64,000 nt of DNA, taken from assembly GCA_947053645.1 (NCBI GenBank), contig CAMRTM010000001.1, positions 105,583 through 169,582 on the forward strand. Direction: 5' to 3'. The position numbers and the translations under genes were made by a program. How positions within the stretch are numbered: the stretch's first letter is position 1; each line of letters begins with the position of its first letter. Positions 1 to 64,000 of this stretch are shown here, piece after piece. The notes under the pieces are model-generated. The model made no database searches, had not been told where the DNA came from, and saw only the letters and a program-made list of their open reading frames with translations. Source of the DNA: an uncultured Bacillota bacterium. GTDB lineage: Bacteria > Bacillota > Clostridia > Christensenellales > UBA1242.

Positions 1-278
1 AGATATCTTCCTGTATAATAGCAATGTCCACCAAAGATGCCGAGAAAAATGGTATACAAAAGCAGTCTTATAAAACTGACATCACTTGGAAGAGTTTTTG
101 TCTTAATTATAAAACTTCGGTCGCCACGCAATTTTTTGCGTTTTGCATCTTTATTTGTGGCAAGAGCAAGTCTTTCAAACCTAAGCCCACAATCTTCGCA
201 GACCTCTGTGCTTTCAATAGTTTTCAGTCCGCACCGTGGACAAGTTTTCATTTTTACCCTTGGCTTTCTATTTAACAT
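1..278 (-). CDS. Zinc-ribbon + TM2-domain membrane protein (partial, runs off the window start)
   Basis: Hand translation from ATG 278: MLNRKPRVKMKTCPRCGLKTIESTEVCEDCGLRF...IRLLLYTIFLGIFGGHCYYTGRY. Two CxxC pairs, then a TM2-like LxIFLGxFGxHxYYxGR motif. Not in the ORF track. Confidence 0.7.
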   Translation of the reverse strand, partial: MLNRKPRVKMKTCPRCGLKTIESTEVCEDCGLRFERLALATNKDAKRKKLRGDRSFIIKTKTLPSDVSFIRLLLYTIFLGIFGGHCYYTGRY

Positions 279-313
279 GGCATTATTTTATCACTTAGTG
301 CACTTTCTGTCAA

Positions 314-1768
314 TTAATAATCTTCTTTATTTGCCTTTTCTAATGCTTTATTATAATAAATATATGAAGGTTTATCTTCTGGAACAAGTCTTAGAAGTTC
401 TTCAAATTCCCTTGCACTTTCACTATATCGCCCGTCGTTATACTTTCTAACTGCAAGTTCAAATTTACTTTTTAGGTGAATTAATTTTTCGCGTCTATCT
501 CTTGGATAAATCTCCATGCTTTCAAATAGTGGAAGGCTGTTGTTTTCATCTAAAGAAAGCGAGCCAAGATAACGATAATTAAATCTATATTTCGATGGCA
601 CTTCATTAAGCACTGATTGTGTGAAAATTATCTTAGTATGAAGAAACTTATTTATATCTTCAAGTTTGGTAGCAAGTTCTACTACATCAGATACTATTGT
701 CGGACTTTTTCGTTCCTCTTCCCCTACTATTCCAAAAATGATATCTCCAGTATGGACACTTATCTTTGCATCCACTGGAGGTAGGTCACGATGAGTTTTA
801 TTCTTTATCTCGATTGTCCTTACTATTGCATGGGCACAATCTATTGCATTTTGCGGGCGTGGAAACACCGCCAAAATCCCCTCGCCCATATACTTATCGA
901 CAAAGCCATCATATCTCCTTATCACTGGCGATACAACATTTAGGTAAGAGTTTATGAAATTAAAGTTTTCTTCCAAACTTAAACTTCGACTTATTTCAGT
1001 TGCACTATTTAAATTACAATACAGCGTGGTTGCAGTCTTTTTAACTTGATTTCCTAGTTCAAGTTCGGCGATGCTACTTTTTCCCAAAAACTTCAAAAAC
1101 TGTCTTGGAATGAATTTCTGTGCTTCAAGGTCGGTTTGCCTTAATTTATTATCTTTCTCTTTATAGTTGTAATTTATTTTATTTATTGAATGTTCCATTG
1201 ATTGGAACTGCTTACTCTTACCTATATTTAATCTATCCTCTTTAAGCCCTCCATCGCTTAAGCGTGAAAGCACTTTTTCTATCTTATTCACTGGGCGGCA
1301 GATGAACATATACATTAAAAATATACTTGTTATGTAGGCTATTGATATTAACACTACCCAAAGTACAGTGTTATACACATTGGTTGTAGATATATTAAGC
1401 ACGCTTCGTACCGAGGTAGCAAGCGGACTTGTCATTCTGGGCACAGATGTAAGAAGATAGACCCCTACTCCATAGCTAAGTGTAAGCGGAAGTGTGGAAA
1501 AAAACAGCACTTTACTTAGTGTTTGTGTACGAAGAAATCTTAAAAATAATATTCCGCCGAAAATGCCATTTAGCGTCATTACCGCAATTCCAACATATGC
1601 CCATGTATCAAAAGATATACTGAAACCGCCCTCTATCGGTTTTATTCCATTAATAACAAACTGCCCAAGATAGATTGCTGGAGGCAGTGTGAGTACAAAT
1701 AATGCGATTAATATCTTTGTTGACAATTTCATAACTTTATCTTTTGCAATCTTTTTAATTGTATTCAT
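314..1768 (-). CDS. Membrane-bound class III adenylate/guanylate cyclase-like protein, catalytic residues substituted
   Basis: About 4 N-terminal TM segments and a HAMP-like linker. Cyclase core ATTLYCNLNS...VDKYMGEGILAVF...ISVHTGDIIFGIVG...TIVSDVVELATKLE, then a TPR-like C-terminal helix pair. Confidence 0.85.
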   Translation of the reverse strand: MNTIKKIAKDKVMKLSTKILIALFVLTLPPAIYLGQFVINGIKPIEGGFSISFDTWAYVGIAVMTLNGIFGGILFLRFLRTQTLSKVLFFSTLPLTLSYGVGVYLLTSVPRMTSPLATSVRSVLNISTTNVYNTVLWVVLISIAYITSIFLMYMFICRPVNKIEKVLSRLSDGGLKEDRLNIGKSKQFQSMEHSINKINYNYKEKDNKLRQTDLEAQKFIPRQFLKFLGKSSIAELELGNQVKKTATTLYCNLNSATEISRSLSLEENFNFINSYLNVVSPVIRRYDGFVDKYMGEGILAVFPRPQNAIDCAHAIVRTIEIKNKTHRDLPPVDAKISVHTGDIIFGIVGEEERKSPTIVSDVVELATKLEDINKFLHTKIIFTQSVLNEVPSKYRFNYRYLGSLSLDENNSLPLFESMEIYPRDRREKLIHLKSKFELAVRKYNDGRYSESAREFEELLRLVPEDKPSYIYYNKALEKANKEDY

Positions 1769-1803
1769 GTAATAATTTTTTCAATACTACACATCCTTAA
1801 TCT

Positions 1804-2256
1804 ATGGAGGAAAACATGGAAGAAAAAAATACCATTTATCTTAACTGCGTCTACCAGAATATTAGAACTGCTGTTCAATCTATTGAGGACATCATTACAA
1901 AGGTAGAAGATGTTGCTCTGAAAGAAGAATTGGCACTTGAAGAAGACACCTATCTTGCATTTCAAAGAGAATGTGAGGTCTATGCTAAAAGCGAAAAACT
2001 TGACATCAAAGACAATAATTTCATGGAAAAAGCCCGTCTTTGGGGTTCAATCAATATGTCTACACTTATGGATAAGTCTGCCCGTCATATCGCGGAAGTT
2101 ATGCTTTTAGGGACTTTTATGGGTGTGCTTACCTGCTATAAAGACCAAAATGACCATGGCGGAGAAAACAAGGAAATAGACGAACTACTTGAGCGTCTTA
2201 AAGAATTTGAACGCAAGAATATTGAAAGGCTTCTCCCTTTCTTAAAGGAAAACTAA
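1804..2256 (+). CDS. Conserved clostridial hypothetical protein, helical ferritin-like bundle
   Basis: GGAGG RBS before ATG 1816. Pattern LNxxYQN...INMSTLMDKSARHIAEVMLLGTFMGV resembles a widespread clostridial family. Confidence 0.6.
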   Translation: MEENMEEKNTIYLNCVYQNIRTAVQSIEDIITKVEDVALKEELALEEDTYLAFQRECEVYAKSEKLDIKDNNFMEKARLWGSINMSTLMDKSARHIAEVMLLGTFMGVLTCYKDQNDHGGENKEIDELLERLKEFERKNIERLLPFLKEN

Positions 2257-3110
2257 ATCTTAAATATTTCGGCAAAAGTGGTGCTAAGTGGGAAGCGTAA
2301 ACTCCAGCGAAGTACCACTTTTTCATCCACAAGTTTTGTTTGCCCATCCCCCACTACATAAAATATCGTAAAGCGATTTGGCTCTATTTTTTTCATTGCT
2401 TGAAGCAAAGTGTTAGAATAACTTATCACTATTGTGTAAGGGCGGGAAAATGGCTTTATTTTTCGATTAAACAAATTCACTTTCTCGTACTTAGATTCAC
2501 TTTTTGTCTGCATGAGTCCACCTAACATAAAGCAGGCGGCAAGTGCAAAGGTTGGATTATAATCATAGGTGCAGGAGTATATAAACAATCCCATAAATAA
2601 TATTGAAAACAGCAAATTGGCGATGGTGATTATTTTCATCGCTTTTTTTCTTGAAATTCGTCCGCTTAGTATAGATATAAATATTCTGCCACCGTCAAGC
2701 GGATAGGCTGGTAAAAGATTAAATAATGCAAGAAGTATTGACTGGGACACAAATATATCTGTAAAGCCATAAAGCACTGGGAATATCCACCATAATGCAA
2801 CTGCTATTATTGACATTGTAATATTAACTATTGGTCCCGCAACTGCTATTTTAAATTCATCACTCCCTTCAAATGTTTTATCTTTGTAATTTAGGCTTAC
2901 ACCATATGGTGCAAGAAAAAATGAATCTAATTTATAGCCCAGTTTCTTTGCAACAAAGTAATGTCCTAGTTCGTGGGTTAGCACCACCCCTACAAAAATA
3001 AAAAAGGCGGAGATCTGCCCTGTGACTAAAAACCATAAAAACAAGAGCAAAAATGTGGGATGAAGCGGGAATTTTTTCTTACCATCTTTTCCCCTTTTTA
3101 TAGTCCGCAT
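2253..3110 (-). CDS. spoIVFB: M50 family intramembrane metalloprotease, SpoIVFB-like
   Basis: HELGH zinc motif, AGP motif and NLLPAYPLDGGR. Start moved to ATG 3110, which has an AGGAG RBS. Confidence 0.85.
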   Translation of the reverse strand: MRTIKRGKDGKKKFPLHPTFLLLFLWFLVTGQISAFFIFVGVVLTHELGHYFVAKKLGYKLDSFFLAPYGVSLNYKDKTFEGSDEFKIAVAGPIVNITMSIIAVALWWIFPVLYGFTDIFVSQSILLALFNLLPAYPLDGGRIFISILSGRISRKKAMKIITIANLLFSILFMGLFIYSCTYDYNPTFALAACFMLGGLMQTKSESKYEKVNLFNRKIKPFSRPYTIVISYSNTLLQAMKKIEPNRFTIFYVVGDGQTKLVDEKVVLRWSLRFPLSTTFAEIFKI

Positions 3111-3250
3111 AAGGCTAGCACTCCTAAAGTCACACACGCTATAATCAAAAGGCAAAAGACACCTTTTAATATTTTAATCCGACTGAACCTTACCTTTATT
3201 TTTACCGGATTATAGTTTTCTCCATAACTTTTTACTCTTTTTTCTTGCAT
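3098..3250 (-). CDS. 50-aa single-TM small protein overlapping the spoIVFB start
   Basis: Hand translation MQEKRVKSYGENYNPVKIKVRFSRIKILKGVFCLLIIACVTLGVLALCGL*. Basic N-terminus plus one hydrophobic helix; the stop overlaps the spoIVFB start. Confidence 0.5.
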   Translation of the reverse strand: MQEKRVKSYGENYNPVKIKVRFSRIKILKGVFCLLIIACVTLGVLALCGL

Positions 3251-3275
3251 AGATTAATATATGGTAAATCTAAAT

Positions 3276-3302
3276 AAAAAAGCACTTTCAAAATGCTTTT
3301 TT
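3276..3302 (-). terminator. Intrinsic terminator after scpB
   Basis: AAAAAAGCAC-TTTCAAAA-TGCTTTTTT hairpin flanked by A/T runs. Confidence 0.6.
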
Positions 3303-3969
3303 ATGCTATATCATCGCTTTTGATTTCTTCTACTTGCTCTCCTTTTAGAAAGTCCGGAAGGTCTTCGGTGAACTCTATATCCTCTACATTTCTGAAAAGA
3401 GTGTCTTCCTTCTCATCCTCTTCCTCTCTGATTACTGTTATACGCTCTAGAAGTTCCTCATAATCAGGTAGATCTGAAAGATTTGTAAGGTTAAATCTCT
3501 TTAAGAAGTTTTCGGTGGTACCAAACATAAGTGGTTTACCAACTGCGTCTTTTCTGCCTACTACCTCTATCATATTTTGATCTATAAGTACTTGTACGGC
3601 ATAATCGGCATTTACCCTTCTTATATCTTCTATTTCGAGTTTTGTAATTGGTTGTTTATATGCAACAATCGCAAGTGTTTCTAGTGCGGCACGGGTAAGA
3701 GATTTCTCCCTTATTGGATTTAGCACCTGTGAAATGTATTCGGCAAAGTTTGGATTAGAAGAAAGTTGCACCTTATTTTTATAAGTGATTACATGTATAC
3801 CATTCTCGCCTGTGTACTCCTTTTTTAACTCCTCTATAGCCTTCTCAACCTCTTTCTCACTTACTTCAAGTTTTTCAGCGATAAAACTTTTTTCAATCCC
3901 ATCACCTGAAACGAAAAGTATGGAAAGCACCACATTTTTTAAGTTCATGATTGTATCTATACTACTCAT
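3301..3969 (-). CDS. scpB: SMC-Scp complex subunit ScpB
   Basis: LTRAALETLAIVAYKQPITKLEIEDIRRVN and GRKDAVGKPLMFGTTENFLKRF. Confidence 0.97.
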   Translation of the reverse strand: MSSIDTIMNLKNVVLSILFVSGDGIEKSFIAEKLEVSEKEVEKAIEELKKEYTGENGIHVITYKNKVQLSSNPNFAEYISQVLNPIREKSLTRAALETLAIVAYKQPITKLEIEDIRRVNADYAVQVLIDQNMIEVVGRKDAVGKPLMFGTTENFLKRFNLTNLSDLPDYEELLERITVIREEEDEKEDTLFRNVEDIEFTEDLPDFLKGEQVEEIKSDDIA

Positions 3970-4730
3970 TCTGTCACCTCATTTGAAATTATATTTATCT
4001 GTGAAAATATACCAGATTGCTCAGCACGAATCGTTTGTAGTTTTAAAAGTTCCAAGAGTGCCAAAAACACATTTATCATCTCACTCTTTGTCATATCATT
4101 GACAAAAAGTTCCTCGAATGGAAAGCGTTTATGCCCTCTCGCATAGTCACGAATGGAAACCATCTTCTCAGCCACCGTAAATCTATCTTTTGCAATCTTT
4201 TTGGGTTCTTCTTTCTCCTTCCCTCTTGCCTCTGCTCTTGTCAGCAGTTTTGCAAAAGCGTCAAGAAGTTTATCAAGCACCATGTCTTTAATTACAATTT
4301 TAACTTTTTCGGTTTCTTTGCCTGCCGGACGATAGAGTTTATTAATATCTTCAATCTCTCTTAGGCGTTGTCCTGTTTCTTTAAAAAGTTCATATTCCTT
4401 AAGTCTTCTTAGAAGAAGAGTTTCACTATCCTCTTCCTCAGATTCTTCCTCGACTTCGACTGGCAAAAGATGTTTTGACTTAATTTCAAGAAGGGTGGCT
4501 GCAACTATAATAAATTCGCTTGCCCTATCCATATCAATATTATCAAGGTCTGCCATGTACGCCATATACTGCTCGGTTATATCAGCGAGTTTTACCGTCA
4601 TAATGTCTAGTTTACTGTCTTTTATAAGGTGCAAAAGAAGATCGAGTGGCCCCTCGAAATTATCAAGTTTGAAACGATATTTATCATCTATGAAACTGAG
4701 TTGTTCAGTTTGCACCTGTTCTGCCGTCAT
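3966..4730 (-). CDS. scpA: Segregation and condensation protein ScpA
   Basis: FEGPLDLLLHLI, ASEFIIVAATLLEIKSKHLLP and FLALLELLK; adjacent to scpB. Confidence 0.97.
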   Translation of the reverse strand: MTAEQVQTEQLSFIDDKYRFKLDNFEGPLDLLLHLIKDSKLDIMTVKLADITEQYMAYMADLDNIDMDRASEFIIVAATLLEIKSKHLLPVEVEEESEEEDSETLLLRRLKEYELFKETGQRLREIEDINKLYRPAGKETEKVKIVIKDMVLDKLLDAFAKLLTRAEARGKEKEEPKKIAKDRFTVAEKMVSIRDYARGHKRFPFEELFVNDMTKSEMINVFLALLELLKLQTIRAEQSGIFSQINIISNEVTE

Positions 4731-4836
4731 TTTCTCTCCGTTTACTTTTGTACTCGCATAATTATTTTAGCAAATTATAAATATAAAAAGCAAGCGAAAT
4801 TAAAAGAAATAAAAAACCGCGTTATGCGGTTCTTTT

Positions 4837-4881
4837 AGATTTCTCCACTTTGCAATAAAAGGTTGCGTCAGTCGAAATGAC
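4837..4881 (+). repeat. GTCAT-tagged REP-like palindrome, single copy
   Basis: AGATTTCTCC...GTCGAAATGAC, the same ends as other copies in the window. Confidence 0.8.
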
Positions 4882-4894
4882 TAGAAGAGAACTT

Positions 4895-6055
4895 TTACCA
4901 TTCATGGACTATTTTATCAAAGCAATCTTTTAAAGAAAGTTTTTCTAGCGTTTCATTTACAACAAGGCTGATTTCTTTTACAACCTGTCCGTCCTTAGAG
5001 ATTATCGCTTTTCCTACCTCTTCACCTGCTTTTCTTGGTGCAGAAATTTTTTCAGGAAGTTCATAACTTACTTCAAAACTGGATTTATCACCCTTCTTTG
5101 TTACTACACTATAGTCTTCAGATGAGAAGATGTCAACGCTTTCTTTCTTACCCTTATTGACTGGCATATTTTTGCATGGGGTGCTGCTATCAAGCAAACT
5201 CTTATTTTCAAAGTTTGCAAAGCCATAATTAAAAAGACTTGAACATTCATTAAAGCGTGTTTTACTATTTGGTGCACCTACAATAACTGAGATAAGACGC
5301 ATGTTATTTCTTTTAGCACTAGCACTTAGGCAACATCCTGCTTCATTGGTTGAACCAGTCTTACCACCATCACAACCCTCATAATATCTTATAAGTCTAT
5401 TTGTGTTTACAAGTTCGGTTTTTCTTCCTGATGGATGTGTCAGTTCGTCCATCCAAATGGTGGAATATTTATGGTAATTTTCATGCTCGGCTACTGCTTT
5501 AAGCACAATCGCACTATCTTTTGCACAAGAATATTGCTCTGGTGCTGGAAGCCCAGTACAATTAGAATAATTGGTATCATTCATACCAAGTTCTTCTGCA
5601 CGCTTATTCATCTTTTGAACAAAAGTCTTTTCACTTCCGCTTATATGCTCTGCAAGCGCTACTGAAGCGTCATTTGCTGATGCCATAATGACACTTTTAA
5701 GTAAATCCTCTGCCCTATACTCTACAAATGGGTCAATGAATACTTGGCTGCCACCCATACTTGAAGCATTCTCTGTGGTGGTTATCATAGTGTCAAGAGT
5801 TAAATTTCCATTATCAATTTCTTCTAGCGTAAGAAGAATTGTCATCATCTTGACCATACTGGCCACTGGAAGATGCTCGGTAGAGTTCTTCTCATAGAGA
5901 ATTTGCCCTGATTTATAGTCAACTAGGCAAGCACTTTTAGAGGAGATATCTATATCTCCAGTTGCCATTACTGGCAGCACTGTTTGCATACTAGTACAAC
6001 ATATTGTGGCTAGTACGCATAAAATTAGTAGACTAGATACAAAAAACTTTTTCAT
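4895..6055 (-). CDS. dacF: D-alanyl-D-alanine carboxypeptidase (S11), DacF-like
   Basis: SMVK (SxxK), SAN (SxN) and KTG motifs, signal peptide and PBP5 C-terminal domain; next to spoIIM. Confidence 0.85.
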   Translation of the reverse strand: MKKFFVSSLLILCVLATICCTSMQTVLPVMATGDIDISSKSACLVDYKSGQILYEKNSTEHLPVASMVKMMTILLTLEEIDNGNLTLDTMITTTENASSMGGSQVFIDPFVEYRAEDLLKSVIMASANDASVALAEHISGSEKTFVQKMNKRAEELGMNDTNYSNCTGLPAPEQYSCAKDSAIVLKAVAEHENYHKYSTIWMDELTHPSGRKTELVNTNRLIRYYEGCDGGKTGSTNEAGCCLSASAKRNNMRLISVIVGAPNSKTRFNECSSLFNYGFANFENKSLLDSSTPCKNMPVNKGKKESVDIFSSEDYSVVTKKGDKSSFEVSYELPEKISAPRKAGEEVGKAIISKDGQVVKEISLVVNETLEKLSLKDCFDKIVHEW

Positions 6056-6074
6056 AATCACTCCTTTATGAAAA

Positions 6075-6103
6075 TAGTTTTTTCCAAAATTATTATTTTA
6101 TAC
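6075..6103 (-). promoter_or_regulatory. Possible sigmaF/G-type promoter of dacF
   Basis: On the minus strand GTATA-N13-GGAAAAAACTA resembles the B. subtilis sigmaF consensus GYATA / GGnnAnAHTA; the spacing is imperfect. Confidence 0.35.
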
Positions 6104-6126
6104 TATGCAAAATGATGAATAATTCC

Positions 6127-6741
6127 TTATATCACAATGATTACATTAGCATTGAAGATTAGCAAAAGCAATGTTTCTAATAGACATACTATTGCCATTA
6201 CCAGCAGAAATATCAATATTATTTTAAACCTTTCTCCCCCGCCTCCATAACATCTTCTATCACAACTACATTTATTTAAACTATAGAAATAAAAAGTAAG
6301 CAGTAATACTAACAAGATTTGGCAAGGAAGGATTACAAAAATTGATATTATTATTCCTGACACACCATAAGTGATAAGCATTAGACAAAAATTAAATCCA
6401 AGAAGATAGGAGCGAAATGCAAGAATAAGAATTGCAAGCGGTGTAAGAAATGGAGTAAATGAACATCCAAACAATAACAACATTACAAGTATGATTGAAA
6501 GAAGTCTTGAAAAAAACGATGTTGTTATTCCACTACCCACGAAGTCGACAATACCATAATCATGTAAAATGTTAATTGAAGCGCTGGAATTATATTTCAC
6601 TGCGAGTATTATACCTAGTACCAAACTTACAAAAAGTATAAATGACGAAATTATCAGTTTCATTTTTGACGCTGACAGACAATCTAATAAAAAATATTTT
6701 AGTTCTGAGAAAAAAGTCTGTTTTTTGTAGGATTTTGACAT
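6127..6741 (-). CDS. spoIIM: Stage II sporulation protein M-like membrane protein
   Basis: Multi-TM protein with FRSYLLGF and VILPCQILL motifs, upstream of dacF, with a sigmaE-like promoter. The ORF-track extension to 6852 runs through REP DNA. Confidence 0.7.
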   Translation of the reverse strand: MSKSYKKQTFFSELKYFLLDCLSASKMKLIISSFILFVSLVLGIILAVKYNSSASINILHDYGIVDFVGSGITTSFFSRLLSIILVMLLLFGCSFTPFLTPLAILILAFRSYLLGFNFCLMLITYGVSGIIISIFVILPCQILLVLLLTFYFYSLNKCSCDRRCYGGGGERFKIILIFLLVMAIVCLLETLLLLIFNANVIIVI

Positions 6742-6746
6742 ATTAT

Positions 6747-6775
6747 AAAATATGTTATATATTAGGTTAATATGA
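6747..6775 (-). promoter_or_regulatory. sigmaE-type promoter of spoIIM
   Basis: Minus strand TCATATT-N14-CATATTTT matches the B. subtilis sigmaE consensus; ATG follows 5 nt later with no SD. Confidence 0.65.
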
Positions 6776-6787
6776 TAGAAAAAATAT

Positions 6788-7016
6788 AGATTTCTCCGCT
6801 GCGGGCTACGCCCTTCGGTCGAAATGACAGAAGGAAGGCTGAGAACAATCACTTCTATTTCGGTCGAAATGACGGGGTCTTGGGCGGTTTCTTGTGGTTG
6901 TGTATGTTGCTTTAGATTTCTCCGCTACTATCGAAAAAATGACATGGGAAATGGGCATCTGTCGAAATGACAGAAGGAGGGCTGGATACAATCACTTCCA
7001 CTTCGATTGAAATTAC
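6788..7016 (+). repeat. REP-like cluster with internal tandem duplication
   Basis: GTCGAAATGAC ends near 6820, 6865 and 6962 plus a degenerate fourth. The spacer GACAGAAGGA.GGCTG...ACAATCACTTC is repeated twice. Confidence 0.85.
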
Positions 7017-7097
7017 GCAGCCCTGAGTATTTATCCTAATTATAAAAAATGATTAAAATACATTGACTAAGTGACAAAAAAAAGAGGCTTTTGCCTC

Positions 7098-8303
7098 TTA
7101 ATAAATTTCCTGTAGTTTTTCTGCAAAGATTTTAACATGCTCATATGTTAGACCGCCTTGAAAGTATGCTATATACGGTTTTTTGATTGGACTATCACAA
7201 CTTAGTTCTATGCTTGAACCACCGACAAATGTCCCTGCTGCCATAATAACTTTATCTTCATACCCCGGCATTGCCCACGGCATTGGCAATACAAAACTAT
7301 CAATTGGAGAAATTGTTTGCACCGTTTGTACAAATTTGATAAGTTCTTCCTCGCTGTTAAAAACAACCGATTTTATAATATCATAAGCCTCTTCCTGCGA
7401 GGCTGGTATTACCTTATACCCCTTTTCCTCCATAACCTTACCTACAAGGTAGCCACCTTTGATTGCCTGAGCCACTGTGTGTGGAGCGAGAAATAATCCT
7501 TGGTAGAAAAGCCTATAACCACTTTCATATGACCCTACTTCAAGAAGTAGTGAAGGAGAGGTATAACGAGTTGCAATTCTATTGATTGCCTTTTCACTTC
7601 CCACAATATACCCGCCTGTTGGGGCAAGTCCCCCACCGATATTCTTTATCAGCGAACCAACTGCAACATCTGCGCCGACCTCGGTTGGCTCACGCGTTTC
7701 TACAAATTCGCCATAACAATTGTCTACAACAATAAAACTGTCCTTTGGCATTACCGCCCTAACCATCTGGAAAGCCTTTTCAAGAACTTCAATAGAAAAG
7801 GCTTTACGGCTGGAATACCCTCTTGAGCGTTGAAAGAAAACAACCTTTGGTTTCTTTGATTTTACCTTTTTTACAAGAGCATCTACATCTATCTCTCCAT
7901 TCTTAAGTTCTATTTGATTGTAACTTATCTTAAATTCTTCTAGCGAGCCATTGTCCTTACCAAATATTGTATCATGGAGGGTATCATACAAATCGCCAGT
8001 GGCTGAAAGAAGAAGGTCATTTGGCCTTAACAAACCATAAAGTACTGTAGATATTGCATGTGAGCCGCAAGTGATTAGTGGCGACACTATCGCTTTTTCT
8101 GTGCCAAAAATTTCAGCATAGAGTTTTGCAAGGTTATCTCGCCCCATATCGTCATACCCATAGCCTGTACTACCCGCAAAACATTGTGAGGAAATTCTAT
8201 TATTAATAAAGGCATTTAATACCTTTTTTTGATTATAGAATGCCACTTCATCTACCCGTTTAAATTGCTCTTTTAAACTATTCTCTATTTTCTCTAAGTT
8301 CAT
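7098..8303 (-). CDS. Methionine gamma-lyase family PLP protein (YnbB / aluminium resistance family)
   Basis: STGYGYDDMGRD, QRSRGYS, VDNCYGEF, GSLIKNIGGGLAPTGGY and MAAGTFVGGSSIELSCD. Confidence 0.92.
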   Translation of the reverse strand: MNLEKIENSLKEQFKRVDEVAFYNQKKVLNAFINNRISSQCFAGSTGYGYDDMGRDNLAKLYAEIFGTEKAIVSPLITCGSHAISTVLYGLLRPNDLLLSATGDLYDTLHDTIFGKDNGSLEEFKISYNQIELKNGEIDVDALVKKVKSKKPKVVFFQRSRGYSSRKAFSIEVLEKAFQMVRAVMPKDSFIVVDNCYGEFVETREPTEVGADVAVGSLIKNIGGGLAPTGGYIVGSEKAINRIATRYTSPSLLLEVGSYESGYRLFYQGLFLAPHTVAQAIKGGYLVGKVMEEKGYKVIPASQEEAYDIIKSVVFNSEEELIKFVQTVQTISPIDSFVLPMPWAMPGYEDKVIMAAGTFVGGSSIELSCDSPIKKPYIAYFQGGLTYEHVKIFAEKLQEIY

Positions 8304-9205
8304 AGCCACTCCTTAATTATATGTTCTATCTGCAGCTTTCCATCTTCGTAATCTTTTACTTCTATTTCATCTACTTTGTACTGCTTTGACAGCCCCCTAA
8401 GATATGTGAGTTGTCTTTTAGCATAATGGCGTGAGTTTTGCTTAATCTTTTCTTCCATTTCACTGATTGAGATTTTTCCTTCAATATATTCTAAAGTTTC
8501 CTTATAGCCTATTGCACCCATGGCTTGACAGGTTTTATCATAACTTGCTAGTAAGGTTTTTACCTCTTCAACAAGCCCTTCTTGTAACATTTGCTCTACC
8601 CTCTTATTTATTCTTTGATACAACATCTCCCGCGGAAGATTTAGAGCAAATATTTTATAGTCATACGGACAATCTTCTTTACTTTGTTTCTGTCCAAATG
8701 TGGCTATCTCTAGAGCGCGTATCAATCTTACTTTATTATTTTTATCAATATTTTCAGCAAGGGTTTTATCTAGTTGTTTTAGTTTCTCATACCCCCAGTC
8801 TAGTCCATTTACATTTATTTCTCTTTCAAGATTTTCACGAAATTCAATATTTCTTTGAGTTCCACCGAAATTGTAACCTCCAAGAAGTGCTGAAACATAT
8901 AGCCCTGTCCCACCGACTACAATAGGCAATTTCCCCCTACTTGATATTTCTTCAATTTCTTCACGGGTCTTTGTCACAAAATCACTGACGGTAAAGTATT
9001 CAGTAGGCTCGCAAATATCTATATTATAATGCTTTACACCTTCCATCTCACTTTTTTTAATCTTCGCAGAACCAATGTCAAAACCTTTATATATTTGCAC
9101 AGAGTCAGAAGAAATTATCTCGCCATTAAAATTTTTAGCGAGATTAATTGCCATTTTGCTTTTGCCCACTCCTGTGGGACCAAATATAAACACTACTTTT
9201 TGCAT
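8300..9205 (-). CDS. miaA: tRNA dimethylallyltransferase
   Basis: GPTGVGKS, DSVQIYKGFDIGSAK, VGGTGLY and HYAKRQLT. Confidence 0.97.
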   Translation of the reverse strand: MQKVVFIFGPTGVGKSKMAINLAKNFNGEIISSDSVQIYKGFDIGSAKIKKSEMEGVKHYNIDICEPTEYFTVSDFVTKTREEIEEISSRGKLPIVVGGTGLYVSALLGGYNFGGTQRNIEFRENLEREINVNGLDWGYEKLKQLDKTLAENIDKNNKVRLIRALEIATFGQKQSKEDCPYDYKIFALNLPREMLYQRINKRVEQMLQEGLVEEVKTLLASYDKTCQAMGAIGYKETLEYIEGKISISEMEEKIKQNSRHYAKRQLTYLRGLSKQYKVDEIEVKDYEDGKLQIEHIIKEWL

Positions 9206-9225
9206 ATTATTTTTTTCGCGATGAA

Positions 9226-11145
9226 TTATAATACCCGTTTAAACATCTTTTCAAATTCTCGTTTAGTAAGTTCAAGTGCCACCGGTCTGCCGTGTGGGCA
9301 AAGCATTACCCCCTTTCTTATTTCAGTTATAAGATAGGCTGCATCCTCTTTAGTTATACTATCGCCAGCCTTAATTGCATGCTTACACGCACTTTGGCAG
9401 AGTTTATCGTGAATATATGCACTTGGCTTTTTATCATAATTCACGCCCTCTTTTACAAGTTCTTCTACAAACTTTTCAAGATCAATACCACTAATAGCAA
9501 GTGGAATCGCTTTGATTTCATATGTATTTTTGTTATTTACAATTTCAAATCCTATCTCTCTTAAACCGCTTATACTATCTTCAAGTAATTCTCTTTCCTT
9601 TGCACCAAGTGAAAATTTATAAGGATAGAGCATGGTTTGTTTTACTACACTTCCCTCATCTATATTTTTGACAAGTCTGTCATATAATAGTCTTTCGTGC
9701 GCCGCATGCTGGTCAATAAAATATACAGATTCGTCATATTCAACAACTATATATGTCTTGAATATTGTCCCTAAAATTTTCATTTCATCTAAAACAGATC
9801 CATTTAGGAATTTGTTTTTCTCTATTTTTATTTCAGCAAGCGTGCTTTCTTTCACATGATCAAAGAAGAATGGTCCTCCTACTTTATTTACTGGGATATC
9901 CTTTTCTTCTATCTTTAAATCTGCAAAATCAGGCGGTAGTTCGCGTTTTGGGGCCTTTTTAAACTCCACCTCTGGATATGACTTGACATCAAAGATTGGT
10001 GCATCTGGATCAAAATGATCTATCTTAATATAACTGCTGCCTTGTGTGGCAGATAGTTTCTCTTGTGGTTTTACCGCAGGATTAAAGCCTTGCTTATTAT
10101 ATGGACTAAGTAAAGTCTTACCTTCATCATCATTTGGTTCACCCGAAACTATGGTTGCTATTTGGTCGACAGAAAGCAAAGCACTTTCTACCGCCCTTCT
10201 CACGAGCCCAAAAATCTTGCCAGAATCATCAAACTTCACCTCTTTTTTACTTGGATGAACATTGACATCTACGCTGTCAACTGGGACAATTAAATTTAAA
10301 ACATAGATAGGAAATTTCCCCTTCATTAAGAAATTTTCATACACCCCTTGTACCGCCTGAGATACGAGGTAATTTTCTACCACTCTTCCATTTACAAAAA
10401 GCGTTTGATAGGTTCGATTTGATTTGCACACCTTTGGCTTTGTTACATAGCCCACTAGGTGCTTTCCATCCTCTTCATAATCTACAGGAATTAAATTTTG
10501 GTAAACCTCTTTTCCGTAGATTGTGTAGATAGCACTTGCAAGATCAGAGGAAATTGTATTATATACTTGCTGTCCATCTACATAATAACTGAAAGCAATT
10601 TCTGGATGTGAGAGAATAATCTTTTCCATAAGGTGGGTTACTTCTCCCTCCTCCGTCTTTGGCTTTTTTAAGAATTTTGCACGCACTGGTGTGTTATAAA
10701 ATAAATTTTTACATATTAGCGTTGTGCCCTCTCTTCGGGCAGTTTCGCACACCTTTCCAAATTGTCCGCCATTAACCTTTAAACTATAACCTATTTCATT
10801 GTTTTTTGGTCTTGAAGATAGTTCTACTTGACACACTGAAGCGATACTCGCAAGCGCCTCGCCACGAAAACCAAGCGATGAGATATTATCTAAATCCTCT
10901 ACCGTCTTAATCTTACTTGTGGCATGTGGAGTGAATGCAAGGACTAAATCTTCCTTTTCTATTCCATGTCCATTATCTGAAACTTCAATAGAAGAAATAC
11001 CGCCCTCTTCAATTCTTACGCTTACCATTGTTGCACCAGCATCAAGAGAGTTTTCAACAAGTTCCTTAACTATTGATGCAGGCCTTTCAACAACCTCACC
11101 TGCTGATATCCTATTATACACCTTAGGTTCTAGTAAATTAATCAT
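9226..11145 (-). CDS. mutL: DNA mismatch repair endonuclease MutL
   Basis: ISAGEVVERPASIVKELVENSLDAGA, LGFRGEALASI, DQHAAHER and CPHGRP. Confidence 0.98.
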   Translation of the reverse strand: MINLLEPKVYNRISAGEVVERPASIVKELVENSLDAGATMVSVRIEEGGISSIEVSDNGHGIEKEDLVLAFTPHATSKIKTVEDLDNISSLGFRGEALASIASVCQVELSSRPKNNEIGYSLKVNGGQFGKVCETARREGTTLICKNLFYNTPVRAKFLKKPKTEEGEVTHLMEKIILSHPEIAFSYYVDGQQVYNTISSDLASAIYTIYGKEVYQNLIPVDYEEDGKHLVGYVTKPKVCKSNRTYQTLFVNGRVVENYLVSQAVQGVYENFLMKGKFPIYVLNLIVPVDSVDVNVHPSKKEVKFDDSGKIFGLVRRAVESALLSVDQIATIVSGEPNDDEGKTLLSPYNKQGFNPAVKPQEKLSATQGSSYIKIDHFDPDAPIFDVKSYPEVEFKKAPKRELPPDFADLKIEEKDIPVNKVGGPFFFDHVKESTLAEIKIEKNKFLNGSVLDEMKILGTIFKTYIVVEYDESVYFIDQHAAHERLLYDRLVKNIDEGSVVKQTMLYPYKFSLGAKERELLEDSISGLREIGFEIVNNKNTYEIKAIPLAISGIDLEKFVEELVKEGVNYDKKPSAYIHDKLCQSACKHAIKAGDSITKEDAAYLITEIRKGVMLCPHGRPVALELTKREFEKMFKRVL

Positions 11146-11148
11146 CTT

Positions 11149-13749
11149 CTATTCCTCCTTCGCTTTTGCGACAATATCATTAAGCAGTTCAAAAGCATGC
11201 ATAGGTGACACCTTATTCATATCTAACTCTTTTAAAATGCTGAGTATTTCACCTGCTTTGCGCGAGTTGTCCTCGACCTTTTTCTTTCCTTCTTTAAAAA
11301 TATTTAAATCTAGTTTTTGATTTACCGTTTCTAGATTATTGCTTATTTCTTTCGCACGGTCTAGCACCGACTTAGGCACTCCGGCTAGGCGAGCCACTTC
11401 TATACCAAAACTCTTATTTGCACCACCGCGTACAATCTTACGGAGAAATACAATATTTTCATCTATCTCTTTTACCGCAATCTTATAGTTCTTTACGCCG
11501 TCAAGCACACCTTCAAGTTCGGTAAGTTCATGATAATGTGTGGCAAAAAGTGTTTTTGCTTTAAAATGTTGCGACACATATTCAACCACCGCCCATGCAA
11601 TACTTAGTCCGTCAAAGGTGGAGGTTCCTCTGCCTATTTCGTCCAAAAGAATTAAACTTCTATCTGTAGCATTTGCTAATATTAATGCAACTTCACTCAT
11701 TTCCACCATGAAGGTGCTTTGTCCAAATACAAGGTCATCACTTGCCCCAACTCGAGTGAAAATTCTATCTGTAATTGCAATTTCTGCCTCTTTTGCTGGT
11801 ACAAAACATCCGATATGGGCTAAGAAAGTAATCAGTGCTACCTGTCTCATATATGTACTCTTTCCCGCCATATTTGGCCCAGTGATTATCATGGTTCTAT
11901 CTGTGCTTTCATTAAGGAAGGTATCATTCGCTATAAAGTTACCCCTCTTTGAAAACTCTTCTACAACTGGATGTCTTCCTTCTTCTATTTTAATATGTTT
12001 TATACTTTTATTAATTAACGGTCTTGTAAAATTACATTTAACCGATGTCAACGCATAGGAAAGCAGTGCATCAATCTGCCCTATTGCATCACCTACTGTT
12101 TGTATAGATTTAACATAATTTAACAGGTATTTTTTAATTTCTCCAAAAATGACACTCTCTAGTTTGATTGCCTTTTCTTCCGCTCCAAAAATATCATCTT
12201 CAAGTTTCTTTAGGTCTTCCGTAATGTACCTTTCATTATTTGCAACAGTTTGTTTTCTTTCATAGCGTAGAGGTACTTGTTCGGAAAAACTTCTATTAAC
12301 TTCTATGTAGTAACCGAAAACCCTATTACTTTTGATTTCAAGATTTTTAATGCCAGTAAGTTCTCGCTCTTTTGTTTGAAGCGCTTCAATAGTTTTTTTA
12401 CTGTTTGTTTTTATATCTCGATAATAATCAAGGTTGGCATTAAATCCCGCTTTGATGTAGCCTCCATCCTTCATTAGCGATGGTGCGTCCGCAATGATTG
12501 CATTATCAAGAAGTGAGGTTACTTCTTCAAAATCTAATATCTCCTCTCTTAATTTTACTAATCGTTTTGAAGTTAAGCCTTTAAGTATTTCTTTTACTTT
12601 AGGCAAAACTTGTAAACTTTCCTTAAGCGACAGCAAATCTTTTGGATTGACATTCCCAAATGAAAGTTTGGCTGACAATCTTTCAATATCTCTAATTGAT
12701 GGCAATGTAGATGCAAGTTCATCCCTAATAATTATTTTATTAATCAATTCACTCGTTGCATCTAACCTTTCATTGATTTCTTTTTCATCTACCACTGGCT
12801 CATCAAAATATTTTCTTAATTTTCTTTTACCCATACTGGTCTTACATTTATCTACTAACCAAAGAAGTGAGCCATACCCCTTTCTATCTCTCATTGTTTC
12901 AGTGAGTTCAAGATTGCGTCTTGAATTCATATCTATAGTAAGATACTCTTTATTTCTTATTAAATTTATCTTATTTATATTATTAAGTAAGCGTTTTTGA
13001 GTTTCATTGATATATTCTAGGGCACCACCTGCTGAAATAACAAGAGGTTTTTTACCAGCAAGTTCATATACCTTTTCAAAGTTATCACCAAACTGAACTG
13101 TTAAGTTATCTTTCGCTTTTGAGTAAGTGTAAGCCCAGTCATAATATTCGCTGAACTTAGGCAAATTGCCAAGTCTTAAAATTGGAAGTGAATTATACAA
13201 TTTCTTTGCTTCACTATTACCGATAACTTCCGCTGGATTTATTCGCGCAAGAAGGTCGGTAAGTTCACCTGCCATATCTTTTTCAAATGGCACGATTTCA
13301 AACTCGCCGGTTGAAATGTCTATATAACTGACTCCGATTTCATCGTCATGAAGATAAATTGAAAGAAGATAATTATTCTTGCTTTGTTCAAGCATATCTT
13401 CCTCTATAATTGTGCCCGGCGTGATAATTCTCACAACTTCGCGTGGCATGATGCCTTTTGTGGTTGCTGGGTCACCAATCTGCTCACATATAGCAACCTT
13501 ATACCCCTGCGTTACTAGTTTTTGAATATAGGTTTGTGCTGCATGATGCGGTACCCCACACATTGGAGTTTTTTCGCCCGTCCCGTTGTTTTTGCCCGTC
13601 AATGTAAGGTCCAGTACTCTCGATGCCTCTATTGCATCTTCATAAAACATCTCATAAAAATCGCCTAAACGATAAAAGAGAATACAGTCTTTATACTGCT
13701 CCTTTGTTATCAAATACCTTTGCATCATTGGAGATAATTCTTTTTTCAT
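11149..13749 (-). CDS. mutS: DNA mismatch repair protein MutS
   Basis: FYRLGDFYEMF, ITGPNMAGKSTYMRQ, STFMVEM, DEIGRGTST and FATHYHEL. Confidence 0.98.
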   Translation of the reverse strand: MKKELSPMMQRYLITKEQYKDCILFYRLGDFYEMFYEDAIEASRVLDLTLTGKNNGTGEKTPMCGVPHHAAQTYIQKLVTQGYKVAICEQIGDPATTKGIMPREVVRIITPGTIIEEDMLEQSKNNYLLSIYLHDDEIGVSYIDISTGEFEIVPFEKDMAGELTDLLARINPAEVIGNSEAKKLYNSLPILRLGNLPKFSEYYDWAYTYSKAKDNLTVQFGDNFEKVYELAGKKPLVISAGGALEYINETQKRLLNNINKINLIRNKEYLTIDMNSRRNLELTETMRDRKGYGSLLWLVDKCKTSMGKRKLRKYFDEPVVDEKEINERLDATSELINKIIIRDELASTLPSIRDIERLSAKLSFGNVNPKDLLSLKESLQVLPKVKEILKGLTSKRLVKLREEILDFEEVTSLLDNAIIADAPSLMKDGGYIKAGFNANLDYYRDIKTNSKKTIEALQTKERELTGIKNLEIKSNRVFGYYIEVNRSFSEQVPLRYERKQTVANNERYITEDLKKLEDDIFGAEEKAIKLESVIFGEIKKYLLNYVKSIQTVGDAIGQIDALLSYALTSVKCNFTRPLINKSIKHIKIEEGRHPVVEEFSKRGNFIANDTFLNESTDRTMIITGPNMAGKSTYMRQVALITFLAHIGCFVPAKEAEIAITDRIFTRVGASDDLVFGQSTFMVEMSEVALILANATDRSLILLDEIGRGTSTFDGLSIAWAVVEYVSQHFKAKTLFATHYHELTELEGVLDGVKNYKIAVKEIDENIVFLRKIVRGGANKSFGIEVARLAGVPKSVLDRAKEISNNLETVNQKLDLNIFKEGKKKVEDNSRKAGEILSILKELDMNKVSPMHAFELLNDIVAKAKEE

Positions 13750-14870
13750 GATTTATTATCCTCCTTTTGTATTCTCTTTTCTAGGGCAAGAAGTTTATTT
13801 ACACGCTCGTGTTTTACATTGTCTGGCACCTGTCCCTCCATTTTTGCTGCTACAGTTCCCTCACGAGGTGAATACATGAATGCAAAAATGCTGTCATAGC
13901 GTACCTCTTCGACGAGTGACATTGTTCGCATAAATTCTTCTTCAGTTTCGGTGGGAAAACCGACTATAAAATCACTAGTAATTCGACATGTAGGTATTTT
14001 TTCCCTAATCTTTCTTATGATATCAAGGTAATGCTCGCGGGTGTACCTCCTATTCATAAGATTTAACACCCTATTATCACCGCTTTGCGCTGGAAGGTGT
14101 ATATATTTTTCAACCTTATCCTCTCTTGCGATTGTGTCAATAAGTTCGTCAGTGAGATCCTTTGGATGGGAGGTCATGAAACTTACCTTAAAATCACCGT
14201 CAAGTCTACATATATCAGAAAGTAGTTTAGCAAAAGATACAGGTTCTTTCAAATCCTTACCATAGGAATTGACATTCTGTCCAAGCAAGGTTATCTTCTT
14301 ATATTTCCCTTCCTCGATTATCTTTTTTATCTCACATAGTATCGCCGCTTCCTCTCTACTCTTCTCGCGTCCCCTAACATACGGAACAATACAATAAGTA
14401 CAAAAGTTATTGCAACCTTGCATTATATTTACCCATGCGTTATCTCCGCTGGTACGCTTATATGGAAGGCTTTCATCTATACTTCCTTCCTCCCATAGTT
14501 CAAGTTGCCTACCTGCTTTAACCTTTTCAATATACTCTTTCAGATTCGCTACATTAAAGGTTCCAATAACTATATCTACAAATGGAAAGGTCTTTAGAAG
14601 ATATTTTGCTGTTTTCTCTTTTTGCGTCATACAGCCACATACAACAACTATTAAATCTCTATTTCTCTTTTTCTGTTTTTTTAAGGCTCCAACATTGCCA
14701 AAAACTCTATCTTCGGCACCCTCTCTTATTGCACAGGTATTAAATACAATTATGTCGGCACTCTCTCTATCCTGCCCACATTCATATCCCATTTCTTCAA
14801 GTATACCTGCTATCTTTTCAGACTCATGCACATTCATCTGACAGCCATATGTAACTATAAAATATTTCAA
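13746..14870 (-). CDS. miaB: tRNA methylthiotransferase MiaB, C-terminal TRAM domain absent
   Basis: TYGCQMNVHESE, FNTCAIRE, GCNNFCTYCIVPYVRGRE and LLGQNVNSYG. Ends at 374 aa in an ATGA overlap with mutS. Confidence 0.93.
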   Translation of the reverse strand: MKYFIVTYGCQMNVHESEKIAGILEEMGYECGQDRESADIIVFNTCAIREGAEDRVFGNVGALKKQKKRNRDLIVVVCGCMTQKEKTAKYLLKTFPFVDIVIGTFNVANLKEYIEKVKAGRQLELWEEGSIDESLPYKRTSGDNAWVNIMQGCNNFCTYCIVPYVRGREKSREEAAILCEIKKIIEEGKYKKITLLGQNVNSYGKDLKEPVSFAKLLSDICRLDGDFKVSFMTSHPKDLTDELIDTIAREDKVEKYIHLPAQSGDNRVLNLMNRRYTREHYLDIIRKIREKIPTCRITSDFIVGFPTETEEEFMRTMSLVEEVRYDSIFAFMYSPREGTVAAKMEGQVPDNVKHERVNKLLALEKRIQKEDNKS

Positions 14871-15005
14871 TTTATCACCTTTTAAAAGAAAATCTAATTC
14901 CTCTTTCTAAATTATACAAAATTCGCAAGAAATTGTAAATAAAAAATTATCTTATTTAGCAAATAATTTACTTAATATTAAGCATAATAGTTTTTGAGCA
15001 TTATT

Positions 15006-17225
15006 ATGAAAAAGAGTATTAAAATAATCATTTTTTCCATTTTTGCCGTTCTTTGTGCAGTTATGATTGCACTGGGATTTTATTTGGCTAGCATCTATTC
15101 AAAAGTAAACAAACTTGCTTTAGATGAAGAAAAGTTAACCTCCCCTAGCCTTACAATAGAAATCTTTGACAGCGAAAATAAGCCTATTAAAGAGGAAAAC
15201 ACATTTAATCATGGATACATTAAATCAGCATCTATTCCTGATCATACAAAAGCAGCCTTTGTATCTATTGAGGACAAGTCTTTTTATGAACATAGCGGAA
15301 TAAATTACAAGCGTATTGCAAAGGCTGTACTTAACAATTTGAAATCTAAAAGCCTTAAGGAAGGTGCCTCCACTATTAGCCAGCAACTTATCAAAAACAC
15401 TCATTTAACAAGTGAAAAAACCTTTGAGCGTAAGATTAAGGAAATTGCACTTGCAAAGAAACTTGAAAATCGCTTTTCCAAAGAAGAAATCTTGGAACAA
15501 TATCTTAATGTCATATATTTTGGCAATAACTGCTATGGAATAGAAAACGCTTCGAATTATTATTTCTCGAAATCCGCTCACGACCTGAATTTGGAAGAGT
15601 CCGCCCTCCTTGCTGGTATGATTAAATCTCCTAACAGATACTCTCCTGTTTCAAATTATACCCCTGCTTTTAAACGAAGAAATGTTGTTTTAGAGGAAAT
15701 GTGTAAAGATGGAATAATTACACAAGATGAGTGCTTTTCAGCAAAAAACAAGGCTATTAAACTAAATTTAAACACTACTTATAAAAATAAACTTAATTCA
15801 TATAGTCAAGCTGCTATTGATGAGGCTTGCAAAATACTTTCCCTTCCCGCAAAACAAATTGCCTTACATGGCTTTAAAATCTACACATATCAAAATGAAG
15901 AAAAACAAAAATCACTTGAAAAAGCCATTAGTGCTGTCGACACCGACGGAAATGATAATGCCGCGATTGTCATTGACAACGCACATATGGGAGTTGTTGC
16001 ATACACTGGTGAAAGTGCATACAAAATACTTGAAGCAAAAAGACAGCCCGGCTCTTGTATTAAGCCTGTGCTTGTTTATGCACCCGCTTTAAACGAGGAT
16101 ATTATTTACCCTTGCACACAGATCCTTGACGAAAAGACTACGATATCAGGTTATAGCCCTAAGAATGTAAGCGGCTCTTTCAAAGGTTATGTAAGTGCGA
16201 GAGAGGCTCTTTCAAAGTCTATCAATATTCCTGCTGTAAAGGTGCTTAGTTATCTTGGAATACCTAAAGCAAAAGCATATGCAAGCGATATGGGAATAGA
16301 GTTTGATGAAAAGGATGACAGTTATGCACTTGCACTTGGCGGCATGAATTACGGAACAAATCTTCTTTCACTTGCTGGCGCATATTCCACTTTTGCCAAC
16401 TCAGGCGTTTACTCCTCCCCTAAATTTATCTCATACATAACAGACAAGAACAACAAAATTGTATACATTCACAAAAAAGAAGAAAAGAGAGTTTTAAGAG
16501 AAGATGCAAGTTATCTTTTAACTGACATGCTTAGGACTTGTAGTCAAAGCGGCACTGCAAAGAAACTTAATGAGTTGAAGATTGATATCGCTTCAAAGAC
16601 TGGAACTGTCGGCAAGCCTTCCTCTTCACTTAATCTTGATGCGTGGAATATTTCATATACCAATGATTACACTTGCGGTTGTTGGATTGGTAATCTTGAC
16701 AACACACCTATTTCTTTTGTAGGCGGCAACCATCCTACTCAGGTGGTCAAAAACTATTTTACCTATGAGAATGATAACTCCGAGTTTAAAATTCCATCAT
16801 CAATTGTTGAAAAGGCTATTGACCTCGAAGAACTTTCTTCTAATCACAGAGTTGTACTTGCAAACAACTTTACACCAGAGCGTTACACACAAAATGAAAT
16901 GTTTTCAAACTTTAATTTACCTAGAGATATATCAAATAAATTTGTGAAAATTGAAAGCCCAGAAATAAAAAGCAAGGTATCAGAGGGAAAAGCCACCTTG
17001 ACTTTTGACGCAAAGGAATATCTAAATTATGAGTTTTATAAAAACGGAAAATTAATCTCTTCAATAAAAGGGAAAGAAGGCAAAAGTAACATTGAATTTG
17101 AAATGAACTCGAATAAAGAAAAGGTGCAAATTTATACCTCATATATTGGAGATGATAGGAAAGACCTTAAAGAAATTGAACTTGTCAATGTGAGCAAGTT
17201 ACAAAAAAACAAGTGGTATGTTTAA
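15006..17225 (+). CDS. Class A penicillin-binding protein (transglycosylase-transpeptidase)
   Basis: EDKSFYEH, GASTISQQLIKN, RKIKE, YLNVIYFG; transpeptidase SCIK, SIN and KTGT motifs. Alternative TTG start at 14994. Confidence 0.93.
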   Translation: MKKSIKIIIFSIFAVLCAVMIALGFYLASIYSKVNKLALDEEKLTSPSLTIEIFDSENKPIKEENTFNHGYIKSASIPDHTKAAFVSIEDKSFYEHSGINYKRIAKAVLNNLKSKSLKEGASTISQQLIKNTHLTSEKTFERKIKEIALAKKLENRFSKEEILEQYLNVIYFGNNCYGIENASNYYFSKSAHDLNLEESALLAGMIKSPNRYSPVSNYTPAFKRRNVVLEEMCKDGIITQDECFSAKNKAIKLNLNTTYKNKLNSYSQAAIDEACKILSLPAKQIALHGFKIYTYQNEEKQKSLEKAISAVDTDGNDNAAIVIDNAHMGVVAYTGESAYKILEAKRQPGSCIKPVLVYAPALNEDIIYPCTQILDEKTTISGYSPKNVSGSFKGYVSAREALSKSINIPAVKVLSYLGIPKAKAYASDMGIEFDEKDDSYALALGGMNYGTNLLSLAGAYSTFANSGVYSSPKFISYITDKNNKIVYIHKKEEKRVLREDASYLLTDMLRTCSQSGTAKKLNELKIDIASKTGTVGKPSSSLNLDAWNISYTNDYTCGCWIGNLDNTPISFVGGNHPTQVVKNYFTYENDNSEFKIPSSIVEKAIDLEELSSNHRVVLANNFTPERYTQNEMFSNFNLPRDISNKFVKIESPEIKSKVSEGKATLTFDAKEYLNYEFYKNGKLISSIKGKEGKSNIEFEMNSNKEKVQIYTSYIGDDRKDLKEIELVNVSKLQKNKWYV

Positions 17226-17240
17226 TATAACTTATAAATT

Positions 17241-17269
17241 AAAAAAAGACTGAGTGACAGTCTTTTTTT
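17241..17269. terminator. Bidirectional terminator between pbp and recA
   Basis: AAAAAAAGACTG-AGTGA-CAGTCTTTTTTT. Confidence 0.8.
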
Positions 17270-18275
17270 ACTCTTCTTCAATTGGAGTTTCGCCCTTTAC
17301 TTTGGACATAATTTCATTGTATAGTTCACTATTTTTCTCGATAGTGTCTTTAACATTCTCTTTTCCTTGGCCAATCTTTTCGTCATTATAACTAAACCAA
17401 GAGCCAGACTTTTTGATTATTCCCTTTTCAAGCGCTAAGTCTACAAGGCAACCTACCTGTGAAATTCCTTTGCCATAGACAATATCAAACTCAGCAGTTT
17501 TGAATGGAGGTGCAAGTTTATTCTTAACTACCTTAACCCTTGTACGATTGCCAACAAAGTCAGAGCCATCTTTTATTGTATCTACCTTTCTTACATCAAG
17601 GCGTATACTTGCATAGAATTTAAGTGCTTTACCACCAGTAGTTGTTTCTGGTGAGCCAAACATTACACCTACCTTTTCACGAAGTTGATTGATAAAGATT
17701 ACTGTGGTGTTACTTTTATTAATCACACCAGTCAGTTTTCTAAGTGCTTGTGACATCATTCTTGCTTGCAAGCCTACATGAGAATCTCCCATTTCACCAT
17801 CTATTTCTGCCTTTGGTGTTAATGCTGCAACTGAGTCTACAACAACTATATCTACCGAGCCTGATTTGACAAGCATTTCACAGATGTTTAATGCTTGCTC
17901 CCCATTATCAGGTTGTGAAAGATATAATTCTGCGGTATCTACTCCGAGTTTTTGTGCGTAATCAGGGTCAAGAGCATGTTCAGCATCAATAAATGCAGCA
18001 GTGCCACCGAGTTTTTGAGCCTCTGCAATTATATGCAATGACACAGTAGTTTTACCTGAAGATTCTGGCCCATAAATTTCAATTACTCTTCCTCTTGGAA
18101 TACCACCGATTCCAAGTGCCATATCAAGAGTAAGGCAACCTGTTGGAATGACATCTATCTTTTGATGTTCCTGCTCCCCAAGTTTCATAATGGCACCTTT
18201 GCCATATTGTTTTTCAATTTGAAGCAGTGCTTCCGCGAGTGCATCTTTCTTATTTTCTTTCTTATCCATATTCAT
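17268..18275 (-). CDS. recA: Recombinase RecA
   Basis: [25 protein letters not shown] and [28 protein letters not shown]. Confidence 0.99.
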
Positions 18276-18306
18276 CCATCCTTTATCCTATTTTACCAAA
18301 ACTTAA

Positions 18307-19284
18307 TTAAAATGCAAAATCATTTTGCCTTAATTTTCGCGTTAAATGAAAGAGTGCGCATGTTGTTGCCATTTCAAGACATTCGCTTCGTTTTGCGTTA
18401 AACCTATTCTTATATACAAGAATTGAACTTTTATCTCCTACCGCAATAACGCTTGACATGCCTTTCTTATCAAACTCGCCATCTATGACTATTACAACAT
18501 CACTTCCAGTATCTTTAAGGTAATTATAAGCCGAGATATATGTCTTTTCTGCGTCAAGAGCCCCCTCTCTTTCTGAAATTTCACCTTTCTTAAGAACTTG
18601 GTAAAAACCCTCATTATCTTCATTAAACCTAGAAAGAACCTTGCCCCCTGTAACCGTTTCTTTTACAGAAAGTTTTAGGTTTTTAAGTCTTAAAAGTTCA
18701 AAAACTATTTGGCTTAGTCCTAAATCATTTTCACTATATAAATTATCTCTGAATATTCCAGCGATTTTTACCTGTTTATCATCAATAAGACTTTCTGCAC
18801 CCTGATAGGAAAGATATACATCTGTAAGAAGATTATCCCCTATAACACGATATGTAACCCCTTCAAGATTCTCCAAATCCTTACTTACACTTTGAGGATT
18901 TTTACCAAACAAGTGAAATTTACAGTATTTTTTGCTTTGATCTCTTTCTTCTTCAAGTATTTGTGTAAGCAGGGTTTCCCACTCTATATCTACTGGTAAA
19001 AAAATTAAATTTCTGCCATTATTAACAAATTTTACAGCAAGGTCACCATAAACCTTTTTATTTGAACCGAGTTTATTTATATTATCTATAATCACTTTAT
19101 CAAGTTCGCTATTTTCAGTGAAAATGATAAGGTTTTCTTCTCCTTCAAGAGTCAATTTGTTTTCAACGGATAATCCTGTAAGAGAAAGATTATATCTTGC
19201 AAGAACATTGATAAGGCTTGTCAAATTTAATTTGACATGTCCATCTAAGACTTTTTTTGATATAACTGTGACTTTATATTCCAT
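18307..19284 (-). CDS. Highly degenerate CinA-like protein
   Basis: Occupies the cinA position (rimO-pgsA-X-recA). LSVKETVTGG is a remnant of the PncC motif AESCTGG, and KFHLFG resembles the CinA middle domain. Confidence 0.65.
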   Translation of the reverse strand: MEYKVTVISKKVLDGHVKLNLTSLINVLARYNLSLTGLSVENKLTLEGEENLIIFTENSELDKVIIDNINKLGSNKKVYGDLAVKFVNNGRNLIFLPVDIEWETLLTQILEEERDQSKKYCKFHLFGKNPQSVSKDLENLEGVTYRVIGDNLLTDVYLSYQGAESLIDDKQVKIAGIFRDNLYSENDLGLSQIVFELLRLKNLKLSVKETVTGGKVLSRFNEDNEGFYQVLKKGEISEREGALDAEKTYISAYNYLKDTGSDVVIVIDGEFDKKGMSSVIAVGDKSSILVYKNRFNAKRSECLEMATTCALFHLTRKLRQNDFAF

Positions 19285-19298
19285 TTTTCACCCTTTGT

Positions 19299-19928
19299 TT
19301 ATTTATTTTCAGTTTTAAATACCTGTTTATTGCCTATTATGTAACTTACTCCTGAAGTAACAGTAAGTATAGTTGAAATTACCAAAAGAACAAGAAGTAT
19401 AATTCCGATTATAGTGTTTGCAAGTTTTAGCCCCTCTGAGATAACCTCTTGTTTTAACCAAATATCTTGCACAAAGAAGGCATAAAGCATATATAACGAA
19501 ATTGTTACATCTTGGAAGATTGTCTTGATTTTTCCGCCCTTATCTGCGGCAAGCACCACCCCTTTTGATGCTGCTATTTGTCTTAATGCTGAAATTATAA
19601 ATTCTCTTGCGAGCATAATTACAACACACACTATTCCTACCCATTGAGGTTTCACTACAACATTTGTTGCAGTTACTGGATAGGCTACTACGAGAAGCAT
19701 TCCTGTCATAATTAGCACTTTATCGGCAATAGCATCAAAGAATTTACCAAGGTCGGTGACCTGATTTGTTTTTCTTGCTACCATTCCATCAATAAAGTCT
19801 GTTGCACATGCAAGAATAAATATTATTGCACTTACTAGTTTTCCGTATGGAATATTTACAAGATAAAATACAAGCACAAGCGGAATTAAGAGTATTCTTG
19901 CTAAGGTTATTTTATTAGGTGTGTTCAT
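19299..19928 (-). CDS. pgsA: CDP-diacylglycerol--glycerol-3-phosphate 3-phosphatidyltransferase
   Basis: MNTPNKITLARI and ATDFIDGMVARKTNQVTDLGKFFDAIADK. Confidence 0.95.
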   Translation of the reverse strand: MNTPNKITLARILLIPLVLVFYLVNIPYGKLVSAIIFILACATDFIDGMVARKTNQVTDLGKFFDAIADKVLIMTGMLLVVAYPVTATNVVVKPQWVGIVCVVIMLAREFIISALRQIAASKGVVLAADKGGKIKTIFQDVTISLYMLYAFFVQDIWLKQEVISEGLKLANTIIGIILLVLLVISTILTVTSGVSYIIGNKQVFKTENK

Positions 19929-21247
19929 AACATCTCTCCTTTATAATCTCTTCCGTCAAAGTCATATATCTTTACTTTGACTTCATCCCCCACGCGCACC
20001 GGTTTATCTTCCACAAATCTTACTCCAAAATCTACATTTGGTGACTGGAATGGAGTATGAGAGATAAACTCTCCTGTATTTTCATCAAAAGCATCTACAA
20101 GCACGCTAACTTCTTGGTTAATCATTTCCTTTGCTTTTTTAGTATAAATATGATTTTGTAGAAGTGTAATCTTCTTATAGCGATAATTTTTAATGAAATT
20201 TTTAACTTGATTTTTCATGTAATATGCAATCGTGTTTGCTTCTTTACTATAAGGGAAAAAACCTGCATAATCAAATTCTGCTTCCCTTATAAAATTGCAT
20301 AATTTCTTAAATTTACTTTGGTTCTCTCCCGCATAGCCAACAATAAATGTTGAACGGATTTTTATCTCAGGATATTCCTCTTTGATGAGTTTTACAAGGG
20401 CTTTTGTTTCCTCCTCGCCCACACGCCTTCGCATACTTTTTAATATATCATCGTCGATATGCTGAAGCGGTATATCGATATATTTGCACATCTTTTCATT
20501 TTTCATTATGTAATCAAGAAGAGTTCTATCGACTTTTTCAGGATAGAGATAATGCATTCTTATATACTTTATATCCTTAATTTTACTAAGTTTTTCACAT
20601 AGTTCTATAAGTGCATTTTTGCCATACAAATCTTCGCCATACCTTGATGTGTCTTGTGCAACCAAGATAAGTTCTTTTACCCCCATATCTGCAAGCATTT
20701 TTGCTTCGGCAACAAGGTCTTCGATGGGCTGAGAAAGATATCTTCCGCGTATTCTTGGAATGGTACAGAAAGAACAAACATTATTACAACCATCTGCAAT
20801 CTTTAAGTAAGCATAGGAATTTGGACTTGTGAGAAGTCTTTTATTGCTTGGTTTTTGTTTTGATTTTTCTATGCCATAAAGTTCTTCTATTATTCCTATT
20901 ATTTCATCATTTTCTCTGAGCCTTAAAAATCTATCGACCAAAGGAAAGTTCTCGCTAAGTTCGTTTGGGTGACGCTCTGGAAAACATCCGCTAACAATAA
21001 GTTTTTCTATCACGCCCTTCCTCTTTAGCGACTCCATTTCAATTATATTTCCTATTGCCTCTTCCTCGGCAGGCAGAATGAAACTGCATGTGTTAACAAT
21101 TACAATATCCGCTTCTTCTACCTCTGATACTACCTCGATGCCATATTCTCTTACTTTGCCAAGCATTTTTTCTAGGTCTACCTTATTTTTATCACAACCT
21201 AGTGAAATAGCTGACAGTTTTTTTGTCATAAGTTCTTTTTTAGTCAT
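19925..21247 (-). CDS. rimO: Ribosomal protein S12 methylthiotransferase RimO
   Basis: ISLGCDKNKVDLE, VNTCSFI, YLKIADGCNNVCSFCTIPRIRG and a C-terminal TRAM domain. Confidence 0.95.
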   Translation of the reverse strand: MTKKELMTKKLSAISLGCDKNKVDLEKMLGKVREYGIEVVSEVEEADIVIVNTCSFILPAEEEAIGNIIEMESLKRKGVIEKLIVSGCFPERHPNELSENFPLVDRFLRLRENDEIIGIIEELYGIEKSKQKPSNKRLLTSPNSYAYLKIADGCNNVCSFCTIPRIRGRYLSQPIEDLVAEAKMLADMGVKELILVAQDTSRYGEDLYGKNALIELCEKLSKIKDIKYIRMHYLYPEKVDRTLLDYIMKNEKMCKYIDIPLQHIDDDILKSMRRRVGEEETKALVKLIKEEYPEIKIRSTFIVGYAGENQSKFKKLCNFIREAEFDYAGFFPYSKEANTIAYYMKNQVKNFIKNYRYKKITLLQNHIYTKKAKEMINQEVSVLVDAFDENTGEFISHTPFQSPNVDFGVRFVEDKPVRVGDEVKVKIYDFDGRDYKGEML

Positions 21248-23984
21248 AATTATCCCCAAATATATCATAATATTCTTCTATTGTTGTATAAACGCTACGC
21301 TGTTTTGAACCTTCCGCAGAGGAAATATAGCCGCGCTCTTCCATTTGGTCAATAATTCTGGCTGCACGCGGATAACCTATTGAAAGTTTTCGCTGTACCA
21401 TAGTTGTTGAGGCAACTCCTACATCAATACAAATCTTGAGCGCTTGTGGAAGAAGTGGATCCATTCCGCCATCACCTTGTCCATCCCCACCAGTGTTTTT
21501 GTTCATACCATTGATTGCGTTTTGCGCCTCTTCGTCAACTATTTCTTCATTATTTTCAATGATATAATTCACTATATCTTTTGTTTCTGGAGTGTCTATA
21601 AAGCAACCCTGTATACGCGCTGGAGCAGAATCGGTTGGCTTATAAAGCATATCACCATAGCCAAGAAGTTTCTCAGCACCAGTGGCACCCATGATTACTT
21701 CACTATCTACTCTACCCGCAACCTTGAAAGCAATACGGGCTGGGAAGTTGGCTTTAATTGTACCCGTAACAACATCAGTAGATGGACGCTGTGTTGCTAG
21801 AATAAGGTGTATACCCGCAGCACGAGCCTTTTGTGCAAGTCTACGGATTTTATCTTCAATTTCATTCTTTGCAACAAGCATGAAATCTGCAAATTCGTCA
21901 AATATGATTACAAGATATGGCATTTTCTTCTTTTTGCCACTTGCAACATCATCAATACGATTGTATTCATCTATATTTCTTACCCTTGCTTCACTTATTA
22001 AATTGAATCTCCTTTCCATTTCATCTACCGCCCATTGTAGTGCGTTTACCGTCTTTACTGGGTCAGTGATGACCTTTGGAATAACCATGTGTGGAAGCCC
22101 TTCATACATCGAAAGTTCCACCTGTTTAGGGTCAATCATGATAAACTTGACATCCTCTGGTGACGCCTTATAAAGTATACTTACGATAATTGAGTTTAAG
22201 CACACACTCTTACCAGAACCGGTGGTACCTGCAACCAGTAGGTGTGGCATTTTTTGAAGATTACATACCCTAACTGCACCTGTGATATCTTTTCCCAAAG
22301 TGAAAGCAAGTGGAGATGGACTCATTGTAAACTCTTTAGATTGAAGCACATCCTTAATACTTACTTTTGCCACCTTATTATTTGGCACCTCTATACCTAC
22401 AATACTGCGACCTGGAATTGGTGCTTCAATTCTTATCTCTCCTTTTGCTGAAAGTGCATAGGCTATATCTGCGTCAAGTGAAAGTATCTTTTTAACACTT
22501 ATTCCCTCCGGCATGGCAATTTCATAGCGTGTCACCGTTGGCCCAATTACAACGCTTTGTACTTTTGCAGGCACGCCAAATTTTTCGAGTGCATTTTCAA
22601 GTGCCACCCGCTTGAGTGGGACTTCTTCGTTTAACATCCCTAGGTCATCAGACTGAGTCTTAATTAAGTCTATAGATGGTTTATTGTATTTATATGGCTT
22701 ATTCTTTGGTTCTTCATCATCAAGTGGCACAAAGCGTCTTGCACGGCTCTCTTCCCCTCTTGTCAAAATCTCACGCGTATTTTCTTCACGGTTAAAGCCT
22801 CTATCACGAGTGAAATTGTCACGGGTAAGATTTTCACGAGAAAGACTTTCTCTATTAAAACTATCGCGAGAAAGATTTTCTCTATTTAGATTTTCATTTA
22901 TAATTGGTCTAGACTCCTGTGGCGGAATTTCCATTTGTGAAAACTCTTGTATTGCCACAGATTTAATTATATCATCCGCTTCATTTACTAGTTCCTCTGG
23001 TTTCACATCTGGAAGATTTCCACGCTTTTGTGGCTCAGTAAAACTACCATACTCCTCTTCAAAGACATACTGAGATGGTTTTATTTGTTCGGTTTTCAGT
23101 TCTTCTATGGTAGACTGTACCTCTTTCCTATTAACATTTTGCACAGGATGAGAACGATTCCTTGACATAAATGAATCTATATCTACCTTTGGTGGAGTAA
23201 GCAAATATTCTTTTAGCGTCATATTTGAAGGTACCTTTTCATCCTTCTCTTCTTGTGCCTTGAATTCGCGTTTTGGTGGAGTACCAGCAAGAAGTCCTAG
23301 TTTTTGTTTTGCAATCTGCTCTCTTGAAAGTTCCTCTTGTATGCGTCCATTTAGGACAACATTTACCTCTTCCATAGGTTTTTTAACAACCGCTTCCTTT
23401 GTTTGTTTTTCTCGTCTTTCCTTTATTTGAATCTTTACTGGTGATGTGCCTTTAGTGCTTTTTCTGGCACTGAGAAGTTGTTCAATGAAAAAGGCTAGGC
23501 AAACAACAAATGCCACACAAAGAATGATATATGTAGCAGGCAGGCGTAGCCAAACAACTAGCGGTGTTGTGAATAACCCTAGTATGATTCCGCCTGTGGA
23601 AAACTGTTTTGTATAGGAAAGTACCAAATACTCTCCAAAAGACATCATTGTTCCATCTTCTTTGACACTATCGCCTACTATTGCCACTTGAATGATTGAA
23701 AGAAGAAATATTATGGAAAGTGACAAAAAGATAGCATAGCGCTTACTCATCACATAGCGTTTGTTATTTAGGAGTGCTATGCCTATTAGCATCATAAGAA
23801 TACACATTGGGTAGATAAACAGCCCAAATGTCCCTCTAAGAAAATATTGGAATGCTGGCCAAAGGCCTGTAACAGAAAACAAGAAAAATACCGATGCTAC
23901 AGCAAGCAAAACAAAGCCTACTATCTTTCTGACATTTTTTATACTTTTTTTCTCATTTTTCTTTGAAACTTGAAATATAGCCAT
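21240..23984 (-). CDS. ftsK: DNA translocase FtsK/SpoIIIE
   Basis: N-terminal TMs, PHLLVAGTTGSGKS, IIFDEFAD, ATQRPS and gamma domain QRKLSIGYPRAARIID. Confidence 0.96.
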   Translation of the reverse strand: MAIFQVSKKNEKKSIKNVRKIVGFVLLAVASVFFLFSVTGLWPAFQYFLRGTFGLFIYPMCILMMLIGIALLNNKRYVMSKRYAIFLSLSIIFLLSIIQVAIVGDSVKEDGTMMSFGEYLVLSYTKQFSTGGIILGLFTTPLVVWLRLPATYIILCVAFVVCLAFFIEQLLSARKSTKGTSPVKIQIKERREKQTKEAVVKKPMEEVNVVLNGRIQEELSREQIAKQKLGLLAGTPPKREFKAQEEKDEKVPSNMTLKEYLLTPPKVDIDSFMSRNRSHPVQNVNRKEVQSTIEELKTEQIKPSQYVFEEEYGSFTEPQKRGNLPDVKPEELVNEADDIIKSVAIQEFSQMEIPPQESRPIINENLNRENLSRDSFNRESLSRENLTRDNFTRDRGFNREENTREILTRGEESRARRFVPLDDEEPKNKPYKYNKPSIDLIKTQSDDLGMLNEEVPLKRVALENALEKFGVPAKVQSVVIGPTVTRYEIAMPEGISVKKILSLDADIAYALSAKGEIRIEAPIPGRSIVGIEVPNNKVAKVSIKDVLQSKEFTMSPSPLAFTLGKDITGAVRVCNLQKMPHLLVAGTTGSGKSVCLNSIIVSILYKASPEDVKFIMIDPKQVELSMYEGLPHMVIPKVITDPVKTVNALQWAVDEMERRFNLISEARVRNIDEYNRIDDVASGKKKKMPYLVIIFDEFADFMLVAKNEIEDKIRRLAQKARAAGIHLILATQRPSTDVVTGTIKANFPARIAFKVAGRVDSEVIMGATGAEKLLGYGDMLYKPTDSAPARIQGCFIDTPETKDIVNYIIENNEEIVDEEAQNAINGMNKNTGGDGQGDGGMDPLLPQALKICIDVGVASTTMVQRKLSIGYPRAARIIDQMEERGYISSAEGSKQRSVYTTIEEYYDIFGDNYD

Positions 23985-24070
23985 TTTTGTCCCCTAATTT
24001 CCTTTTAAGTATATCATAAATAAAAAATATCACAAACAAACTTGCGATATTTTTTGACGAATATTGCTTT

Positions 24071-24802
24071 TTAACTGCTCTGTCCACTTATATTTGTGGA
24101 TACTGGAACTAGGTTAAATCCATTTTGTTGGAAATAGTCTATAATTTGCGGCAATGCCTCGGCGGTTTCCTTGGTTGGATGCATAAGAATTAAATCGCCA
24201 CCCTTAGCATTTTTAATCGCCCTTTTATATATGAGATTAGCATCATGGTCACGCCAATCAATTGTATCACGCGTCCACATTATTGTTTTATAGCCTAAAC
24301 TTTCTGCCACTGATACTGTTACCTTGTTATATGCCCCACTTGGCGGTGCAAAAAGGGTCATTTCATCGCCGGTCAGCCCTTTGACAATTTTATGGGTAGA
24401 GGAAATTTCATTTAAATTATCTTGCTCACTTAACGCATTATGGTCTTTATGATGATAACCATGGTTTGCAAGTTCATGCCCCTCTTCCTTAATCTTTTTG
24501 AGCATATCTTCCTGCATTACCGCCCATGTGCCACCTATAAAGAATGTTGTTTTTACATTTTTATCCTTTAAAGTCGTGAGCATATCATCCATATACTCTG
24601 TTCCCCAGTATACATTAATCATAAGGGAAATATTTTTTGAAGTTGTATCTCCATTATAATATACACCGCTTACAGTACTTACTGGCACATTCAAACTGCT
24701 ACCAATAATAGACGCAACCGCCACTAATGCGATAATCCCCGCTATTGCAAAATTTACAAACACTTTTCTGAACTTGAAAACTTTAAAATGTATTTTTTTC
24801 AT
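24071..24802 (-). CDS. Polysaccharide deacetylase (PdaB/YlxY-type, sporulation)
   Basis: NodB motifs HELANHGYHH, LFAPPSGAY, MWTRDTIDW and LILMHP. Motif 1 reads MINVYW rather than TFDD. Confidence 0.85.
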   Translation of the reverse strand: MKKIHFKVFKFRKVFVNFAIAGIIALVAVASIIGSSLNVPVSTVSGVYYNGDTTSKNISLMINVYWGTEYMDDMLTTLKDKNVKTTFFIGGTWAVMQEDMLKKIKEEGHELANHGYHHKDHNALSEQDNLNEISSTHKIVKGLTGDEMTLFAPPSGAYNKVTVSVAESLGYKTIMWTRDTIDWRDHDANLIYKRAIKNAKGGDLILMHPTKETAEALPQIIDYFQQNGFNLVPVSTNISGQSS

Positions 24803-24808
24803 GTTTTA

Positions 24809-24837
24809 TCTTTATGCGTGACTTAGGTATTTAATGA
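24809..24837 (-). promoter_or_regulatory. sigmaE-like promoter of the deacetylase gene
   Basis: Minus strand TCATTAA-N14-CATAAAGA; ATG follows 6 nt later with no SD. Confidence 0.5.
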
Positions 24838-24906
24838 CTAAGTTTACGGAAAATCGTAAGACTTTTAGCTTTTTACTTGATAAAATTGATGAAAAGGAGG
24901 TGGAAA

Positions 24907-25236
24907 ATGTATAGATACAAGGGTGAAAACTCCGCTTTTGTTAAGAGATTGAAACTGCTTATGGATGAGAACAACACTAGCATGGAAGAACTTTCTGTAA
25001 TTACTGGGATGAGTATACTTGAATGCGACAAAATGCTGAGAGGTAAGGATGTCGCTTTTGATGTTTTTATTAATCTTGTTTTACATTATAATGTGGCTTG
25101 TGATTATATTCTTGGACTTAGTGATGACAGAGAGAGAAAAAACGCTATCGCTAGATTTCTCCGCTTTGCGACCAAAGGTCGCGTCGGTCGAAATGACAAA
25201 ATAGGAGAACAGATTTCTCCGCTACGGTCGAAATGA
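24907..25236 (+). CDS. XRE-like HTH protein, copy 1; the C-terminus reads into REP DNA
   Basis: AGGAGG RBS then ATG 24907; ends in a ...HYNVACDYILGLS motif. Near-identical to 43708-43953. Confidence 0.7.
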   Translation: MYRYKGENSAFVKRLKLLMDENNTSMEELSVITGMSILECDKMLRGKDVAFDVFINLVLHYNVACDYILGLSDDRERKNAIARFLRFATKGRVGRNDKIGEQISPLRSK

Positions 25237-25349
25237 CAGTGGCTTAGCCACTTTTTTGTTTGAAATGGATTTCTCGCATGGCTAGAAATGACAATAATTA
25301 TTAAAAAGATTTCTCCGCTACGGGCTATCGCCCTTCGGTCGAAATGACA
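25153..25349 (+). repeat. REP-like cluster (4 units)
   Basis: Four AGATTTCTC...GAAATGAC units in tandem, same orientation. Confidence 0.88.
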
Positions 25350-25382
25350 ATAATGAAAAAAAAGAGGTTAAACCTCTTCTTT

Positions 25383-27482
25383 TTATTCCTCTGATTTAGG
25401 AAGTTTGCGTTTAAGGTCAATACGGCCTTTTTCGTCTATCTTTATTACCTCTACTTCGACTTGGTCGCCAATTTTAACTACATCTTCAACCTTGTCGACG
25501 CGCTTATTTGAAAGTTTAGAAATGTGTATCATTCCCTCTCTTCCACCGCCGATATCTACAAATGCACCAAACTGCATAATTCTTACAACGGTGCCATCGT
25601 ATACATCGCCGACTTCTGGTACTTCAACAATGCCAAGGATAATTTTCTTCGCTTTCTCTGCCATCTCAGTATTTTCAGACGCTATGAACACTTTACCATC
25701 ATCTTCAATATCTATCTTAACGCCGGTTTCATCAATAATCTTATTGATTGTCTTTCCACCAGAGCCGATTACATCCTTAATAAAGTCTGGATTGATTGTG
25801 AATGTGATAATCTTTGGAGCATATTTTGAAAGTTCTTTTCTTGGCGAAGGAATTGTGTCAAGAAGTTTTTGCATAATGAACATTCTACCCTCTTTTGCTT
25901 GGTTGAGCGCTGTTGTAAGGATTTGTTTATCAATACCCTTGATTTTGATGTCCATTTGAATTGCTGTAACACCCTTTTCAGTACCTGTTACTTTAAAGTC
26001 CATATCGCCAAGGAAGTCTTCAAGACCTTGAATATCAGACAGCACTGCTACCTTTCCGCTTTCCTCGTCCTTAATAAGTCCCATTGCAATTCCTGCTACT
26101 GGGCGTTTGATTGGAACACCACCGTCCATAAGTGCAAGAGTAGACCCACAAACAGACGCCATTGATGACGAACCGTTTGAAGAAAGCACCTCACTTACAA
26201 GACGAAGAGCGTATGGGAACTCTTCTTCAGATGGTATTACTGGTTCAAGTGCGCGTTCTGCAAGTGCACCATGTCCGATTTCGCGTCTACCCGGTGATTT
26301 TAAGTTTCTTGCCTCGCCTGTTGCATAAGGTGGCATATTATAATGGTGAACATAACGATTTACTTCTTCGTCGTCAAGCCCTTCAAGTTTTTGCATATCT
26401 CCTACTGTACCAAGAGTGAGTGAAGTAAGCACTTGTGTTTGTCCGCGTGTAAAGATACCTGTACCGTGTACGCGTGGAAGCACTCCTGTTTCACACCAAA
26501 TTGGACGAATTTCGGTAAGACTTCTGCCGTCTGGGCGGACTCCTTTATTGATTATTTTTGCCCTTACCTTCTCTTTTGTCATTTTGTAGAGAACATCTCC
26601 AATCTGTCTTTCAGAATCTGGGAAGATTTCAGCAAAATGTTCTTTTGTTTCTTTATCAACCTCATCTTGACGAAGAGAACGCTCTGCTCGATCAAATGTG
26701 TCAAGAGCATGGTCGAGTTTCTTATCAGCAAACTCTCTTACTGCTTTATTAATTTCTTCTGGTATTACATAGTATTCTATTTTATCATTTAATGGCTTTC
26801 CGATTTCTGCTTTAACCTTTTTGAAGAATTTTACTATCTTTTTGATTTCTTCATGAGCGAAAAGTATTCCATCTCTTAAGGTTTCTTCCGGCACTTCATT
26901 TGCACCACCTTCAATCATAAGCACGGCCTCATCTGTACCACTGACTACCATATGCATTTGACTTTGCTCGCGTTGCGCTCCATCTGGATTGAGTACAAAT
27001 TTGCCGTCAATAAGTCCTACAACAACCGATCCTGTTGGGCCTTGGAAAGGAATGTCAGATATTGAAAGAGCAAAACTTGAACCAAGCATTGCAAGTGGTT
27101 CTGGCTCGATATCTGGGTCTACTGAAAGCGCTGTTGCAACTACGCAAACATCATTGAAAAATCCTTTTGGGAAAAGTGGGCGTAGTGGACGGTCAATCAG
27201 ACGGCTTGTCAAAATCGCCTTATCACTTGGCCTACCCTCACGCTTTTTAAAGCCCCCTGGGATTTTACCTACTGAATACATTTTTTCTTCAAAGTCTACT
27301 GCAAGTGGGAAAAAGTCAATGCCCGGGCGTGGCTGCGCTGCCATTGTTACATTTACCATAACAACACTTTCTCCACATCTTACAAGGCAAGAGCCGTTTG
27401 CTTGCTCACAAAGTTTACCTGTTTCAAAGGTAACCTTTCTTCCACCGATTTCTATTTCATAAATTTTTGCGTCTTCTTTCAT
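25383..27482 (-). CDS. pnp: Polyribonucleotide nucleotidyltransferase
   Basis: [46 protein letters not shown], then KH and S1 domains. Confidence 0.99.
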
Positions 27483-27502
27483 AATACTCCCTTTTATTTT
27501 TT

Positions 27503-27670
27503 AGATTTCTCCGCTCCACTGCGTTTCGGTCGAAATGACAAGAGTGAAGAGATTTCTCCGCTTCGCTAGATCCTTCGACTACGCTCAGGATGACAGTGAG
27601 TTAAAACAGATTTTTTAAATTTCTCCACTCCACTGCGTTTCGATCGAAATGACAGTGTCTTAGGCACTTT
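27503..27670 (+). repeat. REP-like cluster (3 units plus terminator-like hairpin)
   Basis: AGATTTCTCCGCTCCACTGCGTTTCGGTCGAAATGACA, AGATCCTTCGACTACGCTCAGGATGAC and a third unit followed by AGTGTCTTAGGCACT. Confidence 0.88.
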
Positions 27671-27747
27671 TTTGCCATTTTCAAAGTAGCAAGTAAATTA
27701 ATAAAAAATTGGGAATGAAAAATACATCATCCCCCTCTTTTTATTAT

Positions 27748-28023
27748 TTACTTAACTGTGTCACGAATGCCAAGTTCTTTAATGATTGTTCTATACGCTT
27801 CAATATCTCTTTCCTTAAGGTAAAGTAAGAAGCCTTTTCTTTTACCTACCATTTGAAGAAGTCCGCGTCTTGAATGTTTATCTTTTGGATTTTTATTCAA
27901 GTGTTGTTCATTCAAATGATTGATTCTCTCTGTTAAGAGTGCAATTTGAACTTGGGCTGAACCTGTATCATTTTCGCTAGTTTGGAACTTCGCAATGATT
28001 TCTTGTTTTCTAGCCTTATCCAT
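27748..28023 (-). CDS. rpsO: 30S ribosomal protein S15
   Basis: [19 protein letters not shown]...[17 protein letters not shown]; GGAGG RBS before ATG 28023. Confidence 0.98.
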
Positions 28024-28039
28024 TTCTTTTCCTCCCATT

Positions 28040-28110
28040 TATTTTTAACTCCACATGACTGAGCCTAGCGTCAAGAGGTGTCGCTTAGGCTTTGCCAAAG
28101 GTTTATCGAC
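28040..28110 (-). promoter_or_regulatory. rpsO 5' leader, putative S15-binding autoregulatory RNA
   Basis: Minus strand AAACCTTTGGCAAAGCCTAAGCGACACCTCTTGACGCTAGGC forms a GCCTA/TAGGC + GCG/CGC hairpin between promoter and RBS; it resembles Firmicutes S15 leaders. Confidence 0.65.
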
Positions 28111-28116
28111 TCTCGT

Positions 28117-28146
28117 ATTATACCATACTTAAATGAGGATTGTAAA
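28117..28146 (-). promoter_or_regulatory. sigmaA promoter of rpsO
   Basis: TTTACA-N18-TATAAT with an extended -10 TG. Confidence 0.65.
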
Positions 28147-28160
28147 GTATTTTTCCCATT

Positions 28161-29552
28161 TTAACTGAAAAATTTCTTTTTTCGCTCTATCATTTCGTCA
28201 ATTCTGGCTATATAATCTTCAATAAACTTCACATTATCCTGTCGCTCTATCCGTTTTTCATTATTAAAGACTCGTTTACTCATTGCCCCTGCACCAACTG
28301 CAATTATAGAATTTGTTTCTTCCATACTGTCAATATTGAAAATACAAACATTATCATCACGGAAGTAACCGACATTTTCAAGCCCTCCGAGTTGATTTTT
28401 TTGACGGTACATATAGTAAGGCTTATAGCCATTATCGAAAAGCAATTTTTGTGCAAATGACACCATTTTATCCACCTCTTTATCGCACAATTGACTTGTA
28501 TCTTCTTTAAGAAGTGCGCCATTCTTAACTGAAAGTGTATGCACAGTGATATTTTCTGGAGAAAGGTCTATGAGTGTTTGCATTGTCCTTTTGAAGATTC
28601 CTAGTTTTTCTTTTGGAAGACCTGCAATAACATCCATATTCACTTTAAGTCCGCGTTCAAGTGCCATTGAATACCCTTCAAGAACCTCACTATTTTTATG
28701 TTTTCTTCCTATGCGTTTAAGCGTTGCTTCACAGAATGTTTGTGGATTTACCGATATTCTTGTGACATTATGTGCTTTCAGTACATCTAATTTTTCGGCA
28801 GTGATTGTGTCTGGGCGACCGCACTCAACAGTGAACTCGCTGACTGGAAAAGTTAGGCTGTCAAGAAGTCTATTTAATTGCTCTGCCGTCAGCACTGAAG
28901 GTGTACCGCCGCCTATATAAATTGTCCTTATTATATACGCTTTATTTGAAACTATTTTCTTTATCGCCTCTATCTCTTTGAGCAGGCAGTCTATATAAAT
29001 CTCTACCCTATCTTTTACGCGTGACAATTCGTTTGATATGAATGAACAGTACAAACATCTTGTTGGACATATGGGAATATTAACATACAAATCTACAAGA
29101 TTATCATTGCGTATTATACATTTCTGATTCTTAAGTGTCATGGCTGTAAGGCGTGCTTTATCTCTACTTACCATATAGGTCTTTTCAAGCACATCTGCTA
29201 CCATGAAATCTTTAATCTCTCCTCTCTCTATCATATCACGAGCAAACTTTGTTGGCCGTACACCCGTTAAACTTCCCCATGGAAGAGTTTTCTTAGTAAC
29301 GGTGCTTAATAAATCGTAAAGAGCTATCTTGACCTGCTTTTTCCTTAAACTTTTTTTAGCAAGCGCCGTTAATCCTTCTTCATAATCATAAGCGCTTTCA
29401 TAATACTGCCCATTACCTAATTTAAATTTATTTATTATTCTTCCATCAAGATCTACTTCTTCATGAGTGATAGACATATCAGAAATGCCAAACAAATTAC
29501 AAAGGTCTTGAAGGTCTGTTAATAATTCCTCCTTATTTGTTATTACATCCAT
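28161..29552 (-). CDS. hemZ: Radical SAM protein HemZ
   Basis: PWGSLTGVRPTK, YVNIPICPTRCLYCSF and YYMYRQKN. Confidence 0.92.
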   Translation of the reverse strand: MDVITNKEELLTDLQDLCNLFGISDMSITHEEVDLDGRIINKFKLGNGQYYESAYDYEEGLTALAKKSLRKKQVKIALYDLLSTVTKKTLPWGSLTGVRPTKFARDMIERGEIKDFMVADVLEKTYMVSRDKARLTAMTLKNQKCIIRNDNLVDLYVNIPICPTRCLYCSFISNELSRVKDRVEIYIDCLLKEIEAIKKIVSNKAYIIRTIYIGGGTPSVLTAEQLNRLLDSLTFPVSEFTVECGRPDTITAEKLDVLKAHNVTRISVNPQTFCEATLKRIGRKHKNSEVLEGYSMALERGLKVNMDVIAGLPKEKLGIFKRTMQTLIDLSPENITVHTLSVKNGALLKEDTSQLCDKEVDKMVSFAQKLLFDNGYKPYYMYRQKNQLGGLENVGYFRDDNVCIFNIDSMEETNSIIAVGAGAMSKRVFNNEKRIERQDNVKFIEDYIARIDEMIERKKKFFS

Positions 29553-31633
29553 CTTTCACTCCTTTGTACATAGGTAACATTCTTAAGTGACCGTACATTT
29601 GTCATCACTTTTTCAAGTTCCGCAGTGTTTTTAACCGCTACCGCAATATCACATATAAAATTTTCTCCAACATCTTTTGCATCAAAGGCTGTGATTAGCA
29701 CCTTCATATTTGTAATTAGCGTTGTTAGTTTTGCAATGTTATTATTAGACTTATTCGCTACCACATGTATGGTGGCAATGAAATTTTTCTTCTCTTTTGT
29801 CGACCATTCAGCATTGATTAATCTTTCGCTTTCAAGGTATTTAAGATTTGAACAACTCTTTCTATGAATTGTTACCCCCTTACCACGAGAGATATAACCT
29901 ATGATTTCATCGCCTTCGATAGGATTGCAACAGCAAGCATACCTTACAAGCATTCCACTATCGCCGTCAATAAGCACACCTTCTTTATTCTTCTTTACTG
30001 TCACTACCGTTGTCTTTTCTGGCAAGGTGACATTATCTTTTGACCATAGGGAAATAAATCTTCCCACAACTTGATTCGCAGTCATACTGCCAGAGCCTAT
30101 TGCAGCATATGCCTCCTCTATCTTTTTCATTGTGAGTTTTGGGAGGATTTGGTCGAGGTATTTATCTGTGAGTAGTTGTGAAGATGTAAACCCTTTATCT
30201 TTAATTGCTTGGTCAAACATTGCTTTACCACTCTTTATATTCTCTTCTTTAAGTTCATTTTTGAAAAATGTCTTAATTCCGCTTCTTGCCCCACTTGTCT
30301 TTACAAGATTAAGCCAATCGCGCGAAGGCCCCTTACTATTTGGATTGGTAAGTATCTCGACAATATCTCCATTCTTTAACAGCGTTCCTATTGGCTGAAT
30401 TTTAGAATTTATCTTTGCTCCAACGCAGGTGTTTCCTACCTGTGAATGTACTGCATATGCAAAATCTATTGCTGTCGCACCCTCTGGAAACTCTAGTACT
30501 CTTCCCTTAGGTGTCTGACAGAAAATTATCCCTCCATACAGGTCGGCTTTAAGGGTTTCAACAAACTCTTCAGGTGGAAGATTTTTGGCGTTATCTATCG
30601 CTTCTCTAAACCATGTAACGCGGGTATCTAATTTGTCCTTTTTGGTGGTCTTCTCTTTATACAACCAATGTGCATAACTTCCAAATTCACTTGCACGGTG
30701 CATTTCAAAAGTCCTTATTTGAATTTCAAGCGGATGCTGATTTTCAACAATTACAGTGGTGTGAAGGGACTGATAGCCATTTGGCTTTGGATTTGCAATA
30801 TAGTCCTTAACTCTGCCCGGAATTGGCTTATATATTTGATGGATTCGCCCTAGTATGGAGTAGCATTCCTCTACTCTATTAACGATGACACGCATTGCAA
30901 GAAGGTCATAAATTTTATCTAGATGGGTGACTGTATTTAGTTTCTTATATACACTGCTTATATGTTTTTGTCTATGGGTGATTTCGCCATCTATTTTTAG
31001 GTCGGTCATAATTTTTCTAAGCTTCTCTTCCGTGATTGCAAACTGCTCATTATTCTCCTCGCGTTTACTTTCAAGTTGCATTGCAAGGTCAGCATATTCT
31101 TTTGGATGTTCAAGCCTTACCACATCATCATCCATTAATGATTTAAGTTTATCAAGCCCAAGTCTTTCAGAAAGTGGGATATGAATCTCTTTTACCAGAT
31201 TTATAAAATCACAGTTTTCTCTTGTCAAGTTTTCAATTTGTCTAATATCATAGGCAATACCTGCTAGTTTTATCATCACTACACGAACATCTTTACTAAG
31301 GGCAAGAAACATTTTTTTGATATCTTCCGCTTCTTCACTCTTTGTAATTGCTTGCAAATCCTTTATTGATTTGAAACTTTCAACCAGTTCCTTCTCTTCA
31401 TTATTTAACCTCTTAATAATCTCTTCTGCTTCCTCAGGACTAGCCTTATATAATTGATATGTCAAAAAAGCAAGAACCGAACTTTTATCAAGTTTTGCGT
31501 TTATTATGCAATCAAGAATGTAATCGCATCTGGAAAAATTGATTTTTTTAGAAAGTATGAGGTCTAGAGTTTCTGCATCATGTTCATCAAAACTATACTT
31601 ATTTAATATTTTTTCTCGTATTTGACTCTTCAT
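29543..31633 (-). CDS. rel: Long RelA/SpoT homologue: intact synthetase, TGS, ZFD and ACT; degenerate HD hydrolase
   Basis: RQKHISSVYKK, YDLLAMRVIV, KDYIANPKPNGYQSLHTT and EIQIRT are present. The HD region reads AFLTYQLYK and KLAGIAYDIR. Confidence 0.93.
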   Translation of the reverse strand: MKSQIREKILNKYSFDEHDAETLDLILSKKINFSRCDYILDCIINAKLDKSSVLAFLTYQLYKASPEEAEEIIKRLNNEEKELVESFKSIKDLQAITKSEEAEDIKKMFLALSKDVRVVMIKLAGIAYDIRQIENLTRENCDFINLVKEIHIPLSERLGLDKLKSLMDDDVVRLEHPKEYADLAMQLESKREENNEQFAITEEKLRKIMTDLKIDGEITHRQKHISSVYKKLNTVTHLDKIYDLLAMRVIVNRVEECYSILGRIHQIYKPIPGRVKDYIANPKPNGYQSLHTTVIVENQHPLEIQIRTFEMHRASEFGSYAHWLYKEKTTKKDKLDTRVTWFREAIDNAKNLPPEEFVETLKADLYGGIIFCQTPKGRVLEFPEGATAIDFAYAVHSQVGNTCVGAKINSKIQPIGTLLKNGDIVEILTNPNSKGPSRDWLNLVKTSGARSGIKTFFKNELKEENIKSGKAMFDQAIKDKGFTSSQLLTDKYLDQILPKLTMKKIEEAYAAIGSGSMTANQVVGRFISLWSKDNVTLPEKTTVVTVKKNKEGVLIDGDSGMLVRYACCCNPIEGDEIIGYISRGKGVTIHRKSCSNLKYLESERLINAEWSTKEKKNFIATIHVVANKSNNNIAKLTTLITNMKVLITAFDAKDVGENFICDIAVAVKNTAELEKVMTNVRSLKNVTYVQRSERWM

Positions 31634-33987
31634 CTTTCCTCCTTAAATGTGCTTTTGAGTAACATCAATTTATTATACAATCTTGACTGCGTAAGTTCTC
31701 TTTTCGCCGATTTATTGATGTAAATAGTAAGTCCTTCATTGTCAACTACATTTATTAGACCAAGTTCAGCAAATGTCTTAAACGCAACATAGAAGGATGC
31801 AAAACTTACACCTGTTAAATTTGTTTTATCATACAATTCAAACACATTATATACAGTTTTCCCCGCTTTAGCACGAAGAGCATTAAATATTCTGCCAAAT
31901 GTATCGCGACTTAAATCTAAGCCCGCAAATTTTTTATAATTAGCATCTTTTTCTATAGGCAGATATATATCAGCATTTGTAACGCTGTTAAGGGCAGAAA
32001 TAAAGCCAGAATCAAGCACTGGTGAAAGAAATACAATTTTAGAATAATTCTTTGCCCAATCCAATCCTTTTGGAGAAAGAAGGAGGCTATTATAACCTAT
32101 CTCACTGGAATCATAAATTCCAAAATGATAGATGTTCTTTGTGCTATAATTCTTAGAAAATTCGACATAATCAAAACAAGAATATGTGACGAATGCAGTG
32201 CCAAAAACAGATGTGGAAGTGCCACTGACAAAATTTAAAAGTTCACTTTTAGGATATAAATTAAATTTTGCTTCTGTTACTTTTTCATAACCAAGTTGAC
32301 CAAATTCTATGGGATTTAACTTTTTATATGCGTCTTCAGCAATAAAACTTCCACCATCAAATTTTGATACTGTACCCTTTGTTGACCTTGGTTTAAATTC
32401 AAATATTATGCTTTTTTGACGAGAAAATGTCATCTTGAGTATGCTATCAATGAAATTGAAATACAACATTTCAAAATTGTCTATTTTAATGCTTGCATGC
32501 TGCGGAAACCTTTTCATAGGTGTAAAATTCATGTCAGTCACTGTTACCTTGAATTTTGGACTTGGATTCTCACAGCCAAATGGCTCTAAAATGGATAGTT
32601 CTTTAACAAATTCTGGAGTAATTTCGTTTACTAATATTTCTTGATCATAATATTCAATTGGAATAAAAACCTCATCATTTACATTTTGAAGTGCAAAAGC
32701 ATTTATCCGTTGTACAAACTGCTCATAGTGGCATCTTTTTAAACTCAGTCCTGCAGCCATACTATGTCCACCGAAGGTATCTAGAATATCTTTTGTTGAA
32801 GAAAGAAGTTCATGTATGTTTATATCATCAATACTTCTACCAGAGCCAGAAAGCGTGTCACCATCCTGAGCAAGCAAAAAGACTGGCTTATGATATTTAT
32901 CTACAAGCCTTGAACAAACTATACCAAGCACTCCTTTATCCCATGACCTTGATGCAAGAACTATAACTCTTTGCATACGCATGTCTTGCTTTGCAAGCGC
33001 TTTTTCACAATCAGCATAGATTTTATTGCAAATTTCCTGTCTTTTTGTGTTATGATTCTTGATTTTTTCAATATACTTTTTAATTTTTACTGGGTCGGTT
33101 TCAAAATACAGTTTAAGACTGTCTGAAGCATCCCCCATTCGACCAGATGCGTTCAGTTTTGGTGCAATCTTAAAAGAAATTTCAGTGGAATTTGGCTTAA
33201 GAGTGCTGAGTTCATATTCCCTAAAAAGCATTTTCAGCCCTATGGGAAGATACTTATCCATGAGTTTAAGACCGCGTGTAACTATTGTACGATTCTCACC
33301 AATTAGTGGCACTATATCGGCAATCGTCGCTATTGCTGCAATAGGCAAAAACTGCTCCGCTTCTTGTCTTCCAAGTAGAGCCTCCGCTACTTTATATGCC
33401 ACACCAGTCCCACATATCTCATGATCGGGGTATTCCTGCCCTTCTATTTTAGCATTCACAACTATTGTATCTGGTAACACCTCTGGAATATCATGGTGGT
33501 CGGTTATTGCAATGTCTATTCCTTTCGTTTTTGCATATTCTGCTTCGGTTGCACAGGAAATTCCACAATCCACCGTGATAATTAAATTTGGATTGTATTT
33601 ATCTGCTATTTTATCAATTACAGCATTTGTAAGACCATATCCATCTACAAAGCGGTTTGGAAGATAGTAATTTGCCTTGATTCCAAAAATTGCTAATGCT
33701 TTCACCATAATTGAAGTGGCACTTATTCCGTCAACATCATAATCGCCAAAAATAAGCACTCTATCGCCCATTTCACGAGCAAGAGTAATTCTATCAATTA
33801 GTTCCTTCATCCCTTTAAGTAAGAATGGGTCATTAAGTTTCTTTGGATTTAAAAATTCTTCAATCTCTTCTTTAGTAGAAAGTCCGCGTGAGCATATAAT
33901 CTCCATAACACGCGGAGATAAATTAAATTCTTGACTAAGTTCGGCTACCTTATCTATGTCCTTATTAAAAAATTTCTTAAATATCAT
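31630..33987 (-). CDS. recJ: Single-stranded-DNA exonuclease RecJ
   Basis: GDYDVDGISAT, ITVDCGI, TDHH, IATIADIVPL, SGRS and FGGHSMAAG. Confidence 0.96.
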   Translation of the reverse strand: MIFKKFFNKDIDKVAELSQEFNLSPRVMEIICSRGLSTKEEIEEFLNPKKLNDPFLLKGMKELIDRITLAREMGDRVLIFGDYDVDGISATSIMVKALAIFGIKANYYLPNRFVDGYGLTNAVIDKIADKYNPNLIITVDCGISCATEAEYAKTKGIDIAITDHHDIPEVLPDTIVVNAKIEGQEYPDHEICGTGVAYKVAEALLGRQEAEQFLPIAAIATIADIVPLIGENRTIVTRGLKLMDKYLPIGLKMLFREYELSTLKPNSTEISFKIAPKLNASGRMGDASDSLKLYFETDPVKIKKYIEKIKNHNTKRQEICNKIYADCEKALAKQDMRMQRVIVLASRSWDKGVLGIVCSRLVDKYHKPVFLLAQDGDTLSGSGRSIDDINIHELLSSTKDILDTFGGHSMAAGLSLKRCHYEQFVQRINAFALQNVNDEVFIPIEYYDQEILVNEITPEFVKELSILEPFGCENPSPKFKVTVTDMNFTPMKRFPQHASIKIDNFEMLYFNFIDSILKMTFSRQKSIIFEFKPRSTKGTVSKFDGGSFIAEDAYKKLNPIEFGQLGYEKVTEAKFNLYPKSELLNFVSGTSTSVFGTAFVTYSCFDYVEFSKNYSTKNIYHFGIYDSSEIGYNSLLLSPKGLDWAKNYSKIVFLSPVLDSGFISALNSVTNADIYLPIEKDANYKKFAGLDLSRDTFGRIFNALRAKAGKTVYNVFELYDKTNLTGVSFASFYVAFKTFAELGLINVVDNEGLTIYINKSAKRELTQSRLYNKLMLLKSTFKEER

Positions 33988-34085
33988 ACTAAAACCCTAT
34001 AAAATAATCTTCTTATGAATTTAGTATAACATAAGGTTTTTTATTTTTCCTAATAAATTTGTGCTTTGCGGACTTTTATTTTTTT

Positions 34086-34182
34086 AGATTTCTCCGCTCC
34101 ACTGCGTTCCGGTCGAAATGACAGTGCCTTAGGCACTTTTTTTTACGCTACGCTGGATCCCTCCGCTGCAGTCGGGATGACA
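34086..34182 (+). repeat. REP-like composite (GAAATGAC unit + hairpin + GGGATGAC unit)
   Basis: Nearly the same composite recurs at about 55866-55938. Confidence 0.88.
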
Positions 34183-34201
34183 AATGGTGTGACTACATTA
34201 C

Positions 34202-34236
34202 AAAAAAAACAAACCGGTCTAACGGTTTGTTTTTTT
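34202..34236 (-). terminator. Intrinsic terminator after the rho-like gene
   Basis: AAAAAAAACAAACCG-GTCTAA-CGGTTTGTTTTTTT. Confidence 0.75.
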
Positions 34237-34290
34237 GTAAAGACTTTTGCTTTACTCTTTTATTATCTTCAATTTTACTCTATTTATACA

Positions 34291-35469
34291 TTAATCTTCA
34301 AACTTTGATGAAATTTTTTCAAGTTCATTCTTAAAGAATAAGTCCTCACTATTATTTGACCAGTATGTCATAACTACAGTAATACTTGCTCCATTTTTAA
34401 GTGCTTTGCCTAGAGAAACCAATTTTTGGGCAATCACGACTCCTCTCTCTTTATGTCCGCTTTGCATTTCTTTTTCTACAAAACATTTATCAAGCACATT
34501 CAGCATACCTACAATATCATTTACAAACAGCACCACTTTCTCTCCCTGTGTGAGAAGTCTTTCAGCATGTGCGATTGCATCTATTACCTTACCAAAACTT
34601 ATATCATAGCCTGTGCCATATACTGTAGTCATATCCAACATATTATCTATTTCAGAAAACATGATTTGGTCTTCAAAACAGGTGTTTAGTCCAAGTGTGA
34701 TGAGTTTATAATTATTCTCTTTGCAAAAAGTCGCAAACTCTTCAAATCTATTATCTTCAAACAAATTCCCATTATATTTGAGAAGATTCCTTCTTCCACA
34801 ATACAATTTGTAATCTCCATATTGCAACCTATCTCTTGAAATCATAGGACCGTCCATAATTTCAAATCTTGGTATATATTTCCCAACTTCTACACCATTT
34901 ATTTTATATATTTTGGACATTACATAATCTTCACTTGTATTAACTCTTATTCCTTCGCAGTCAATCAAATCCCCCGCTTGAAGCCCATATACCACCGTTT
35001 CTCTTTGCGGTACAAATACCTTCTTTAGCGTTTTTCTATCTAATAAACAAGCAACTACATCATTCTTTCTGAGTATACCAGAAAAGTCTGTAGCATCCTC
35101 ATCTTCAACCTCGGTGTATACTGGAACATCTTGCGAAAAACATACAATATCTTCATATCTCAGCGGCTTTCTTTGCGTAATCATATTATCAGTGTCATCT
35201 CCGCCAGTCATCTTTGCCATGATATCTTCAAGGTTACTAAGTTTTTTAAATGGTCTACCCTTCTTGGTATGTTTTACAAGAGTTGTATCGTTATTATAAA
35301 TTCTATCTAATATAAGTTCGATTAAATCGTTTCGCTTTTTTGTCGTTGGTGATGGCACGCCCACTTCACGCCCTAATGCCCTTAGTTCAAATATTCCAAG
35401 ATTTTCTACCAGCATTTGTTTATGTTGATTTCTATCCATCTGCCTAGTCGCAAGTAAATTTATATCCAT
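34291..35469 (-). CDS. Rho termination factor homologue with degenerate ATPase domain
   Basis: Rho_N-like FELRALGREVGV...KKRNDLIELI; OB-fold-like VFVP...YGLQAGDLI; ATPase remnants AERLLTQGEKVVLFVNDI and GKALKNGASITVVMT; no Walker A. Confidence 0.8.
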   Translation of the reverse strand: MDINLLATRQMDRNQHKQMLVENLGIFELRALGREVGVPSPTTKKRNDLIELILDRIYNNDTTLVKHTKKGRPFKKLSNLEDIMAKMTGGDDTDNMITQRKPLRYEDIVCFSQDVPVYTEVEDEDATDFSGILRKNDVVACLLDRKTLKKVFVPQRETVVYGLQAGDLIDCEGIRVNTSEDYVMSKIYKINGVEVGKYIPRFEIMDGPMISRDRLQYGDYKLYCGRRNLLKYNGNLFEDNRFEEFATFCKENNYKLITLGLNTCFEDQIMFSEIDNMLDMTTVYGTGYDISFGKVIDAIAHAERLLTQGEKVVLFVNDIVGMLNVLDKCFVEKEMQSGHKERGVVIAQKLVSLGKALKNGASITVVMTYWSNNSEDLFFKNELEKISSKFED

Positions 35470-35570
35470 TTTTCGCTTCCTCCTTTCGTTTATCAACATT
35501 TTTCTCTATTTTGTTTAGTTTTTCTTTATTTTATCATTATTTTGTACAATAGTCAACTTTTTAGACAATA

Positions 35571-36458
35571 TTAGACAATATTAAATAAACTTATGATCAT
35601 TCCGCAACTTACTGCAAAAAGGTATAATAAACCAGTTATTCCTAAGTTTCTTACTATTTTTTTCTTTCCTGTAGTGAAAAGTACTATTAACCCCACACCT
35701 GCTCCAGCACAAAGTCCTGCACACATTGCTGCAAAACTTAAAACTGGAGTGCCGGCTATTATACCAGACATATATAATTCAACAAGAAAGACAGAGGCAC
35801 TGCAATTTGGAATTAGTCCTATGAGAGAGGCAATGAGAATTTGAATATAAACATTGTCTGTAAGTATTGTTCTAAAGAAATCGGTGCCAGCATAGCCAAA
35901 TATCAAATTGATAGCAAGGGTTGCAACAAACACATACAAAGCGATGATAAGTGTATGTTTTAATGCGTCCAAAAAAATATTTTTAGCACAGCAATGTCCA
36001 TGCTCATGATGATGTGGTTCTTCATATTCTTGCAACTTTTGAGGCCTTTTTATTGAAATTAGATGCCATGTAACATCCACTGCATAGCCTATTATTATCG
36101 CAAAAAGCACTTTAAAACCAAGAAGCATAAGCAGTTTTGGAATAAACTCTGGTTTTGAAATCATAAGAGGAATTGCCTCATCACTTGTTGCAATAAATAC
36201 CGCCATCAGAGTGCCAAGTGTTACAACTTTGTCATTATACAGTTTACTCATTACTGATGAAAAACCACATTGGGGAACACAACCTAAAAAAGCACCAACT
36301 AAAGGTCCAGCCTTTTTCGTGTGGTGCAAAATCTTAGAATATTTTTCATTGTTGTTGTGCGAGAAATAACCTACAAGTAGATATGCTAAATATAATATTG
36401 GAAGTGTTAACGCGGTATCTATGCAGGCATCCTTTAGCGCATCTAAAAAGATTTCCAT
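35571..36458 (-). CDS. Putative manganese/metal transporter
   Basis: GCVPQCGFS, FIATSDEAIP, His-rich loop HHHEHGHCC and GLIPNCSAS. Confidence 0.8.
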   Translation of the reverse strand: MEIFLDALKDACIDTALTLPILYLAYLLVGYFSHNNNEKYSKILHHTKKAGPLVGAFLGCVPQCGFSSVMSKLYNDKVVTLGTLMAVFIATSDEAIPLMISKPEFIPKLLMLLGFKVLFAIIIGYAVDVTWHLISIKRPQKLQEYEEPHHHEHGHCCAKNIFLDALKHTLIIALYVFVATLAINLIFGYAGTDFFRTILTDNVYIQILIASLIGLIPNCSASVFLVELYMSGIIAGTPVLSFAAMCAGLCAGAGVGLIVLFTTGKKKIVRNLGITGLLYLFAVSCGMIISLFNIV

Positions 36459-36465
36459 TTAACCT

Positions 36466-37392
36466 CTATTCTGATTTTTTATTTGCTTCGAGTGCAAGTT
36501 CCTCCATTTTCATCTGTTTTGTTCTTGGTTTTCTTTTTGGCTTTTCAATTACTGTCGTTTCAGTAGTCTTCTCTGTTACAACTTCTTTTTTGACAGTTTT
36601 TTTGCTTTCTTTTACCTCTTCAGGTTCCTTTTGAGATGCTAATTTTTCCTTTTGAAATTCACTCATTCTTTTTTCGCTTTCTTTTGGAGAGTAGAGAATA
36701 AGTGTTTGCTTATCTTGATATCCTATTCTTCCATCCATATTCGCTGAAATGATTGCTTTTCCTAACATTTCTTCTATCTCGCCTTTATTAAAGGTGGATA
36801 CTTCACTCCCATCAGCAAAGAGCGCAATATGTCCATTATTCATTGTGCCAATTCGGCTGTCATTAAGAAGATATGTGATATGTCCATCAAGCATGGAAAC
36901 AAGTTGTGCATTATTCATAATACCTGTAATTTCCCCAGTAATCATGGTGACAATTCTTGCCTTTCCACGAACAAACATTACCTGACCTTCTGTCATGGTT
37001 GCAAGTTCTGCCTTATCATCTACAAAACGAATAAACCCTCCATTCATTGTGCCAATGGTTGCTTTTCCGCGTACATAATCTATTTTGCATGAATTTATTG
37101 TCGTGATGGATGCTTTTCCTGTAACTTCAGTTATTGTACCACTTTTAAAAAGCCCTATTTTTGCCTTTCCTCCCACGGTATCAATGACAGCGTCTTCCAT
37201 CATTTGAATCTTCGCTTTGCCATTTATCTCCTTAAAGGTGCAATTAAAACTTTCAAGCACTACTACATTTCCGCCTAATGAAACATTTGTACATTTATTT
37301 AATATATGCACACCGTTTGATAAACTGAAATTTGACTCTTCATCATGGATTATAGGATCAATTACCTTTTCTTTTTTCTTAAACAATTTCAT
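36466..37392 (-). CDS. Hypothetical protein with 17-aa beta-solenoid-like repeats
   Basis: About 11 tandem 17-residue repeats (xxVxGKAxIxTMxxGxI) and a charged C-terminal tail; GGAG RBS before ATG 37392. Confidence 0.7.
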   Translation of the reverse strand: MKLFKKKEKVIDPIIHDEESNFSLSNGVHILNKCTNVSLGGNVVVLESFNCTFKEINGKAKIQMMEDAVIDTVGGKAKIGLFKSGTITEVTGKASITTINSCKIDYVRGKATIGTMNGGFIRFVDDKAELATMTEGQVMFVRGKARIVTMITGEITGIMNNAQLVSMLDGHITYLLNDSRIGTMNNGHIALFADGSEVSTFNKGEIEEMLGKAIISANMDGRIGYQDKQTLILYSPKESEKRMSEFQKEKLASQKEPEEVKESKKTVKKEVVTEKTTETTVIEKPKRKPRTKQMKMEELALEANKKSE

Positions 37393-37512
37393 TCTCTCCC
37401 CTCTTTTCCTTTCGGCGATATATCTTACTATACCATAAAAACTTGTTACTTGCAAATATTTATTCACAAATTTAAAAAATTTCTACTATATACTTTTATA
37501 ATTTAAAATTGT

Positions 37513-37542
37513 ATTGACTATTTTTTGTCAATTTATTATACT
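37513..37542 (+). promoter_or_regulatory. sigmaA promoter of the ABC transporter with a palindrome over -35
   Basis: TTGACT-N17-TATACT; inverted repeat ATTGAC-N8-GTCAAT at 37513-37532. Confidence 0.65.
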
Positions 37543-37590
37543 ATTCTCGTATTATAAAAAGACCCTTTTTATGTCTTTTGGGAGGGAAAG

Positions 37591-39693
37591 ATGTCCAAAC
37601 TTGAGATAAAAAATCTAAAAAAGTACTATCATCTTGGTAACAAGACGGAATTTTTGGCACTTGATGACATAAATCTTTCTTTTAAAGAAGGTGAACTTGT
37701 TTCTATCGTTGGCGAAAGCGGTAGCGGGAAAAGCACCCTTATGAATGTTATTGGTGGGCTTGACAGCGATTATAACGGCGAAATTATTGTTGGCCAAGAA
37801 AACATTAAAAACCTATCTAATCGTGAACTTGATGAATACCGTAAAAAGAAAATCGGTTTTGTTTTTCAATCTTTCAATCTTATTCCTCACCTTACAATTC
37901 TTGACAATGTCACCATTGCACTCACACTTTCTAATGTTAAGGAGAGCGAAAAGGTCAAAAAAGCAACCGAAATTCTTACAAGGCTGGGACTTGAAAAACA
38001 AATTAAGAAAAAGCCAACACAACTTAGCGGTGGACAAAAACAAAGGGTGGCAATCGCTAGAGCCCTTATCAATGACCCCGAAATCATCCTCGCAGATGAG
38101 CCTACCGGTGCTCTTGACAGCACCACCACCCTACAAATACTTGACATTTTAAAAGAAATCGCTGATGACGGGAAACTTGTTATTATGGTTACTCACAGCG
38201 AAAAGGTGGCAAGTATTTCCTCCCGTATTGTAGAGTTAAGCGACGGGAAAATAGTCCGCGATGAAGTAAATAATGGCTATACAAAAAAGGAAGGTAGCCT
38301 TCTTGAAAAATCACAAGACACTACTTCTATCAAAAATAAAAAGAAATCTCATCTTTCCTTCCTTTCCGCTATAAAACTTTCCTTCCACAACATGTGGGCT
38401 AGCAAAATGAAAAACTTCTTGATTGCATTCGGAGTTTCTATCAGTCTTGTCAGCCTTATACTTATGCTCTCCTTCGGCTCTGGCCTTACCGATTACATAT
38501 CATCTCTTGCCGACCAGTATACTAATCCACTTTTTGTAACAATATCTAAACGGTCGGAAAAAGATGCTTCCGGCAATACCCACCTATCCAACCCTTTAAA
38601 ACCTTTGGGTTTTAAAGACCCTACTGAGATTGACAACCTTATGAATGACATAAACGCCAAACTTGAAGAAGCAGGCTATGAATATAGAATAACTGACGAG
38701 AATGTTTCATATGGATTTAATCAAATGGTTTATGGCTCGGCAAAATTTACTTACAAAGTAGATGATGATGGGAAATATGATGAAAACGGCAGTACAGATT
38801 CAACTCATGACATTTTCTATGTCTACACTACCCCTCCTTATTATGACGAGTCTAATATGATTGCTGGTGACATGAGCGGTATGAATGAAATCATGTTCTC
38901 TAAAGCCGTGGTTAAACTTTTGGGAATGGAAAAAAACGAAGATGTAATTGGCAAAAAAGTATCTATCAAAATACCAAGTATGCATATAAATACTGAAAAT
39001 ATAGTTTCTGATACACTGGATTGCTACCCTACAATTTCAGGCATTGTGGATGTTTCTAATATGTTTGAAAACTTCCCTGTTATCTATGTGAGTTATGACT
39101 ATCTTAAAGCACTCGTCGACTATGCAAATCTCGGTGCAGAGGATCCTATCGATTTCTACCCATACTCTATCTATATTAAAACCGATTCGGAAGAAACTAC
39201 TAAATTTATTAATTCATATATTGACACTCTTTCAAATTATTCGGGTTCGGTGGAAGAGCAAATGGTGAGCATGTTTACAGGCATGATTTCTACCTTCTCT
39301 ACTGCCCTGACAATTATTGCTGGAATTTCTCTTATTGTCGCTGCGATTATGATACTTGTTGTTCTTTATATGTCTGTCACTGAACGGACTCGTGAAATTG
39401 GTGTACTTAAAAGTATTGGTGCTAGGCGTCGAGATATAAAAAATATATTCTCTACTGAAAGTTTACTTATTGGTCTTTTAAGTGGCATTTTAGGTGTAAT
39501 ACTTTCTATGGTTGTTGGGCTTATCTTGACGCTGGTACTTAATTCTGTTCTCGGCTTTGCACCTCTTACTTTTAAATGGTATTATTTCCTAATTGCTATG
39601 GGAATTAGCGTTGTAATTAGTGTACTTGCGGGACTTCTCCCTGCCGCAAAAGCAGCCAAACTTGACCCTGTGGAATCGCTTCGACACGAATAA
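37591..39693 (+). CDS. MacB-type fused ABC ATPase/permease
   Basis: GESGSGKST, LSGGQKQRVAIARAL, ILADEPTG and an FtsX-like C-terminus ERTREIGVLKSIGA...AAKLDPVESLR. Confidence 0.95.
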   Translation: MSKLEIKNLKKYYHLGNKTEFLALDDINLSFKEGELVSIVGESGSGKSTLMNVIGGLDSDYNGEIIVGQENIKNLSNRELDEYRKKKIGFVFQSFNLIPHLTILDNVTIALTLSNVKESEKVKKATEILTRLGLEKQIKKKPTQLSGGQKQRVAIARALINDPEIILADEPTGALDSTTTLQILDILKEIADDGKLVIMVTHSEKVASISSRIVELSDGKIVRDEVNNGYTKKEGSLLEKSQDTTSIKNKKKSHLSFLSAIKLSFHNMWASKMKNFLIAFGVSISLVSLILMLSFGSGLTDYISSLADQYTNPLFVTISKRSEKDASGNTHLSNPLKPLGFKDPTEIDNLMNDINAKLEEAGYEYRITDENVSYGFNQMVYGSAKFTYKVDDDGKYDENGSTDSTHDIFYVYTTPPYYDESNMIAGDMSGMNEIMFSKAVVKLLGMEKNEDVIGKKVSIKIPSMHINTENIVSDTLDCYPTISGIVDVSNMFENFPVIYVSYDYLKALVDYANLGAEDPIDFYPYSIYIKTDSEETTKFINSYIDTLSNYSGSVEEQMVSMFTGMISTFSTALTIIAGISLIVAAIMILVVLYMSVTERTREIGVLKSIGARRRDIKNIFSTESLLIGLLSGILGVILSMVVGLILTLVLNSVLGFAPLTFKWYYFLIAMGISVVISVLAGLLPAAKAAKLDPVESLRHE

Positions 39694-39698
39694 TATTA

Positions 39699-39887
39699 GG
39701 ACAGACACCACTTCGACTCATAAAAACTTTAATCATTTGATGATTAAAGTTTTTATTTTTACGCGGACACGCCTTGTATTGCAAGTCTAACTCGCTGTCT
39801 CGTGGTTTCTCCACCTAGTCCTCTTCCATAAGAGGGGCGGAAACCCCAATGTTTCCGCGATAATATTTTTGGACAGACACCACTTCG
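39699..39887. repeat. 17-bp direct repeats flanking a palindrome-rich unit
   Basis: GGACAGACACCACTTCG at 39699-39715 and 39871-39887; perfect 17-bp hairpin at 39720-39756. Confidence 0.75.
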
Positions 39888-39914
39888 GCTAAACTAGTGA
39901 TGATGAAGTAGAAT

Positions 39915-39944
39915 AAAAAAAGAAGGTTTCTACCTTCTTTTTTT
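39915..39944. terminator. Bidirectional terminator
   Basis: AAAAAAAGAAGGT-TTCT-ACCTTCTTTTTTT between convergent genes. Confidence 0.8.
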
Positions 39945-40653
39945 ATTCTTCAGTCTTATCTTCGTGAATTTCGGGATTGGCAACTTCTGCTGGACGAGTA
40001 TCGCGAGTAGAAAGCGTTTTTTCTATCGCTGGTATGCCCAGATTGAGTTTTGTGAACTTACCCAAAGTATAATGGATGAAGAACAGCATTGCTCCCCCAA
40101 AGTTGCAAAACATATCCTTTAATGTATCCCAAAGTTCTGGCCCGTTTTGTGCATTTGTGCCAAATAATCTATCTACCGTAAATTCACTTAGTTCCCATAT
40201 AAACTCTACGCTTAGCGAAAACATAAAACAAAATATTATCACAAGCCATGGATTTATCTTCTTGTATTCTTGAAGGCGCGCAATAATAAAGATTCCACAC
40301 ATTGCAACAAGATATCCCATGATTATATGCACAGGTGTGTCAAACCACCATACTGTGTTATATATATTGCAAGCTGCTCCTATCAAAGACGCAACTAGAA
40401 AATATATCTGATAAGCAAGAAAAATTATGGGATTAAATCTAAACCTAAAAATTATTTCTAGAAGGAACGGAGCTAGCGCTATTCCTATCGTAATGCCTGA
40501 AATACTTAATCTTCTATCTGGGTCACCAATTAATGAATAATAGATAATTAACCCAATAGATGCAAGCACAATAGCAAGCATTAAAGATAAATTTACTACA
40601 CGAAATATTTTTTGACTTTTTGACAGTTGTTTAAATCTTATCATTTTTCTCAT
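39943..40653 (-). CDS. Multi-pass membrane protein, DUF2238/YjdF-like
   Basis: WWFDTPVHIIMG, EFIWELSEF and DTLKDMFCNFGGA motifs. Confidence 0.65.
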   Translation of the reverse strand: MRKMIRFKQLSKSQKIFRVVNLSLMLAIVLASIGLIIYYSLIGDPDRRLSISGITIGIALAPFLLEIIFRFRFNPIIFLAYQIYFLVASLIGAACNIYNTVWWFDTPVHIIMGYLVAMCGIFIIARLQEYKKINPWLVIIFCFMFSLSVEFIWELSEFTVDRLFGTNAQNGPELWDTLKDMFCNFGGAMLFFIHYTLGKFTKLNLGIPAIEKTLSTRDTRPAEVANPEIHEDKTEE

Positions 40654-43238
40654 AGATTTTTTAACTCCAAATTCAATTTCTCTAATAGTTCTTTATTCTT
40701 GTCAAGTTTTTCATTTTCTTTATCTACAAGTGCTTTAGGGGCCTTACTTATAAAACCAGCATTAGCAAGCATTTTCTCTGAGCGTGTGATTTCAAATTTA
40801 ACTGATTCTATCTCTTTATTGAGTCGCGTCTTTTCCTTCTCTATATCGCGTGAAATTGGAATATATACATTAGCAATTTCACTGATTACCTTTATGCACT
40901 CCTGTGTTGGCTCTTCCATTACGATTTCAGTACCAAAGCCAAGTTTTACGATATCATTCAAACTTTCTTTAATAAGTTTATCGTTTGATAAAATTTGCAT
41001 ATAAAGTTTTGTGCGCATATTATCTGGCATCTGGAATTGTGAACGCACCGCCCTTATCTGTTTTACTAGATTTATTACCTTATCATAATCATTTTTTAAT
41101 CCCTTTACTTCAACCTTTTTTGGATAGGCTGAAAACATAATTGTTTCATCATGAACAGGAAGATTTTGATATATATATTCAGTTACAAATGGAATATAAG
41201 GATGGAAAAGTTTTAAAAGCACTGTATACACATAAAGTAGTACATTTTGGGTGGTTGTTTTCTTATCTTGGTCATTCCCATAAAGGTCATTTTTAGCACC
41301 CTCCAAATACCAATCGCAGAACCTTGCGGTTGTAAATTCAATAAGATTTGATACCGTCACTCCTAGTGCATACTTATCGGTATTTTTCGTCACGGATTTT
41401 ATGAGTTTATCAAGGCTAGAAAGAATCCATTTATCTCTTTGTTGGAGTTTAAGCTCACTAAGCGGTATAACTTTTATCCCCTCTACATTTTGAAGAACAA
41501 ATTTTCCCGCATTATAGAGTTTATTTATAAATATCTTCGCCTCTTTTGCCTTATCTTCACTATACTTTATATCAGTACCCATACTCATTCCGCTGACAAG
41601 TGATAATCTTAAACTATCAGCACCATATTTCTCTACCATGTCTATTGGGTCAATTCCATTACCGAGATGCTTTGACATTTTCATTCCCTTTGCATCCCTG
41701 ACAATACCATTAATTACAACATTTTTAAATGGTACTTTCTTCATAAATTCAAGACCAGAGAATACCATTTTTGAAACCCAGAATGTAATAATATCTTGTG
41801 CTGTAACAAGTGTTGAAGTTGGGTAATAATATTCCAAATCTTCTGTTTTATCAGGATAGCCGAGTACTGAAAATGGCCAAAGGGCAGACGAAAACCATGT
41901 GTCAAGAACATCGGTTTCTTGTAAAAAGCGTCTGCTGTGACATTTTGGACACTGGTCTGGGGTATTCTCACTTGCGAATGTATGTTCACAGGCTTGGCAG
42001 TTGTATACTGGCAGTCTATGACCCAGCCAAATTTGTCTTGATATACACCAGTCCTGTGTGTTTTCAAGCCAATTTAAATAGGTCTTTTCAAAGCGTTTTG
42101 GAACAAATTTAATATCCCCTTTCTTCACTGCCTCGACTGCCGGCTTTACAAGGTCAGTCATCTTTACAAACCACTGAGTTGAAATTTTTGGCTCAGTGAA
42201 TGAGCCACATCTATCACAGGTGCCTACTTGATTTTTATACTTCTCTACCTTTACAAGGTATCCACCCTCTTTAAGAGCCTTCTCTATCTCAGGGCGCGCT
42301 TTTATTCTATCCATTCCTTCAAATTTACCCGCAATTTCAGTGAGTTTTCCATCATCATCTATACAGGTGACTATTTCAAGGTTATGCCTTAAACCTACCT
42401 CATAATCATTTGGGTCATGGGCTGGCGTAATTTTTACAGCACCAGTACCAAAGCCAATTTCGCAATATTCATCGCCAATAAGTTTTATCTTCTTTCCAAC
42501 AAGTGGAAGAATTAAATCCTTGCCTATCTTATCTTTATACCTTTTATCATTTGGGTTTACTGCAACTGCGGTGTCACCAAAGATTGTTTCTGGGCGGGTT
42601 GTTGCAACAGTTACATAGCCACTGCCGTCAGCATACGGATAGCGTATATGCCACAGGTTTGTGATTTGGTCGATATGAACATTTTCATTATCACTTATAC
42701 TTGTATGGCAATGTGGGCAGTAATTTACCACCCTCTTTCCTTTATAAATAAGCCCTCGGTTAAAATAATCAACAAAAACATGTCTTACAGCCCTTGAAAG
42801 ATTTTCATTCATTGTAAAGGCAAGTCTTTCCCAGTCACATGATAAACCAATAGACTTGAACTGGTCTATTATTGTATTGCCATAATCTTTATACCACTGC
42901 TGTCCTATCTCCAAAAACTTTTCGCGCCCTACCTCGTCCTTTGTGAGGTTTTGTTTGGCAAGATGCTTTACTATCATCTCCTCGGTGGCAAGAGCAGCAT
43001 GGTCGGTACCCGGCACCCAGAGTGCATTATACCCCTGCATCCTCTTTGTCCTTATAAGAATATCCTGAATTGTAGTATTCAGAGCGTGTCCAACATGTGC
43101 CTTTCCTGTTACATTTGGCGGTGGCATTACAATTGTATAACTCTCCCTCTCATCTGGAGTTGGCGAAAAATATCTCTTATTAAGCCAATTTTCATATATT
43201 TTCTTTTCAAATTCTTGTGGGTTATATGTCTTTTCCAT
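40650..43238 (-). CDS. valS: Valine--tRNA ligase
   Basis: PPPNVTGKAHVGH, DWCISRQIWLGHR, KMSKH and a C-terminal coiled coil. Confidence 0.98.
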   Translation of the reverse strand: MEKTYNPQEFEKKIYENWLNKRYFSPTPDERESYTIVMPPPNVTGKAHVGHALNTTIQDILIRTKRMQGYNALWVPGTDHAALATEEMIVKHLAKQNLTKDEVGREKFLEIGQQWYKDYGNTIIDQFKSIGLSCDWERLAFTMNENLSRAVRHVFVDYFNRGLIYKGKRVVNYCPHCHTSISDNENVHIDQITNLWHIRYPYADGSGYVTVATTRPETIFGDTAVAVNPNDKRYKDKIGKDLILPLVGKKIKLIGDEYCEIGFGTGAVKITPAHDPNDYEVGLRHNLEIVTCIDDDGKLTEIAGKFEGMDRIKARPEIEKALKEGGYLVKVEKYKNQVGTCDRCGSFTEPKISTQWFVKMTDLVKPAVEAVKKGDIKFVPKRFEKTYLNWLENTQDWCISRQIWLGHRLPVYNCQACEHTFASENTPDQCPKCHSRRFLQETDVLDTWFSSALWPFSVLGYPDKTEDLEYYYPTSTLVTAQDIITFWVSKMVFSGLEFMKKVPFKNVVINGIVRDAKGMKMSKHLGNGIDPIDMVEKYGADSLRLSLVSGMSMGTDIKYSEDKAKEAKIFINKLYNAGKFVLQNVEGIKVIPLSELKLQQRDKWILSSLDKLIKSVTKNTDKYALGVTVSNLIEFTTARFCDWYLEGAKNDLYGNDQDKKTTTQNVLLYVYTVLLKLFHPYIPFVTEYIYQNLPVHDETIMFSAYPKKVEVKGLKNDYDKVINLVKQIRAVRSQFQMPDNMRTKLYMQILSNDKLIKESLNDIVKLGFGTEIVMEEPTQECIKVISEIANVYIPISRDIEKEKTRLNKEIESVKFEITRSEKMLANAGFISKAPKALVDKENEKLDKNKELLEKLNLELKNL

Positions 43239-43262
43239 TTTTTCTCCGCTTTTAATAGATTA

Positions 43263-43291
43263 AGTATATATTTTTACTTTTAAAAAAGCAA
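43263..43291 (-). promoter_or_regulatory. sigmaA promoter of valS
   Basis: TTGCTT-N17-TATACT about 25 nt upstream of the ATG. Confidence 0.6.
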
Positions 43292-43303
43292 ATAAAATCA
43301 TTT

Positions 43304-43546
43304 TTATTTTATCTCCAAATCTTTAAAGTCAAAATATGAGCAATCAAAAAATTCAGCGAATGACAATCCCAATGCCCTGATTATTAATGCCATATTTTTA
43401 AAGTTTGGAGTTTCATATTTACAATTCAATATATCTGTCATTGTACTATGATAAAGACCCGTTTCTTGGGCAAGTTTATATTGTGTTAGTTTTTTCTCTT
43501 TTAAAAGTTCTCTTACTCTTAATGCAAATGCTTTATTCAATTTCAT
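43304..43546 (-). CDS. XRE/Cro-C1 HTH regulator
   Basis: RVRELLKEKKLTQYKLAQETGL...EFFD; paralogue of 51019 and 51285. Confidence 0.85.
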   Translation of the reverse strand: MKLNKAFALRVRELLKEKKLTQYKLAQETGLYHSTMTDILNCKYETPNFKNMALIIRALGLSFAEFFDCSYFDFKDLEIK

Positions 43547-43562
43547 ATTTCATTCCTCCTTA

Positions 43563-43579
43563 TATAGTTTTTCACTATA
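43563..43579. promoter_or_regulatory. Palindromic operator TATAGT-N5-ACTATA
   Basis: Immediately upstream of the XRE gene RBS; same geometry as the TACAGT-N5-ACTGTA sites at 55158-55461. Confidence 0.45.
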
Positions 43580-43707
43580 TATACATTTTACACTACATTT
43601 TTCTTTTAGCTATTTAAGGAAAAACGGGTATTTTGCTAGATTTTTTAAAATTTTTATGCTATAGTATTTATGGAAAACCGAAACAGTTTTCTAAAAGGAG
43701 GTGGAAA

Positions 43708-43953
43708 ATGTATAGATACAAGGGTGAAAATTCCGCTTTTGTTAAGAGATTGAAACTGCTTATGGATGAGAACAACACTAGCATAGAAGAACTTTCTGTA
43801 ATTACTGGAATGAGCATACTAGAATGCGACAAAATGCTGAGAGGTAAGGATGTCACTTTTGATGTTTTGATTAATCTTGTTTTACATTATAATGTGGCTT
43901 GTGATTTTATTCTTGGACTTAGTGTTGACAGAGAGAGAAAACGCTGTCGCTAG
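43708..43953 (+). CDS. XRE-like HTH protein, copy 2
   Basis: AGGAGG RBS then ATG 43708; near-identical to 24907. The stop codon TAG overlaps the first REP. Confidence 0.7.
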   Translation: MYRYKGENSAFVKRLKLLMDENNTSIEELSVITGMSILECDKMLRGKDVTFDVLINLVLHYNVACDFILGLSVDRERKRCR

Positions 43954-44061
43954 ATTTCTCCGCTACACTGCGTTTCGGTCGAAATGACATGGGGTGAGAA
44001 TAGATTTCTCCGCTGCGGTCGAAATGACAAATAGTAAAAACAGGCTTTGGTCGAAATGACA
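43952..44061 (+). repeat. REP-like cluster (3 units)
   Basis: Two full AGATTTCTCC...GTCGAAATGACA units and one 3' half. Confidence 0.88.
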
Positions 44062-44208
44062 TGAAAAGAAAGCAAATGTTTTTTAAGCGACTTCTGCGGG
44101 CAAAGCCGAGGACTTAGCAAAAAAATATTTGCTTTCTTTTACTATTTTAACAAATTTTGTAACCTTGCCTATTAATTTTCCATATCATGGAGTTTGTAAG
44201 GAGGAAAA

Positions 44209-45207
44209 ATGCGATACTTAAAAAGTATATCTCTTTTCTGTCTATGCTTCCTTATAGGCCTTGCAAGTTGTCTATTCGTAGCATGTGGAAAAGATGAAAA
44301 TGAAATAAAAATTAACGAAGTAACTCACAGTATCTTCTACGCCCCTCTATACGCCGCAATTAATCTCGGCTATTTTGAAGAAGAAGGTCTTAAAGTTACA
44401 CTCGAAAGCAATGATGGTTCACACACATCAATGAGCGTCCTTCTCAGCGGAAATTGTGAAGTCGCTTTGGTTGGGCCTGAAACAGTGGTTTATGCTAACG
44501 AAACTAAAGACAAACCTTTAGTGTTTGGGCAACTTACACAAAAAGACGGCTCTTATATTGTAAGCAAAACACCTATCGAAAACTTTACCCTTGATATGCT
44601 TAAAAACAAGACTATTATTGGTGGTCGTGACGGTGGGCTTCCTGCTATGACCCTTCAATATGTAATTGAAAACGCGGGGCTTAAAATTGGAACTGGCGAA
44701 GACGAAGTCAACCTAAGAAAAGATGTGCAATTTGCAAATATTGCAACTGAATTCCGTACAACTGACAACGAATTCTGTACCCTATTTGAGCCAACTGCAA
44801 CTACCCTACAAAATGCTGGTGCCGGTTACATTGTTTCATCTGTTGGAGAGTTCTCTGGCCTTGTGCCTTACACCTGCTTTGTTGCTAAGGAAAGTTATCT
44901 AAAATCTCATCCTGAACAGGCGGAAAAATTTCTTAGAGCAGTAATGAAAGGCTATACCTATCTTACCACAAAAGAAGCGTCACTTGGTGCCGCTGCACTT
45001 AAAAAATCTTTCCCTGCAATGAGTCAAGGCGAACTTGAAATTGCTGTTAAACAATATAGCGACCTAAAGGCGTGGAGTCCTACACCAAAGATGGAAAAAT
45101 CTTCTTTTGAAACACTTGTGAAGATTATTAACCAATGCTCTGGCAAGACATACAACCCTGTCTTTGAAAACTGTGTTGATAACAGCATAGCAGAAAAGTT
45201 AGCATAG
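44209..45207 (+). CDS. NMT1/THI5-like ABC substrate-binding lipoprotein
   Basis: Lipobox FVAC, EVTHSIFYAPLYAA, GQLTQKDGS and GGRDGGLPAMT. Confidence 0.88.
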   Translation: MRYLKSISLFCLCFLIGLASCLFVACGKDENEIKINEVTHSIFYAPLYAAINLGYFEEEGLKVTLESNDGSHTSMSVLLSGNCEVALVGPETVVYANETKDKPLVFGQLTQKDGSYIVSKTPIENFTLDMLKNKTIIGGRDGGLPAMTLQYVIENAGLKIGTGEDEVNLRKDVQFANIATEFRTTDNEFCTLFEPTATTLQNAGAGYIVSSVGEFSGLVPYTCFVAKESYLKSHPEQAEKFLRAVMKGYTYLTTKEASLGAAALKKSFPAMSQGELEIAVKQYSDLKAWSPTPKMEKSSFETLVKIINQCSGKTYNPVFENCVDNSIAEKLA

Positions 45208-45261
45208 ACATAATTAGATTTATTACCCCTTTCTTTCCTATTCCTATTTGTAATAAATATT

Positions 45262-45291
45262 AAAAAAACACTAGAATTTCTAGTGTTTTTT
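45262..45291. terminator. Bidirectional terminator
   Basis: AAAAAAACACTAGA-ATT-TCTAGTGTTTTTT. Confidence 0.8.
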
Positions 45292-45294
45292 ATT

Positions 45295-47589
45295 TTAATA
45301 ATAGAAGTCTTTATAATCTGCCTGTTTCTCTTTTGGCTGTTTTTTCTTATTTGTTTTATTTGTTGCACTATCATTCTTAAATTTTGCGTTCATGTATCTA
45401 TACCTTCTAAGTACAAAGAACAATACTAGCCCTACAACAATTAAGACAACAACTATAGGAAGAGTTATCCAAAGCCACAAAAGATTACCTTCTTCCTCTA
45501 CAATCTTTACCTTTGTATAAACATTAAACACTACATTCATATTAGTTGGCTGATTACTATTTATATCTCTCATATTGAGATAGATATAATAGATAGTTTC
45601 ACCGCTTTCATTTTCTTGTGGAGGAGATGGAATAAGTGTACCAACATTATTATTTCCATAGAGTGATGATACTACGCTTTTTAGTCTATCAACATCAAGT
45701 TCATAGCCTTCCTTTACGCTGACAACAAGTTCTGCCCTCGTTTCAGTAGGAGAAGCCTTTATTCCCGCGTCTGTCATATCATTGCCACGAAATTTTATTG
45801 ATGTGACATTTTCATCCCCTCTTACATTTACTATAAGTGCTTTTTGATCGGTGTATTTGGCAACGAGTTTGAAAGACCTATCAAATGCCTCACTGCTTCC
45901 AAACATAATTTCGATTTGTGAGTTTGAAGAGAAGTTATCAGATTGTTTTTCCCAAAACTGCTCACTTCCTTCCCCAATATTTGCTTCTTCACTGCCTGTC
46001 CAATAATATAATTCCCATTTCTCTGGTGTATAAATGGAGTGTACATCAGTTTCAGAAACTATTGTTTGACGCTGAGATTCATTGCGAGCATATGTGAGAT
46101 TTAATTCAAGTGATGATGAAAGAACTCTATCGCCAAGGCGTTTTACTCCGCCCATATTTATATCTGAACTTACTACAAAACATTTGAAAGGTATGGCTTC
46201 CATTTTGAAAGAGTACTTACCGTCTGTCTTATCATTTGCATCAAAACTTACAGTATAACCGTCACGAGTTTGCTCCGCCTCATACTCATTCATTGGACTA
46301 GAATTGAGGAGGACTTGTTTTAATTCAAAATACCCCCTATAATCTTCGTTTATTATTAAATCTACCCTTACTTTATCGCCATACTTACAGCTGGACTCTA
46401 TTATACTATTACTGCTTATTATTCCATCTGCATCAAGAAAATCATTGAAAGAATATTCAAACATCTGAAAACATTGAAGATGTAATTTTGAAGTACCATT
46501 CTCCTCGTTTAGCATTATCCATGTATAATCAAAGTCCCATTCGCCATAACGCTTATGCCATCTTTCCGATTGCTGAGTGTAGAATGAACGGGTTATTTCT
46601 TTTACCCAACTTACTTTAGTTTCATCATAAGTATATACACTATTTTCTGCAAATGCCTTTTCAAAATTTTCATTTGTATAGTAGCAATTTGATAAATCTA
46701 TTTGATTTGCATCTACAAGAGTAGAAATTCTGCCTACTATTGCGCCGGTAAAGTCGCTTGCATAATTTCCTTCCTCTCTTTGTCTTATATCGCCTTCATA
46801 GGTAAGGTTATATGCTTTAGTTGTACTTCCCTCTACCTCTCCTATTATTCCGCCGTTGTAGAATGTTATATTGGAACTACTTTCAGTTGCCGCAAATACG
46901 ATATCTCCAAGAGCGCTACAAAAACTTACATTTCCGTCATGGAGGCGTCCAACTATTCCTCCCGCTCTCATTAAATTATTTGCTGACAGCGAGGTGGACA
47001 ATTCTACACTTGCATGATTTACAGAATTTGTTATCATACTTTTACTATCTACAACCGCTCCGGCAATGCCACCAAAGGTAAATTGAGTGGTAAAACTTAG
47101 AGTTTCATTTCCGATAGTTTTGTAATTTACACTTATGATTTCACAGTTTTTAATAACTCCACCATTGGAAACAAGCCCTGCCACCGAACCGACATTTACC
47201 GGCGTTTTTACTGAGTTTACAAGGTTATATTCAATAGTGCCACTTATCTTTAAATTTGAAATTGTTCCACCATTTAAATGATTTACTAATCCATAATTAT
47301 GATTTTCAGATGTCACACCAAAATTTGAAATTGCATAACCGTTACCATCGAGTTTACCAGAAAATGTGTCGATTTGAATGGTTTGATTAGCAAAGTTTAA
47401 GTCGTTGGTTAATTTAATGGTAGTATCTGCATTCGCTTTATTCATTTCAGATTTGAATTCTTCAACGGATGATACCTTTATCTCATTCGCAACTATATCA
47501 TCAGCCGCATTGGTAAAGATTGGAGAGATAAAAACCCCACCAAGCGAAATAATTATTGCAAAGATAAACAAACTTATTTTTTTCATCAT
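45295..47589 (-). CDS. Secreted, C-terminally membrane-anchored protein with GLUG-like repeats
   Basis: Signal peptide, FSGKLDGNGYAISN, repeated GGIAG/GGIVG/GGIIG motifs, C-terminal TM and basic tail. Confidence 0.8.
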   Translation of the reverse strand: MMKKISLFIFAIIISLGGVFISPIFTNAADDIVANEIKVSSVEEFKSEMNKANADTTIKLTNDLNFANQTIQIDTFSGKLDGNGYAISNFGVTSENHNYGLVNHLNGGTISNLKISGTIEYNLVNSVKTPVNVGSVAGLVSNGGVIKNCEIISVNYKTIGNETLSFTTQFTFGGIAGAVVDSKSMITNSVNHASVELSTSLSANNLMRAGGIVGRLHDGNVSFCSALGDIVFAATESSSNITFYNGGIIGEVEGSTTKAYNLTYEGDIRQREEGNYASDFTGAIVGRISTLVDANQIDLSNCYYTNENFEKAFAENSVYTYDETKVSWVKEITRSFYTQQSERWHKRYGEWDFDYTWIMLNEENGTSKLHLQCFQMFEYSFNDFLDADGIISSNSIIESSCKYGDKVRVDLIINEDYRGYFELKQVLLNSSPMNEYEAEQTRDGYTVSFDANDKTDGKYSFKMEAIPFKCFVVSSDINMGGVKRLGDRVLSSSLELNLTYARNESQRQTIVSETDVHSIYTPEKWELYYWTGSEEANIGEGSEQFWEKQSDNFSSNSQIEIMFGSSEAFDRSFKLVAKYTDQKALIVNVRGDENVTSIKFRGNDMTDAGIKASPTETRAELVVSVKEGYELDVDRLKSVVSSLYGNNNVGTLIPSPPQENESGETIYYIYLNMRDINSNQPTNMNVVFNVYTKVKIVEEEGNLLWLWITLPIVVVLIVVGLVLFFVLRRYRYMNAKFKNDSATNKTNKKKQPKEKQADYKDFYY

Positions 47590-47673
47590 CGCCTCTAGTT
47601 ACAATTTACCATATTAAATTTATTTTTCCAAATAAATTGCAAATTATTTTACTTTTTATGACAAATTACCTAC

Positions 47674-49107
47674 CTAATAATTTATTTTTCTTTGCAACCT
47701 CACCTTTCTTAACAACTTTTCTTTATGCTTTTGTACCTCCGTTTCCACCTCCTTCTTTCTATTCTCAGGTCTACTCATAATGAAATAGCGTAGTTCATCC
47801 ATGGCGTGGTCATCCTTTTTTACAGGGCTATCTTCATTCCCCCAAAAGTATCCTTTTATCTCTCTAATCATATTTATACAGTTTTTAAATATAAAAAGTT
47901 TACTTTTTCCTTCCGCATTTTTTAAGTAACTTTTAACCCTATTTATTCCAACAAACACATCTTTATTGACATTTGTATTTACGATAATTCCATTTTCGTA
48001 GAATAGTTGGGCGACACTTTTGCTGCTTGCAAGCGTTCTTTGATTGGCAGCAGAGTCAATAAGCGCCTCATACATTCCATGATAACTTGTATGCCAATTT
48101 AGTCTTTGGCAAATCTCTTTTATCCTTTGAGCATGATAATCGACAAACTTTCCTCTCTCATAATGCTCTGCAACAACATAAATATTTCCGTCATAATCCA
48201 CAGCATACCAATGCACAGAAGTGTAATTATTAAGTCCCGGATCTATCGCAATTTTACACTGCCAATCAAGTGGCACTTCAAAAGGGTCGATGACATTGAC
48301 ATTTTCATCAAATTCAGGATATACCATTCCCCCGTACTGTATAAATTTACCAAAGCGTCGACTTTCAAGTTCTTCCTCGCTCATGCTTTGACACATGAGC
48401 CGTACCTCCTCTTCATTGAGGTAGGGATTATCCGCCCATTCCATTTGTTCGTACCACACTTCGCTATCATTATTCTCATTCAGATATATCTTATTATATA
48501 CCCAAGTCAATCCTTTAAGCGGAGTCATGGTGCCGAAAATATGACCGCATCTATCTAGGACACGCATACGGCACTCTTCATATATATCATATGGTGGCTC
48601 TTCATCAAACCAAACAAAATCTAAAGAACTGCCCTGAAACTTCTCTCGTCCTTGGTCGCAACTTTTAAATGCAATCTTACTAGTACCACCAAGTGCATTT
48701 TTCACTATTATGAAATCTATTATGCCGTGGTTTGCACTATCTGATCTTCCACTAGACATCACAATTTCTACTATTTGGTCGCTTCTAAGATAATACAATA
48801 TCTTCGCTTGGGCGACCTCCCTTTGCACCTGTCTACTTACACTTACTACCCAGCATGAAATGTCCTTCTTATTCTCCCTATATGGATGTATTCCCCTCGC
48901 AAGCCACACGGTTTCTACTGCTCCACATTCGGTTTTGCCACTTCGATTGCCGCCAAACACCCAGCGGTTTTTCTTTTTGCATTTGTGGAAAGCCATTTGT
49001 TTCTTATGTACCCTCTCTCCACTATTATATTTTAAGAGATTATCTTCCTTCTTACGCCTCTCTATTTCTTTATTTATTAAGAATAATTTTTCAAGCCCCT
49101 TTTCCAT
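47674..49107 (-). CDS. Phage-type terminase large subunit (Terminase_6-like), orphan
   Basis: Walker A GGNRSGKT, Walker B VWFDEEP, coupling motif TMTP, DNPYL, and nuclease acidic motifs IAIDPG and DDHAMDELRY. Confidence 0.9.
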   Translation of the reverse strand: MEKGLEKLFLINKEIERRKKEDNLLKYNSGERVHKKQMAFHKCKKKNRWVFGGNRSGKTECGAVETVWLARGIHPYRENKKDISCWVVSVSRQVQREVAQAKILYYLRSDQIVEIVMSSGRSDSANHGIIDFIIVKNALGGTSKIAFKSCDQGREKFQGSSLDFVWFDEEPPYDIYEECRMRVLDRCGHIFGTMTPLKGLTWVYNKIYLNENNDSEVWYEQMEWADNPYLNEEEVRLMCQSMSEEELESRRFGKFIQYGGMVYPEFDENVNVIDPFEVPLDWQCKIAIDPGLNNYTSVHWYAVDYDGNIYVVAEHYERGKFVDYHAQRIKEICQRLNWHTSYHGMYEALIDSAANQRTLASSKSVAQLFYENGIIVNTNVNKDVFVGINRVKSYLKNAEGKSKLFIFKNCINMIREIKGYFWGNEDSPVKKDDHAMDELRYFIMSRPENRKKEVETEVQKHKEKLLRKVRLQRKINY

Positions 49108-49195
49108 TTCTACTCCGTCAAATAAAACCTAAAATGTCTACAAAAAGACAATTTATTGTTATCTATATAAAATATTTTTGTTTTACAATATCTTC

Positions 49196-49957
49196 ATGAA
49201 AACTTTAATTGTATTTTTATTGATGTTTTTACTATCTCCTATCTCATTACCTACAACGGCAGCACAGGAGACTTATTTTGCAAAAATAATTAATGCAAAT
49301 GTTTATTTCTACGCTCATGCTGACGATGAGTCCGCTTTATTTAAAATTCCTCAGTCCTATTTCGTGGAACTTTATGATAGAGAAAAAACCTTCTATAAAG
49401 CACGGTATCTTGACCTTGAAGGTTATGTTAAAATTGGACAGGTGTCGCCTATGGAAGGTCGACCTGTTACACCTTATTTTAGAAGTAATATAAATGTCTT
49501 TGCTCTTAAGGGACTAGCACTTAATGAATCTCCAAACCTTGAAAGCAAAGAAATTACTGCCCTTCCTTATGACAGTAAAGATACAATCTTTTATGGTGAA
49601 ATGGAGGGAAATAACATCCCAAACAAAAGTACAAAATGGTATTACTGCAAGACTTCTTCCAATCAGCAAGGTTATCTATACTCTGTATTTTGTGATGTAA
49701 TTGAACCCCTTACGGTAAACAATGAAAACTTTACTCCTATTACCAAGGATTTATTTGTAAATAGCAATCCTGCTTCAAGTGGACTTTCCACCACTGCAAA
49801 AACCTTTATCATTCTCGGCGTATCTTTGCCTTGTGCTTTTCTTATCTATCTACTTATCAAACCTTCACTTTCTGGTCAAACACATAAAATTAAAAATAAA
49901 CGCCCCCGCAGAAGACACGGCGACTATTTTGAATTTGATGAAAAAGACCTTTCATAA
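49196..49957 (+). CDS. Secreted protein with two SH3b-like domains and a C-terminal TM anchor
   Basis: Signal peptide; FYKARYLDLEGYV and KWYYCK...QGYLYS are SH3b-like ends; TM followed by a basic tail. Confidence 0.6.
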   Translation: MKTLIVFLLMFLLSPISLPTTAAQETYFAKIINANVYFYAHADDESALFKIPQSYFVELYDREKTFYKARYLDLEGYVKIGQVSPMEGRPVTPYFRSNINVFALKGLALNESPNLESKEITALPYDSKDTIFYGEMEGNNIPNKSTKWYYCKTSSNQQGYLYSVFCDVIEPLTVNNENFTPITKDLFVNSNPASSGLSTTAKTFIILGVSLPCAFLIYLLIKPSLSGQTHKIKNKRPRRRHGDYFEFDEKDLS

Positions 49958-50455
49958 TGCATGTTGCAATCTTCTTTCATCCAGCGTCCCACTTATATTT
50001 ATTCCCTGATAAGCGGTGTAAAATAGTGGGTCTTTTTGTATGATATCTAACAATCTCTTTTCACTGTAGCCATTTTCGCTGAAATATGGTAAAAGTTTTC
50101 CCTCCGCACCTTCAATTTTTCTGTAATATGTACGAATCGGAATATTTAAATTGTTAGCAATCGCTTGACTCTCCTGCCCTTCAATGTATCTTTCTATCAC
50201 AACTTCCGCTTGAGATTCTGTCAGCGTCAAAATATAATTTTCTATTAAAATTTTAAAATTGATATAATTAACCTTCCTCTCACTTAATTCAATTATTTTG
50301 TCGGTAACATCCATAACCGAATTTTCACAATTACTTGATACAAAAAATGACATCTCTGCACGCTTATTAATATGTTTATCTACAGAACTGGCAAATGTTT
50401 CAAGATACTTATAGGTTGTAAGTAATGTCTTGGCAATAATATTGTTTTTCATCAA
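49952..50455 (-). CDS. Sigma70-region-4-like HTH protein, RinA/ArpU/DUF1492-like
   Basis: C-terminal LTESQAEVVIERYIEG..SQAIANNLNIPIRTYYRKIEGA HTH after a helical N-terminus; GGGAGG RBS. Confidence 0.6.
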   Translation of the reverse strand: MMKNNIIAKTLLTTYKYLETFASSVDKHINKRAEMSFFVSSNCENSVMDVTDKIIELSERKVNYINFKILIENYILTLTESQAEVVIERYIEGQESQAIANNLNIPIRTYYRKIEGAEGKLLPYFSENGYSEKRLLDIIQKDPLFYTAYQGINISGTLDERRLQHAL

Positions 50456-50676
50456 AAGTCCTCCCTTTCTCTATTTAAAGTTTAAATTATCAATCTTGAA
50501 TAGTCAACAATTAGTGCCAAAAAATTTTACTTTTTTAAAATAATTTTACAAATATCGTGTTTTTGACGCAAAAATGACGGCAAACATTCGTCATTTCTCG
50601 CCAAATTACACATTATTTTGAGTTCTTATGACTTTATTATTTATATTTTTTATCCCAAAAAAATAATCAATTTTCC

Positions 50677-50705
50677 TTGATTTTTATATTTTTATATGTT
50701 AATAT
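50677..50705 (+). promoter_or_regulatory. sigmaA promoter of tRNA-Leu
   Basis: TTGATT-N17-TAATAT with an extended -10 TG. Confidence 0.55.
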
Positions 50706-50721
50706 TACTTTAAGAATTTTT

Positions 50722-50807
50722 GCCGAAGTGGCGGAATGGCAGACGCAAGGGACTCAAAATCCCTCGAGGGCAACTTCATGAGGGTTCGACCCCCTCCTTC
50801 GGCACCA
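50722..50807 (+). tRNA. tRNA-Leu (anticodon CAA)
   Basis: Acceptor GCCGAAG/CTTCGGC, D-loop GGAATGGCAGAC, anticodon arm AGGGA-CTCAAAA-TCCCT, long variable arm, GGTTCGAC T-loop and encoded CCA. Confidence 0.96.
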
Positions 50808-50935
50808 ATTTTTTTAAATTATAGGGATTTTGAGTCCCTTGGGACATCAACTCCTGTCGGAGCCAGACCGCGAACAAGTCGCTCCCCGGCTTTGGCTAAA
50901 AACAACCCACCGGGTTGTTTTCTTTACGCGTCGCC

Positions 50936-50982
50936 CCCTCGAGGGCAACTTCATGTGGGTTCGACTCCCACCACCAGCACCA
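50936..50982 (+). other. 3' half of a different tRNA-Leu (att-like fragment)
   Basis: CCCTCGAGGGCAACTTCATG is identical to the tRNA variable-arm region; T stem GTGGG/CCCAC; acceptor strand CACCAGC-A-CCA. Confidence 0.8.
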
Positions 50983-50987
50983 CTGCT

Positions 50988-51015
50988 AAAAAAGCCTACT
51001 AAAAAGTAGGCTTTT
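50988..51015. terminator. Bidirectional terminator
   Basis: AAAAAAGCCTACT-AAAA-AGTAGGCTTTT. Confidence 0.8.
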
Positions 51016-51018
51016 ATT

Positions 51019-51264
51019 TTAATCTAAATTTATTTTATTTAAATCTTCAAATAAATCGCTATCAAAAAATTCTAAAACCTTAATGTTTAACGCTTGTAAT
51101 ATTATGAATATTGTTTTTATATTTGCTCCATCATATCTGCCGTATAATAAAGAATACAAGGTCCCTTTACTTTGTCCCGTCATTCTTGCCAATTGATTAA
51201 TGGAAATATCTTTATCATATAATATCTCTCTTATTCTTGTAGACAGACAATTGCTCACTTTCAT
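51019..51264 (-). CDS. XRE/Cro-C1 HTH regulator
   Basis: RIREILYDKDISINQLARMTGQSKGTL...EFFDS. Confidence 0.85.
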   Translation of the reverse strand: MKVSNCLSTRIREILYDKDISINQLARMTGQSKGTLYSLLYGRYDGANIKTIFIILQALNIKVLEFFDSDLFEDLNKINLD

Positions 51265-51284
51265 ATACGCCTACTTTTATTATT

Positions 51285-51527
51285 TTAATCTATATCTAAG
51301 TTTCCCTCATTAAATAAAGGGCTAGAAAAAAACTCTTCTACTGACATCCCTAATGTACGAATAATTACAATAAGTGTAGTTAAATTTACACCTTTATATC
51401 TTGAATACATTAAAGAAGTTATCGTTCCTTTTGATAAACCAGAATTTTTCTCTAATCTATATTGTGTAATGTTTTTCTCATCCAAAACTTCTCTTATTCT
51501 TGTGACTACTGCTTGTGACACTTTCAT
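51285..51527 (-). CDS. XRE/Cro-C1 HTH regulator
   Basis: RIREVLDEKNITQYRLEKNSGLSKGTI...EFFSS; tandem paralogue of 51019. Confidence 0.85.
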   Translation of the reverse strand: MKVSQAVVTRIREVLDEKNITQYRLEKNSGLSKGTITSLMYSRYKGVNLTTLIVIIRTLGMSVEEFFSSPLFNEGNLDID

Positions 51528-51539
51528 AATATCTCCTCC

Positions 51540-51643
51540 ATGTTTTTACATGATTATATTTTAACATAGACATTTTTTTAAATAATTATGTAAAAACATA
51601 GCATTTTTAAAATTTTTGTGATACAATAGGTATGTAAAAACAT
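51540..51643. promoter_or_regulatory. Three ATGT-N4-ACAT operators in the divergent intergenic region
   Basis: ATGTTTTTACAT 51540-51551; ATGTAAAAACAT 51588-51599 and 51632-51643. Confidence 0.65.
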
Positions 51644-51656
51644 AAAGGAGTGAAAT

Positions 51657-52217
51657 ATGGAATGGAATTTAGAAAATATTAAAGAATTAATAGATTTTTT
51701 AAATGAAAAAAATAAAAAAATATCAGATACCGTAGCATGCTTTACAGGGCATAGACCACAAAAATTATCTTGGAAATTTAATGATAATGATGAGAATTAT
51801 AAGCGTGTTTGGGCTGAAACACTGGATAAAATTGAATCCGCCGTGCAAAGAGGCTATCATACTTTTATAACTGGTATGGCACTCGGTTTTGATTTAATGT
51901 GTGCCGACATTGTGTTATGGTTAAAAGATGAATATCCAGAAATAAAACTTTTAGGTGCTTTACCTTGTAAAGACCAAACTAAATACTGGAAAGAAGAAGA
52001 TAAAGAAATGTATAATAAAATACTTTCGCAACTTGACGGCATCCGTTGCATTTACGATAAATACATAGGTCCTGAATGTATGTTTGAACGCAATAGATAT
52101 ATGATTAATAATTCTTCCCTTGTTATCGCGCTATTTGACGGCAAGGCAGGCGGAACAAAACAAACCATTGAATACGCAAAAAATCAAGGGTTAAATATTG
52201 AAATCATTAAACCTTGA
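51657..52217 (+). CDS. YpsA / DUF1273 SLOG-family protein
   Basis: CFTGHRP, FITGMALGFD, ERNRYMINNSSLVIALFDG and GGTKQTIEYA. Confidence 0.9.
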   Translation: MEWNLENIKELIDFLNEKNKKISDTVACFTGHRPQKLSWKFNDNDENYKRVWAETLDKIESAVQRGYHTFITGMALGFDLMCADIVLWLKDEYPEIKLLGALPCKDQTKYWKEEDKEMYNKILSQLDGIRCIYDKYIGPECMFERNRYMINNSSLVIALFDGKAGGTKQTIEYAKNQGLNIEIIKP

Positions 52218-52221
52218 TACA

Positions 52222-52264
52222 AGATTTCTCCACTTCAGGCTATCGCCCTTCGGTCGAAATGACA
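52222..52264 (+). repeat. REP-like palindrome, single copy
   Basis: AGATTTCTCCACTTCAGGCTATCGCCCTTCGGTCGAAATGACA, 4 nt after the SLOG stop. Confidence 0.88.
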
Positions 52265-52392
52265 GTGAATAATAATTCAAAATGGTAAAGAACTAATACT
52301 ATAAACGCTATACAGCCCTAATTTGCGTCAGATTAGCCATTTTTTTATATAAAAATTTGTGAATTATTCATTTTTTTTATTTTTAATAATAT

Positions 52393-52422
52393 TTGACTTT
52401 GCCTTCCTTCCTATGTTAGAAT
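52393..52422 (+). promoter_or_regulatory. sigmaA promoter of the glycosyltransferase
   Basis: TTGACT-N18-TAGAAT with an extended -10 TG. Confidence 0.55.
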
Positions 52423-52464
52423 GATTTTGCAAGAGCATGTCTGCTCTTATCTTTGGAGGTTATT

Positions 52465-53712
52465 TTGGAAGAGAAAAGATTGAAAATCGGACTTTTTAAC
52501 GACACTTTCTTTCCTATGGTAGATGGCGTTGTTATGGTTGTCGATAATTATGCAAAAAGACTTAGTAAGTACTGCGATGTTGTCGTGTTTGTTCCCTCTG
52601 GGAGAACGGATTTTGATGACTCTACACTGCCCTACAAGGTGGTAAGATGTAATTCAAAATTTCCAGTGGTTTTCCTTGATTATGACTTGCCTATGCCTAG
52701 TTCTGATGCAAAATTCTTAAAGCAACTTAAAAAAGAAGAACTTGACCTTGTACATATTCACTCACCTTTCAGCATTGGAAAGTTGGGTGTTAAATATGCG
52801 AAAAAACACAACATCCCTGTTATTGCCACTATGCATAGTCAATATTATAAAGATTTTTTATTGGCGACTAAAAGTAAATTAATTTCAAAACAACTTCTAA
52901 AAAATATTGTTAAAACCTTTAATGAATGTAATGAACTATGGACAATGAATCCTGCTTGTGAAGAATTAAGTCGTACATATGGATACAAAGGAAAAGTTAG
53001 GCTCATGCCAAACGGAACGAATTTAGTGAATGAACATACTTTAGAAGAGCAAACTAAATTTTCAAATGAAATAAGAGAAAAGCATTGTATCTCCCCTGAA
53101 GAAAAAATTTTATTCTACATAGGAAGAATGCATAAGTTAAAAAATTTAGATTTTGTTATTGATGTTTGTAAATATCTTAAGGAAAACAATTTTAAATTTA
53201 AAATGCTTTTTGTTGGCGGTGGTGCCCATATTGATTATTTTCAGAAAAAAGTAAAATCTTTAAAATTAAACGATGTTATTATCTTCGTTGGGCCCGTATA
53301 TGATAATTTAGAAAAGAGTAAATATATTATATCTGCTAATCTTCAAATTTTCCCTTCATTCTATGATACAGATGGTATTGTAAGAATTGAAGCGGCCGCT
53401 TACAATGTCCCTACCGTTTTTATCGAAAATAGCATTGCCTCTTCTGTAATTACTGACGAAGTAAATGGTTATATTGGAAAAGACGATGTAAAACTTTATG
53501 CAGAAAAAATAATTTCTATTTTTAAAGACGAAGCCAAATATCAACTAGTAAGGCAAAAATGCAATGAGGACATTTATATTACATGGGAGTCTATTGCTAA
53601 TGATGTCATTTCTAGTTATAAAGAATTAATTTCTAATTTCAAAATTAATTCTATGTCTGAGAATAAAAAAGTAAAAACTACTCGTCGTTCTTTAAAAACA
53701 AAGAGCATATAG
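52465..53712 (+). CDS. GT4 family glycosyltransferase (glycolipid synthase-like)
   Basis: KIGLFNDTFFPMVDGV, HIHSPFSIG, YIGRMHKLKN and FPSFYDTDGIVRIEAAA. Confidence 0.9.
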   Translation: MEEKRLKIGLFNDTFFPMVDGVVMVVDNYAKRLSKYCDVVVFVPSGRTDFDDSTLPYKVVRCNSKFPVVFLDYDLPMPSSDAKFLKQLKKEELDLVHIHSPFSIGKLGVKYAKKHNIPVIATMHSQYYKDFLLATKSKLISKQLLKNIVKTFNECNELWTMNPACEELSRTYGYKGKVRLMPNGTNLVNEHTLEEQTKFSNEIREKHCISPEEKILFYIGRMHKLKNLDFVIDVCKYLKENNFKFKMLFVGGGAHIDYFQKKVKSLKLNDVIIFVGPVYDNLEKSKYIISANLQIFPSFYDTDGIVRIEAAAYNVPTVFIENSIASSVITDEVNGYIGKDDVKLYAEKIISIFKDEAKYQLVRQKCNEDIYITWESIANDVISSYKELISNFKINSMSENKKVKTTRRSLKTKSI

Positions 53713-53795
53713 TTTTTAGATATAGACCTTTATCTATATCTTTTTTATTTGACTTTTAATTTAGAAACTGCAATAATGAATCTAAGGAGTTATAT

Positions 53796-54629
53796 ATGAA
53801 ATACAAATTTATAGCAGATGCATCTGTCGACATCCCTCAGGAGTTTTTAGACAGGTACGACATTGAAATTGTGCCTATTGAAGTCAATTTTGGCGAAGAA
53901 AGATACCTTGAAGGTATGTCTACCCGCGATTTCTACAAAAAGGTGCATGAGAGTGGTATCATCCCTAAAACCGCTATGCCTAATGCCTATAAATTTGAAC
54001 AAATATACAAAGATTGTGTCAACAAGCCTAACCTCTTCGTTATGACACTTGTTATTTCTATGGAAATGAGTCCTACCAAACTTCAGGCACAAATGGCTGC
54101 TGAAAACCTTGGCATGAAGAATGTTTTTATTGAAGAATGCGCTTGCACCACAGTTGCACAAGGTGCAATAATCTGTCAACTTTGTAGGTACATTGACGCC
54201 CACCCTAATGTCACGCCAGAAGAACTTATCAAAGTCTTCTATCTCCTTAAAGAAAAAGTCCGCCTTTACGCAGTTGTAGACGACCTTAAATATTTGAAAG
54301 CAAGCGGAAGGCTCTCCTCTACTGGAGCGATTGTAGGGTCAATGCTTAAGGTAAAGCCTATCGTAAGCATTGTAGAAGGCAAGGTTATCAATGTCGCAAA
54401 GGTAATGGGTTTGATTAAGGCTGAACAATTTCTAAAAGACAAACTTAAAAATCGTGACCGAGACTACCCTATCTATACCGCACACTCCGACTATGAAGAG
54501 GCAATGCTTAACCTTGTAGAAAAAAGCAAAGAGATAATCGACGGCGATGAAGTCATACTTTGTGAAATTGGGTATGTTGTAGGGTCACATGTCGGCCCTA
54601 AGTGTTACGGATTTGTGTATTTTGAATAA
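53796..54629 (+). CDS. DegV family fatty-acid-binding protein
   Basis: ADASVDI, PKTAMP, DDLKYLKASGRLS, LKVKPI and VGSHVGP. Confidence 0.93.
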   Translation: MKYKFIADASVDIPQEFLDRYDIEIVPIEVNFGEERYLEGMSTRDFYKKVHESGIIPKTAMPNAYKFEQIYKDCVNKPNLFVMTLVISMEMSPTKLQAQMAAENLGMKNVFIEECACTTVAQGAIICQLCRYIDAHPNVTPEELIKVFYLLKEKVRLYAVVDDLKYLKASGRLSSTGAIVGSMLKVKPIVSIVEGKVINVAKVMGLIKAEQFLKDKLKNRDRDYPIYTAHSDYEEAMLNLVEKSKEIIDGDEVILCEIGYVVGSHVGPKCYGFVYFE

Positions 54630-54635
54630 TTTACT

Positions 54636-54815
54636 GGGGAGGAACCATCTCGTCAGACACTCACAAGTTTTTTAAACTTGACTCGTTGCCTCGACGGTTC
54701 CCCGTCCCAATCTCCCTCCGTAAAGTGTCCTTTTGGATTACGCGGGAAAAATGGTACATTTTTCTAATCCGCTTCCTCGCCGAGCAAAGCTCTTCCCCTC
54801 GGAAATCCGCCAGTC
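54636..54815. repeat. GC-rich multi-hairpin intergenic element
   Basis: GGAACC...CAAGTTT/AAACTTG...GGTTCC long stem; shares CAGACAC and CTCG.TG.CTCG..GGTT motifs with 39699-39860. Confidence 0.5.
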
Positions 54816-54902
54816 CAAAATTATTAAATAAAAATAGATAACATAAAAAGTTTATTTCTGAAATTAATTATAAATTAAAAAGTGGCATTGCCACTTTTTT
54901 CA

Positions 54903-55118
54903 TTAATATTCTTTTCTTCCCAATAAATAATCAATAGACACATCAAATAAATCGGCTAATTTAATTAAATTTTTAATACTTGGCAATGTTATACCCCTCT
55001 CATAATTCTGGTAAGACTGATAAGCAATATCAATTTTTTTTGCAACAAATTCTTGCGTCCATTTATTTGCTTCTCTTAATTCTTTTACTATCTTAGAAAA
55101 TAAATATAATTGCTTCAT
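54903..55118 (-). CDS. XRE family HTH regulator
   Basis: VKELREANKWTQEFVAKKI...YQNYERG...LADLFDVSIDYLLGR; start uncertain (55118 or 55133). Confidence 0.88.
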   Translation of the reverse strand: MKQLYLFSKIVKELREANKWTQEFVAKKIDIAYQSYQNYERGITLPSIKNLIKLADLFDVSIDYLLGRKEY

Positions 55119-55157
55119 ATAAAAATAATACAATTAAAAACTGCACTTAATATAATT

Positions 55158-55174
55158 TACAGTTTTAAACTGTA
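55158..55174. promoter_or_regulatory. Operator TACAGT-N5-ACTGTA (1 of 3)
   Basis: Perfect palindrome between the two XRE genes. Confidence 0.65.
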
Positions 55175-55180
55175 AAAACT

Positions 55181-55390
55181 TTATCTTCTCCCTATTAAAT
55201 CATCCAATGAAATATCGTATATATCTGCTAATTTTAAAAAATTAGCAAGTGTAGGTACCGCAACGCCCCTTTCATATGCTTGATAGGATTGATAAGTAAT
55301 ATTCAGTTTACTGGCGACTTGCTTCTGTGTGTAGCCATATCTCTCCCTTAGAACTTTTAGATTTTCACACAAATTATAAAAATAATTCAT
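55181..55390 (-). CDS. XRE family HTH regulator
   Basis: LKVLRERYGYTQKQVASKL...YQAYERG...LADIYDISLDDLIGR; AAGGAG RBS before ATG 55390. Confidence 0.88.
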   Translation of the reverse strand: MNYFYNLCENLKVLRERYGYTQKQVASKLNITYQSYQAYERGVAVPTLANFLKLADIYDISLDDLIGRR

Positions 55391-55406
55391 AATGCTCTCC
55401 TTTTTA

Positions 55407-55461
55407 TTGACAATATACAGTTTTTGACTGTATAATTGTGAAAATACAGTTATAGACTGTA
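55407..55461 (+). promoter_or_regulatory. Consensus promoter with two TACAGT-N5-ACTGTA operators
   Basis: TTGACA-N18-TATAAT (55407-55436); operators at 55416-55432 and 55445-55461. Confidence 0.75.
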
Positions 55462-55477
55462 CTAAAGGAGAAAAATT

Positions 55478-55669
55478 ATGAAAAAATGTTGTTTTACAGG
55501 ACACAGACCCAAAAGTTTACCTTGGGGGTACAATGAAAATAGTTTAAAATGTATTGCTTTTAAAAAACAGTTAAGAAATGTTATCAATAATATCATTGAT
55601 AACGAAGGTGCAACTTACTTTATCACTGGTATGGCTAAGGTTATCATTATTGAAATAAAAAGAAACTGA
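55478..55669 (+). pseudogene. Truncated YpsA/DUF1273 SLOG gene
   Basis: CFTGHRP...YFITGMA, then unrelated sequence and a stop at 63 aa; no continuation seen before the REP cluster. Confidence 0.8.
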
Positions 55670-55692
55670 AGTTCAGTTTCTTTTTCTATTTT

Positions 55693-56173
55693 AGATACAC
55701 TCCGCTCCACTCGCTCACGCTCGTTTCGGTCGGTATGACAGGAGTGGTATAAATACGCTCGCACTCGTTTCGGTCGGTATGACAGGAGTGGTATAAAGAG
55801 ATAGATTTCTCCGCTACGGGATTTGACCTTCGGTCGAAATGACAAAGGAGGAGAAACATGAACTTCGGTCGAAATGACAGTGCCTTAGGCACTTTGTTAC
55901 GCTTCGCTAGATCCCTCCGCTACGGTCGGGATGACAAAAGAAAAAATGGTCGGGATGACAAAAGAAAAAAATGGTCGGTTTGACAAAAGGAAAAATGGTC
56001 GGGATGACAATGGTAGGAGAAAAATAATCCGCTTGAAAAGTTGCGACAAATCGCCAACGGAGTGCGATTTCGTTTGGTCGCAAGAGACAAGCAAGGCGGT
56101 AAGGTCGGAAAAATTTATGCAAGTAAATTTTAAGACCATTTAGCCTTTGCGAAGTCGATCAGTCGGTATGACA
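55693..56173 (+). repeat. Large REP-like cluster including a 24-25 bp tandem repeat
   Basis: GGTCGGTATGACA, GGTCGAAATGACA and GGTCGGGATGACA variants; tandem GGTCGGGATGACAAAAGAAAAAAT at 55924-56010. Confidence 0.88.
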
Positions 56174-56205
56174 GGAAGGTTTATAGGGAGGACAATAGTA
56201 TTCTT

Positions 56206-56439
56206 TTAAAATTTTGGTAGGTAACCAAATGGCTTCAGACGATTTGTTTCTATCTCTATATCAAAAGTTAGTTTCTCCCCCATTTTACGAAAACGCACCA
56301 TTATATCTAATGGGTCTATATAGTTTGATATGATTGGCGAAAGTTCCCCTTTAAGTATCTCACATATACGCTGGGGATCACTGCACTTATCTCGCTCGAG
56401 TACTGAATTTAATCTTTGCTCCATTATCTCATATTTCAT
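56206..56439 (-). CDS. minE: MinE-like topological specificity factor
   Basis: 77 aa directly after minD; QRLNSVLERDK...ILKGELSPIISNYI resembles the MinE N-terminus. Confidence 0.65.
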   Translation of the reverse strand: MKYEIMEQRLNSVLERDKCSDPQRICEILKGELSPIISNYIDPLDIMVRFRKMGEKLTFDIEIETNRLKPFGYLPKF

Positions 56440-56441
56440 AT

Positions 56442-57233
56442 TTACACCCGCTTTTTTATATTTCTTTTTAAATAACCCATTAGTCCACGATATTTATATG
56501 TACAATCAAATATCTTTTTAGAGCCATTATGTATATTCTCACTAAGTAAGGTAAATGCCCTTGCACTTTCTACAGAATTCATATACCCTCCCACCGAACA
56601 AGAACTTGATATTGCGTCATCCTCGGGTATTACCCCAAGTAGTGGCACATGGAGAGAACGAACTATACTTTCTATATTCATAAGTTCCCCATTTAACAGC
56701 AAGTCCCCTCGCATTCTATTTATCACAAGTCCGCGACTTTGTATATCATAGTCGCCTAAAAGTCCCAGCACTTTATCAGCATCGCGTATACTTGACAGAT
56801 GTGGTGTAACAACAACTATCGCTTCGTTTGCTGAGAAAACCGCTCTATGAAATCCTGCCTCGACACCTGCGGGACAATCAATTAATATATAATCAAAACT
56901 TTTATCTAATATATCTACCACATTTTTAATATGCTCGCCAAGTATCTTGGTACGATTATATGAATGAGAGGATGGCATGACATAAAGAGATGATATCTTC
57001 TTATCTTGCACTAAGGCTTGCACAGCACGACATCTGCCCATGATTACATCGGTGATATCAAATACAACCTGATTCTCCACCCCCATGACAACATCAAGGT
57101 TATTTAGCCCTATATCTACATCAATAAGCACCACCCTAAAGCCAAGTTTAGCAAGGTTAGCACCTAAATTTGCTGTTACAGTAGTCTTTCCCACTCCGCC
57201 TTTACCACTTGTTAATACGATTTTTCTTGCCAT
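56442..57233 (-). CDS. minD: Septum site-determining ATPase MinD
   Basis: SGKGGVGKTT, DVDIGLNNLD, DCPAG and SIRDADKVLG. Confidence 0.95.
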   Translation of the reverse strand: MARKIVLTSGKGGVGKTTVTANLGANLAKLGFRVVLIDVDIGLNNLDVVMGVENQVVFDITDVIMGRCRAVQALVQDKKISSLYVMPSSHSYNRTKILGEHIKNVVDILDKSFDYILIDCPAGVEAGFHRAVFSANEAIVVVTPHLSSIRDADKVLGLLGDYDIQSRGLVINRMRGDLLLNGELMNIESIVRSLHVPLLGVIPEDDAISSSCSVGGYMNSVESARAFTLLSENIHNGSKKIFDCTYKYRGLMGYLKRNIKKRV

Positions 57234-57350
57234 ATTTTCTCCTATGGCTAGTTTAATTTATATAGTAAAGTTAGTAAAGGCGATTAATTGACAATAATGT
57301 TTAATTTTAAGATTTCTACGCGACACCTATGATGCAGTCAAAAAACAATA

Positions 57351-57371
57351 AAAAAGTGGCTATGCCACTTT
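57351..57371 (-). terminator. Terminator after the mreB-like gene
   Basis: AAAAAGTGGC-TAT-GCCACTTT. Confidence 0.6.
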
Positions 57372-58374
57372 AAAAGTTTTCGACAATTTTATTGAGTAAT
57401 ACCTCATCATCCAACAGTTTTCCTGCACCTTTAATGGTAACATATTCTCCGTCATGCCTTACTACAACTGCTGGAAAACGGAAATTGCGTTTTAAGTATT
57501 CATCAAAGCCTGCCATACGGGCAAGACCTCCCACAAACATAACTCCATTATTTATTATATCTGTGGAAATTTCTGGAGGAAGGGATGTAATGGTAACTTC
57601 TACCGCTTTTATTATTTCATTAAAATATGGTTCTATAATTGGATACAAATCTTTAGCAGTGATAATATATGTTGTTGGTATTTTGGTTTCTAGTTCAACA
57701 CCAGTAACTTCCATATTTAATGTATCATTTATAAATAAACTGCCCACCGCACTCTTTAAGGCTTCCGCAGTGCCAAGGCCTAGCACTATTCCCTTTCTAT
57801 AGGCTATTTCATGGGCGATTGCACTATCTATTGCTCTTCCGCCTATTCCGAGAGTAGCACCTTTTATTAGGCTATTCATATTGATTACTGCGATATCGGT
57901 GTTTGCTCCGCCCATGCTTACTACCATGGTTGTCCTTGTAGAACTGATATTTTTACCAACACCAAGGCAGGCACACATAACTGAAGGCACAAGTGCAACC
58001 TCTTTAAAACCTACGCTATGGAGAAGTTTTTGATACAGATTTCTATCTTCATTTGACAAGGCACAATTTACAAGCACCATTACATTTTCGCGTTTCTTTC
58101 TATACTCTACCTTTTTGAAAAAGTACTCTAAAAGTTTTTGGCAATATTCATAATTCACTATTACGCCATTTACTATTGGACTAAAAACCTCGACAGAATC
58201 ATCTGTCTTTCCCATAAGTTTCTTTGCCTCTTTACCAAGTGCCAACACCTTATACCCTTCTGGTGTTGGTTTTGCCGCAACAAGAGTTGGCTCGCAAAGT
58301 GCAAAACCACTATCTTTAACATATATTTTTGTGTTTGCTCCGCCCATTTCTATGGCATATTTATATCTTACCAT
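57370..58374 (-). CDS. Divergent MreB/Mbl-like actin homologue with degenerate ATPase motifs
   Basis: EPTLVA, GKEAKKLMGKT, SPIVNGVI, IGGRAID, AEALKSAVG, ISTDIINNGVMFVGG; the phosphate motifs read IEMGGAN and VSMGGAN. Confidence 0.85.
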   Translation of the reverse strand: MVRYKYAIEMGGANTKIYVKDSGFALCEPTLVAAKPTPEGYKVLALGKEAKKLMGKTDDSVEVFSPIVNGVIVNYEYCQKLLEYFFKKVEYRKKRENVMVLVNCALSNEDRNLYQKLLHSVGFKEVALVPSVMCACLGVGKNISSTRTTMVVSMGGANTDIAVINMNSLIKGATLGIGGRAIDSAIAHEIAYRKGIVLGLGTAEALKSAVGSLFINDTLNMEVTGVELETKIPTTYIITAKDLYPIIEPYFNEIIKAVEVTITSLPPEISTDIINNGVMFVGGLARMAGFDEYLKRNFRFPAVVVRHDGEYVTIKGAGKLLDDEVLLNKIVENF

Positions 58375-58383
58375 TTTTCCTCC

Positions 58384-59742
58384 TTATAACGAAACAGTAT
58401 AGGTTCTTCCTATTAAACCTAATTTTCCATTAAAGTTTATTCTTTCCCCTTTTTTACATCCAAGTAGGAAGTATATGAGGTCATTTCTATCTTTGATAAC
58501 AACTTCAGTTCCATCATTTTTATCCACTGATTGTATTATAAAACCATGTGGAATTCCACTGCCGCTTTCAAGAACTATTACACCCTCTTCATTAAAATTA
58601 AATGTAGAAAAATAATCAGCCTTCTTATAGAAATTTCCATCAAAGTAGTAACTTAATGCACCATTTGCAACGAGTACAACATTGCCCACCCTATTCGCCT
58701 CATTGCTATCAAGCACTTTTAGGCCTAGGGATTTTATTGAATAAATATTTTGTTCGCCCATACTTTCATTCTGGAGAATAACACGATCAAGCACCTGCAT
58801 AATTGGGTAGATTGGCACAAGAAAATTCATACTTGCACTGCCTGAAACCTCTGTATCAAGCCCGAGAGTGGCAAGTCCAATAAGATTGCCATATCTATCA
58901 AAGACACCACCACCCGAATTACCGTTTGTGATATCACAATTCATCATCACTACATTTTCATAGATATTATCATATGCTTGCAATACCTGAGATGGCGATG
59001 AAACTGCATTTCTATCCGTGGTATATTTAAACACGCCATTCAAAAAGTAGGTATAAATTTCAACACCACTGGCTTCAACCATTTCCATGTTTGTGTTTGA
59101 TATATTGCCTAAAGTGAGAGTATTTTTGTATTGAAGGTCGAGTGGAGTACCGATTACAAATATGTCATCATAGAAAAGTTTATCTTCCGCTTTGCAGTCA
59201 ACTATTCTATCTCTCATTTTTATATATCCCATAGAGATGGTTTCAGCGTCTGCACCTTCAAACTCAGAAGTGAGAATGGCAACATCCATATTTCTATCGT
59301 ACCAAACAAGTTTTGCTGGATAATGCGCGGTGCTACCATCCAATTCAATTGAAATTTCTGTCTTATAACTTGAATACATTGGATCACATGCATAACTGAT
59401 TACATGATAATTTGTGGCAAAGTAACTTTGCTTTGCATTATGTTTATATTCAGTTTGATAACCCTCACTTGCCACGCACACACCACTTCCAGAGGAAATA
59501 TTTGTATAACTTCTATCTGGTGCCTTAGATTCAACAATCACAGCAACGCAGGAGTCCTTATATATTTTTGCCATTTCAGTACGGGACATATCTTCGCTTA
59601 CCCGTTCATTTGCACAATAACCGTCTATATCAGGTTTATAAACATTATTATCCGTGAAAAAGATATATGCACCTATTGATACACATAATACAAAAACTAA
59701 GGACATTATTATCGCAAGATAATTCTTTTTCACGCTTTTCAC
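58384..59742 (-). CDS. Trypsin-like S1C serine protease, membrane anchored
   Basis: TNYHV, MDVAIL and ITNGNSGGG catalytic triad; N-terminal TM; PDZ-like C-terminus. Confidence 0.88.
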   Translation of the reverse strand: MKSVKKNYLAIIMSLVFVLCVSIGAYIFFTDNNVYKPDIDGYCANERVSEDMSRTEMAKIYKDSCVAVIVESKAPDRSYTNISSGSGVCVASEGYQTEYKHNAKQSYFATNYHVISYACDPMYSSYKTEISIELDGSTAHYPAKLVWYDRNMDVAILTSEFEGADAETISMGYIKMRDRIVDCKAEDKLFYDDIFVIGTPLDLQYKNTLTLGNISNTNMEMVEASGVEIYTYFLNGVFKYTTDRNAVSSPSQVLQAYDNIYENVVMMNCDITNGNSGGGVFDRYGNLIGLATLGLDTEVSGSASMNFLVPIYPIMQVLDRVILQNESMGEQNIYSIKSLGLKVLDSNEANRVGNVVLVANGALSYYFDGNFYKKADYFSTFNFNEEGVIVLESGSGIPHGFIIQSVDKNDGTEVVIKDRNDLIYFLLGCKKGERINFNGKLGLIGRTYTVSL

Positions 59743-59755
59743 CTTTTTCCTTTGT

Positions 59756-61252
59756 TTAAATTATCTGTAAACTCTTTTTAAACACCTTTCTATAGTCGTC
59801 AGCAACCTTCATTCCTTCCATTATTTCAAAGGTTACATCTCCCTCTACCACCGTTTTCATGATTATAGAATCGCCAAGTATATCACAGATAATATCTGAG
59901 ATAAGTGGTTTTTTGGAAGCATTAAGTGCAACTGCAAGTTTTACTATTACTCCAAGTTTTCTTACGGCGTCAAGGTCTTCCTCAGTGACAATATCTTTAT
60001 ATTTCATCCAATCTGCGAGTGAGAAGTTATCAAGGTCTTGACACAAGCAGATGAAAGAAGCAAGAAGTAATTCCCTATGACTTACACCAACTAGTCCAGA
60101 ATTGAGTATGGTCTGGAAACCATGTTTCGCATAATCGTTGTAATTAATCACCCTTCCACTATCATAAAGTTGGGCTGCAATGCGAAGAGGTTTTATGTAA
60201 AATCTAGGGAGTTTATGCATTACCTTTAACTGTTTAAACAGTATGACTGCCATGGTGTAGACATGAATATTTATCGCATGGTCTTCTGGCATAAATTCAC
60301 AGTAGGAATCTACTGAATTTGCAAGAAGGTCGTTAAATTTTTCTTGCGATGGAAGTGCAACAGTAGCGTGTACAAGTCCCTCCACTACATTTGCTGTAGA
60401 CACAGTGATTTCTTTGGCATTGAGGGCTTTATAAAATCCTCTTATAATTGCTAGTCCGCCGCCTATACATTCAGCCTCAGATTCAGCAATTCCCTTGATT
60501 TTCTTAAGTCTATCAAGATCTATTCCCTTAATGAAGTTTACTGTCTGTTCCATTACATCTTGTGATACATTATAGTTATTATCAAGGTCGAGTGGATATC
60601 TTGATATTTTCTTCGCAATATGTCCGAAAGAAAGGAAAGAATTTCCAGTCCCAACAAAAAGGCTCTCCTCCTCCGCAGATGGAAGAAAATCAAGTTTCCT
60701 TACCTCCTGTTCAATTAGGCTTTCCATTTCATCAAAACTTCTTGTCTTGCCATTCTCATCGGTCATGATATTCATTGCACCATAACCTATAACATGGCTT
60801 GCAAGTATCGTTCTTCTATTATATTTTATAAAATGTGTGGAATATGAACCAATGTTTATTAAGTAACCCTTGGAATAGTCGATTGAGTTTATTGTCGCTC
60901 CATAAACATTTTTAATAATATCTTCTTCGTCAAATACAGTGAAACTTATTCCTGTGTTATTATATATCTCTTCAATAAAACCATGATAATTCCTTGCTTT
61001 CAAAAGTATGTTTGTTGCAAAAGCAATGATCTTTGACGCTTTATAAGTTTCAATTAGTTTACGATATATCTTCAATACTTCAAGTAATTCATTCTTAGTC
61101 TTTGGGCGTAATAATTCCTCTTCCATTATCTCTTGACCAAGTTTTAAAGGTTGGCATGCACTATGTGTAAGCGAGTATCTGCCATTGCTTGTCTTATATA
61201 TGAGGAGTTTTAATTCCTTATCATTTAATTCTATTACCGCTAAATTTGACAT
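59756..61252 (-). CDS. Ppx/GppA-family protein with degenerate catalytic motifs
   Basis: AVIELNDKELKL (cf. DIGSNS), FATNILLKARN, DEEDIIK (cf. GEEEA), INIGSYSTH (cf. DIGGGSTE) and an HD-like C-terminal domain. Confidence 0.85.
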   Translation of the reverse strand: MSNLAVIELNDKELKLLIYKTSNGRYSLTHSACQPLKLGQEIMEEELLRPKTKNELLEVLKIYRKLIETYKASKIIAFATNILLKARNYHGFIEEIYNNTGISFTVFDEEDIIKNVYGATINSIDYSKGYLINIGSYSTHFIKYNRRTILASHVIGYGAMNIMTDENGKTRSFDEMESLIEQEVRKLDFLPSAEEESLFVGTGNSFLSFGHIAKKISRYPLDLDNNYNVSQDVMEQTVNFIKGIDLDRLKKIKGIAESEAECIGGGLAIIRGFYKALNAKEITVSTANVVEGLVHATVALPSQEKFNDLLANSVDSYCEFMPEDHAINIHVYTMAVILFKQLKVMHKLPRFYIKPLRIAAQLYDSGRVINYNDYAKHGFQTILNSGLVGVSHRELLLASFICLCQDLDNFSLADWMKYKDIVTEEDLDAVRKLGVIVKLAVALNASKKPLISDIICDILGDSIIMKTVVEGDVTFEIMEGMKVADDYRKVFKKSLQII

Positions 61253-61259
61253 ACCCACC

Positions 61260-61430
61260 TCACTTCTTTAATTCAATCGCCGCCACTGGACAACTCGCTT
61301 CACAAGCGCCACAATGAATACATTTCTTAGGGTCTATTTGTGCCTTACCTTGATTATCAAATGAGATTGCTCCCACTGGGCAAATTGCAACACAGGTTCC
61401 GCAACCTATACATTTATTCTTATCTACCAT
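61260..61430 (-). CDS. 2[4Fe-4S] ferredoxin (56 aa)
   Basis: Hand translation MVDKNKCIGCGTCVAICPVGAISFDNQGKAQIDPKKCIHCGACEASCPVAAIELKK*; two CxxCxxCxxxCP motifs; GGAGG RBS. Below the ORF-track cutoff. Confidence 0.95.
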   Translation of the reverse strand: MVDKNKCIGCGTCVAICPVGAISFDNQGKAQIDPKKCIHCGACEASCPVAAIELKK

Positions 61431-61481
61431 CTAATCCTCCGTTTATGGAGTAAGTTTATCATAGATTTCAATCAAAGTAAA

Positions 61482-61844
61482 CTATTTTTTAAAAACTTTA
61501 ATAAATTCTATCACTGAAAGTAGGCATAAAAACACCCCAAAGGCTATTCGTAGCACTTTGGAAGGCAGGTACCCTGCTAAAATTGCACCTAATGCCGAGA
61601 AAGCAATTCCGCTTAGGATTATATACACAAGCCCCCTGCCCTTGATATACCCATTCTTATAGTGTATAATAAGTGCAATGATTGCCATGATTAAAAATGA
61701 AAGAAGATTGATTCCTTGGCTTAATTTTTGATCCATTCCTAAGAAAATTGTTAGAAGTGGAATGAGCAGTGTGCCGCCTCCCATACCTAATCCGCCAAAT
61801 ATTCCACCCAGGAAGCCAAATAGTATATATAGAAAAATTGTCAT
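61482..61844 (-). CDS. TauE/SafE (TSUP) half-size membrane protein
   Basis: GIFGGLGMGGGTLLIPLL and QGINLLSF. Confidence 0.88.
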   Translation of the reverse strand: MTIFLYILFGFLGGIFGGLGMGGGTLLIPLLTIFLGMDQKLSQGINLLSFLIMAIIALIIHYKNGYIKGRGLVYIILSGIAFSALGAILAGYLPSKVLRIAFGVFLCLLSVIEFIKVFKK

Positions 61845-62323
61845 AGGATTAATTTGATACCTCCTATAAACATGATTATTGCGAATATTACCCTTATCGC
61901 TTTGGGTGGCATGACTTTAAGAGCATATGACCCTAATATTCCACCTAAGACAACCCCAGCACCTACACTGACAAGTGGAAGGGAACTTATGTAGCCATTT
62001 AGCACATATATGAAAGCACTTATAAGGCTTAATGGAAAAATTACCGCAATTGCTGAAGCGTGTGCCTGTTTATTATTCAGTTTTAGTACTTTTTCTAGGA
62101 TTGGCACGCATACCATTCCGCCCCCACCGCCAAAAAAGCCATTGAGAAGGCCTATCACGCTACCGCTTAAGATTAGCAATAATTTCTCTTTAATTTTCTT
62201 GTTTGCTTTCTTTCTTTTTGGGCAAAAATATTTATGCTGAACGAGGGTACGAGAAAGTTTGGGTTTATCTTCTTTTACAATCCCTTTCTCTACTTTAAAA
62301 TTTATCTTTTTCCCCTCTTTCAT
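61841..62323 (-). CDS. TauE/SafE (TSUP) half-size membrane protein
   Basis: GLLNGFFGGGGGMVCVP and AHASAIAVIFP; the true start may be later than 62323. Confidence 0.85.
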   Translation of the reverse strand: MKEGKKINFKVEKGIVKEDKPKLSRTLVQHKYFCPKRKKANKKIKEKLLLILSGSVIGLLNGFFGGGGGMVCVPILEKVLKLNNKQAHASAIAVIFPLSLISAFIYVLNGYISSLPLVSVGAGVVLGGILGSYALKVMPPKAIRVIFAIIMFIGGIKLIL

Positions 62324-62440
62324 AGTTATTATTATAAATAATTGTATAAAAAATATTTAAAGGGTGGAAATTTTACTTGCCTTCTTGCCTCGTACATGAT
62401 ATACTTTTGGAGTATTAACAAATTTTATTTAAGGTGAAAT

Positions 62441-64000
62441 ATGATTAAGAAAAAGAATATGAAAAAAATTTGCTTTGCACTTGCCCTACCTTTTGCTTTC
62501 TTAGGGGCTGGTTTTATGGGTGGCTCTTTACCTGCTACCGACGGTGCGTCCAACAATAACAAGCAAGACTATATCAACCCTATTTCAGTATATGGTTCTT
62601 CTTTTAATGATGGAATTTCTGGCGAATACTCACAAAGCACGCCTGGGTGGGAGGTAATTTCTGAATACAATGATAGCAACGCTCTCGCGCTAATAATAAA
62701 TACTGGTGAACATTTTAATCAGTACAACTCTAACTACTACATTTCCGAAAACCCATACAAGACTGATGAAGATGACAGAATTTTAATGCTAAACTCTCGC
62801 AAAACGCTTGTGGGCGACAATGTTTCAAGAAGGCTTGCATATAAATCTAATGATATTACACTTAATGCAAACTCCTACTACCGCTTAAGCGTGGACGCTC
62901 TAACAAGTCATGACGGAAAAAACCAAGGCGAATATGATGTTAAAGCATCTATTTATGTCGACGGACTTAAAGATGCACAGGACAAGGAAGTTGTTCTTGG
63001 CTATGAAGGCGTGAACAACACATCTTGGGCAACATATTATTTCTATATCGCAACAGGAAGTGAATCACAGACAGTAAACCTTCAGTTATTCCTTGGTGGA
63101 AGAGAAAACCACTCGACTGGCGTTGTTTTCTTTGACAAGGTATACTTAGAGCAATTTAGTGAAAATACATTTTTCAATGCTGCGATTGACAAAGAATATA
63201 ACTTTACTGACAGCCTTGACACTCACACTACCGACACTAAATTCCTTGTAGACAGACTTCAAGATGAAGAAAGCGACAAAGAATTAAAACTAGATATGAC
63301 GGGCTATAATTTTGATTTTGAAGAATCTCGTCCCGACGATTTTTCTATGCTTGGCGACGCTTGGACTTCCTCTATAACACCTACCTCTCATGCTTGGATT
63401 ATGCCGGTGGTAAGAGGTGCACAGGCTGAATACTTTAGAGAGCAGACCATGAGCAGCCAAAATCCACAGGGTTATCAATATGTGGGTAGCGACCTTAGTT
63501 TTGACAAGTCTAAGGGAAAAGATGGAGAAAACTCCAACGCACTCGTACTCTTTACAGACGGACAGAGCCATGTTTCAGTTAAATCAAAAGACATCACTTT
63601 GAAAGCACATGGAACTTACAAATTCTCGCTTCGTGCAAAAGTGAGTGATATACGCTCTGGCAATTTCACAGTGTCTATAAAGGAAACCGATAAAATTTAT
63701 GAGTGGTACAACATTAAATCACTCTACCCTACACTCGCTTCCACCACTAAGACCTGTGCGACTGAAAATAGCGACAACCCTCTTTACAATGACTACGCGA
63801 CTATAGATATTTTTGTAAAGTGTCACAATGAATACGATACTAATGTTTACCTTGAAATTGCTCTTGGAAATGAAAATGAACTTGCAGAAGGTTGTGTGTT
63901 TATCGACAACATTTCAGTATCACAAATTGACAGCGCTTCCTTCTCTACAGATGGCAACGCTCTGACTATGAAGGTTGCATCCTCTGACCCAGACTTTACA
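62441..64000 (+). CDS. Large secreted/surface protein with repeated beta-sandwich (CBM-like) modules (partial, runs off the window end)
   Basis: Starts MIKKKNMKKICFALALPFAFLGAGF (signal peptide); motifs LNANSYYRLSV, WATYYFYIATG, VFFDKVYL and VFIDNISV. The frame matches at both ends of the stretch; AAGGTG RBS. Not in the ORF track. Confidence 0.8.
   Translation, partial: MIKKKNMKKICFALALPFAFLGAGFMGGSLPATDGASNNNKQDYINPISVYGSSFNDGISGEYSQSTPGWEVISEYNDSNALALIINTGEHFNQYNSNYYISENPYKTDEDDRILMLNSRKTLVGDNVSRRLAYKSNDITLNANSYYRLSVDALTSHDGKNQGEYDVKASIYVDGLKDAQDKEVVLGYEGVNNTSWATYYFYIATGSESQTVNLQLFLGGRENHSTGVVFFDKVYLEQFSENTFFNAAIDKEYNFTDSLDTHTTDTKFLVDRLQDEESDKELKLDMTGYNFDFEESRPDDFSMLGDAWTSSITPTSHAWIMPVVRGAQAEYFREQTMSSQNPQGYQYVGSDLSFDKSKGKDGENSNALVLFTDGQSHVSVKSKDITLKAHGTYKFSLRAKVSDIRSGNFTVSIKETDKIYEWYNIKSLYPTLASTTKTCATENSDNPLYNDYATIDIFVKCHNEYDTNVYLEIALGNENELAEGCVFIDNISVSQIDSASFSTDGNALTMKVASSDPDFT

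Follow-up and report, generated by a model that had tools for sequence, protein, structure and literature searches.

The window, a stretch of 64,000 nucleotides from an uncultured member of the Christensenellales, contains two near-identical copies of a small helix-turn-helix (HTH) gene, each of which runs into a cluster of short hairpin repeats (REPs). Copy 1 lies at locus 1, where the gene order is deacetylase-HTH-pnp, and copy 2 lies at locus 2, where the order is valS-HTH-SBP (SBP is an ABC substrate-binding gene). Coordinates for both loci and for related features are collected in Table 1. The assembly is of metagenome style, with 19 contigs (C1, C2 and so on) and a length of 874 kb (0.87 Mb), and is ~95% complete.

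Table 1. Positions of the two copies, their repeats and related features in the window
Feature	Position	Strand	Basis or remark
Polysaccharide deacetylase gene, divergent neighbour of copy 1	24071..24802	-	PF01522
Copy 1 shared unit: SD, HTH ORF, REP1, spacer, REP2	24892..25238	+	alignment; synteny
Copy 1 REP1	25152-25198	+	within shared unit
Copy 1 REP2	25211-25238	+	within shared unit
Rest of repeat cluster between HTH gene and pnp	25238..25349	+	
Terminator hairpin in locus-1 cluster	25238-25252		
Degenerate repeat unit in locus-1 cluster	25267-25293		
REP3 in locus-1 cluster	25307-25349		
Strain-specific block: XRE HTH_26 gene (43304-43546) and divergent promoter region	43297..43694	-	
Copy 2 shared unit: SD, HTH ORF, REP1, spacer, REP2	43693..44029	+	alignment
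Copy 2 REP1	43951-43989	+	within shared unit
Copy 2 REP2	44002-44029	+	within shared unit
Locus-2 array: extra spacer and right-arm unit	44030..44061	+	
Reference module: two XRE genes, YpsA/SLOG gene, repeat unit	51019..52265		
Module XRE genes	51019-51264 and 51285-51527	-	
Module YpsA/SLOG gene	51657-52217	+	
Module repeat unit	52221-52265		4 nt after YpsA stop
Second near-identical duplicate: internally deleted YpsA and repeat-rich DNA	55464..56179	+	97-98% identical to C8:31377-32604

Extent of the duplicate and its gene family

Alignment and a genome search gave 96% identity between 24892-25165 and 43693-43965, with 10 substitutions and one 2-nt indel, which bears out an initial annotation that had counted about nine substitutions by eye. 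The left edge of the identity is AAAAGGAGGTGG, the SD sequence, at 24892 and 43693. DNA 5' of the SD is unrelated between the copies and aligns locally with a score no better than that of shuffled sequences, in keeping with the annotation's claim that identity starts at the ribosome-binding site and that the upstream DNA differs. On the right, identity had been described as running into the first REP; it does reach REP1, but its extent had been understated, and a whole-genome self-comparison (874 kb) followed the homology through REP1, a 12-nt spacer and REP2 up to 25238 and 44029. The full shared unit measures 347 bp at copy 1 and 337 bp at copy 2 (90.2% identity), and the central hairpin of REP1 is unlike between the two. 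Its left junction is sharp at AAAGGAGG, and on the right it stops exactly where a repeat right arm ends.

The two reading frames end differently. Copy 1 has a run of six A (25137-25142) that puts its frame through both repeats, giving an ORF of 109 aa plus stop (24907-25236), and copy 2 has a run of four A (43938-43941) and an ORF of 81 aa (43708-43953) whose stop is the TAG that opens REP1. The initial annotation had both runs and the 81-aa product right, but gave the read-through product as 110 aa. Wherever the run is covered, the nine other copies (copy 2 and those from other assemblies, at either locus) have four A, and the eight of them with a complete ORF encode 81 aa. By this comparison, the 109-aa read-through form is private to this assembly.

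The duplicated stretch is itself without a promoter, as had been claimed, though an extended -10-like site of its own can be read in the sequence ahead of each resident copy. For copy 1 this site is TGaTAAAAT at 24881-24886, read by eye in the 105-bp spacer between this gene and the deacetylase. A promoter scan upstream of both copies did not call these sites, and a search for residual similarity among the three upstream contexts of the HTH gene found none. The proposed anatomy of ribosome-binding site, ORF and palindrome held, with similar copies standing behind unrelated upstream DNA in several contexts.

The duplicated gene is a small XRE-type HTH regulator. Pfam matches of copy 2 to HTH_26 and HTH_3 remained below threshold (17.3 bits, with the cut-off at 22) and no HTH match was obtained for copy 1, but a paralogue on C3 that is 50% identical reached 35.2 for HTH_3 against a cut-off of 23. 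The AlphaFold model of the protein (pLDDT 74) has four helices and a helical HTH fold resembling solved XRE proteins. All 50 of the listed PDB matches from Foldseek were XRE-type except one integrative-model entry, and they included DdrO, C-proteins, SinR, HipB and ImmR, with probabilities of 0.82-0.99 and weak E-values (0.05-0.24). The genome holds four members of the family: the two near-identical copies, the C3 copy, and C1:171440-171703, which is 49% identical and lies just beyond the window. Exact look-up of both window proteins gave no match, nor did a metagenome protein scan or an exact 27-mer scan, and their close relatives were reached via homologue search. At gathering thresholds, Rfam found only tRNA in the window.

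Other small HTH genes in the order show related patterns of placement. A second, unrelated family of 81 aa is present in inverted orientation at C2:76786-77074 and C2:105431-105710 (79% identical), and both of these copies have a repeat at the stop or 4 nt after it; a third copy (C5:50342-50606) is free of repeats and stops at a native TAG. In another Christensenellales species, an 80-aa XRE paralogue stands on different sides of a conserved XRE gene in two strains, after it in one and before it in the other (L180 vs L182), and a remnant of the 3' end of the moved paralogue was left at the old place. Because its position differs between these strains and a remnant was left, small HTH genes would seem to be reshuffled generally within the order.

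Occupancy of the loci and adjacent duplicates

Comparison of filled and empty sites separates the histories of the two loci. Locus 1 is filled and syntenic in both the nearest congener (G002) and the sister species (G049), and on this synteny copy 1 is at the ancestral position. In the nearest congener, the gene between deacetylase and pnp is 37% identical; it carries no repeat, and its tail and terminator are its own. Locus 2 is empty there, with 125 bp from valS to SBP that contain neither an HTH gene nor a repeat; by this comparison, copy 2 is in a derived insertion.

Contigs from conspecific strains showed locus 1 occupied in L025 and L186 and locus 2 occupied in L027-L030 and L185, and one sample holds both loci (L025 and L185). 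These contigs, which include one of 13 kb and one of 30 kb, have flanks up to 99.7% identical to the window. Since the same two loci are used in all conspecific assemblies found, the HTH gene is not actively hopping. The window and L185 have locus-2 arrays of different composition although their flanks are 99% identical, and array composition also varies among L025-L030. A further contig of 1215 bp (L026, JGI 3300006149) joins tRNA-Trp and 126 bp of locus-2 upstream DNA, with a locus-2-type 5' ORF, to locus-1 DNA that is 99.4% identical to L025; it represents either a rearranged strain or an assembly chimera.

Immediately upstream of copy 2, the window carries a 398-bp XRE block whose right junction lies at the SD of this copy. 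In other strains, one of them with flanks that are 99.7% identical, its place is taken by 95 unrelated bp. Other Christensenellales have a conserved YpsA(SLOG)<->XRE module, and the block is the orthologue of the XRE gene and divergent promoter of that module. The family of the XRE protein encoded in the block comprises >450 clusters at 80-88% identity. The window also has a complete module of this kind, which serves as the reference (Table 1). Because of this orthology, the HTH ORF at locus 2 of this strain fills the slot of the YpsA ORF, from SD to repeat.

A YpsA gene is also the subject of the second near-identical duplicate, in which identity again extends from the SD to a repeat right arm. 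The window copy encodes 63 aa, and the C8 copy is full length with an in-frame TGA at a codon for which Trp is expected in relatives. An opposite-strand XRE gene lies on C8 between two copies of the repeat start ATTTTAGATAC. No dispersed duplicates in the genome other than the HTH and YpsA pairs exceed 90% identity, and both pairs abut repeat arrays; surface-protein duplicates on C2 and C7, taken as a control, end inside coding DNA and not at an SD. Candidate cases of exchange of array-adjacent genes are these two duplicates and the locus-2 XRE block, a sample too small for a rate.

The hairpin repeats

The repeat unit reads TAG-ATTTC-T-CCG-(loop or nested hairpin)-CGG-TC-GAAAT-GACA. Its predicted fold has the same two stems, of 5 bp and 3 bp, and tandem units have a period of 29-33 nt. 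The window has 15 matches to the GGTCGAAATGACA arm, against 0.05 expected, and units are seen for example at 6817-6972, 27528-27654, 34111, 52252 and 55832-55879. Genome-wide, 89 intergenic right arms form 34 clusters. Three subfamilies have covarying arms: ATTTC/GAAAT (40 units), ATCCC/GGGAT (8) and ATACAC/GGTAT (3).

The repeats are strongly oriented with respect to replication. Right arms lie on the C-rich (lagging) strand in 86 of 89 instances, and 32 of the 34 clusters do so (p = 7e-8); the bias also holds against the gene-strand bias of ~75% (p = 0.004), and repeats in the sister species show the same one. The two off-strand clusters (C2:77061 and C13:13699) come after a co-oriented upstream gene. 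GC skew changes sign near C1:20-30 kb, outside the window, at what would be the replication origin or terminus, and all repeats of C1 lie beyond that point.

Across the whole genome, the 12 nt that follow the ..ATGACA of right arms are purine-rich with almost no C, and an SD-like 4-mer occurs in 38 of 96 of these 3' flanks (40%, against a background of 9%). Such SD-like flanks could be a source of microhomology.

The distribution of the repeat is patchy. This genome has 72 occurrences of the exact arm, and elsewhere among 40 relatives the number is 0-1; the hairpin is absent in 24 congeners of this genome. Even so, at least 119 stretches carry the full pattern, with sources that include Clostridia, Planctomycetota, Bacteroidota, Patescibacteria and Chloroflexota, and the hairpin GATTTCTCCGC..GTCGAAATGACA is present in 9-198 copies per genome in the 12 carriers examined (G041-G052). 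There it often appears as convergent pairs ~100 bp apart. A literature search on the repeat sequence found no relevant paper. Elsewhere in the assembly, ~380 bp of non-coding, hairpin-rich DNA are shared between C6:10911-11285 and C11:2102-2453 at 80% identity, with one copy directly before a repeat cluster, and may represent a small RNA or another repeat module.

Origin of the near-identity and comparison with known systems

The sister species, whose syntenic DNA is ~80% identical to the window, holds two paralogues that have diverged. Its locus-1 gene, which retains its own C-terminal tail and terminator, is 77% identical to the window copies at the nucleotide level. Its second copy is found at an end of the sister species' own contig C11, downstream of ung, a third context in which the window's genome has no HTH gene; this copy shares 88-89% identity with the window copies and 72% with the locus-1 gene of its own genome. 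Conservation of the SD and the first ~40 nt of the ORF extends to both genes of this species and, more loosely, to the third paralogue.

Polymorphism within the window's species is mosaic. Among 10 copies from several strains and both loci there are 24 variable sites, and 40 of the 105 informative site pairs fail the four-gamete test. GAGAGAG is common to both window copies and absent in 7 of 8 other copies (L185 has it), and the spacer between the REPs is alike at both loci in other strains. These mosaic sites between loci and strains are suggestive of exchange between loci; they are only suggestive because short, low-coverage metagenome contigs of copies that are 96% identical may add false mosaics.

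Considering these data together, we assign a probability of roughly 55% to the reading that old paralogues have been homogenised by gene conversion in a repeat setting, and that no cassette was moved by a transposase. The two loci would then be paralogues older than their 96% identity suggests, made alike in the window's species by ectopic homologous recombination. The conversion tract would extend from the SD and opening codons on the left, a segment that all of the family has conserved, to the repeat units common to both loci on the right; because the tract would be bounded in this way, identity would start exactly at the SD and fade in the repeats. We infer that locus-2-type sequence was copied into locus 1 and that the arrays act as anchors, that is, as portable and fast-changing homology like the NIME/dRS3 arrays of Neisseria. 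Each copy would be read from whatever promoter stands upstream. Gene conversion accounts for the near-identity and its boundaries better than an HUH cassette mechanism would, but it leaves several points unexplained. A high-identity copy is found in different places (between valS and SBP, 3' of ung in the sister species, and by tRNA-Trp in L026), each of these unlike contexts is joined at or near the SD, and YpsA, a second gene, has the same SD-to-repeat anatomy. Some of the mosaic sites may also be assembly artefacts from short, low-coverage contigs, and the data could alternatively be read as a recent duplication in the window's species with transfer of a copy into the sister species.

This alternative, a single recent segmental duplication that copied the stretch from SD to REP2 out of locus 1 into the valS-SBP spacer, is possible though clearly less probable than gene conversion. 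It would have used repeat homology on one side and an illegitimate microhomology join at the SD on the other, and could have proceeded by template switching at a stalled fork or by homology-facilitated illegitimate recombination of incoming DNA; the second copy of the sister species would be a later transfer. The sharp left junction and the right end exactly after a repeat right arm are what such an event should leave, the YpsA duplicate has the same ends, and the excess of SD-like sequence after right arms (40% vs 9%) offers the microhomology. However, the locus-2 insertion spans ~750 bp, of which only ~340 bp come from locus 1, so a clean one-step copy is not what happened. The 72% identity between the two genes of the sister species also points to an older duplication, and the mosaic sites point to continuing exchange.

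We regard as doubtful a dedicated process in which an enzyme with single-stranded hairpins as its substrate, such as an Ssn-type GIY-YIG nuclease or a dRS3-type recombinase, would shuffle units of SD, ORF and hairpin from one promoter to another; it would be encoded in the missing 5% of the genome or act in trans. SD junctions do recur, at copy 1 vs copy 2, the XRE-block swap, the ung-linked copy of the sister species and the YpsA pair, and right ends lie at repeat right arms. The orientation of 32 of 34 clusters by replication strand, which extends to the sister species, fits a single-strand process, and the hairpin is built like NTS, the target of SsnA. Against this, a search of the assembly for a single-domain GIY-YIG ssn gene (PF01541) returned only UvrC (a 610-aa frame) and a weak 14-bit match in a 217-aa protein with no repeats nearby, and no Y1 gene was found in it. 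A crude motif search for Ssn-like ORFs at 139 repeat-bearing loci found none; these loci are random repeat sites, which makes the search uninformative. The pattern is confined to two gene families, and the same two loci are used in every strain seen. Our low rating of a dedicated mechanism reflects the short 5' leaders, since selection alone may hold viable junctions near the SD.

An extension of this idea, to which we give similarly little credence, is that NTS-like hairpin arrays in small-genome gut Christensenellales form an integrase-free gene-shuffling system that swaps ORFs between resident promoters. In single-stranded form, units of SD, small ORF and hairpin (XRE, YpsA/SLOG) would undergo cutting or pairing at the hairpin and would then be rejoined at the purine-rich, SD-like sequence that also comes after hairpins. 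If true, this would be a NIME-like mechanism outside Neisseria.

A 338-aa reverse transcriptase with a YADD motif (RVT_1, 83 bits) is encoded at C8:14200-16300 (L187) next to a gene with a phosphoribosyltransferase-like motif, and the two look like a retron-type defence pair. RNA-mediated copying of the HTH gene is unlikely, as this reverse transcriptase is retron-like and the shared unit stops before the terminator hairpin.

The initial annotation had suggested that a REP-associated HUH transposase mobilised the gene, that is, that a RAYT/HUH (Y1) enzyme recognises the REP and moves the adjacent ORF as a cassette. We consider this highly improbable. The many intergenic hairpins and their strand bias are as expected for single-strand transposition, but a search of the ~95% complete assembly for a RAYT/TnpA(REP) gene gave no PF01797 match above the cut-off (best 15.8 bits vs 23), and a weak Y1 match on C6 proved spurious, as it lies inside a surface-protein ORF. 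Extended to 40 relatives and 12 repeat-bearing genomes, the search showed no link between Y1 genes and the repeat. Four of the 12 other repeat-rich genomes also have no PF01797, and the two of 24 congeners with a Y1 gene are both without this repeat. Among 12 Y1 loci fetched from repeat-bearing genomes, none is flanked by the repeat; at one (L156) repeat units lie ~1.1 kb off, beyond an intervening gene, and the other 11 have none. The units here also lack a left-end hairpin, inverted doublets and a conserved 5' GTAG, and the loci are fixed. Taken alone, the twin gene would be an ordinary case of paralogues that recombination keeps similar, and the transposase idea can be dropped.

Finally, that one gene was placed twice in this metagenome-assembled genome deserves next to no weight in spite of its 19-contig, metagenome-style assembly: the copies differ at 10 sites and have unlike flanks on one contig, and misassembly is excluded because each locus was recovered separately with the same flanks in independent assemblies from other samples, including the 13-kb and 30-kb contigs.

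Concerted evolution of dispersed paralogues by gene conversion is a general bacterial phenomenon. The case described here resembles it in that near-identity is confined to a homologous tract, polymorphism is mosaic and the paralogues of a sister species are divergent; it differs in that one tract end lies in a dispersed repeat family and not in the gene. Integron cassettes are likewise promoterless ORFs with their own SD, followed by an imperfect palindrome. The repeats here, however, have no attC-type R/L boxes, their arms (AGATTTC/GAAATGACA) are without a GTTRRRY core, and each site has one ORF instead of a cassette array behind a common promoter.

With REP/BIME sequences, the repeats share that they are short, clustered extragenic palindromes with stem-covarying subfamilies (Quentin et al. 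2018, PMC6006769). In contrast to RAYT-associated systems, there is no Y1 gene (PF01797), no conserved 5' GTAG and no REPINs or BIMEs here: all units within a cluster point in the same direction, and inverted REP doublets were not found. REP/RAYT systems have only the hairpin nature in common with these repeats.

A closer structural match is given by NTS/SRM sequences, hairpin targets of SsnA, a single-domain GIY-YIG ssDNA nuclease of ~94 aa (Chenal et al. 2025, PMC11893778). SRMs number from tens to hundreds per genome and are found in many phyla, and the ssn gene is usually flanked by the motif (PMC11893778). As in the NTS consensus of that study, the hairpin here is oriented, with a conserved, non-palindromic GTCAT(T) flank 5' of the stem and AATC at the 3' side; on the minus strand it reads TGTCATTTCGACCG..CGGAGAAATCT, compared with CGTCATTCCCGCG..GCGGGAATC for NTS. 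However, the published degenerate SRM pattern has 1 match in the genome against 0-1 in shuffled sequences, it matches none of three representative units while matching the NTS control, and this assembly has no ssn-like gene. At most, the repeat may work like an SRM.

The best analogue appears to be the Neisseria NIME array, in which dRS3 hairpins and RS spacers form strain-variable arrays proposed to promote the exchange of adjacent genes by serving as homology for recombination (Bentley et al. 2007, PMC1797815). Cassette-like minimal mobile elements were described together with these arrays, which were stated not to have been seen outside Neisseria (PMC1797815). Here too, intergenic hairpin arrays have short variable spacers and a composition that differs between close strains, and alternative small genes occupy one slot among strains. 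The differences are that the host is a Gram-positive-type gut Clostridia with a 0.87-Mb genome, a different hairpin sequence and undocumented natural transformation, and that the units are strictly oriented by replication strand. The setting is a small genome with ~90 strand-oriented hairpins and no recognisable enzyme for them, and the same hairpin is found in many phyla. Between near-identical strains, the fastest-changing DNA is located exactly at these arrays and at the SD of the adjacent small genes. Should the arrays promote exchange of neighbouring genes as has been proposed for the NIMEs of Neisseria, the proposal could be tested in another lineage that is unrelated to the first.

Follow-up and report, generated by a model that had tools for sequence, protein, structure and literature searches.

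In a gut bacterium of the order Christensenellales (Clostridia, Firmicutes) we identified a long RSH gene, rel[hS], in which the catalytic residues of the hydrolase domain are replaced while the motifs of the synthetase and sensor domains are present. We consider it probable that rel[hS] is a vertically inherited Rel that lost its hydrolase in the ancestor of its family and became a RelA-like synthetase, the alarmone being cleared by an accessory small alarmone hydrolase (SAH) or HD-TGS protein or by a non-RSH route. The gene lies in a window of 64,000 nucleotides, the whole stretch of DNA analysed, from a metagenome-assembled genome (MAG) of 874 kb (95.4% complete, 19 contigs). Its reading frame begins with ATG, with an upstream stop only 3 codons away, and scans of the whole assembly with HD_4, RelA_SpoT and a custom HMM returned rel[hS] as the sole RSH-family gene. 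Pfam assigned five domains, all above their cut-offs, in the order HD_4, RelA_SpoT, TGS, AH-RIS and ACT. The gene and its last four domains are located as follows:

29543..31633, minus strand: rel[hS], a 696-aa long RSH, recognised from the ORF and from Pfam/NCBIfam and PDB matches
30599..31123, minus strand: synthetase (RelA_SpoT), residues 171-345, PF04607 at 126-131 bits (126 in the Pfam scan of this protein), with RQKH, YDLLAMRV, GRVKD and LEIQIRT
30338..30541, minus strand: TGS, residues 365-432, PF02824 at 66.7 bits, with DFAYAVHS
29831..30310, minus strand: alpha-helical and RIS/zinc-finger region, residues 442-601, PF19296 (RelA_AH_RIS) at 41.7 bits, with CCCNP...H..C
29561..29791, minus strand: ACT/RRM domain, residues 615-691, PF13291 (ACT_4) at 46.8 bits, with a Foldseek match to the ACT domain 3ibw (TMt 0.90)

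The synthetase motifs were found at residues 221 (RQKH), 242 (YDLLAMRV), 273 (GRVKD, of the RXKD type) and 302 (LEIQIRT), together with YQSLHT, and the sensor motifs at 390 (DFAYAVHS of TGS) and 567 (the zinc finger), which bears out the original prediction that the synthetase, TGS, zinc-finger and ACT motifs are intact. The five synthetase motifs and the zinc-finger Cys and His residues are invariant throughout the genus, and TGS is the best conserved domain of Rel there, with a mean identity of 72%. The synthetase domain scored 131-148 bits in 59 of 61 genus genomes, with exactly one copy per genome, and one intact copy was present in 48/48 high-quality genomes. No SAS or second synthetase domain was found in this genome or in any of the 61 genus genomes searched.

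The protein scored 510.2 bits against NCBIfam TIGR00691 spoT_relA (cut-off 499.2; residues 43-690), which places it among the long RSHs. It stayed below the cut-offs of the RelA equivalog NF008124 (391 bits vs 728), with RVKD rather than EXDD as its motif, and of the SpoT equivalog NF008303 (422.5 bits vs 947), the HD motifs being missing. The best PDB match by sequence was B. subtilis Rel (6yxa, 378 bits), and Foldseek with the full-length model returned RelA on the ribosome first, with RelA, Rel and SpoT making up the top matches. Set against bifunctional Rel [HS], rel[hS] has the synthetase motifs and RXKD and lacks the hydrolase catalytic set. Its assignment to the monofunctional long synthetases [hS] is made at the level of sequence and structure only, from the fold, the motifs and the purifying selection.

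The match to HD_4 was weak (56 bits, from profile position 21), and the features of this N-terminal region are listed below:

31124..31633, minus strand: pseudo-hydrolase (HD_4-like) domain, residues 1-170, recognised from the weak HD_4 match, the fold and a dN/dS of 0.04-0.10
31529..31540, minus strand: NFSR, residues 32-35, with Arg35 aligned in place of the first Mn-ligand His of GEPYxxHP
31445..31471, minus strand: AFLTYQLYK, residues 55-63, replacing ALLHDVVED, with HD changed to TY (58-59) and ED to YK (62-63)
31247..31270, minus strand: KLAGIAYD, residues 122-129, replacing KLADRLHN, with the Mn-ligand Asp changed to Gly, His to Tyr and Asn to Asp

The strings AFLTYQLYK and KLAGIAYD had been proposed as replacements of the hydrolase signatures, and both stand exactly at these residues in a register that the alignments confirmed. 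Against B. subtilis Rel (6yxa) they fall on FLHDVVEDT and KLADRLHN, so that DRLHN is turned into GIAYD at residues 125-129; Rel proteins from six other Christensenellales families gave the identical register in MAFFT, and the catalytic residues were also missing in the alignment with PDB 8fr8. A family-specific deletion of 13 residues was aligned directly upstream of Arg35. A shift of otherwise conserved HD residues was ruled out by three independent alignments (PDB phmmer, MAFFT with the six outgroup families, and the Pfam profile), which agreed with one another and contained no His-Asp or Glu-Asp pair nearby. In the AF2 model residues 1-90 had a pLDDT of 85-92, and the NTD superposed on that of S. 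aureus Rel (7oiw) with a TMt of 0.80 and an rmsd of 3.5 A; as modelled, the pseudo-HD retains the Rel fold.

The loss of the hydrolase motifs was common to every genus orthologue checked, comprising 50 from genomes and 120/120 database clusters. HD..ED or DRLHN occurred in 0/120 of the nearest clusters, with QIRT in 120/120 and RxKDYI in 117/120, and the sister genus g18 shares the loss together with the 13-residue deletion. Among 201 genomes from 42 Christensenellales families, only family f1, the family of this bacterium (reduced-genome gut Christensenellales with genomes of 0.7-1.5 Mb), gave HD_4 scores of 40-75 bits starting from position ~21, while the other families scored 170-195 bits across positions 1-155. 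A full-scoring HD domain is retained in these 41 other families and in ~110 families of the class. A sequencing or assembly artefact, or a pseudogene, was ruled out by the intact frame, by the like state of the 50 genomic orthologues and 120 clusters and by a dN/dS far below 1. By its distribution in the aligned sequences, the loss is a fixed and ancient family-wide trait, neither an error nor specific to one genome. We also observed partial decay of the same motifs in a second small-genome Clostridia family (f55), two members of which have no long Rel. A sister genus, represented by genome G243 (99% complete), has no Rel or RSH at all, indicating that the system is dispensable in family f1.

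The genes on either side of rel[hS] overlap with it:

31630..33987, minus strand: recJ (DHH, DHHA1, RecJ_OB), directly upstream of rel, its stop overlapping the rel start by 4 nt
28161..29552, minus strand: hemZ-like radical SAM gene, directly downstream of rel, its start overlapping the rel stop by 10 nt

In other Christensenellales families recJ holds the same place beside rel, and the order there is recJ-(apt)-rel-(dtd)-MBL-hemZ-like, compared with recJ-rel-hemZ-like here; apt, dtd and the MBL-fold gene are missing from this neighbourhood. The absence of apt and dtd near rel had already been pointed out, and a tblastn search that took Apt and Dtd of the neighbours as queries extended it to the whole 874-kb assembly. 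In the Rel tree, the family f1 proteins formed one clade (100/99) beside six other Christensenellales families. Synteny and monophyly thus support the vertical inheritance of rel[hS] as a Christensenellales Rel, with a distant HGT donor formally conceivable since the outgroup comprised just six sequences. From the recJ-rel-hemZ-like synteny and the RXKD rather than EXDD motif, the data support a Rel that turned RelA-like on its own, without duplication and independently of proteobacterial RelA. As to the proposal of an independently evolved monofunctional RelA-like enzyme, its independence was upheld by RXKD, synteny, the clade and the sub-cut-off RelA and SpoT scores, and its monofunctional nature is a reading of sequence and structure.

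Textbooks and reviews (PMC3153485, PMC6606846) restrict long RSHs with a dead hydrolase to Beta- and Gammaproteobacteria, where a bifunctional SpoT invariably accompanies them, and give Rel[HS] for the Firmicutes. Like RelA of those Proteobacteria (E. coli; PDB 5iqr, 5kpv), rel[hS] combines a full long-RSH layout and a dead HD with an intact synthetase and TGS/ZFD/ACT, and its expected action would likewise be that of a monofunctional synthetase switched on by the ribosome and deacyl-tRNA. Unlike RelA, it is not an orthologue by NF008124, carries RXKD, arose without duplication and has no SpoT-like bifunctional paralogue, and it has a different set of substitutions along with the 13-residue deletion. 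PMC3153485 credits Sajish et al. 2007 with the significance of the RXKD/EXDD motif. With the bifunctional Rel of Firmicutes (B. subtilis 6yxa/8acu, RelSeq of S. equisimilis 1vj7, S. aureus 7oiw) it shares the synthetase, TGS and ZFD motifs, the NTD fold and the recJ-adjacent operon position, but it lacks the Mn ligands, the ED pair and DRLHN, its apt/dtd neighbours are deleted and it has no SAS (RelP/RelQ) partners.

The substituted positions are themselves conserved. R35 is invariant in 120/120 clusters, F56, Q60, K63 and G125 are also invariant, Y59 is present in 119/120, and Y128 and D129 in at least 94%. The dN/dS was lowest for the synthetase, at 0.009-0.048, against 0.018-0.065 for the CTD and 0.04-0.10 for the pseudo-HD; these values come from four closer species pairs, as most pairs were saturated (dS>1). 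Low dN/dS, invariant replacement residues and the retained fold together argue that rel[hS] is not decaying. Such conservation would also suit a new site in the remodelled N-terminal pocket (Arg35, Tyr59, Gln60, Lys63, Tyr128 and Asp129), serving as an allosteric sensor of (p)ppGpp or another nucleotide or for metal-independent hydrolysis, and the basic and aromatic residues that stand where the acidic metal cluster was, as well as the purifying selection on a domain of Rel fold, are in keeping with this. The pseudo-HD of RelA, according to PMC8012599, is a known regulator of synthesis, which offers a parallel. On the other hand, the 13-residue deletion takes out the segment just ahead of the first metal-ligand His, and the conserved residues may form a salt-bridge or hydrogen-bond network that holds the fold in place of the metal site. 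We are not aware of any HD-superfamily member that catalyses without a metal, and we regard a new pocket as improbable.

We also considered that rel[hS] might be a remnant in the course of being lost: the stringent response would have relaxed in a host-dependent reduced genome, neither activity would count any longer, and the protein would persist through inertia or as a scaffold that binds ribosomes. This would fit the lack of any RSH in G243, the state of the motifs and the missing long Rels in f55, and the deletion of apt, dtd and the MBL-fold gene from the same operon. We find it very improbable, as >120 clusters show no variation in the catalytic motifs of the synthetase, the synthetase has the lowest dN/dS of the protein, an intact copy is kept in all 48 high-quality genus genomes, and accessory hydrolases have repeatedly been retained or acquired, which is sensible only if the alarmone is made.

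A synthetase-only Rel would call for another way of removing (p)ppGpp. Scans of this genome with HD_4, RelA_SpoT and HD family profiles found no second HD_4 or RelA_SpoT match; an unfiltered HMM custom-built from the hydrolase cores of RSH proteins gave no second match, and tblastn with 20 sister-species hydrolases (E<=10) gave none. Across the genus, a stand-alone hydrolase (an SAH or a hydrolase-only HD-TGS protein) was found in 22/61 species. These belong to at least three unrelated types with intact HP, HD..ED and D(R/K)LxN motifs, suggesting that the lineage makes an alarmone worth hydrolysing. Five of the 61 species carry, beside the dead-HD Rel, a hydrolase-only HD-(dead SYN)-TGS protein of 476-490 aa that is cut after TGS. 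A role of the SAHs as toxSAS antitoxins was ruled out, since no genus genome has a second synthetase domain.

It could be argued that an ordinary pair of Rel[hS] and SAH exists here as well and that the SAH sits in the unrecovered ~5% of the MAG. At 95.4% completeness and 19 contigs, a small gene could indeed be missing from this assembly; the closest relative among the genomes compared, G002 (Rel 73% identical), carries a 199-aa SAH, and synteny at that locus is broken relative to this genome, so that no clean empty site can be read. Against this, 27 of the 39 genus genomes with a completeness of 95% or more have no stand-alone HD_4 gene, several of them being 99-100% complete in 8-20 contigs, and on a tree of 24 species the pattern of SAH presence takes 8 gains or losses, as many as shuffled labels do. 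Lacking an SAH is therefore a genuine and frequent condition in the genus, even if this particular MAG should prove an exception, and we judge a merely unassembled SAH to be quite improbable. The original prediction that a separate alarmone hydrolase would be needed agrees with the 22 species that have one and fails for this genome and for the 27 genomes of at least 95% completeness without one. With none detected here and the 22 scattered randomly on the tree, a separate RSH hydrolase is, from the genomes searched, optional in this lineage, a more surprising outcome than the one predicted.

Other enzyme families offered no common substitute. Two Nudix genes are present in this genome (contig C7:16632-17150 and C12:19585-20133); as a conserved replacement hydrolase both were rejected, since neither belongs to the core genes of the genus and both, along with any SAH, are missing from several genomes of 97-100% completeness, and for this genome only they are possible hydrolases. 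No genus-wide Nudix candidate for alarmone hydrolysis was found, and a simple motif scan for GppA/Ppx, a weak test, gave no match.

Taken with the conservation and the predicted structure, the motifs lead us to infer that rel[hS] is hydrolase-dead and synthetase-active. The sequences show that in the ancestor of family f1 the HD domain lost the Glu-Asp pair of its catalytic centre, all four Mn ligands and the 13-residue segment, and that it was kept under selection as a folded pseudo-hydrolase. On the reading we prefer, that of an inherited Rel turned RelA-like, this domain would serve the synthetase only structurally or allosterically. The protein would work like E. coli RelA, with TGS, zinc finger and ACT sensing deacylated tRNA at stalled ribosomes and the intact synthetase moving pyrophosphate from ATP to GDP/GTP to yield (p)ppGpp. 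Because no gene duplication appears to have occurred, no bifunctional paralogue would be left, unlike the case of RelA. In about one third of the species the alarmone would be removed by an accessory SAH or hydrolase-only HD-TGS protein; in this genome and most others, clearance may depend on an unspecific Nudix or other phosphohydrolase, a novel enzyme, or dilution with slow turnover. Model bacteria suffer toxicity or die when a long RSH has an active synthetase and no hydrolase is present, as established for E. coli spoT (discussed in PMC7593582). Since most species have no recognisable hydrolase, this rule implies either an unseen hydrolase or a synthetase output weaker than assumed. More tentatively, a whole gut family might run on a synthetase-only stringent factor with no dedicated hydrolase, clearance falling to a new enzyme class, the remodelled pocket or dilution; we think this possible though rather doubtful.

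Partial parallels exist elsewhere. Complete subfunctionalisation into RelA[hS] and SpoT[Hs] in Moraxellaceae, and RshB of Bacteroidetes, have been described (Atkinson et al. 2011, PMC3153485); there, as here, one long RSH shows lineage-specific HD loss or divergence, and the five species pairing a dead-HD Rel with a hydrolase-only protein resemble the Moraxellaceae split. Theirs, unlike the pairs found here, is a stable second long RSH derived from duplication, while the hydrolase-only protein is confined to those five species and absent from this genome. Rel occurs with a small alarmone hydrolase, RelH, in C. glutamicum (PMC5954133), and SAS and SAH alone in Treponema denticola (PMC10434055). 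The SAHs with intact HD..ED in the sister species are predicted to hydrolyse in trans in the same way, but the long Rel of those systems, where present, is still bifunctional, and here the SAH would be the sole RSH hydrolase, an accessory one. Our literature search on ppGpp in Christensenellales, and on RSH in metagenome-assembled genomes and genome reduction, returned nothing relevant.

A synthetase-only Rel as the only RSH-family protein in most of these genomes, with no recognisable hydrolase, is at odds with the common expectation that a cell which makes the alarmone must also be able to break it down. If a family truly lived without a dedicated hydrolase, this would contradict the accepted view that a long RSH can keep its synthetase only where an RSH hydrolase is present. 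Abundant uncultured bacteria of human and animal guts, in which Rel became RelA-like without duplication, would thus form a natural experiment: they could show whether a cell can bear making the alarmone when no hydrolase is dedicated to it, and by what means. The SAH/HD-TGS genes, being patchy, provide a built-in contrast for finding non-RSH enzymes that degrade (p)ppGpp, and phylogenetic profiles set against the uneven occurrence of SAH could bring out a new class of clearing enzymes if one exists. The pseudo-HD is a second, independently evolved one to set beside that of RelA when asking why a dead domain is kept. In NCBI, a relative is labelled 'bifunctional ... pyrophosphohydrolase', which points to a systematic annotation error.

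The rel gene lies on the minus strand of the window at 29543-31633 and reads through 696 codons without interruption. The original prediction held that the hydrolase signatures of its product are replaced while the synthetase, TGS and zinc-finger motifs are intact. Both parts were confirmed. In a HMMER alignment with B. subtilis Rel (6yxa), the closest solved structure (378 bits), AFLTYQLYK (residues 55-63) falls on FLHDVVEDT and KLAGIAYD (residues 122-129) falls on KLADRLHN. MAFFT alignments with Rel of six other families of Christensenellales gave the identical register, and no shifted copy of the HD residues was found in the alignments. In the MAFFT alignments the His of GEPYxxHP, which we take to be the first Mn ligand as established for RelSeq, is Arg35 in Rel, and the 13 residues ahead of it are deleted. 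Neither the Glu-Asp pair nor any of the four metal ligands is left in Rel. The synthetase motifs RQKH, YDLLAMRV, GRVKD, YQSLHT and LEIQIRT, the TGS motif DFAYAVHS and the zinc finger CCCNP...H..C are all intact. The domain matches along Rel were:

Residues 33-160: HD_4, just 56 bits, with the match beginning at profile position 21
Residues 220-329: RelA_SpoT, 126 bits
Residues 371-429: TGS
Residues 442-601: RelA_AH_RIS
Residues 615-691: ACT_4

Alignment to the Rel, RelA and SpoT models placed the protein in the long RSH family, as it exceeds the cut-off of TIGR00691, the family model for RelA/SpoT (510 bits vs 499), and in neither equivalog, being far under both SpoT (422 vs 947) and RelA (391 vs 728).

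The dead domain (pseudo-HD) is kept under selection and is not decaying. Compared pairwise within the genus, it averages 0.50 identity, against 0.65 for the synthetase domain (SYN), 0.72 for TGS and 0.64 for RIS/ZFD; the Rel proteins of the other families, by contrast, have HD as one of their best-conserved regions (0.62). Four species pairs had unsaturated dS, and in them dN/dS lay at 0.04-0.10 in the pseudo-HD, compared with 0.009-0.048 in SYN and 0.018-0.065 in the C-terminal half. Across the 120 closest protein clusters R35, F56, Q60, K63 and G125 never vary, and Y59, Y128 and D129 occur in at least 94%. The AlphaFold2 model of Rel has a mean pLDDT of 76.8 (85-92 for residues 1-90); its N-terminal half superposes on the S. 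aureus Rel NTD 7oiw (TMt 0.80, rmsd 3.5 Å), and for the full chain the matching structures are B. subtilis Rel, SpoT and RelA on the ribosome. Invariant residues at the former active site might suggest that the pocket was neofunctionalised, which we regard as unlikely beside a pseudo-HD acting as a regulatory partner of the synthetase. That Rel is a functionless relic is still harder to credit next to the low dN/dS and intact synthetase motifs.

The trait belongs to a lineage. The dead motifs and the deletion are present in all 24 same-genus orthologues of the first set (48-73% identity) and in 21 more loci taken from public genomes. Among the 120 clusters, none has HD..ED or DRLHN, while QIRT occurs in all and RxKDYI in 117. 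In a scan of the order covering 42 families and 201 genomes, a weak HD_4 match (40-75 bits, from position ~21) is limited to the source family, whereas every other family gives 170-195 bits over positions 1-155. A sister genus (g18; L076, G126) has the same 13-residue deletion with a pseudo-HD diverged still further; the loss can therefore be placed in the family's ancestor. No RSH whatsoever was found in the 99% complete genome G243, from a third genus (g19). Together these genera line up as graded stages in the decay of the stringent response within one small-genome family (0.7-1.5 Mb, against 1.3-4.5 Mb in the remainder of the order). P0089, a dead-HD relative with 59% identity, is named in NCBI 'bifunctional (p)ppGpp synthetase/guanosine-3',5'-bis(diphosphate) 3'-pyrophosphohydrolase', and automatic annotation has probably mislabelled the entire dead-HD family. 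Partial decay at the equivalent hydrolase site was also observed in an unrelated family of the same class with small genomes (f55, 1.1-1.7 Mb): in loci L077-L080 (G527, G607, G548, G270) LHDxxED has become LH(E/G)xxK and DRLHN has become DRLYN with the His ligands retained, and two 100% complete genomes (G335, G361) have a weak HD_4 match only and no long Rel. This may be convergent loss tied to genome reduction.

The main interest of a hydrolase-dead Rel is the missing hydrolase. The source genome (874 kb, 19 contigs, 95.4% complete) contains no second HD_4 or RelA_SpoT match; tblastn with 20 stand-alone hydrolases of sister species gave no match in it, and an unfiltered HMM of RSH hydrolase cores found no other hydrolase. 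Its HD phosphohydrolase complement is unusually poor: a first-look scan found one generic HD-domain (PF01966) protein (532-aa frame, C1:29453-29722), a putative RNase Y judging from its length alone. Extra HD_4 genes occur in 22 of the 61 species of the genus. Small alarmone hydrolases (SAHs; 177-322-aa frames; loci L055-L058 and L064-L074) of at least three unrelated types have HP, HD..ED and D(R/K)LxN intact; two of them (L068, L071) carry C-terminal extensions with Cys-rich tails. In five of the 61 species, a protein of 476-490 aa runs collinear with Rel residues 4-476 and ends in TGS; its HD_4 is intact, and its middle region aligns with the Rel synthetase but has none of the synthetase motifs. 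By sequence, it is a hydrolase-only truncated long RSH alongside the dead-HD Rel, a pairing that resembles the Moraxellaceae RelA[hS]/SpoT[Hs] split. The HD_4-TGS loci (L059-L063) are:

G010:C7:4399-4866
G021:C52:23120-23578
G004:C7:544-993
G049:C44:1423-1875
G060:C22:17434-17886

On the Rel tree, 11 of 24 species have an extra hydrolase, a pattern that takes 8 changes, as many as shuffled labels take, and among the 39 genus genomes of at least 95% completeness, 27 have no such gene; the extra hydrolases are therefore accessory. Thus a separate alarmone hydrolase, which had been thought necessary, is an optional component in this genus, and the source assembly lacks one. With sister species carrying SAHs, one could have been missed by the assembly, which seems improbable given how many near-complete relatives lack the gene. 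The most plausible substrate of the accessory hydrolases is the alarmone from the dead-HD Rel. No small alarmone synthetase (SAS) was found anywhere in the genus, which rules out SAHs as toxSAS antitoxins. The non-RSH candidates of the source genome are two Nudix proteins (C7:16632-17150; C12:19585-20133, IDI/YfcD-like). They are not supported as a genus-wide replacement: neither is shared throughout the genus, and several genus genomes of 97-100% completeness have neither Nudix protein nor a SAH.

In Rel the hydrolase catalytic set is lost, with a family-wide distribution, the fold is kept and selected, the synthetase and sensor motifs are intact, and the source assembly has no RSH hydrolase. 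Rel would act as a monofunctional (p)ppGpp synthetase that, like RelA, is switched on by ribosomes and deacyl-tRNA, with the pseudo-HD as the synthetase's regulatory partner. In species with accessory SAHs these would remove the alarmone; in the others, dilution or enzymes that are unspecific or unknown would do so. Atkinson et al. 2011 (PMC3153485) assigned Rel[HS] to Clostridia and Bacilli, with RelA the sole monofunctional long synthetase, and noted HD divergence in RshB; a 2019 review (PMC6606846) gives the same Rel[HS]/RelA assignment, with GppA and Nudix enzymes the sole non-RSH degraders. PMC7593582 deals with (p)ppGpp metabolism in E. coli and how Nudix over-expression perturbs it. Full-text searches returned nothing relevant on Christensenellales and ppGpp, or on a hydrolase-dead Rel as sole RSH.

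The proposal that a RelA-like enzyme evolved independently is supported as to origin by motif type, tree and synteny, and monofunctionality is probable. Rel is of the RXKD type (bifunctional Rel), not EXDD (RelA), in the sense credited to Sajish et al. 2007 where PMC3153485 cites it. In the maximum-likelihood tree the family forms a single clade (100/99) beside six other Christensenellales families. A second synthetase domain is absent from all genus genomes, so no duplication came before the hydrolase loss, unlike RelA/SpoT and the RshB of Bacteroidetes (PMC3153485), where duplication preceded it. The flanking genes are:

31630-33987, upstream of rel: recJ, with DHH, DHHA1 and RecJ_OB domains
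28161-29552, downstream of rel: hemZ-like radical SAM gene

The rel start overlaps the recJ stop by 4 nt and the rel stop overlaps the hemZ-like start by 10 nt; recJ, rel and the hemZ-like gene accordingly make up a single operon. Other Christensenellales families have the order recJ-(apt)-rel-(dtd)-MBL-fold-hemZ-like; in the source genome apt, dtd and the MBL-fold gene are deleted from between the shared recJ and hemZ-like flanks. The predicted lack of apt and dtd beside rel was borne out and extends to the entire 874-kb assembly, where no Apt or Dtd homologue was found; an MBL-fold homologue lies on another contig (C9:28435-29010). Immediately upstream of recJ, the sole Pfam hit at E<=0.001 in a 402-aa ORF (34291-35499, minus strand) is a weak one to Rho_N (E 1.4e-4, residues 35-66); the ORF may encode a Rho-like protein in divergent or reduced form.

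Follow-up and report, generated by a model that had tools for sequence, protein, structure and literature searches.

The locus examined here raises the question of what a Rho protein becomes, and what it may still do, once its motor has gone. Rho is defined by its ATP-driven translocase, and bacteria have otherwise been described as either having or lacking it; a recent broad survey reports high conservation of the ATPase domain throughout the functional Rho types and includes no motor-less class (PMC11347177), and no published description of a motor-less Rho family was found in the literature. In the window (the whole 64,000-nucleotide stretch of DNA analysed, from an uncultured Bacillota bacterium), an earlier note had described one minus-strand reading frame as a Rho homologue without its ATPase. 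We are highly confident that this protein, termed RhoL here, is a motor-dead rho orthologue under selection. The whole statement, that a motor-dead rho descendant is kept by selection and acts as an ATP-independent nucleic-acid-binding factor, is the reading favoured on balance, and its functional part, that ATP-independent nucleic-acid binding is what RhoL has retained, is put forward more tentatively, as a nearly even prospect.

The gene and its putative expression signals were placed as follows.

34294..35469, minus strand: coding sequence of the 392-aa, very probably motor-dead Rho descendant RhoL (ORF and translation; stop codon 34291..34293)
35479..35483, minus strand: ribosome-binding site GGAGG, 9 nt 5' of the RhoL ATG at 35469 (sequence reading)
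35528..35556, minus strand: promoter-like site TTGACT-17 nt-(TG)TAAAAT, extended sigma-70-type (consensus scan, 10/12 matches)
35561..35567 and 35571..35577, minus strand: two TGTCTAA heptamers, 10 bp apart, directly upstream of the -35 (sequence reading)
34196..34236, minus strand: intrinsic terminator of RhoL, with A-tract, 14-bp stem and U-tract (RNA fold)

The ATG at 35469 was preferred as start over an in-frame ATG at 35499, because GGAGG lies 9 nt upstream of it and the closest orthologues start with MDIN or MDIS. The terminator, whose A-tract, hairpin and U-tract were placed at 34203..34236 (dG -19.5 kcal/mol, z -4.67), was equalled by none of 200 shuffles, and the heptamers AGTTGAC and GTTGACA, which contain the -35, each occur 5' of 34 of 80 RhoL orthologues. 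The open frame, strong ribosome-binding site and own terminator reported in the earlier note were thereby confirmed, and RhoL in the window genome would form a monocistronic unit with its own predicted promoter and predicted terminator. Both TGTCTAA heptamers show one mismatch to the Spo0A box TGTCGAA; the strict box is enriched 5' of the orthologues (26 matches at 23 of 80 loci; rank 3 of 630 heptamers of the same composition), Spo0A-box-like heptamers precede only 29 of the 80, and a Spo0A gene is present in the window genome. These candidate boxes adjoining the -35 suggest that Spo0A may control RhoL as cells enter stationary phase or sporulation. In the intergenic regions flanking RhoL, Rfam and tRNA scans showed no significant RNA genes.

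Searches with the RhoL sequence by itself returned very little: Pfam gave nothing beyond Rho_N (PF07498) at residues 25-56, with an E value of 1.4e-4 and a score under the gathering score (22.2 vs 24.9 bits), NCBIfam gave no match, and phmmer against the PDB gave a chance match only. The canonical Rho model TIGR00767 (curated cut-off 509 bits) did not match the RhoL locus at E <= 1 in a search of its own genome, and PF07497, the OB domain of Rho, had no match anywhere in the window genome. Single-sequence searches being nearly blind to RhoL, the homology call therefore needed a family profile. This profile matched the closest canonical Rho over near full length (E 1e-25) and, among PDB sequences, Rho alone at E <= 0.01 (best E 2.6e-5), while profile-profile comparison by hhalign aligned RhoL residues 1-392 with E. 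coli Rho residues 1-343 (99.6% probability, E 3e-23). The AlphaFold2 model (pLDDT 83.5, from a 43-sequence alignment) retrieved Rho structures as all of the top 50 Foldseek matches in the PDB (best E 5e-18; TM approximately 0.55-0.6). The structure check proposed in the earlier note therefore gave Rho only, and the modelled Rho fold of RhoL is confirmed.

The part of the fold that houses the motor in Rho is present in the model with high local confidence.

34294..34797, minus strand: RecA-type domain remnant without motor motifs, residues 225-392 (pLDDT mostly > 90; alignments)
34750..34788, minus strand: former Walker A loop, residues 228-240, NLLKYNGNLFEDN (Rho GLIVAPPKAGKT) (hhalign)

In the hhalign alignment, RhoL N228-D239 (NLLKYNGNLFED) corresponds to E. 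coli G174-T185 (GLIVAPPKAGKT), so that the Rho Walker A PPKAGKT reads YNGNLFED in RhoL, with E238 at the position of K184 and D239 at that of T185. GK[ST] is absent from the P-loop window of all 81 distinct RhoL orthologues, and the K184/T185 positions are occupied by E/[ND], most sequences having acidic or amide residues there. At the positions of the catalytic Glu E211, the Arg valve R212, Walker B D265 and the sensor R269, RhoL has T263, C264, N317 and G321, respectively; in the orthologues E211 is replaced by T, L, I or S and R212 by S or C, and D265 and R269 are variable. The Walker B segment LLLDS of Rho aligns with LFVND, which places N317 at D265 and an invariant aspartate, D318, at S266. 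The Q-loop (Rho K283/T286) is shortened and variable in the RhoL clade, lysine is found at the R-loop K326 position in just 34 of 81 orthologues, and the RhoL C-terminus (...KISSKFED) aligns with Rho ...KGTGNMEL(343), so that the protein ends at about E. coli residue 343 and the Arg finger R366 is missing through truncation. The Walker A and B readings and the C-terminal stop given in the earlier note were thus exact, and its claim of a Rho homologue without ATPase is borne out at the sequence level across the 81 distinct orthologues, by the substituted motor residues and the missing Arg-finger region. Conserved residues nonetheless remain in the remnant (G225, R227, N228, N262, E266, D318 and T364), and the region containing it, residues 201-392, has a dN/dS of 0.085. 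As far as can be read from its sequence, RhoL conforms to the pseudo-ATPase type, with the parent fold kept, the catalytic residues lost and purifying selection in force. Loss of the C-terminal subdomain may have weakened or abolished hexamer formation, and ATP-driven translocation would be beyond the protein; with no translocation, Rho-style transcription termination would therefore be beyond it too.

RhoL is the only Rho-like gene of the 874-kb window genome. No canonical rho was found in that genome (PF07497 gave no match, and TIGR00767 a chance-level one elsewhere, E 0.04), where tblastn with sister-family Rho returned the RhoL locus alone, and none was found in 24 genomes of the same genus. 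Among 201 genomes of the family, which cover 58 genera, the TIGR00767 cut-off was reached by none (best 197 bits), and the genomes that hold a Rho-like gene hold one each. The family consists of uncultured gut Clostridia with genomes of 0.7-1.6 Mb; canonical rho is present in 12 of 16 sister families of the same order, in which the canonical proteins are 447-691 aa long. In the phylogenetic tree, all Rho forms of the family make up one long-branched clade (SH-aLRT 100, stem length 0.94), nested inside the order's canonical Rho and beside two canonical Rho proteins with SPTTKK and GRPPK (98). Loss of the motor motifs is mosaic on this tree, with at least four changes in Walker A, at least three at the catalytic Glu and at least two at the Arg finger; the motif lost first differs between genera, and some genera still have GSGKT. 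Read from the tree, RhoL is the vertical descendant of the lineage's own rho and not a paralogue. Gene order gives almost no support for orthology, which is therefore argued from the tree and from the N-terminal motifs in common: when the locus was set against 10 sister-family loci with canonical rho, the sole link was an lgt gene within a few genes of rho at two of the 10, an outcome that speaks neither for nor against positional orthology.

The N-terminal half of RhoL carries three further elements.

35296..35412, minus strand: Rho_N-type helix-extended-helix (HeH), residues 20-58, LGIFELR..GVxSPTTKKRxELI (Pfam and conservation)
35230..35262, minus strand: GRPxK AT-hook-like basic motif in a disordered linker, residues 70-80 (conservation, pLDDT)
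34894..35094, minus strand: OB fold equivalent to the primary RNA-binding domain of Rho, residues 126-192 (model and alignment)

The HeH aligned with the Rho N-terminus in both hhalign and HMMER, with helices at 26-36 and 46-58 in the model, and is the best-conserved block of the protein (mean major-residue frequency 0.72), G25, E28, L29, R30, R34, S40, P41, T42 and R46 being invariant in 81/81 sequences. In KKGRPFKK, G71, R72, P73 and K75 are equally invariant (81/81); this region has pLDDT < 60 and basic residues on its flanks, features of an AT-hook-like motif, and is a putative nucleic-acid hook. GRPxK also occurs in four of 10 canonical Rho proteins of the same order, the two closest included, in none of 13 phylum-level ones, and is absent from E. 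coli Rho. The modelled OB fold consists of five strands and a helix and aligns with that of canonical Rho. For the HeH/OB boundary, hhalign disagreed with HMMER and MAFFT, and the latter placement, which fits the five modelled strands, was adopted; the hhalign placement of RhoL FxGxxR on Rho GFGFLR was rejected, since strand 1 is where it falls by HMMER (against the nearest canonical Rho), by MAFFT and by the number of strands in the model. Within the primary-site residues compared (F62, F64, R66, D78, Y80, E108 and Y110, with strands 1 and 2 placed differently by the two alignments), the site is partly degenerate: Y80 is F/Y in 69 of 81 sequences, Y110 is Y/F in 77 and F64 is F in 56, and of the cytosine-reading pair R66 is lost and D78 is variable. 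Canonical rut-type recognition is unlikely, given that neither R66 nor D78 is conserved and that conservation of the OB fold falls below that of the N-terminus. Nucleic-acid binding, and RNA binding with it, is plausible because the HeH and GRPxK are invariant and because, in Arabidopsis RHON1, a Rho-N HeH of 40 aa suffices to bind ssRNA but does not bind dsRNA (PMC3458557).

The SAP-like HeH and the GRP hook could equally indicate binding to DNA. In the alternative built on this, RhoL is a DNA-binding protein that applies its HeH and GRPxK to AT-rich duplex DNA as a nucleoid-associated or chromosome/cell-division factor. HeH/SAP domains and RGR/GRP hooks bind DNA elsewhere, as in SAP-domain proteins, H-NS and Lsr2, and the invariant GRPxK with its basic flanks and disordered linker, together with an AT-rich window genome (35.5% GC), agrees with such a role. 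So does gene order, in that lgt and a gene with weak similarity to DivIVA are retained at most orthologous loci: the usual row consists of genes for a 333-aa repeat protein, an ArsP_2-like membrane protein, RhoL, lgt, a membrane protein and the weakly DivIVA-like protein, so that the neighbours of RhoL orthologues are envelope or membrane genes with weak family matches or none. However, the DivIVA match is weak (E 0.037), the window genome departs from this order in having recJ-relA after RhoL instead of the lgt row, and no clue to function was found among the conserved row or the window neighbours. Furthermore, the HeH and GRP motifs were inherited from the canonical Rho of sister families, in which RNA loading is the task of the N-terminal region, and the RHON1 HeH takes single-stranded rather than double-stranded RNA. 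On this evidence a DNA-binding role is considered unlikely.

Another alternative dispenses with a grip on RNA and regards RhoL as an RNA-polymerase-associated factor that has kept the contacts of Rho with RNA polymerase, NusG and NusA and acts allosterically on elongation or termination. Cryo-EM of 'stand-by' complexes has shown an open, catalytically inactive Rho ring on RNA polymerase (reviewed in PMC12360218), NusG is encoded in the window genome, and selection on the RecA remnant (dN/dS 0.085) fits a conserved docking surface. The C-terminal subdomain is absent from RhoL, however, and we regard this role as quite improbable. Continued NTPase activity at a non-canonical nucleotide site would accord with the invariant D318 beside the Walker B position, the invariant E266 and the GSGKT still present in some genera of the family, but in the RhoL clade most sequences carry acidic or amide residues in place of the P-loop Lys/Thr, and the catalytic Glu, Arg valve, sensor R269 and Arg finger are gone, which leaves such activity very improbable.

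The loss of so many motifs might also mark a decaying rho pseudogene, open by chance in a shrinking genome, and the reduced genomes (0.7-1.6 Mb), very long tree branches, mosaic motif erosion and absence of the gene from a few species could be taken in that sense. Against this, dN/dS lies between 0.04 and 0.12 in each of 11 close pairs and is low in every region (N-terminal module 0.036; OB fold 0.081; RecA remnant 0.085), 129 of the 201 family genomes, spanning 40 genera, carry an intact reading frame, and the gene has its own ribosome-binding site, predicted promoter and predicted terminator. Approximately 20 residues are invariant and new conserved motifs (GRRN, LYEND and LNTSFED) have appeared. 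RhoL is not decaying and is under strong purifying selection; neutral decay in relatives, which the earlier note had named as a point to check, is contradicted, and a pseudogene is hardly credible. The family comprises 135 species loci and at least 164 clusters at 50% identity (E <= 1e-30). Two apparent exceptions were resolved: in-frame TAA codons in one genus are real stops of even shorter proteins and not signs of recoding or pseudogenes, and the sole match in one genome (G014) is an unrelated 134-aa Rho_N-like small protein and not an orthologue. The gene may be dispensable in places, and is perhaps not essential, because two or three genomes of the window genus are without it. Lastly, the earlier note's proposal of a dominant-negative or regulatory subunit, tuning canonical Rho through mixed hexamers, can be set aside as the least credible of all, for a Rho fold with its RecA-type core could pack against Rho subunits but has no partner here, canonical rho being absent from the genome, from 24 genus genomes and from 201 family genomes, with RhoL itself, on the tree, the lineage's own rho and not a paralogue.

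Within the favoured reading, a motor-dead rho descendant acting as an ATP-independent nucleic-acid-binding factor, the course of descent is read with high confidence. At the base of this small-genome gut Clostridia family, Rho ceased to work as an RNA translocase driven by ATP. Erosion of the motor motifs then followed independently in different genera, and the clade of the window genome additionally dropped the C-terminal ~75 residues, Arg finger included. Strong purifying selection still preserves the HeH and the invariant GRPxK linker hook and, as folded scaffolds, the OB fold and RecA-type core. RhoL would work without ATP, most likely on single-stranded RNA, with binding probably through the HeH, GRP hook and OB module and the RecA remnant probably serving as an oligomerisation or docking platform. 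A broader version, which we consider doubtful, is that the whole family (at least 58 genera) lives without a Rho motor and has turned its sole rho into an ATP-independent factor on transcription or nascent RNA, acting perhaps via RNA and/or RNA polymerase, with HeH, GRP and OB elements mounted on a RecA platform, and perhaps switched on by Spo0A as sporulation begins. If true, this would be a natural separation-of-function experiment, revealing a conserved activity of the Rho scaffold that needs no motor and stays hidden in model organisms.

Beside the two states in which bacteria have been described, the RhoL family represents a third, in which a whole bacterial family has lost all motor elements of its single rho orthologue and yet keeps the gene under strong selection, so that the Rho scaffold must serve a purpose there for which no motor is required. 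It offers a natural system for probing the Rho N-terminal module and RecA scaffold without ATP. The family is unannotated, its sole named member being a 'hypothetical protein', and in gut metagenome genomes a motif check must accompany homology calls of 'Rho present' or 'Rho absent', and hence those of Rho-dependent termination.

Among known systems, the F1-ATPase alpha subunit is a non-catalytic RecA/F1-like fold that binds nucleotide beside a catalytic partner. As in RhoL, the fold has been kept structurally after loss of catalysis; the alpha subunit, however, still binds nucleotide and has its catalytic partner, whereas in RhoL the P-loop is gone and the partner is absent. RHON1 and the cyanobacterial DUF4912 'Rho-like' proteins, all of them Rho-N-only proteins (PMC3458557; PMC13613805), resemble RhoL in carrying a Rho_N HeH outside an ATP motor, but have the HeH only, whereas RhoL adds the OB and RecA-type folds and is a direct rho orthologue. 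Canonical Rho (TIGR00767, NF006886; PDB 1PV4, 3ICE, 7OQH and 3L0O) differs from RhoL in that the Walker A, catalytic Glu, Arg valve, R269, Q- and R-loop lysines, Arg finger and last ~75 residues are missing or substituted in the latter, and the primary-site residues R66 and D78 are not kept. Notwithstanding these differences, canonical Rho shares with RhoL the HeH, OB fold and RecA-type domain, and RhoL retains the GD turn of the OB fold, the aromatics at Y80/Y110 and the GxR that leads into the former P-loop; the GRP-hook linker corresponds to the remainder of an insertion region in the canonical Rho of the order. Canonical Rho is the sole and best structural match of RhoL, which is its direct descendant.

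Searched as a single sequence, RhoL, the 392-aa product of the Rho-like gene (34294..35469, minus strand), gave only a sub-threshold Rho_N match in Pfam, no match in NCBIfam and no real match among PDB sequences. Full-length relatives numbered 88 (358-393 aa, identity down to 24%), and a family profile built from 43 relatives (A1) matched only Rho chains among PDB sequences at E <= 0.01 (best E 2.6e-5), covering the OB and RecA regions, while hhalign of A1 against a canonical Rho alignment (99.6% probability, E 3e-23) paired residues 1-392 with E. coli Rho 1-343. The alignment-based AF2 model (pLDDT 83.5) exhibits the N-terminal-domain helices, an OB fold made of five strands and one helix, and an alpha/beta core of the RecA type modelled with confidence, and the top 50 Foldseek matches in the PDB were all Rho (best E 5e-18, TM ~0.55-0.6). 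The earlier note's recognition of a Rho homologue is thus borne out at the level of profile, alignment and fold.

The RecA part, for which hhalign, HMMER and MAFFT alignments were concordant, compares with E. coli Rho as follows.

Motor elements of E. coli Rho and the corresponding positions in RhoL
Walker A, E. coli G174-T185 GLIVAPPKAGKT: RhoL N228-D239 NLLKYNGNLFED; among orthologues K184 is replaced by E in 60/81 and T185 by N or D in 70/81
D210, catalytic E211 and Arg valve R212: RhoL N262, T263 and C264
Walker B D265: RhoL N317, a column variable among orthologues; the invariant D318 aligns with S266
Sensor R269: RhoL G321
Q-loop: shortened in RhoL, variable among orthologues
R-loop K326: not conserved among RhoL orthologues
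Arg finger R366: missing from RhoL, whose chain stops at about E. coli residue 343

GK[ST] is absent from the P-loop window of all 81 distinct orthologues. The losses described in the earlier note at Walker A, Walker B and the C-terminal stop were correct in every detail, and RhoL is a motor-dead, truncated rho orthologue.

The most conserved stretches lie towards the N-terminus, in the Rho_N-type helix-extended-helix (HeH, residues 20-58; mean major-residue frequency 0.72) and the basic GRPxK block or GRP hook (residues 70-80; 0.74), compared with 0.41 for the OB fold and 0.46 for the RecA part. Residues G25, E28, L29, R30, R34, S40, P41, T42, R46, G71, R72, P73 and K75, together with Q113, G225, E266 and D318, are invariant in 81/81 orthologues. 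For OB strands 1 and 2 the hhalign placement differs from that of HMMER and MAFFT, and the latter was adopted because it agrees with the five modelled strands; on it, Y80 is aromatic (F or Y) in 69/81 orthologues, Y110 (Y or F) in 77/81 and F64 is F in 56/81, and the cytosine-reading pair R66/D78 is lost. We infer that RhoL would work without ATP, binding nucleic acid through the HeH, GRP hook and OB module, with the RecA remnant probably serving as an oligomerisation or docking platform. Indirect support comes from the HeH and GRP hook, inherited from the working Rho of sister families in the same order; the hook is in neither E. coli Rho nor any of 13 Rho proteins drawn from across the phylum, and in Arabidopsis RHON1 the Rho-N HeH (40 aa) is by itself able to bind ssRNA (PMC3458557). 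There are two rival roles: the SAP-like HeH and AT-hook-like motif could instead bind DNA, or RhoL could associate with RNA polymerase, for which the open, inactive Rho ring of 'stand-by' complexes (PMC12360218) offers a model. Residual NTPase activity is very unlikely, since acidic or amide residues occupy K184/T185 and the catalytic set is missing.

Nei-Gojobori dN/dS was 0.04-0.12 in 11 close orthologue pairs (pooled: N-terminal module 0.036, OB fold 0.081, RecA remnant 0.085), values that put all three domains under strong purifying selection and contradict neutral decay, the outcome that the earlier note had named as refuting its reading. Searched exhaustively with a profile, 1.84 billion representatives yielded 164 RhoL clusters at 50% identity (E <= 1e-30), whose sole named member is a 'hypothetical protein'.

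The window's genome (874 kb, 19 contigs, 95% complete, 35.5% GC) gave no match to PF07497 and one chance-level match to TIGR00767 (E 0.04) at a locus other than RhoL, and in tblastn the two nearest canonical Rho proteins matched the RhoL locus only; RhoL is its sole Rho-like locus. Canonical rho was found in 0/24 other genomes of the genus, and none of 201 genomes of the family (58 genera, 0.7-1.6 Mb) reached the TIGR00767 cut-off (best 197 bits), while 12/16 other families of the order carry it (515-623 bits). The A1 profile found one gene per genome in 129/201 family genomes (40 genera, E <= 1e-20). All genomes compared are metagenome-assembled; a lack in 201/201 cannot be an assembly artefact. 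The earlier suggestion of a dominant-negative subunit tuning canonical Rho is excluded, because the lineage has no canonical Rho.

By record titles, 80 related loci all come from uncultured Clostridia of animal and human guts, some labelled Christensenella, Christensenellaceae or Catabacter. One genome of the genus (G014) has no Rho-like gene. It encodes instead a protein of 134 aa in which a Rho_N-like HeH is combined with a basic stretch, GRRNRH (L163 1928..2332, minus strand); this gene adjoins an XRE-type regulator and may belong to a mobile element.

In a Rho tree (IQ-TREE, LG+C20, SH-aLRT support), all of the family's forms fall into a single clade (100) with a long stem (0.94), nested within the order's canonical Rho clade (100) and adjoining two canonical Rho (98) with a shared ...SPTTKK... 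HeH and a GRPPK motif; the window's RhoL clade is monophyletic (98). These forms evolve fast, and long-branch attraction could overstate their monophyly; lineage-specific motifs shared at the N-terminus independently favour the same placement. The tree supports descent of RhoL from the order's own Rho. Within the family, one genus retains ERPEE together with the Arg finger but not the P-loop or Walker B; in another, GSGKT survives in some species, the catalytic Glu is replaced by Lys and the Arg finger is missing; C-terminal truncation is already present in three sampled intermediate forms. Parsimony requires at least four changes at Walker A, at least three at the catalytic Glu and at least two at the Arg finger. 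On the simplest reading, motor function would have been abandoned a single time, close to the base of the family, after which its motifs, now useless, would have eroded independently. In one genus of the family (L155-L158, L160) the proteins are shorter still, ending directly after the last core strand (...IDLINYI*); recoding at an 'in-frame TAA' flagged there in the genome search was rejected, the TAA being a real stop codon.

The open frame spans 34291..35499 (minus strand); translation probably starts with the ATG at 35469 (392 aa), which has a GGAGG box (35479..35483) 9 nt upstream and corresponds to the first residue of the nearest orthologues. Its signals are:

35561..35567 and 35571..35577, minus strand: two Spo0A-box-like TGTCTAA heptamers, 10 bp apart
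35556..35528, minus strand: predicted extended sigma-70-type promoter, TTGACT-17-TGnTAAAAT, upstream of RhoL
34203..34236, minus strand: terminator with A-tract, 14-bp stem and U-tract (dG -19.5 kcal/mol, z -4.67)

RhoL is thus predicted to have its own promoter and terminator, and the coordinates, ribosome-binding site and terminator read earlier all stand. The heptamers, 4 nt 5' of the -35 element, each depart from the Spo0A box TGTCGAA at a single position. Upstream of distinct orthologues, TGTC[GT]AA or its complement occurs 33 times in 29/80 loci, against 4.4 +/- 1.9 box-like heptamers in random windows of the same loci, and strict TGTCGAA ranks 3rd of 630 same-composition heptamers, behind only two that contain the -35 element. 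At least one box is present in 14/43 clusters (>60% identity), and Spo0A is encoded in the window's genome and 30/31 relatives. These putative boxes fit Spo0A control in part of the family, not universally.

Besides full-length Spo0A (255-aa ORF, C3:42667-42975 of the window's genome), genomes of the genus have as many as four additional ORFs containing the Spo0A_C DNA-binding domain, mostly about 120-230 aa, leaving no room for a full receiver domain as well; 17/18 other genus genomes sampled have short ORFs similar to that at C3:4653-4961, outside the window. These could be receiver-less paralogues competing for 0A boxes.

Two genes 5' of the Rho-like gene in 64/80 related loci lies a gene for a repeat protein (36466..37467, minus strand; 333 aa, many GKAxI..M..G-type repeats, Lys/Glu-rich tail; without a Pfam match at E <= 0.01), and the next gene encodes an ArsP_2-like membrane protein (35571..36458). 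A second terminator-like hairpin, AGTGCC-TTA-GGCACT then T7 (34123..34137, plus strand), sits within the 300 nt that separate recJ from the Rho-like gene, where no plus-strand gene ends and Rfam and tRNA scans gave no match.

A 2024 study that surveyed the diversity of Rho across 2730 genomes distinguished four functional types, all with a highly conserved ATPase domain, and described no motor-less class (PMC11347177). The cyanobacterial 'Rho-like' DUF4912 proteins of a 2026 metagenome study have only the Rho_N domain (PMC13613805), and full-text searches on pseudo-ATPase, inactive or paralogous Rho turned up nothing that matched the RhoL family. On this comparison we class RhoL as a Rho-derived pseudo-ATPase that replaces Rho across a whole bacterial family.

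Follow-up and report, generated by a model that had tools for sequence, protein, structure and literature searches.

The Christensenellales are a heritable gut group associated with health. To our knowledge, few systems resembling gene transfer agents (GTAs) have been described outside the Alphaproteobacteria. RcGTA, the agent of the Gram-negative Rhodobacter capsulatus, is siphovirus-like: its tail is long, and its HK97-type head comes with a protease. In 2026, FpGTA was published as the first GTA-like system from a gut commensal. This podovirus-like element of Faecalibacterium prausnitzii occupies two loci and packages 8.4-8.9 kb of host DNA (Borodovich et al., Nat Commun 2026, PMC12946183). 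The same study found GTA-like packaging of 4-7 kb in two human-gut Christensenellaceae MAGs, HGM11616 sp900761075 (928_concoct.122) and QANA01 sp019420265 (928T_NODE_10), for which the responsible genes were not identified (PMC12946183). Phage packaging genes of Gram-positive bacteria also have dedicated regulators: Ltr activators alone turn on late operons led by terS, and members of this superfamily in temperate phages include RinA, ArpU, LtrA/Sigma70_r4 and LtrB/DUF1492 (PMC3753634).

Here we describe a terL gene in a 64-kb stretch of Christensenellales DNA, referred to below as the window, together with its partner genes elsewhere in the same genome. FpGTA appears to be the closest analogue. 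Both systems occur in Gram-positive gut Clostridia and have a podovirus-like head module, which comprises about 10 ORFs and encodes TerL, portal, scaffold, capsid and a TerS without a DNA-binding domain. Neither includes replication or integration genes, and both are spread over more than one locus and are near-ubiquitous in their host clade. However, FpGTA belongs to the Oscillospirales rather than the Christensenellales. The present system also differs in that terS lies downstream of terL and is followed by a gene for a Zn-ribbon protein, in that terL is separated from the capsid genes in the genus, and in that terL has an Ltr-type activator and an SH3b membrane protein as conserved companions. 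The reference proteins for FpGTA TerL, portal and capsid are RCH50852.1, RCH50851.1 and RCH50849.1. By family name the two capsids would differ: that of FpGTA is listed by NCBI as 'N4-gp56 family', and the capsid here matches capsid_maj_Podo. A fibre/endolysin operon was found in FpGTA and none was identified here, where the system is predicted from its genes. The alphaproteobacterial GTAs, RcGTA among them, resemble our system as domesticated, vertically inherited head-packaging clusters under purifying selection. They further share a TerS without a DNA-binding domain, accessory genes over several loci and wiring to host regulation, but RcGTA is unrelated in sequence and has its terL within the main cluster.

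The terL gene and its neighbours

Judged by its sequence, the terL ORF is an intact phage large terminase of the Terminase_6N/6C type. Its translation contains no internal stop, matches Pfam families Terminase_6N (2.1e-13) and Terminase_6C (1.4e-06) and the PHROG family phrog_2, 'terminase large subunit' (2.3e-32), and has G20c TerL (5OE8) as its best PDB match. A preliminary description of this DNA had reported five intact TerL motifs, and we located each of them in the 477-residue translation. GGNRSGKT (residues 52-59), WFDEEP (166-171) and TMTP (193-196) correspond to the Walker A, Walker B and coupling C-motif of the ATPase; the remaining motifs are IDPG (288-291) and DDHAMDE (432-438). 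Across 107 aligned orthologues all five are unchanged or carry conservative substitutions only: TMTP is unchanged, and GGNRSGKT and WFDEEP are only conservatively substituted. The acidic residues of the RNaseH-like nuclease (D289, D351 and D433) are invariant in the TerL alignment A1. The source genome has a single copy of TerL and also encodes a portal and a small terminase.

Features of the terL locus (window positions) and of the second locus (contig C2)
Feature	Position	Strand	Basis
c3, GLUG-repeat surface protein, 764 aa, signal peptide, C-terminal TM anchor	45295..47589	-	sequence features; weak GLUG Pfam match
Bidirectional terminator-like hairpin, would close a terL-c3 transcript	45263..45291	.	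scan
terL, large terminase (packaging ATPase and RNaseH-like nuclease), 477 aa, intact	47674..49107	-	
Divergent terL/c1 intergenic candidate control region	49108..49195	.	sequence, orthologous upstream regions, promoter scan
c1, membrane protein: signal peptide, tandem SH3b, TM helix, acidic tail (DYxEFDExDL)	49196..49957	+	orthologue alignment
Terminator-like hairpin just past the c2 stop codon	49900..49918	-	consensus scan only
c2, candidate Ltr-type late activator (sigma-70 region-4-like / DUF1492), 167 aa	49952..50455	-	family matches, synteny
Predicted c2 promoter: T-tract, TGGCAC, 6 nt, TTGACT (-35), 17 nt, TAAACT (-10)	50479..50526	-	sequence, scan
TerS derivative, 97 aa	C2:117680-117973		phrog_309 match
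Portal	C2:118171-120024		cognate-family profile

Searched with HMMs for the portal and capsid of this system and for related families, the window gave no match, which agrees with the earlier statement that it holds no portal, capsid, tail, integrase or lysis gene. Its other Pfam-matched genes have housekeeping functions (ScpA/B, MutS/L, MiaA/B, RecA, FtsK, PNPase, RelA, RecJ, ValRS, MinD, MreB and others), and the ORFs at 34291-35499, 36466-37467 and 62441-64000, the last of them open-ended, were left without annotation. The gene had been called an orphan with no terS upstream. Both statements hold inside the window, where no terS lies beside terL, but not for the genome, in which partner genes including an HTH-less TerS derivative are found at a second locus on contig C2.

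The gap of about 70 bp noted between terL and a divergent gene is exactly 70 bp by ORF call (49107 to 49178) and 88 bp if this gene, c1, begins at the conserved ATG at 49196. c1 is divergent from terL and convergent on c2, and it adjoins terL across families. An SH3_3 domain was found in one of 15 c1 family members, and the AF2 model of c1 (pLDDT 83) has 4KRT, the tandem SH3_3 wall-binding domains of the phage phiSM101 endolysin, as its top PDB fold match (5.8e-06). c2 lies upstream of terL in the same orientation and conforms to the Ltr superfamily as a small Sigma70_r4/DUF1492 protein encoded just upstream of packaging genes, which is also the arrangement in Ltr-controlled late operons. Among 15 c2 orthologues, eight match Sigma70_r4_2 and six match DUF1492 (LtrB); c2 also matches phrog_36. 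The core of its AF2 model (pLDDT 88.8) superposes on region 4 of an ECF sigma factor (3HUG) with an rmsd of 1.6 Å over 72 residues, with a weak Foldseek E-value of 0.06. Unlike its phage counterparts, c2 lies in the chromosome with no cI-type early region and is separated from terL by the opposite-strand gene c1, and we regard it as a candidate activator. In 14 of 20 loci c2 is found in synteny with terL, and c1 and c2 are the companions of terL in evolution.

The gene directly downstream of terL, c3, was found only in the genus, at 23-37% identity, and is fast-evolving. From its predicted features c3 is a host surface protein; it belongs to the host DNA that split the operon and is probably not a component of the virion. 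We considered whether c3 could be the missing portal or a tail fibre, but its signal peptide, GLUG repeats, membrane anchor, genus restriction and fast evolution ruled this out.

A head operon at a second locus

The preliminary description had proposed a genome-wide HMM search for dispersed partner genes. This search placed genes for portal, capsid, adaptor and further proteins at a second locus of the same 0.87-Mb genome, where they form a matching head operon of intact genes (C2:117680-124845). The predicted products are an HTH-less TerS, a Zn-ribbon protein, portal, scaffold, major capsid, neck and nozzle-like proteins and, at the 3' end of the operon, holin-like proteins. The major capsid protein matches NF033394 capsid_maj_Podo (9e-70), and the portal orthologue of a sister family (locus L026) matches P22_portal (6.5e-20). 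No endolysin, tail fibre or receptor-binding gene could be tied to the system in this genome.

Nine of the 12 members of the TerS-derivative family match phrog_309 (best 5e-32), with the source-genome protein covering only positions 195-243 of the 319-position profile; a PDB profile search with this derivative returned chance-level matches only. The source-genome TerS therefore appears to have no sequence-specific DNA-binding domain. In a basal family, a 150-residue TerS with an HTH is encoded upstream of terL. The TerS of one conserved family, f4 (e.g. genome G039), still has its HTH, so that not every lineage of the order has lost sequence specificity.

In sister families, the genes form one compact operon of about 10 kb with terS downstream of terL. 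An intermediate layout is found in three species, in which c3 and an ABC transporter stand between terL and terS (c2, c1, terL, c3, ABC transporter, terS, portal), and the same ABC genes lie immediately upstream of the head operon in the source genome. Across the genus, terL is either separated from the head operon by 7.7-150 kb or located on another contig, as in the source genome (C1 and C2). These layouts suggest an insertion of about 6 kb of host genes, c3 and the ABC transporter, that parted terL from terS in this genus. Subsequent rearrangements would have left the halves 34-150 kb apart or on different contigs, each of them intact. The genes are thus dispersed over several loci and yet co-maintained. 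Motor and capsid have been unlinked for as long as this genus, with its more than 36 species, has existed, and both remain intact, which is hard to explain except by a function that benefits the host. The split architecture also represents a natural experiment on the unlinking of motor and capsid.

Inheritance, selection and phage relatives

Of the 36 species examined in the genus, 34 have an intact single TerL orthologue; the other two are represented by MAGs that are 89% and 94% complete. Across the order, an orthologue was found in 137 of 299 high-quality genomes and 63 of 143 genera; its distribution is structured by family, and it is almost always single-copy, with two copies in genome G045. 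The reading frame was unbroken in every orthologue inspected. For the two pairs with the least saturation, TerL has dN/dS values of 0.011 and 0.022; usable values come from distant-lineage pairs only, since comparisons with the source-genome TerL are saturated (pS of about 0.77-0.86). The preliminary description had named a patchy presence among close relatives with neutral dN/dS as evidence against its reading. Instead, we found a gene that is near-universal rather than patchy in the genus, distributed by family in the order and under purifying selection.

The conservation level of TerL equals that of the housekeeping protein ValRS, and the identities of the two proteins to the source genome are closely correlated (Spearman 0.93, n = 34). 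A similar correspondence was seen with the portal, which occurs in 36 of 36 species of the genus compared with 34 for TerL. Outside the genus, the same nine of 24 other families are positive for both proteins; across 60 genomes their presence and absence coincide, and their divergences are correlated (r = 0.87). In the TerL tree the genus forms one clade (support 98), and the chromosomal TerLs of the c1/c2 type form one clade of 96 rows (support 100), to which phage-type contigs are basal. These data point to vertical inheritance and purifying selection of TerL across the host clade.

We also examined terL in sister species, where a complete prophage or shared ancestry with temperate-phage TerL had been proposed as evidence against host maintenance. 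None of 14 sister-species loci contains a full prophage. On one side, the flank consists of core host genes; the other flank is a variable region with no match to particle-gene families. Cultured-phage TerLs are at most 29.6% identical, the value of the closest, and metagenomic phage relatives fall outside the chromosomal clade. Distribution, purifying selection, dispersed partner genes, the prophage-free context and the distance of phage TerLs together support the earlier view that terL is maintained by the host rather than decaying within a prophage.

True phage relatives are represented by IMG/VR contigs of about 44 kb with a TerL of about 50% identity, and these carry RepA-like, DnaC-like and RusA-like genes, none of which occurs in the chromosomal form. 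One of them, IMGVR_UViG_3300028833_000261 (44.6 kb; locus L177), shares with the chromosomal set its TerL (51%), portal, scaffold, capsid, c14, adaptor, c7 and gene order. In contrast to the chromosomal set, phages of this type carry the replication-initiator, DnaC-like and RusA-like genes and lack c1 and c2, and the TerS-derivative and Zn-ribbon families gave no match in them. Their TerLs branch outside the chromosomal clade.

IMG/VR and similar catalogues also contain many fragments of the chromosomal cluster that have been entered as viral contigs.

A predicted particle system and its control

We think it probable that terL provides the packaging motor of a phage-derived, vertically inherited chromosomal particle system in a large clade of gut Christensenellales, and that this system is GTA-like and would package host DNA. 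By gene content, terL and the C2 operon make a strong candidate for such a system. As in GTAs, phage-derived structural and packaging genes lie in the chromosome unaccompanied by replication, integration or immunity genes. No integrase, repressor, replication module, complete tail or endolysin was found in the window or beside the head operon, and the set does not qualify as a functional temperate prophage. Its ancestor was probably a short-tailed phage with a P22-type portal. The chromosomal form retains only c2, c1, TerL, an HTH-less TerS, the Zn-ribbon mini-protein, portal, scaffold, major capsid, neck/adaptor, nozzle-like and holin-like proteins, and genes for replication, integration and immunity are absent from it. 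In the mechanism that we propose, c2 would turn on terL in the manner of Ltr activators acting on phage late operons, while a host-type promoter would drive the capsid operon. TerL and the HTH-less TerS would then assemble on the portal and fill small heads with DNA by a headful mechanism. Because initiation would not be sequence-specific, we infer that the cargo would be mostly host DNA. Particles might finally be released through the holin-like proteins.

More tentatively, this gene set could be the genetic basis of the 4-7 kb packaging seen in Christensenellaceae MAGs, and would then constitute an order-wide, anciently domesticated podovirus-type GTA that arose independently of FpGTA. Its presence in roughly half of the sampled Christensenellales makes it a concrete candidate for that observation. 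If the proposal is correct, particle-mediated DNA exchange or repair would be under strong selection in genome-reduced gut symbionts; carrier genomes reduced to 0.8-1.3 Mb keep the set at about 1% of their coding capacity, even where its operon has been split.

Several alternatives to a GTA-like system were weighed. Particles could be made for a selected role other than gene transfer, such as that of a PBSX-like killing or lysis-linked particle or of public-good release, with DNA packaging serving head maturation only. PBSX itself packages 13 kb of host DNA and yet acts as a tailocin (discussed in PMC12946183), and the holin-like genes at the operon end and the wall-binding SH3b protein conserved with terL would suit such a role. 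However, neither locus contains a contractile tail, sheath or killing module, and instead of the sheath, tube and baseplate genes of a PBSX-type tailocin the cluster has only a podovirus-type portal, adaptor and nozzle. In addition, TerL is strongly conserved in its nuclease as well as in its ATPase, which suggests that what the particles contain as DNA is of importance. We know of no short-tailed particles that act as bacteriocins, and we consider a non-transfer role unlikely. It is very unlikely that TerL, c1 and c2 were co-opted for a capsid-independent task in repair, defence or DNA processing, with the capsid operon a separate relic. Although terL and the capsid genes are no longer physically linked in the genus and terL has its own regulator in c2, the capsid operon is as intact as terL, the two proteins TerL and portal co-occur and diverge together, and sister families keep all genes in a single operon.

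Continued horizontal spread among Christensenellales, as a cryptic or helper-dependent phage or a satellite, could account for the many such fragments among IMG/VR viral contigs, for the real phages with a homologous head module and a TerL of about 50% identity, and for the two copies in G045. Against this, the genes are otherwise single-copy, integrase, replication and repressor genes are absent from the loci and from the DNA beside them, and core genes are among the flanks. TerL divergence follows that of ValRS, the TerLs of the genus are monophyletic, and an operon split by host genes is still intact in 30-plus species; we therefore give a mobile element very little credence. Finally, the isolation of terL among host genes and the loss of other phage modules might suggest the remnant of a decaying prophage that is intact by chance. 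This reading is effectively refuted by the open frame of every orthologue examined, by a dN/dS far below 1 and by motifs kept in 107 aligned sequences whose synonymous sites are saturated.

The regulatory sequences of this candidate GTA-like system were also analysed. In the terL/c1 intergenic region, the promoter scan found no sigma-70 consensus promoter on the terL strand, and neither a recognisable promoter nor an Ltr repeat array was detected upstream of terL. The region does contain the short inverted repeats ACAAT-AA-ATTGT and TGTCT-N6-AGACA, as well as a T-tract with TGTC after it, which recurs in orthologous leaders. The architecture of the predicted c2 promoter is repeated at some 22 distinct promoters of orthologous c2 genes and head operons, and a matrix trained on other species ranked the c2 site first and the head-operon promoter third genome-wide. 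Further top matches were groESL and tig-clpPX, indicating that this architecture represents a general host promoter class, and we therefore rejected the T-tract/TGGCAC/N6/-35/N17/-10 arrangement as a system-specific regulatory switch. A sigma-54 reading of the c2 and head-operon promoters was discarded because the elements lie one base too far apart and are followed by a -10 box. An operator palindrome upstream of c2 promoters (TTGTAAAATATTTTACAA-like) was also considered, but the genome-wide search was uninformative in this AT-rich genome.

The hairpin past c2 suggests that c2 and terL are probably separate transcripts, and the scan found no terminator between terL and c3. Many mouse-gut sequencing runs contain the locus. 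Low-depth Logan assembler contigs from a mouse-gut metatranscriptome, to which DNA carry-over may have contributed, span terL, c2 and c3 at a depth close to that of ValRS.

Conservation of terL and its relation to phages

The large terminase gene terL lies on contig C1 of G000, a 0.87-Mb Christensenellales assembly (19 contigs, estimated 95% complete, ~35% G+C), and the public sequencing runs that contain the locus are mouse-gut metagenomes. Its product matches Pfam Terminase_6N (2.1e-13) and Terminase_6C (1.4e-06), as well as PHROG phrog_2 "terminase large subunit" (2.3e-32). The closest solved structures, at only E ~1e-5, are the large terminases of Thermus phage G20c and P74-26 (5OE8, 4ZNI). 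All five TerL motifs named in the preliminary description of this DNA are present in the translation: GGNRSGKT (residues 52-59), WFDEEP (166-171), TMTP (193-196), IDPG (288-291) and DDHAMDE (432-438). The absence of phage structural, integration and lysis genes was also borne out: the 64-kb window yielded neither portal, capsid or tail genes nor an integrase or a lysin. The other genes are ordinary chromosome and encode ScpA/B, D-Ala-D-Ala carboxypeptidase, MiaA, MutL, MutS, MiaB, PBP1A, RecA, PgsA, RimO, FtsK, PNPase, S15, RelA/SpoT, RecJ, ValRS, a DegV protein, MinD, MreB, Ppx/GppA and transporters.

The preliminary description proposed that terL is maintained by the host rather than left behind by a decaying prophage. 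The gene is not patchily distributed: one intact orthologue (62-81% identity) is present in 34 of the 36 other species of the genus, the two exceptions being MAGs that are 89% and 94% complete, and portal is present in all 36. TerL and portal were both positive in the same 9 of 24 families sampled outside the genus. Across an even sample of the order, a TerL orthologue of at least 52% identity was found in 137 of 299 high-quality genomes and 63 of 143 genera, almost always as a single copy and with families either wholly positive or wholly negative. A metagenomic protein collection holds more than 5,000 homologues, which carry the NCBI name "terminase family protein". TerL identity to the G000 copy follows ValRS identity (Spearman 0.93, n = 34) and portal identity (Pearson 0.87), and TerL conservation equals or exceeds that of ValRS. 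Most species pairs have reached saturation at synonymous sites; in the two least saturated pairs dN/dS is 0.011 (dS 0.31) and 0.022 (dS 0.99), far from neutral. The catalytic motifs are kept in 107 of 107 aligned orthologues.

The preliminary description also held that grouping with temperate-phage TerLs would speak against host maintenance, and no such grouping was seen. A FastTree phylogeny places the TerLs of the genus in a single clade (support 98). It also unites all chromosomal TerLs of the type accompanied by the neighbouring genes c1 and c2 (96 rows, support 100), with phage-type contigs, the G039 copy and both G045 copies branching outside this larger grouping. This pattern fits a single ancient capture followed by vertical descent, as read from a single gene by a quick method. 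Among 50,697 deposited phage genomes, the closest TerL is 29.6% identical. Relatives in IMG/VR are of two kinds. Short contigs carry c2, c1, terL and head genes that are 58-67% identical; they resemble stretches of Christensenellales chromosome, and many are evidently pieces of the chromosomal cluster. Contigs of the other kind (30-50 kb, higher G+C) encode a TerL of ~50% identity, behind which come homologues of portal, scaffold, capsid, c14, adaptor and c7, and are without c1 or c2. One of these, the 44.6-kb L177, is a phage, with genes for a replication initiator, a DnaC-like loader and a RusA-like protein upstream of terL.

Two side observations concern these comparisons. The Christensenellales genome G045 (2.4 Mb) carries the head cluster twice, in loci of 66% G+C, and one copy (L027, G045:C1:2209000-2228500) shares exactly the same TerL with an IMG/VR "viral" contig (L176, IMGVR_UViG_2887785357_000001). 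ValRS itself is 61-76% identical in most species of the genus, 52% in three (G006, G011, G015), and represented in G001, G003, G004, G018, G021 and G036 by only ~31% matches to ORFs of ~812 aa, a pattern that suggests that some species have had the gene replaced, or that their ValRS was missed or has diverged.

The head operon and a small terminase derivative

HMMs were made from genes flanking terL in sister families and searched against six frames of G000, and all of them match one single block on contig C2. The term "orphan" therefore describes terL correctly within the window but not within the genome, where the search for dispersed portal, capsid and head genes revealed this second locus with its partner genes intact. 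Orthologues in L026, a sister-family locus, match P22_portal (6.5e-20), phrog_14242 major head protein (5.7e-42) and phrog_2377 adaptor Ad1, and a DUF7934 protein comes next after the head genes.

Features of the window and of related loci in G000
Feature	Position	Strand	Description
ValRS	window 40650-43238	-	
c3	window 45295-47589	-	secreted, membrane-anchored GLUG-repeat protein
terL	window 47674-49107	-	stop-free translation, 477 aa
c1	window 49196-49957	+	signal peptide, two SH3b domains, transmembrane helix, conserved acidic tail
c2	window 49952-50455	-	small all-helical protein
c2 promoter	window 50479-50526	-	T-tract/TGGCAC class
Palindrome-like element	window ~50530-50560		upstream of c2
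Variable stretch	window 50736-55504		c2 side of module
Small XRE-type HTH genes	window 51019-51264, 51285-51527, 54903-55133, 55181-55504		variable stretch
YpsA/SLOG protein	window 51657-52217		variable stretch
GT4 glycosyltransferase	window 52453-53712		variable stretch
Head operon	C2:117680-124845	+	
c15	1st in operon	+	97 aa
c47	C2:117957-118181	+	74 aa, four-cysteine (Zn-ribbon-like), between HTH-less TerS and portal
Portal	3rd	+	617 aa
Scaffold-like protein	4th	+	
Major capsid protein	5th	+	398 aa; NCBIfam capsid_maj_Podo 9e-70
105-aa protein, head-tail adaptor	6th-7th	+	
Virion protein	8th	+	493 aa
Two small membrane proteins	last	+	holin-like in appearance
Head-operon promoter	C2:117600	+	T-tract/TGGCAC class
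groESL promoter	C1:185452	-	T-tract/TGGCAC class
tig-clpPX promoter	C1:3900	+	T-tract/TGGCAC class

The statement that no terS lies upstream of terL is likewise true at this locus, but c15 on C2 is a TerS derivative. Nine of 12 members of the c15 family match phrog_309 "terminase small subunit" (best 5.3e-32), and the G000 protein does so at 8.3e-06 over only profile positions 195-243 of 319. The G039 homologue has 150 aa with an N-terminal helix-turn-helix (HTH) and lies upstream of terL in the classical order; TerS of the clade including G000 has thus lost its DNA-binding domain, with its gene now downstream of terL. At the level of sequence, it is chiefly this loss that makes non-specific packaging likely. 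The TerS of the Rhodobacter capsulatus gene transfer agent (RcGTA) is likewise described as having lost its DNA-binding domain. The same loss has been described for the agent of Faecalibacterium prausnitzii, FpGTA (PMC12946183).

The G039 locus (L025, on contig C6) belongs to family f4 and has no c1 or c2 nearby; the f4 cluster is kept in all 11 sampled genomes among the matches listed and could represent a step in domestication that is earlier or independent. The c47 gene is kept at the TerS-portal junction throughout the chromosomal clade, and its product might make up for the lost TerS domain.

In other families, c2, c1 (opposite strand), terL, c15, c47, portal, scaffold, capsid, c14, adaptor, c7, DUF7934 and holin-like genes form one compact cluster, with terL and portal starts 1.4-3.1 kb apart. 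Three species of the genus have the order c2, c1, terL, c3, a 195-aa gene, ABC-transporter binding protein, permease, ATPase, c15, c47, portal and the rest, a layout indicating that ~6 kb of host genes were inserted between terL and c15. In G000, these three ABC-transporter genes (ATPase, permease and binding protein) lie immediately upstream of the head operon, and a paralogous binding-protein gene adjoins c3 in the window. The two halves are 34-150 kb apart or on separate contigs in the remaining species. Together, the intermediate layout, the ABC genes beside the C2 operon and the variable spacing show an old break common to the genus, with later rearrangement and both halves intact throughout.

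One flank of the terL module in sister species consists of core genes with G000 homologues of 50-81% identity, and the c2-side flank is a variable region that gave no match to the particle-gene families. The corresponding stretch of the window differs between species of the genus and has the lowest G+C of the window (~30-31%).

Comparison with gene transfer agents

The closest described system to the terL/head set is FpGTA. Its 10.5-kb operon encodes a TerS without DNA-binding domain, TerL, portal, scaffold and capsid, a second operon of 5.5 kb lies 125 kb away, and the ~40-nm particles have no visible tails and contain 8.4-8.9 kb of host DNA (PMC12946183). GTA-like packaging was also reported in Christensenellaceae MAGs (HGM11616, peaks at 4.1 and 7.1 kb; QANA01, 6.3 kb), with the responsible genes not identified in that study (PMC12946183). 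Our literature search found no other account of such a cluster in Christensenellales. Judged by its sequence, the terL/head set would work in the manner of FpGTA and RcGTA; the FpGTA capsid is annotated "N4-gp56 family" whereas the capsid here is capsid_maj_Podo, a comparison by annotation name only. Leaving FpGTA-family membership aside, the set appears to be a GTA-like domesticated phage particle system of a known kind, which would form particles, package host DNA and transfer it. We consider it probable that terL is the motor of such a host-maintained system. These results support the preliminary reading of a host-maintained packaging system but correct it on two points: elsewhere in the genome, terL does have its partner genes, and a derivative of TerS is present as well.

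Neighbours of terL and promoters

Orthologues of c2 match Sigma70_r4_2 (8 of 15) and DUF1492 (6 of 15), the domains of the late-activator classes LtrA and LtrB. A confident model of c2 (pLDDT 88.8) aligns structurally with region 4 of ECF sigma factors, with weak Foldseek E-values. In phages of Gram-positive bacteria, LtrA/LtrB activators suffice to turn on the terS-led late operon (PMC3753634). The c1 model (pLDDT 83) best matches the endolysin of Clostridium perfringens phage phiSM101, over its tandem wall-binding SH3_3 domains (4KRT, 5.8e-06); c1 has no catalytic domain, and its possible roles include lysis control, or wall attachment in release or uptake. The fast-diverging c3 occurs only in this genus. 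Because a terminator scan found none between terL and c3 and predicted a strong bidirectional one directly after c3, the two may share a transcript. We regard c3 as host cargo of the insertion, not as a virion part. Distant paralogue-like matches to c3 lie at G000 C6:36956-47038 (a giant ORF of ~3,360 aa), C14:9556-10764 and C6:18901-21363.

The c2 and head-operon promoters of the genus have one architecture: a T-tract, a TGGCAC-like box, 6 nt, a -35 element, 17 nt and a -10 element. Orthologous loci provided 22 distinct sites of this kind. In G000, a matrix trained on the other species gave its highest rank to the c2 promoter and its third-highest to that of the head operon, with other top matches upstream of groES-groEL and tig-clpP-clpX. 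A switch private to the system was rejected, since these host genes share what is a strong host promoter class. The c2-type promoter resembles a sigma-54 -24/-12 element, but has one base extra and a -10 box after it. A promoter scan found no consensus promoter in the terL leader, which holds short inverted repeats and a recurrent T-tract then TGTC; these features are compatible with activator dependence but prove nothing. In assembled mouse-gut metatranscriptomes, terL, c2 and c3 are covered by short contigs of low depth, similar to the depth over ValRS, which weakly hints that the three genes are transcribed.

The conserved palindrome-like element upstream of c2 (TTGTAAAATATTTTACAA and variants; e.g. 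loci L013, L019 and L128-L130) may be an operator for a repressor, and a genome-wide scan with palindromes of this type was too noisy to define a regulon. Repeats of the TGACA/TTCGACA type lie further upstream of the c2 promoter. Arrays of ~108-aa paralogous genes (MKEIIFNKKDYKD...) at G000 C4:38748-39732 and C2:85140-85466 stand behind near-identical promoter/leader copies, and we take their sequences to be reminiscent of small immunity proteins.
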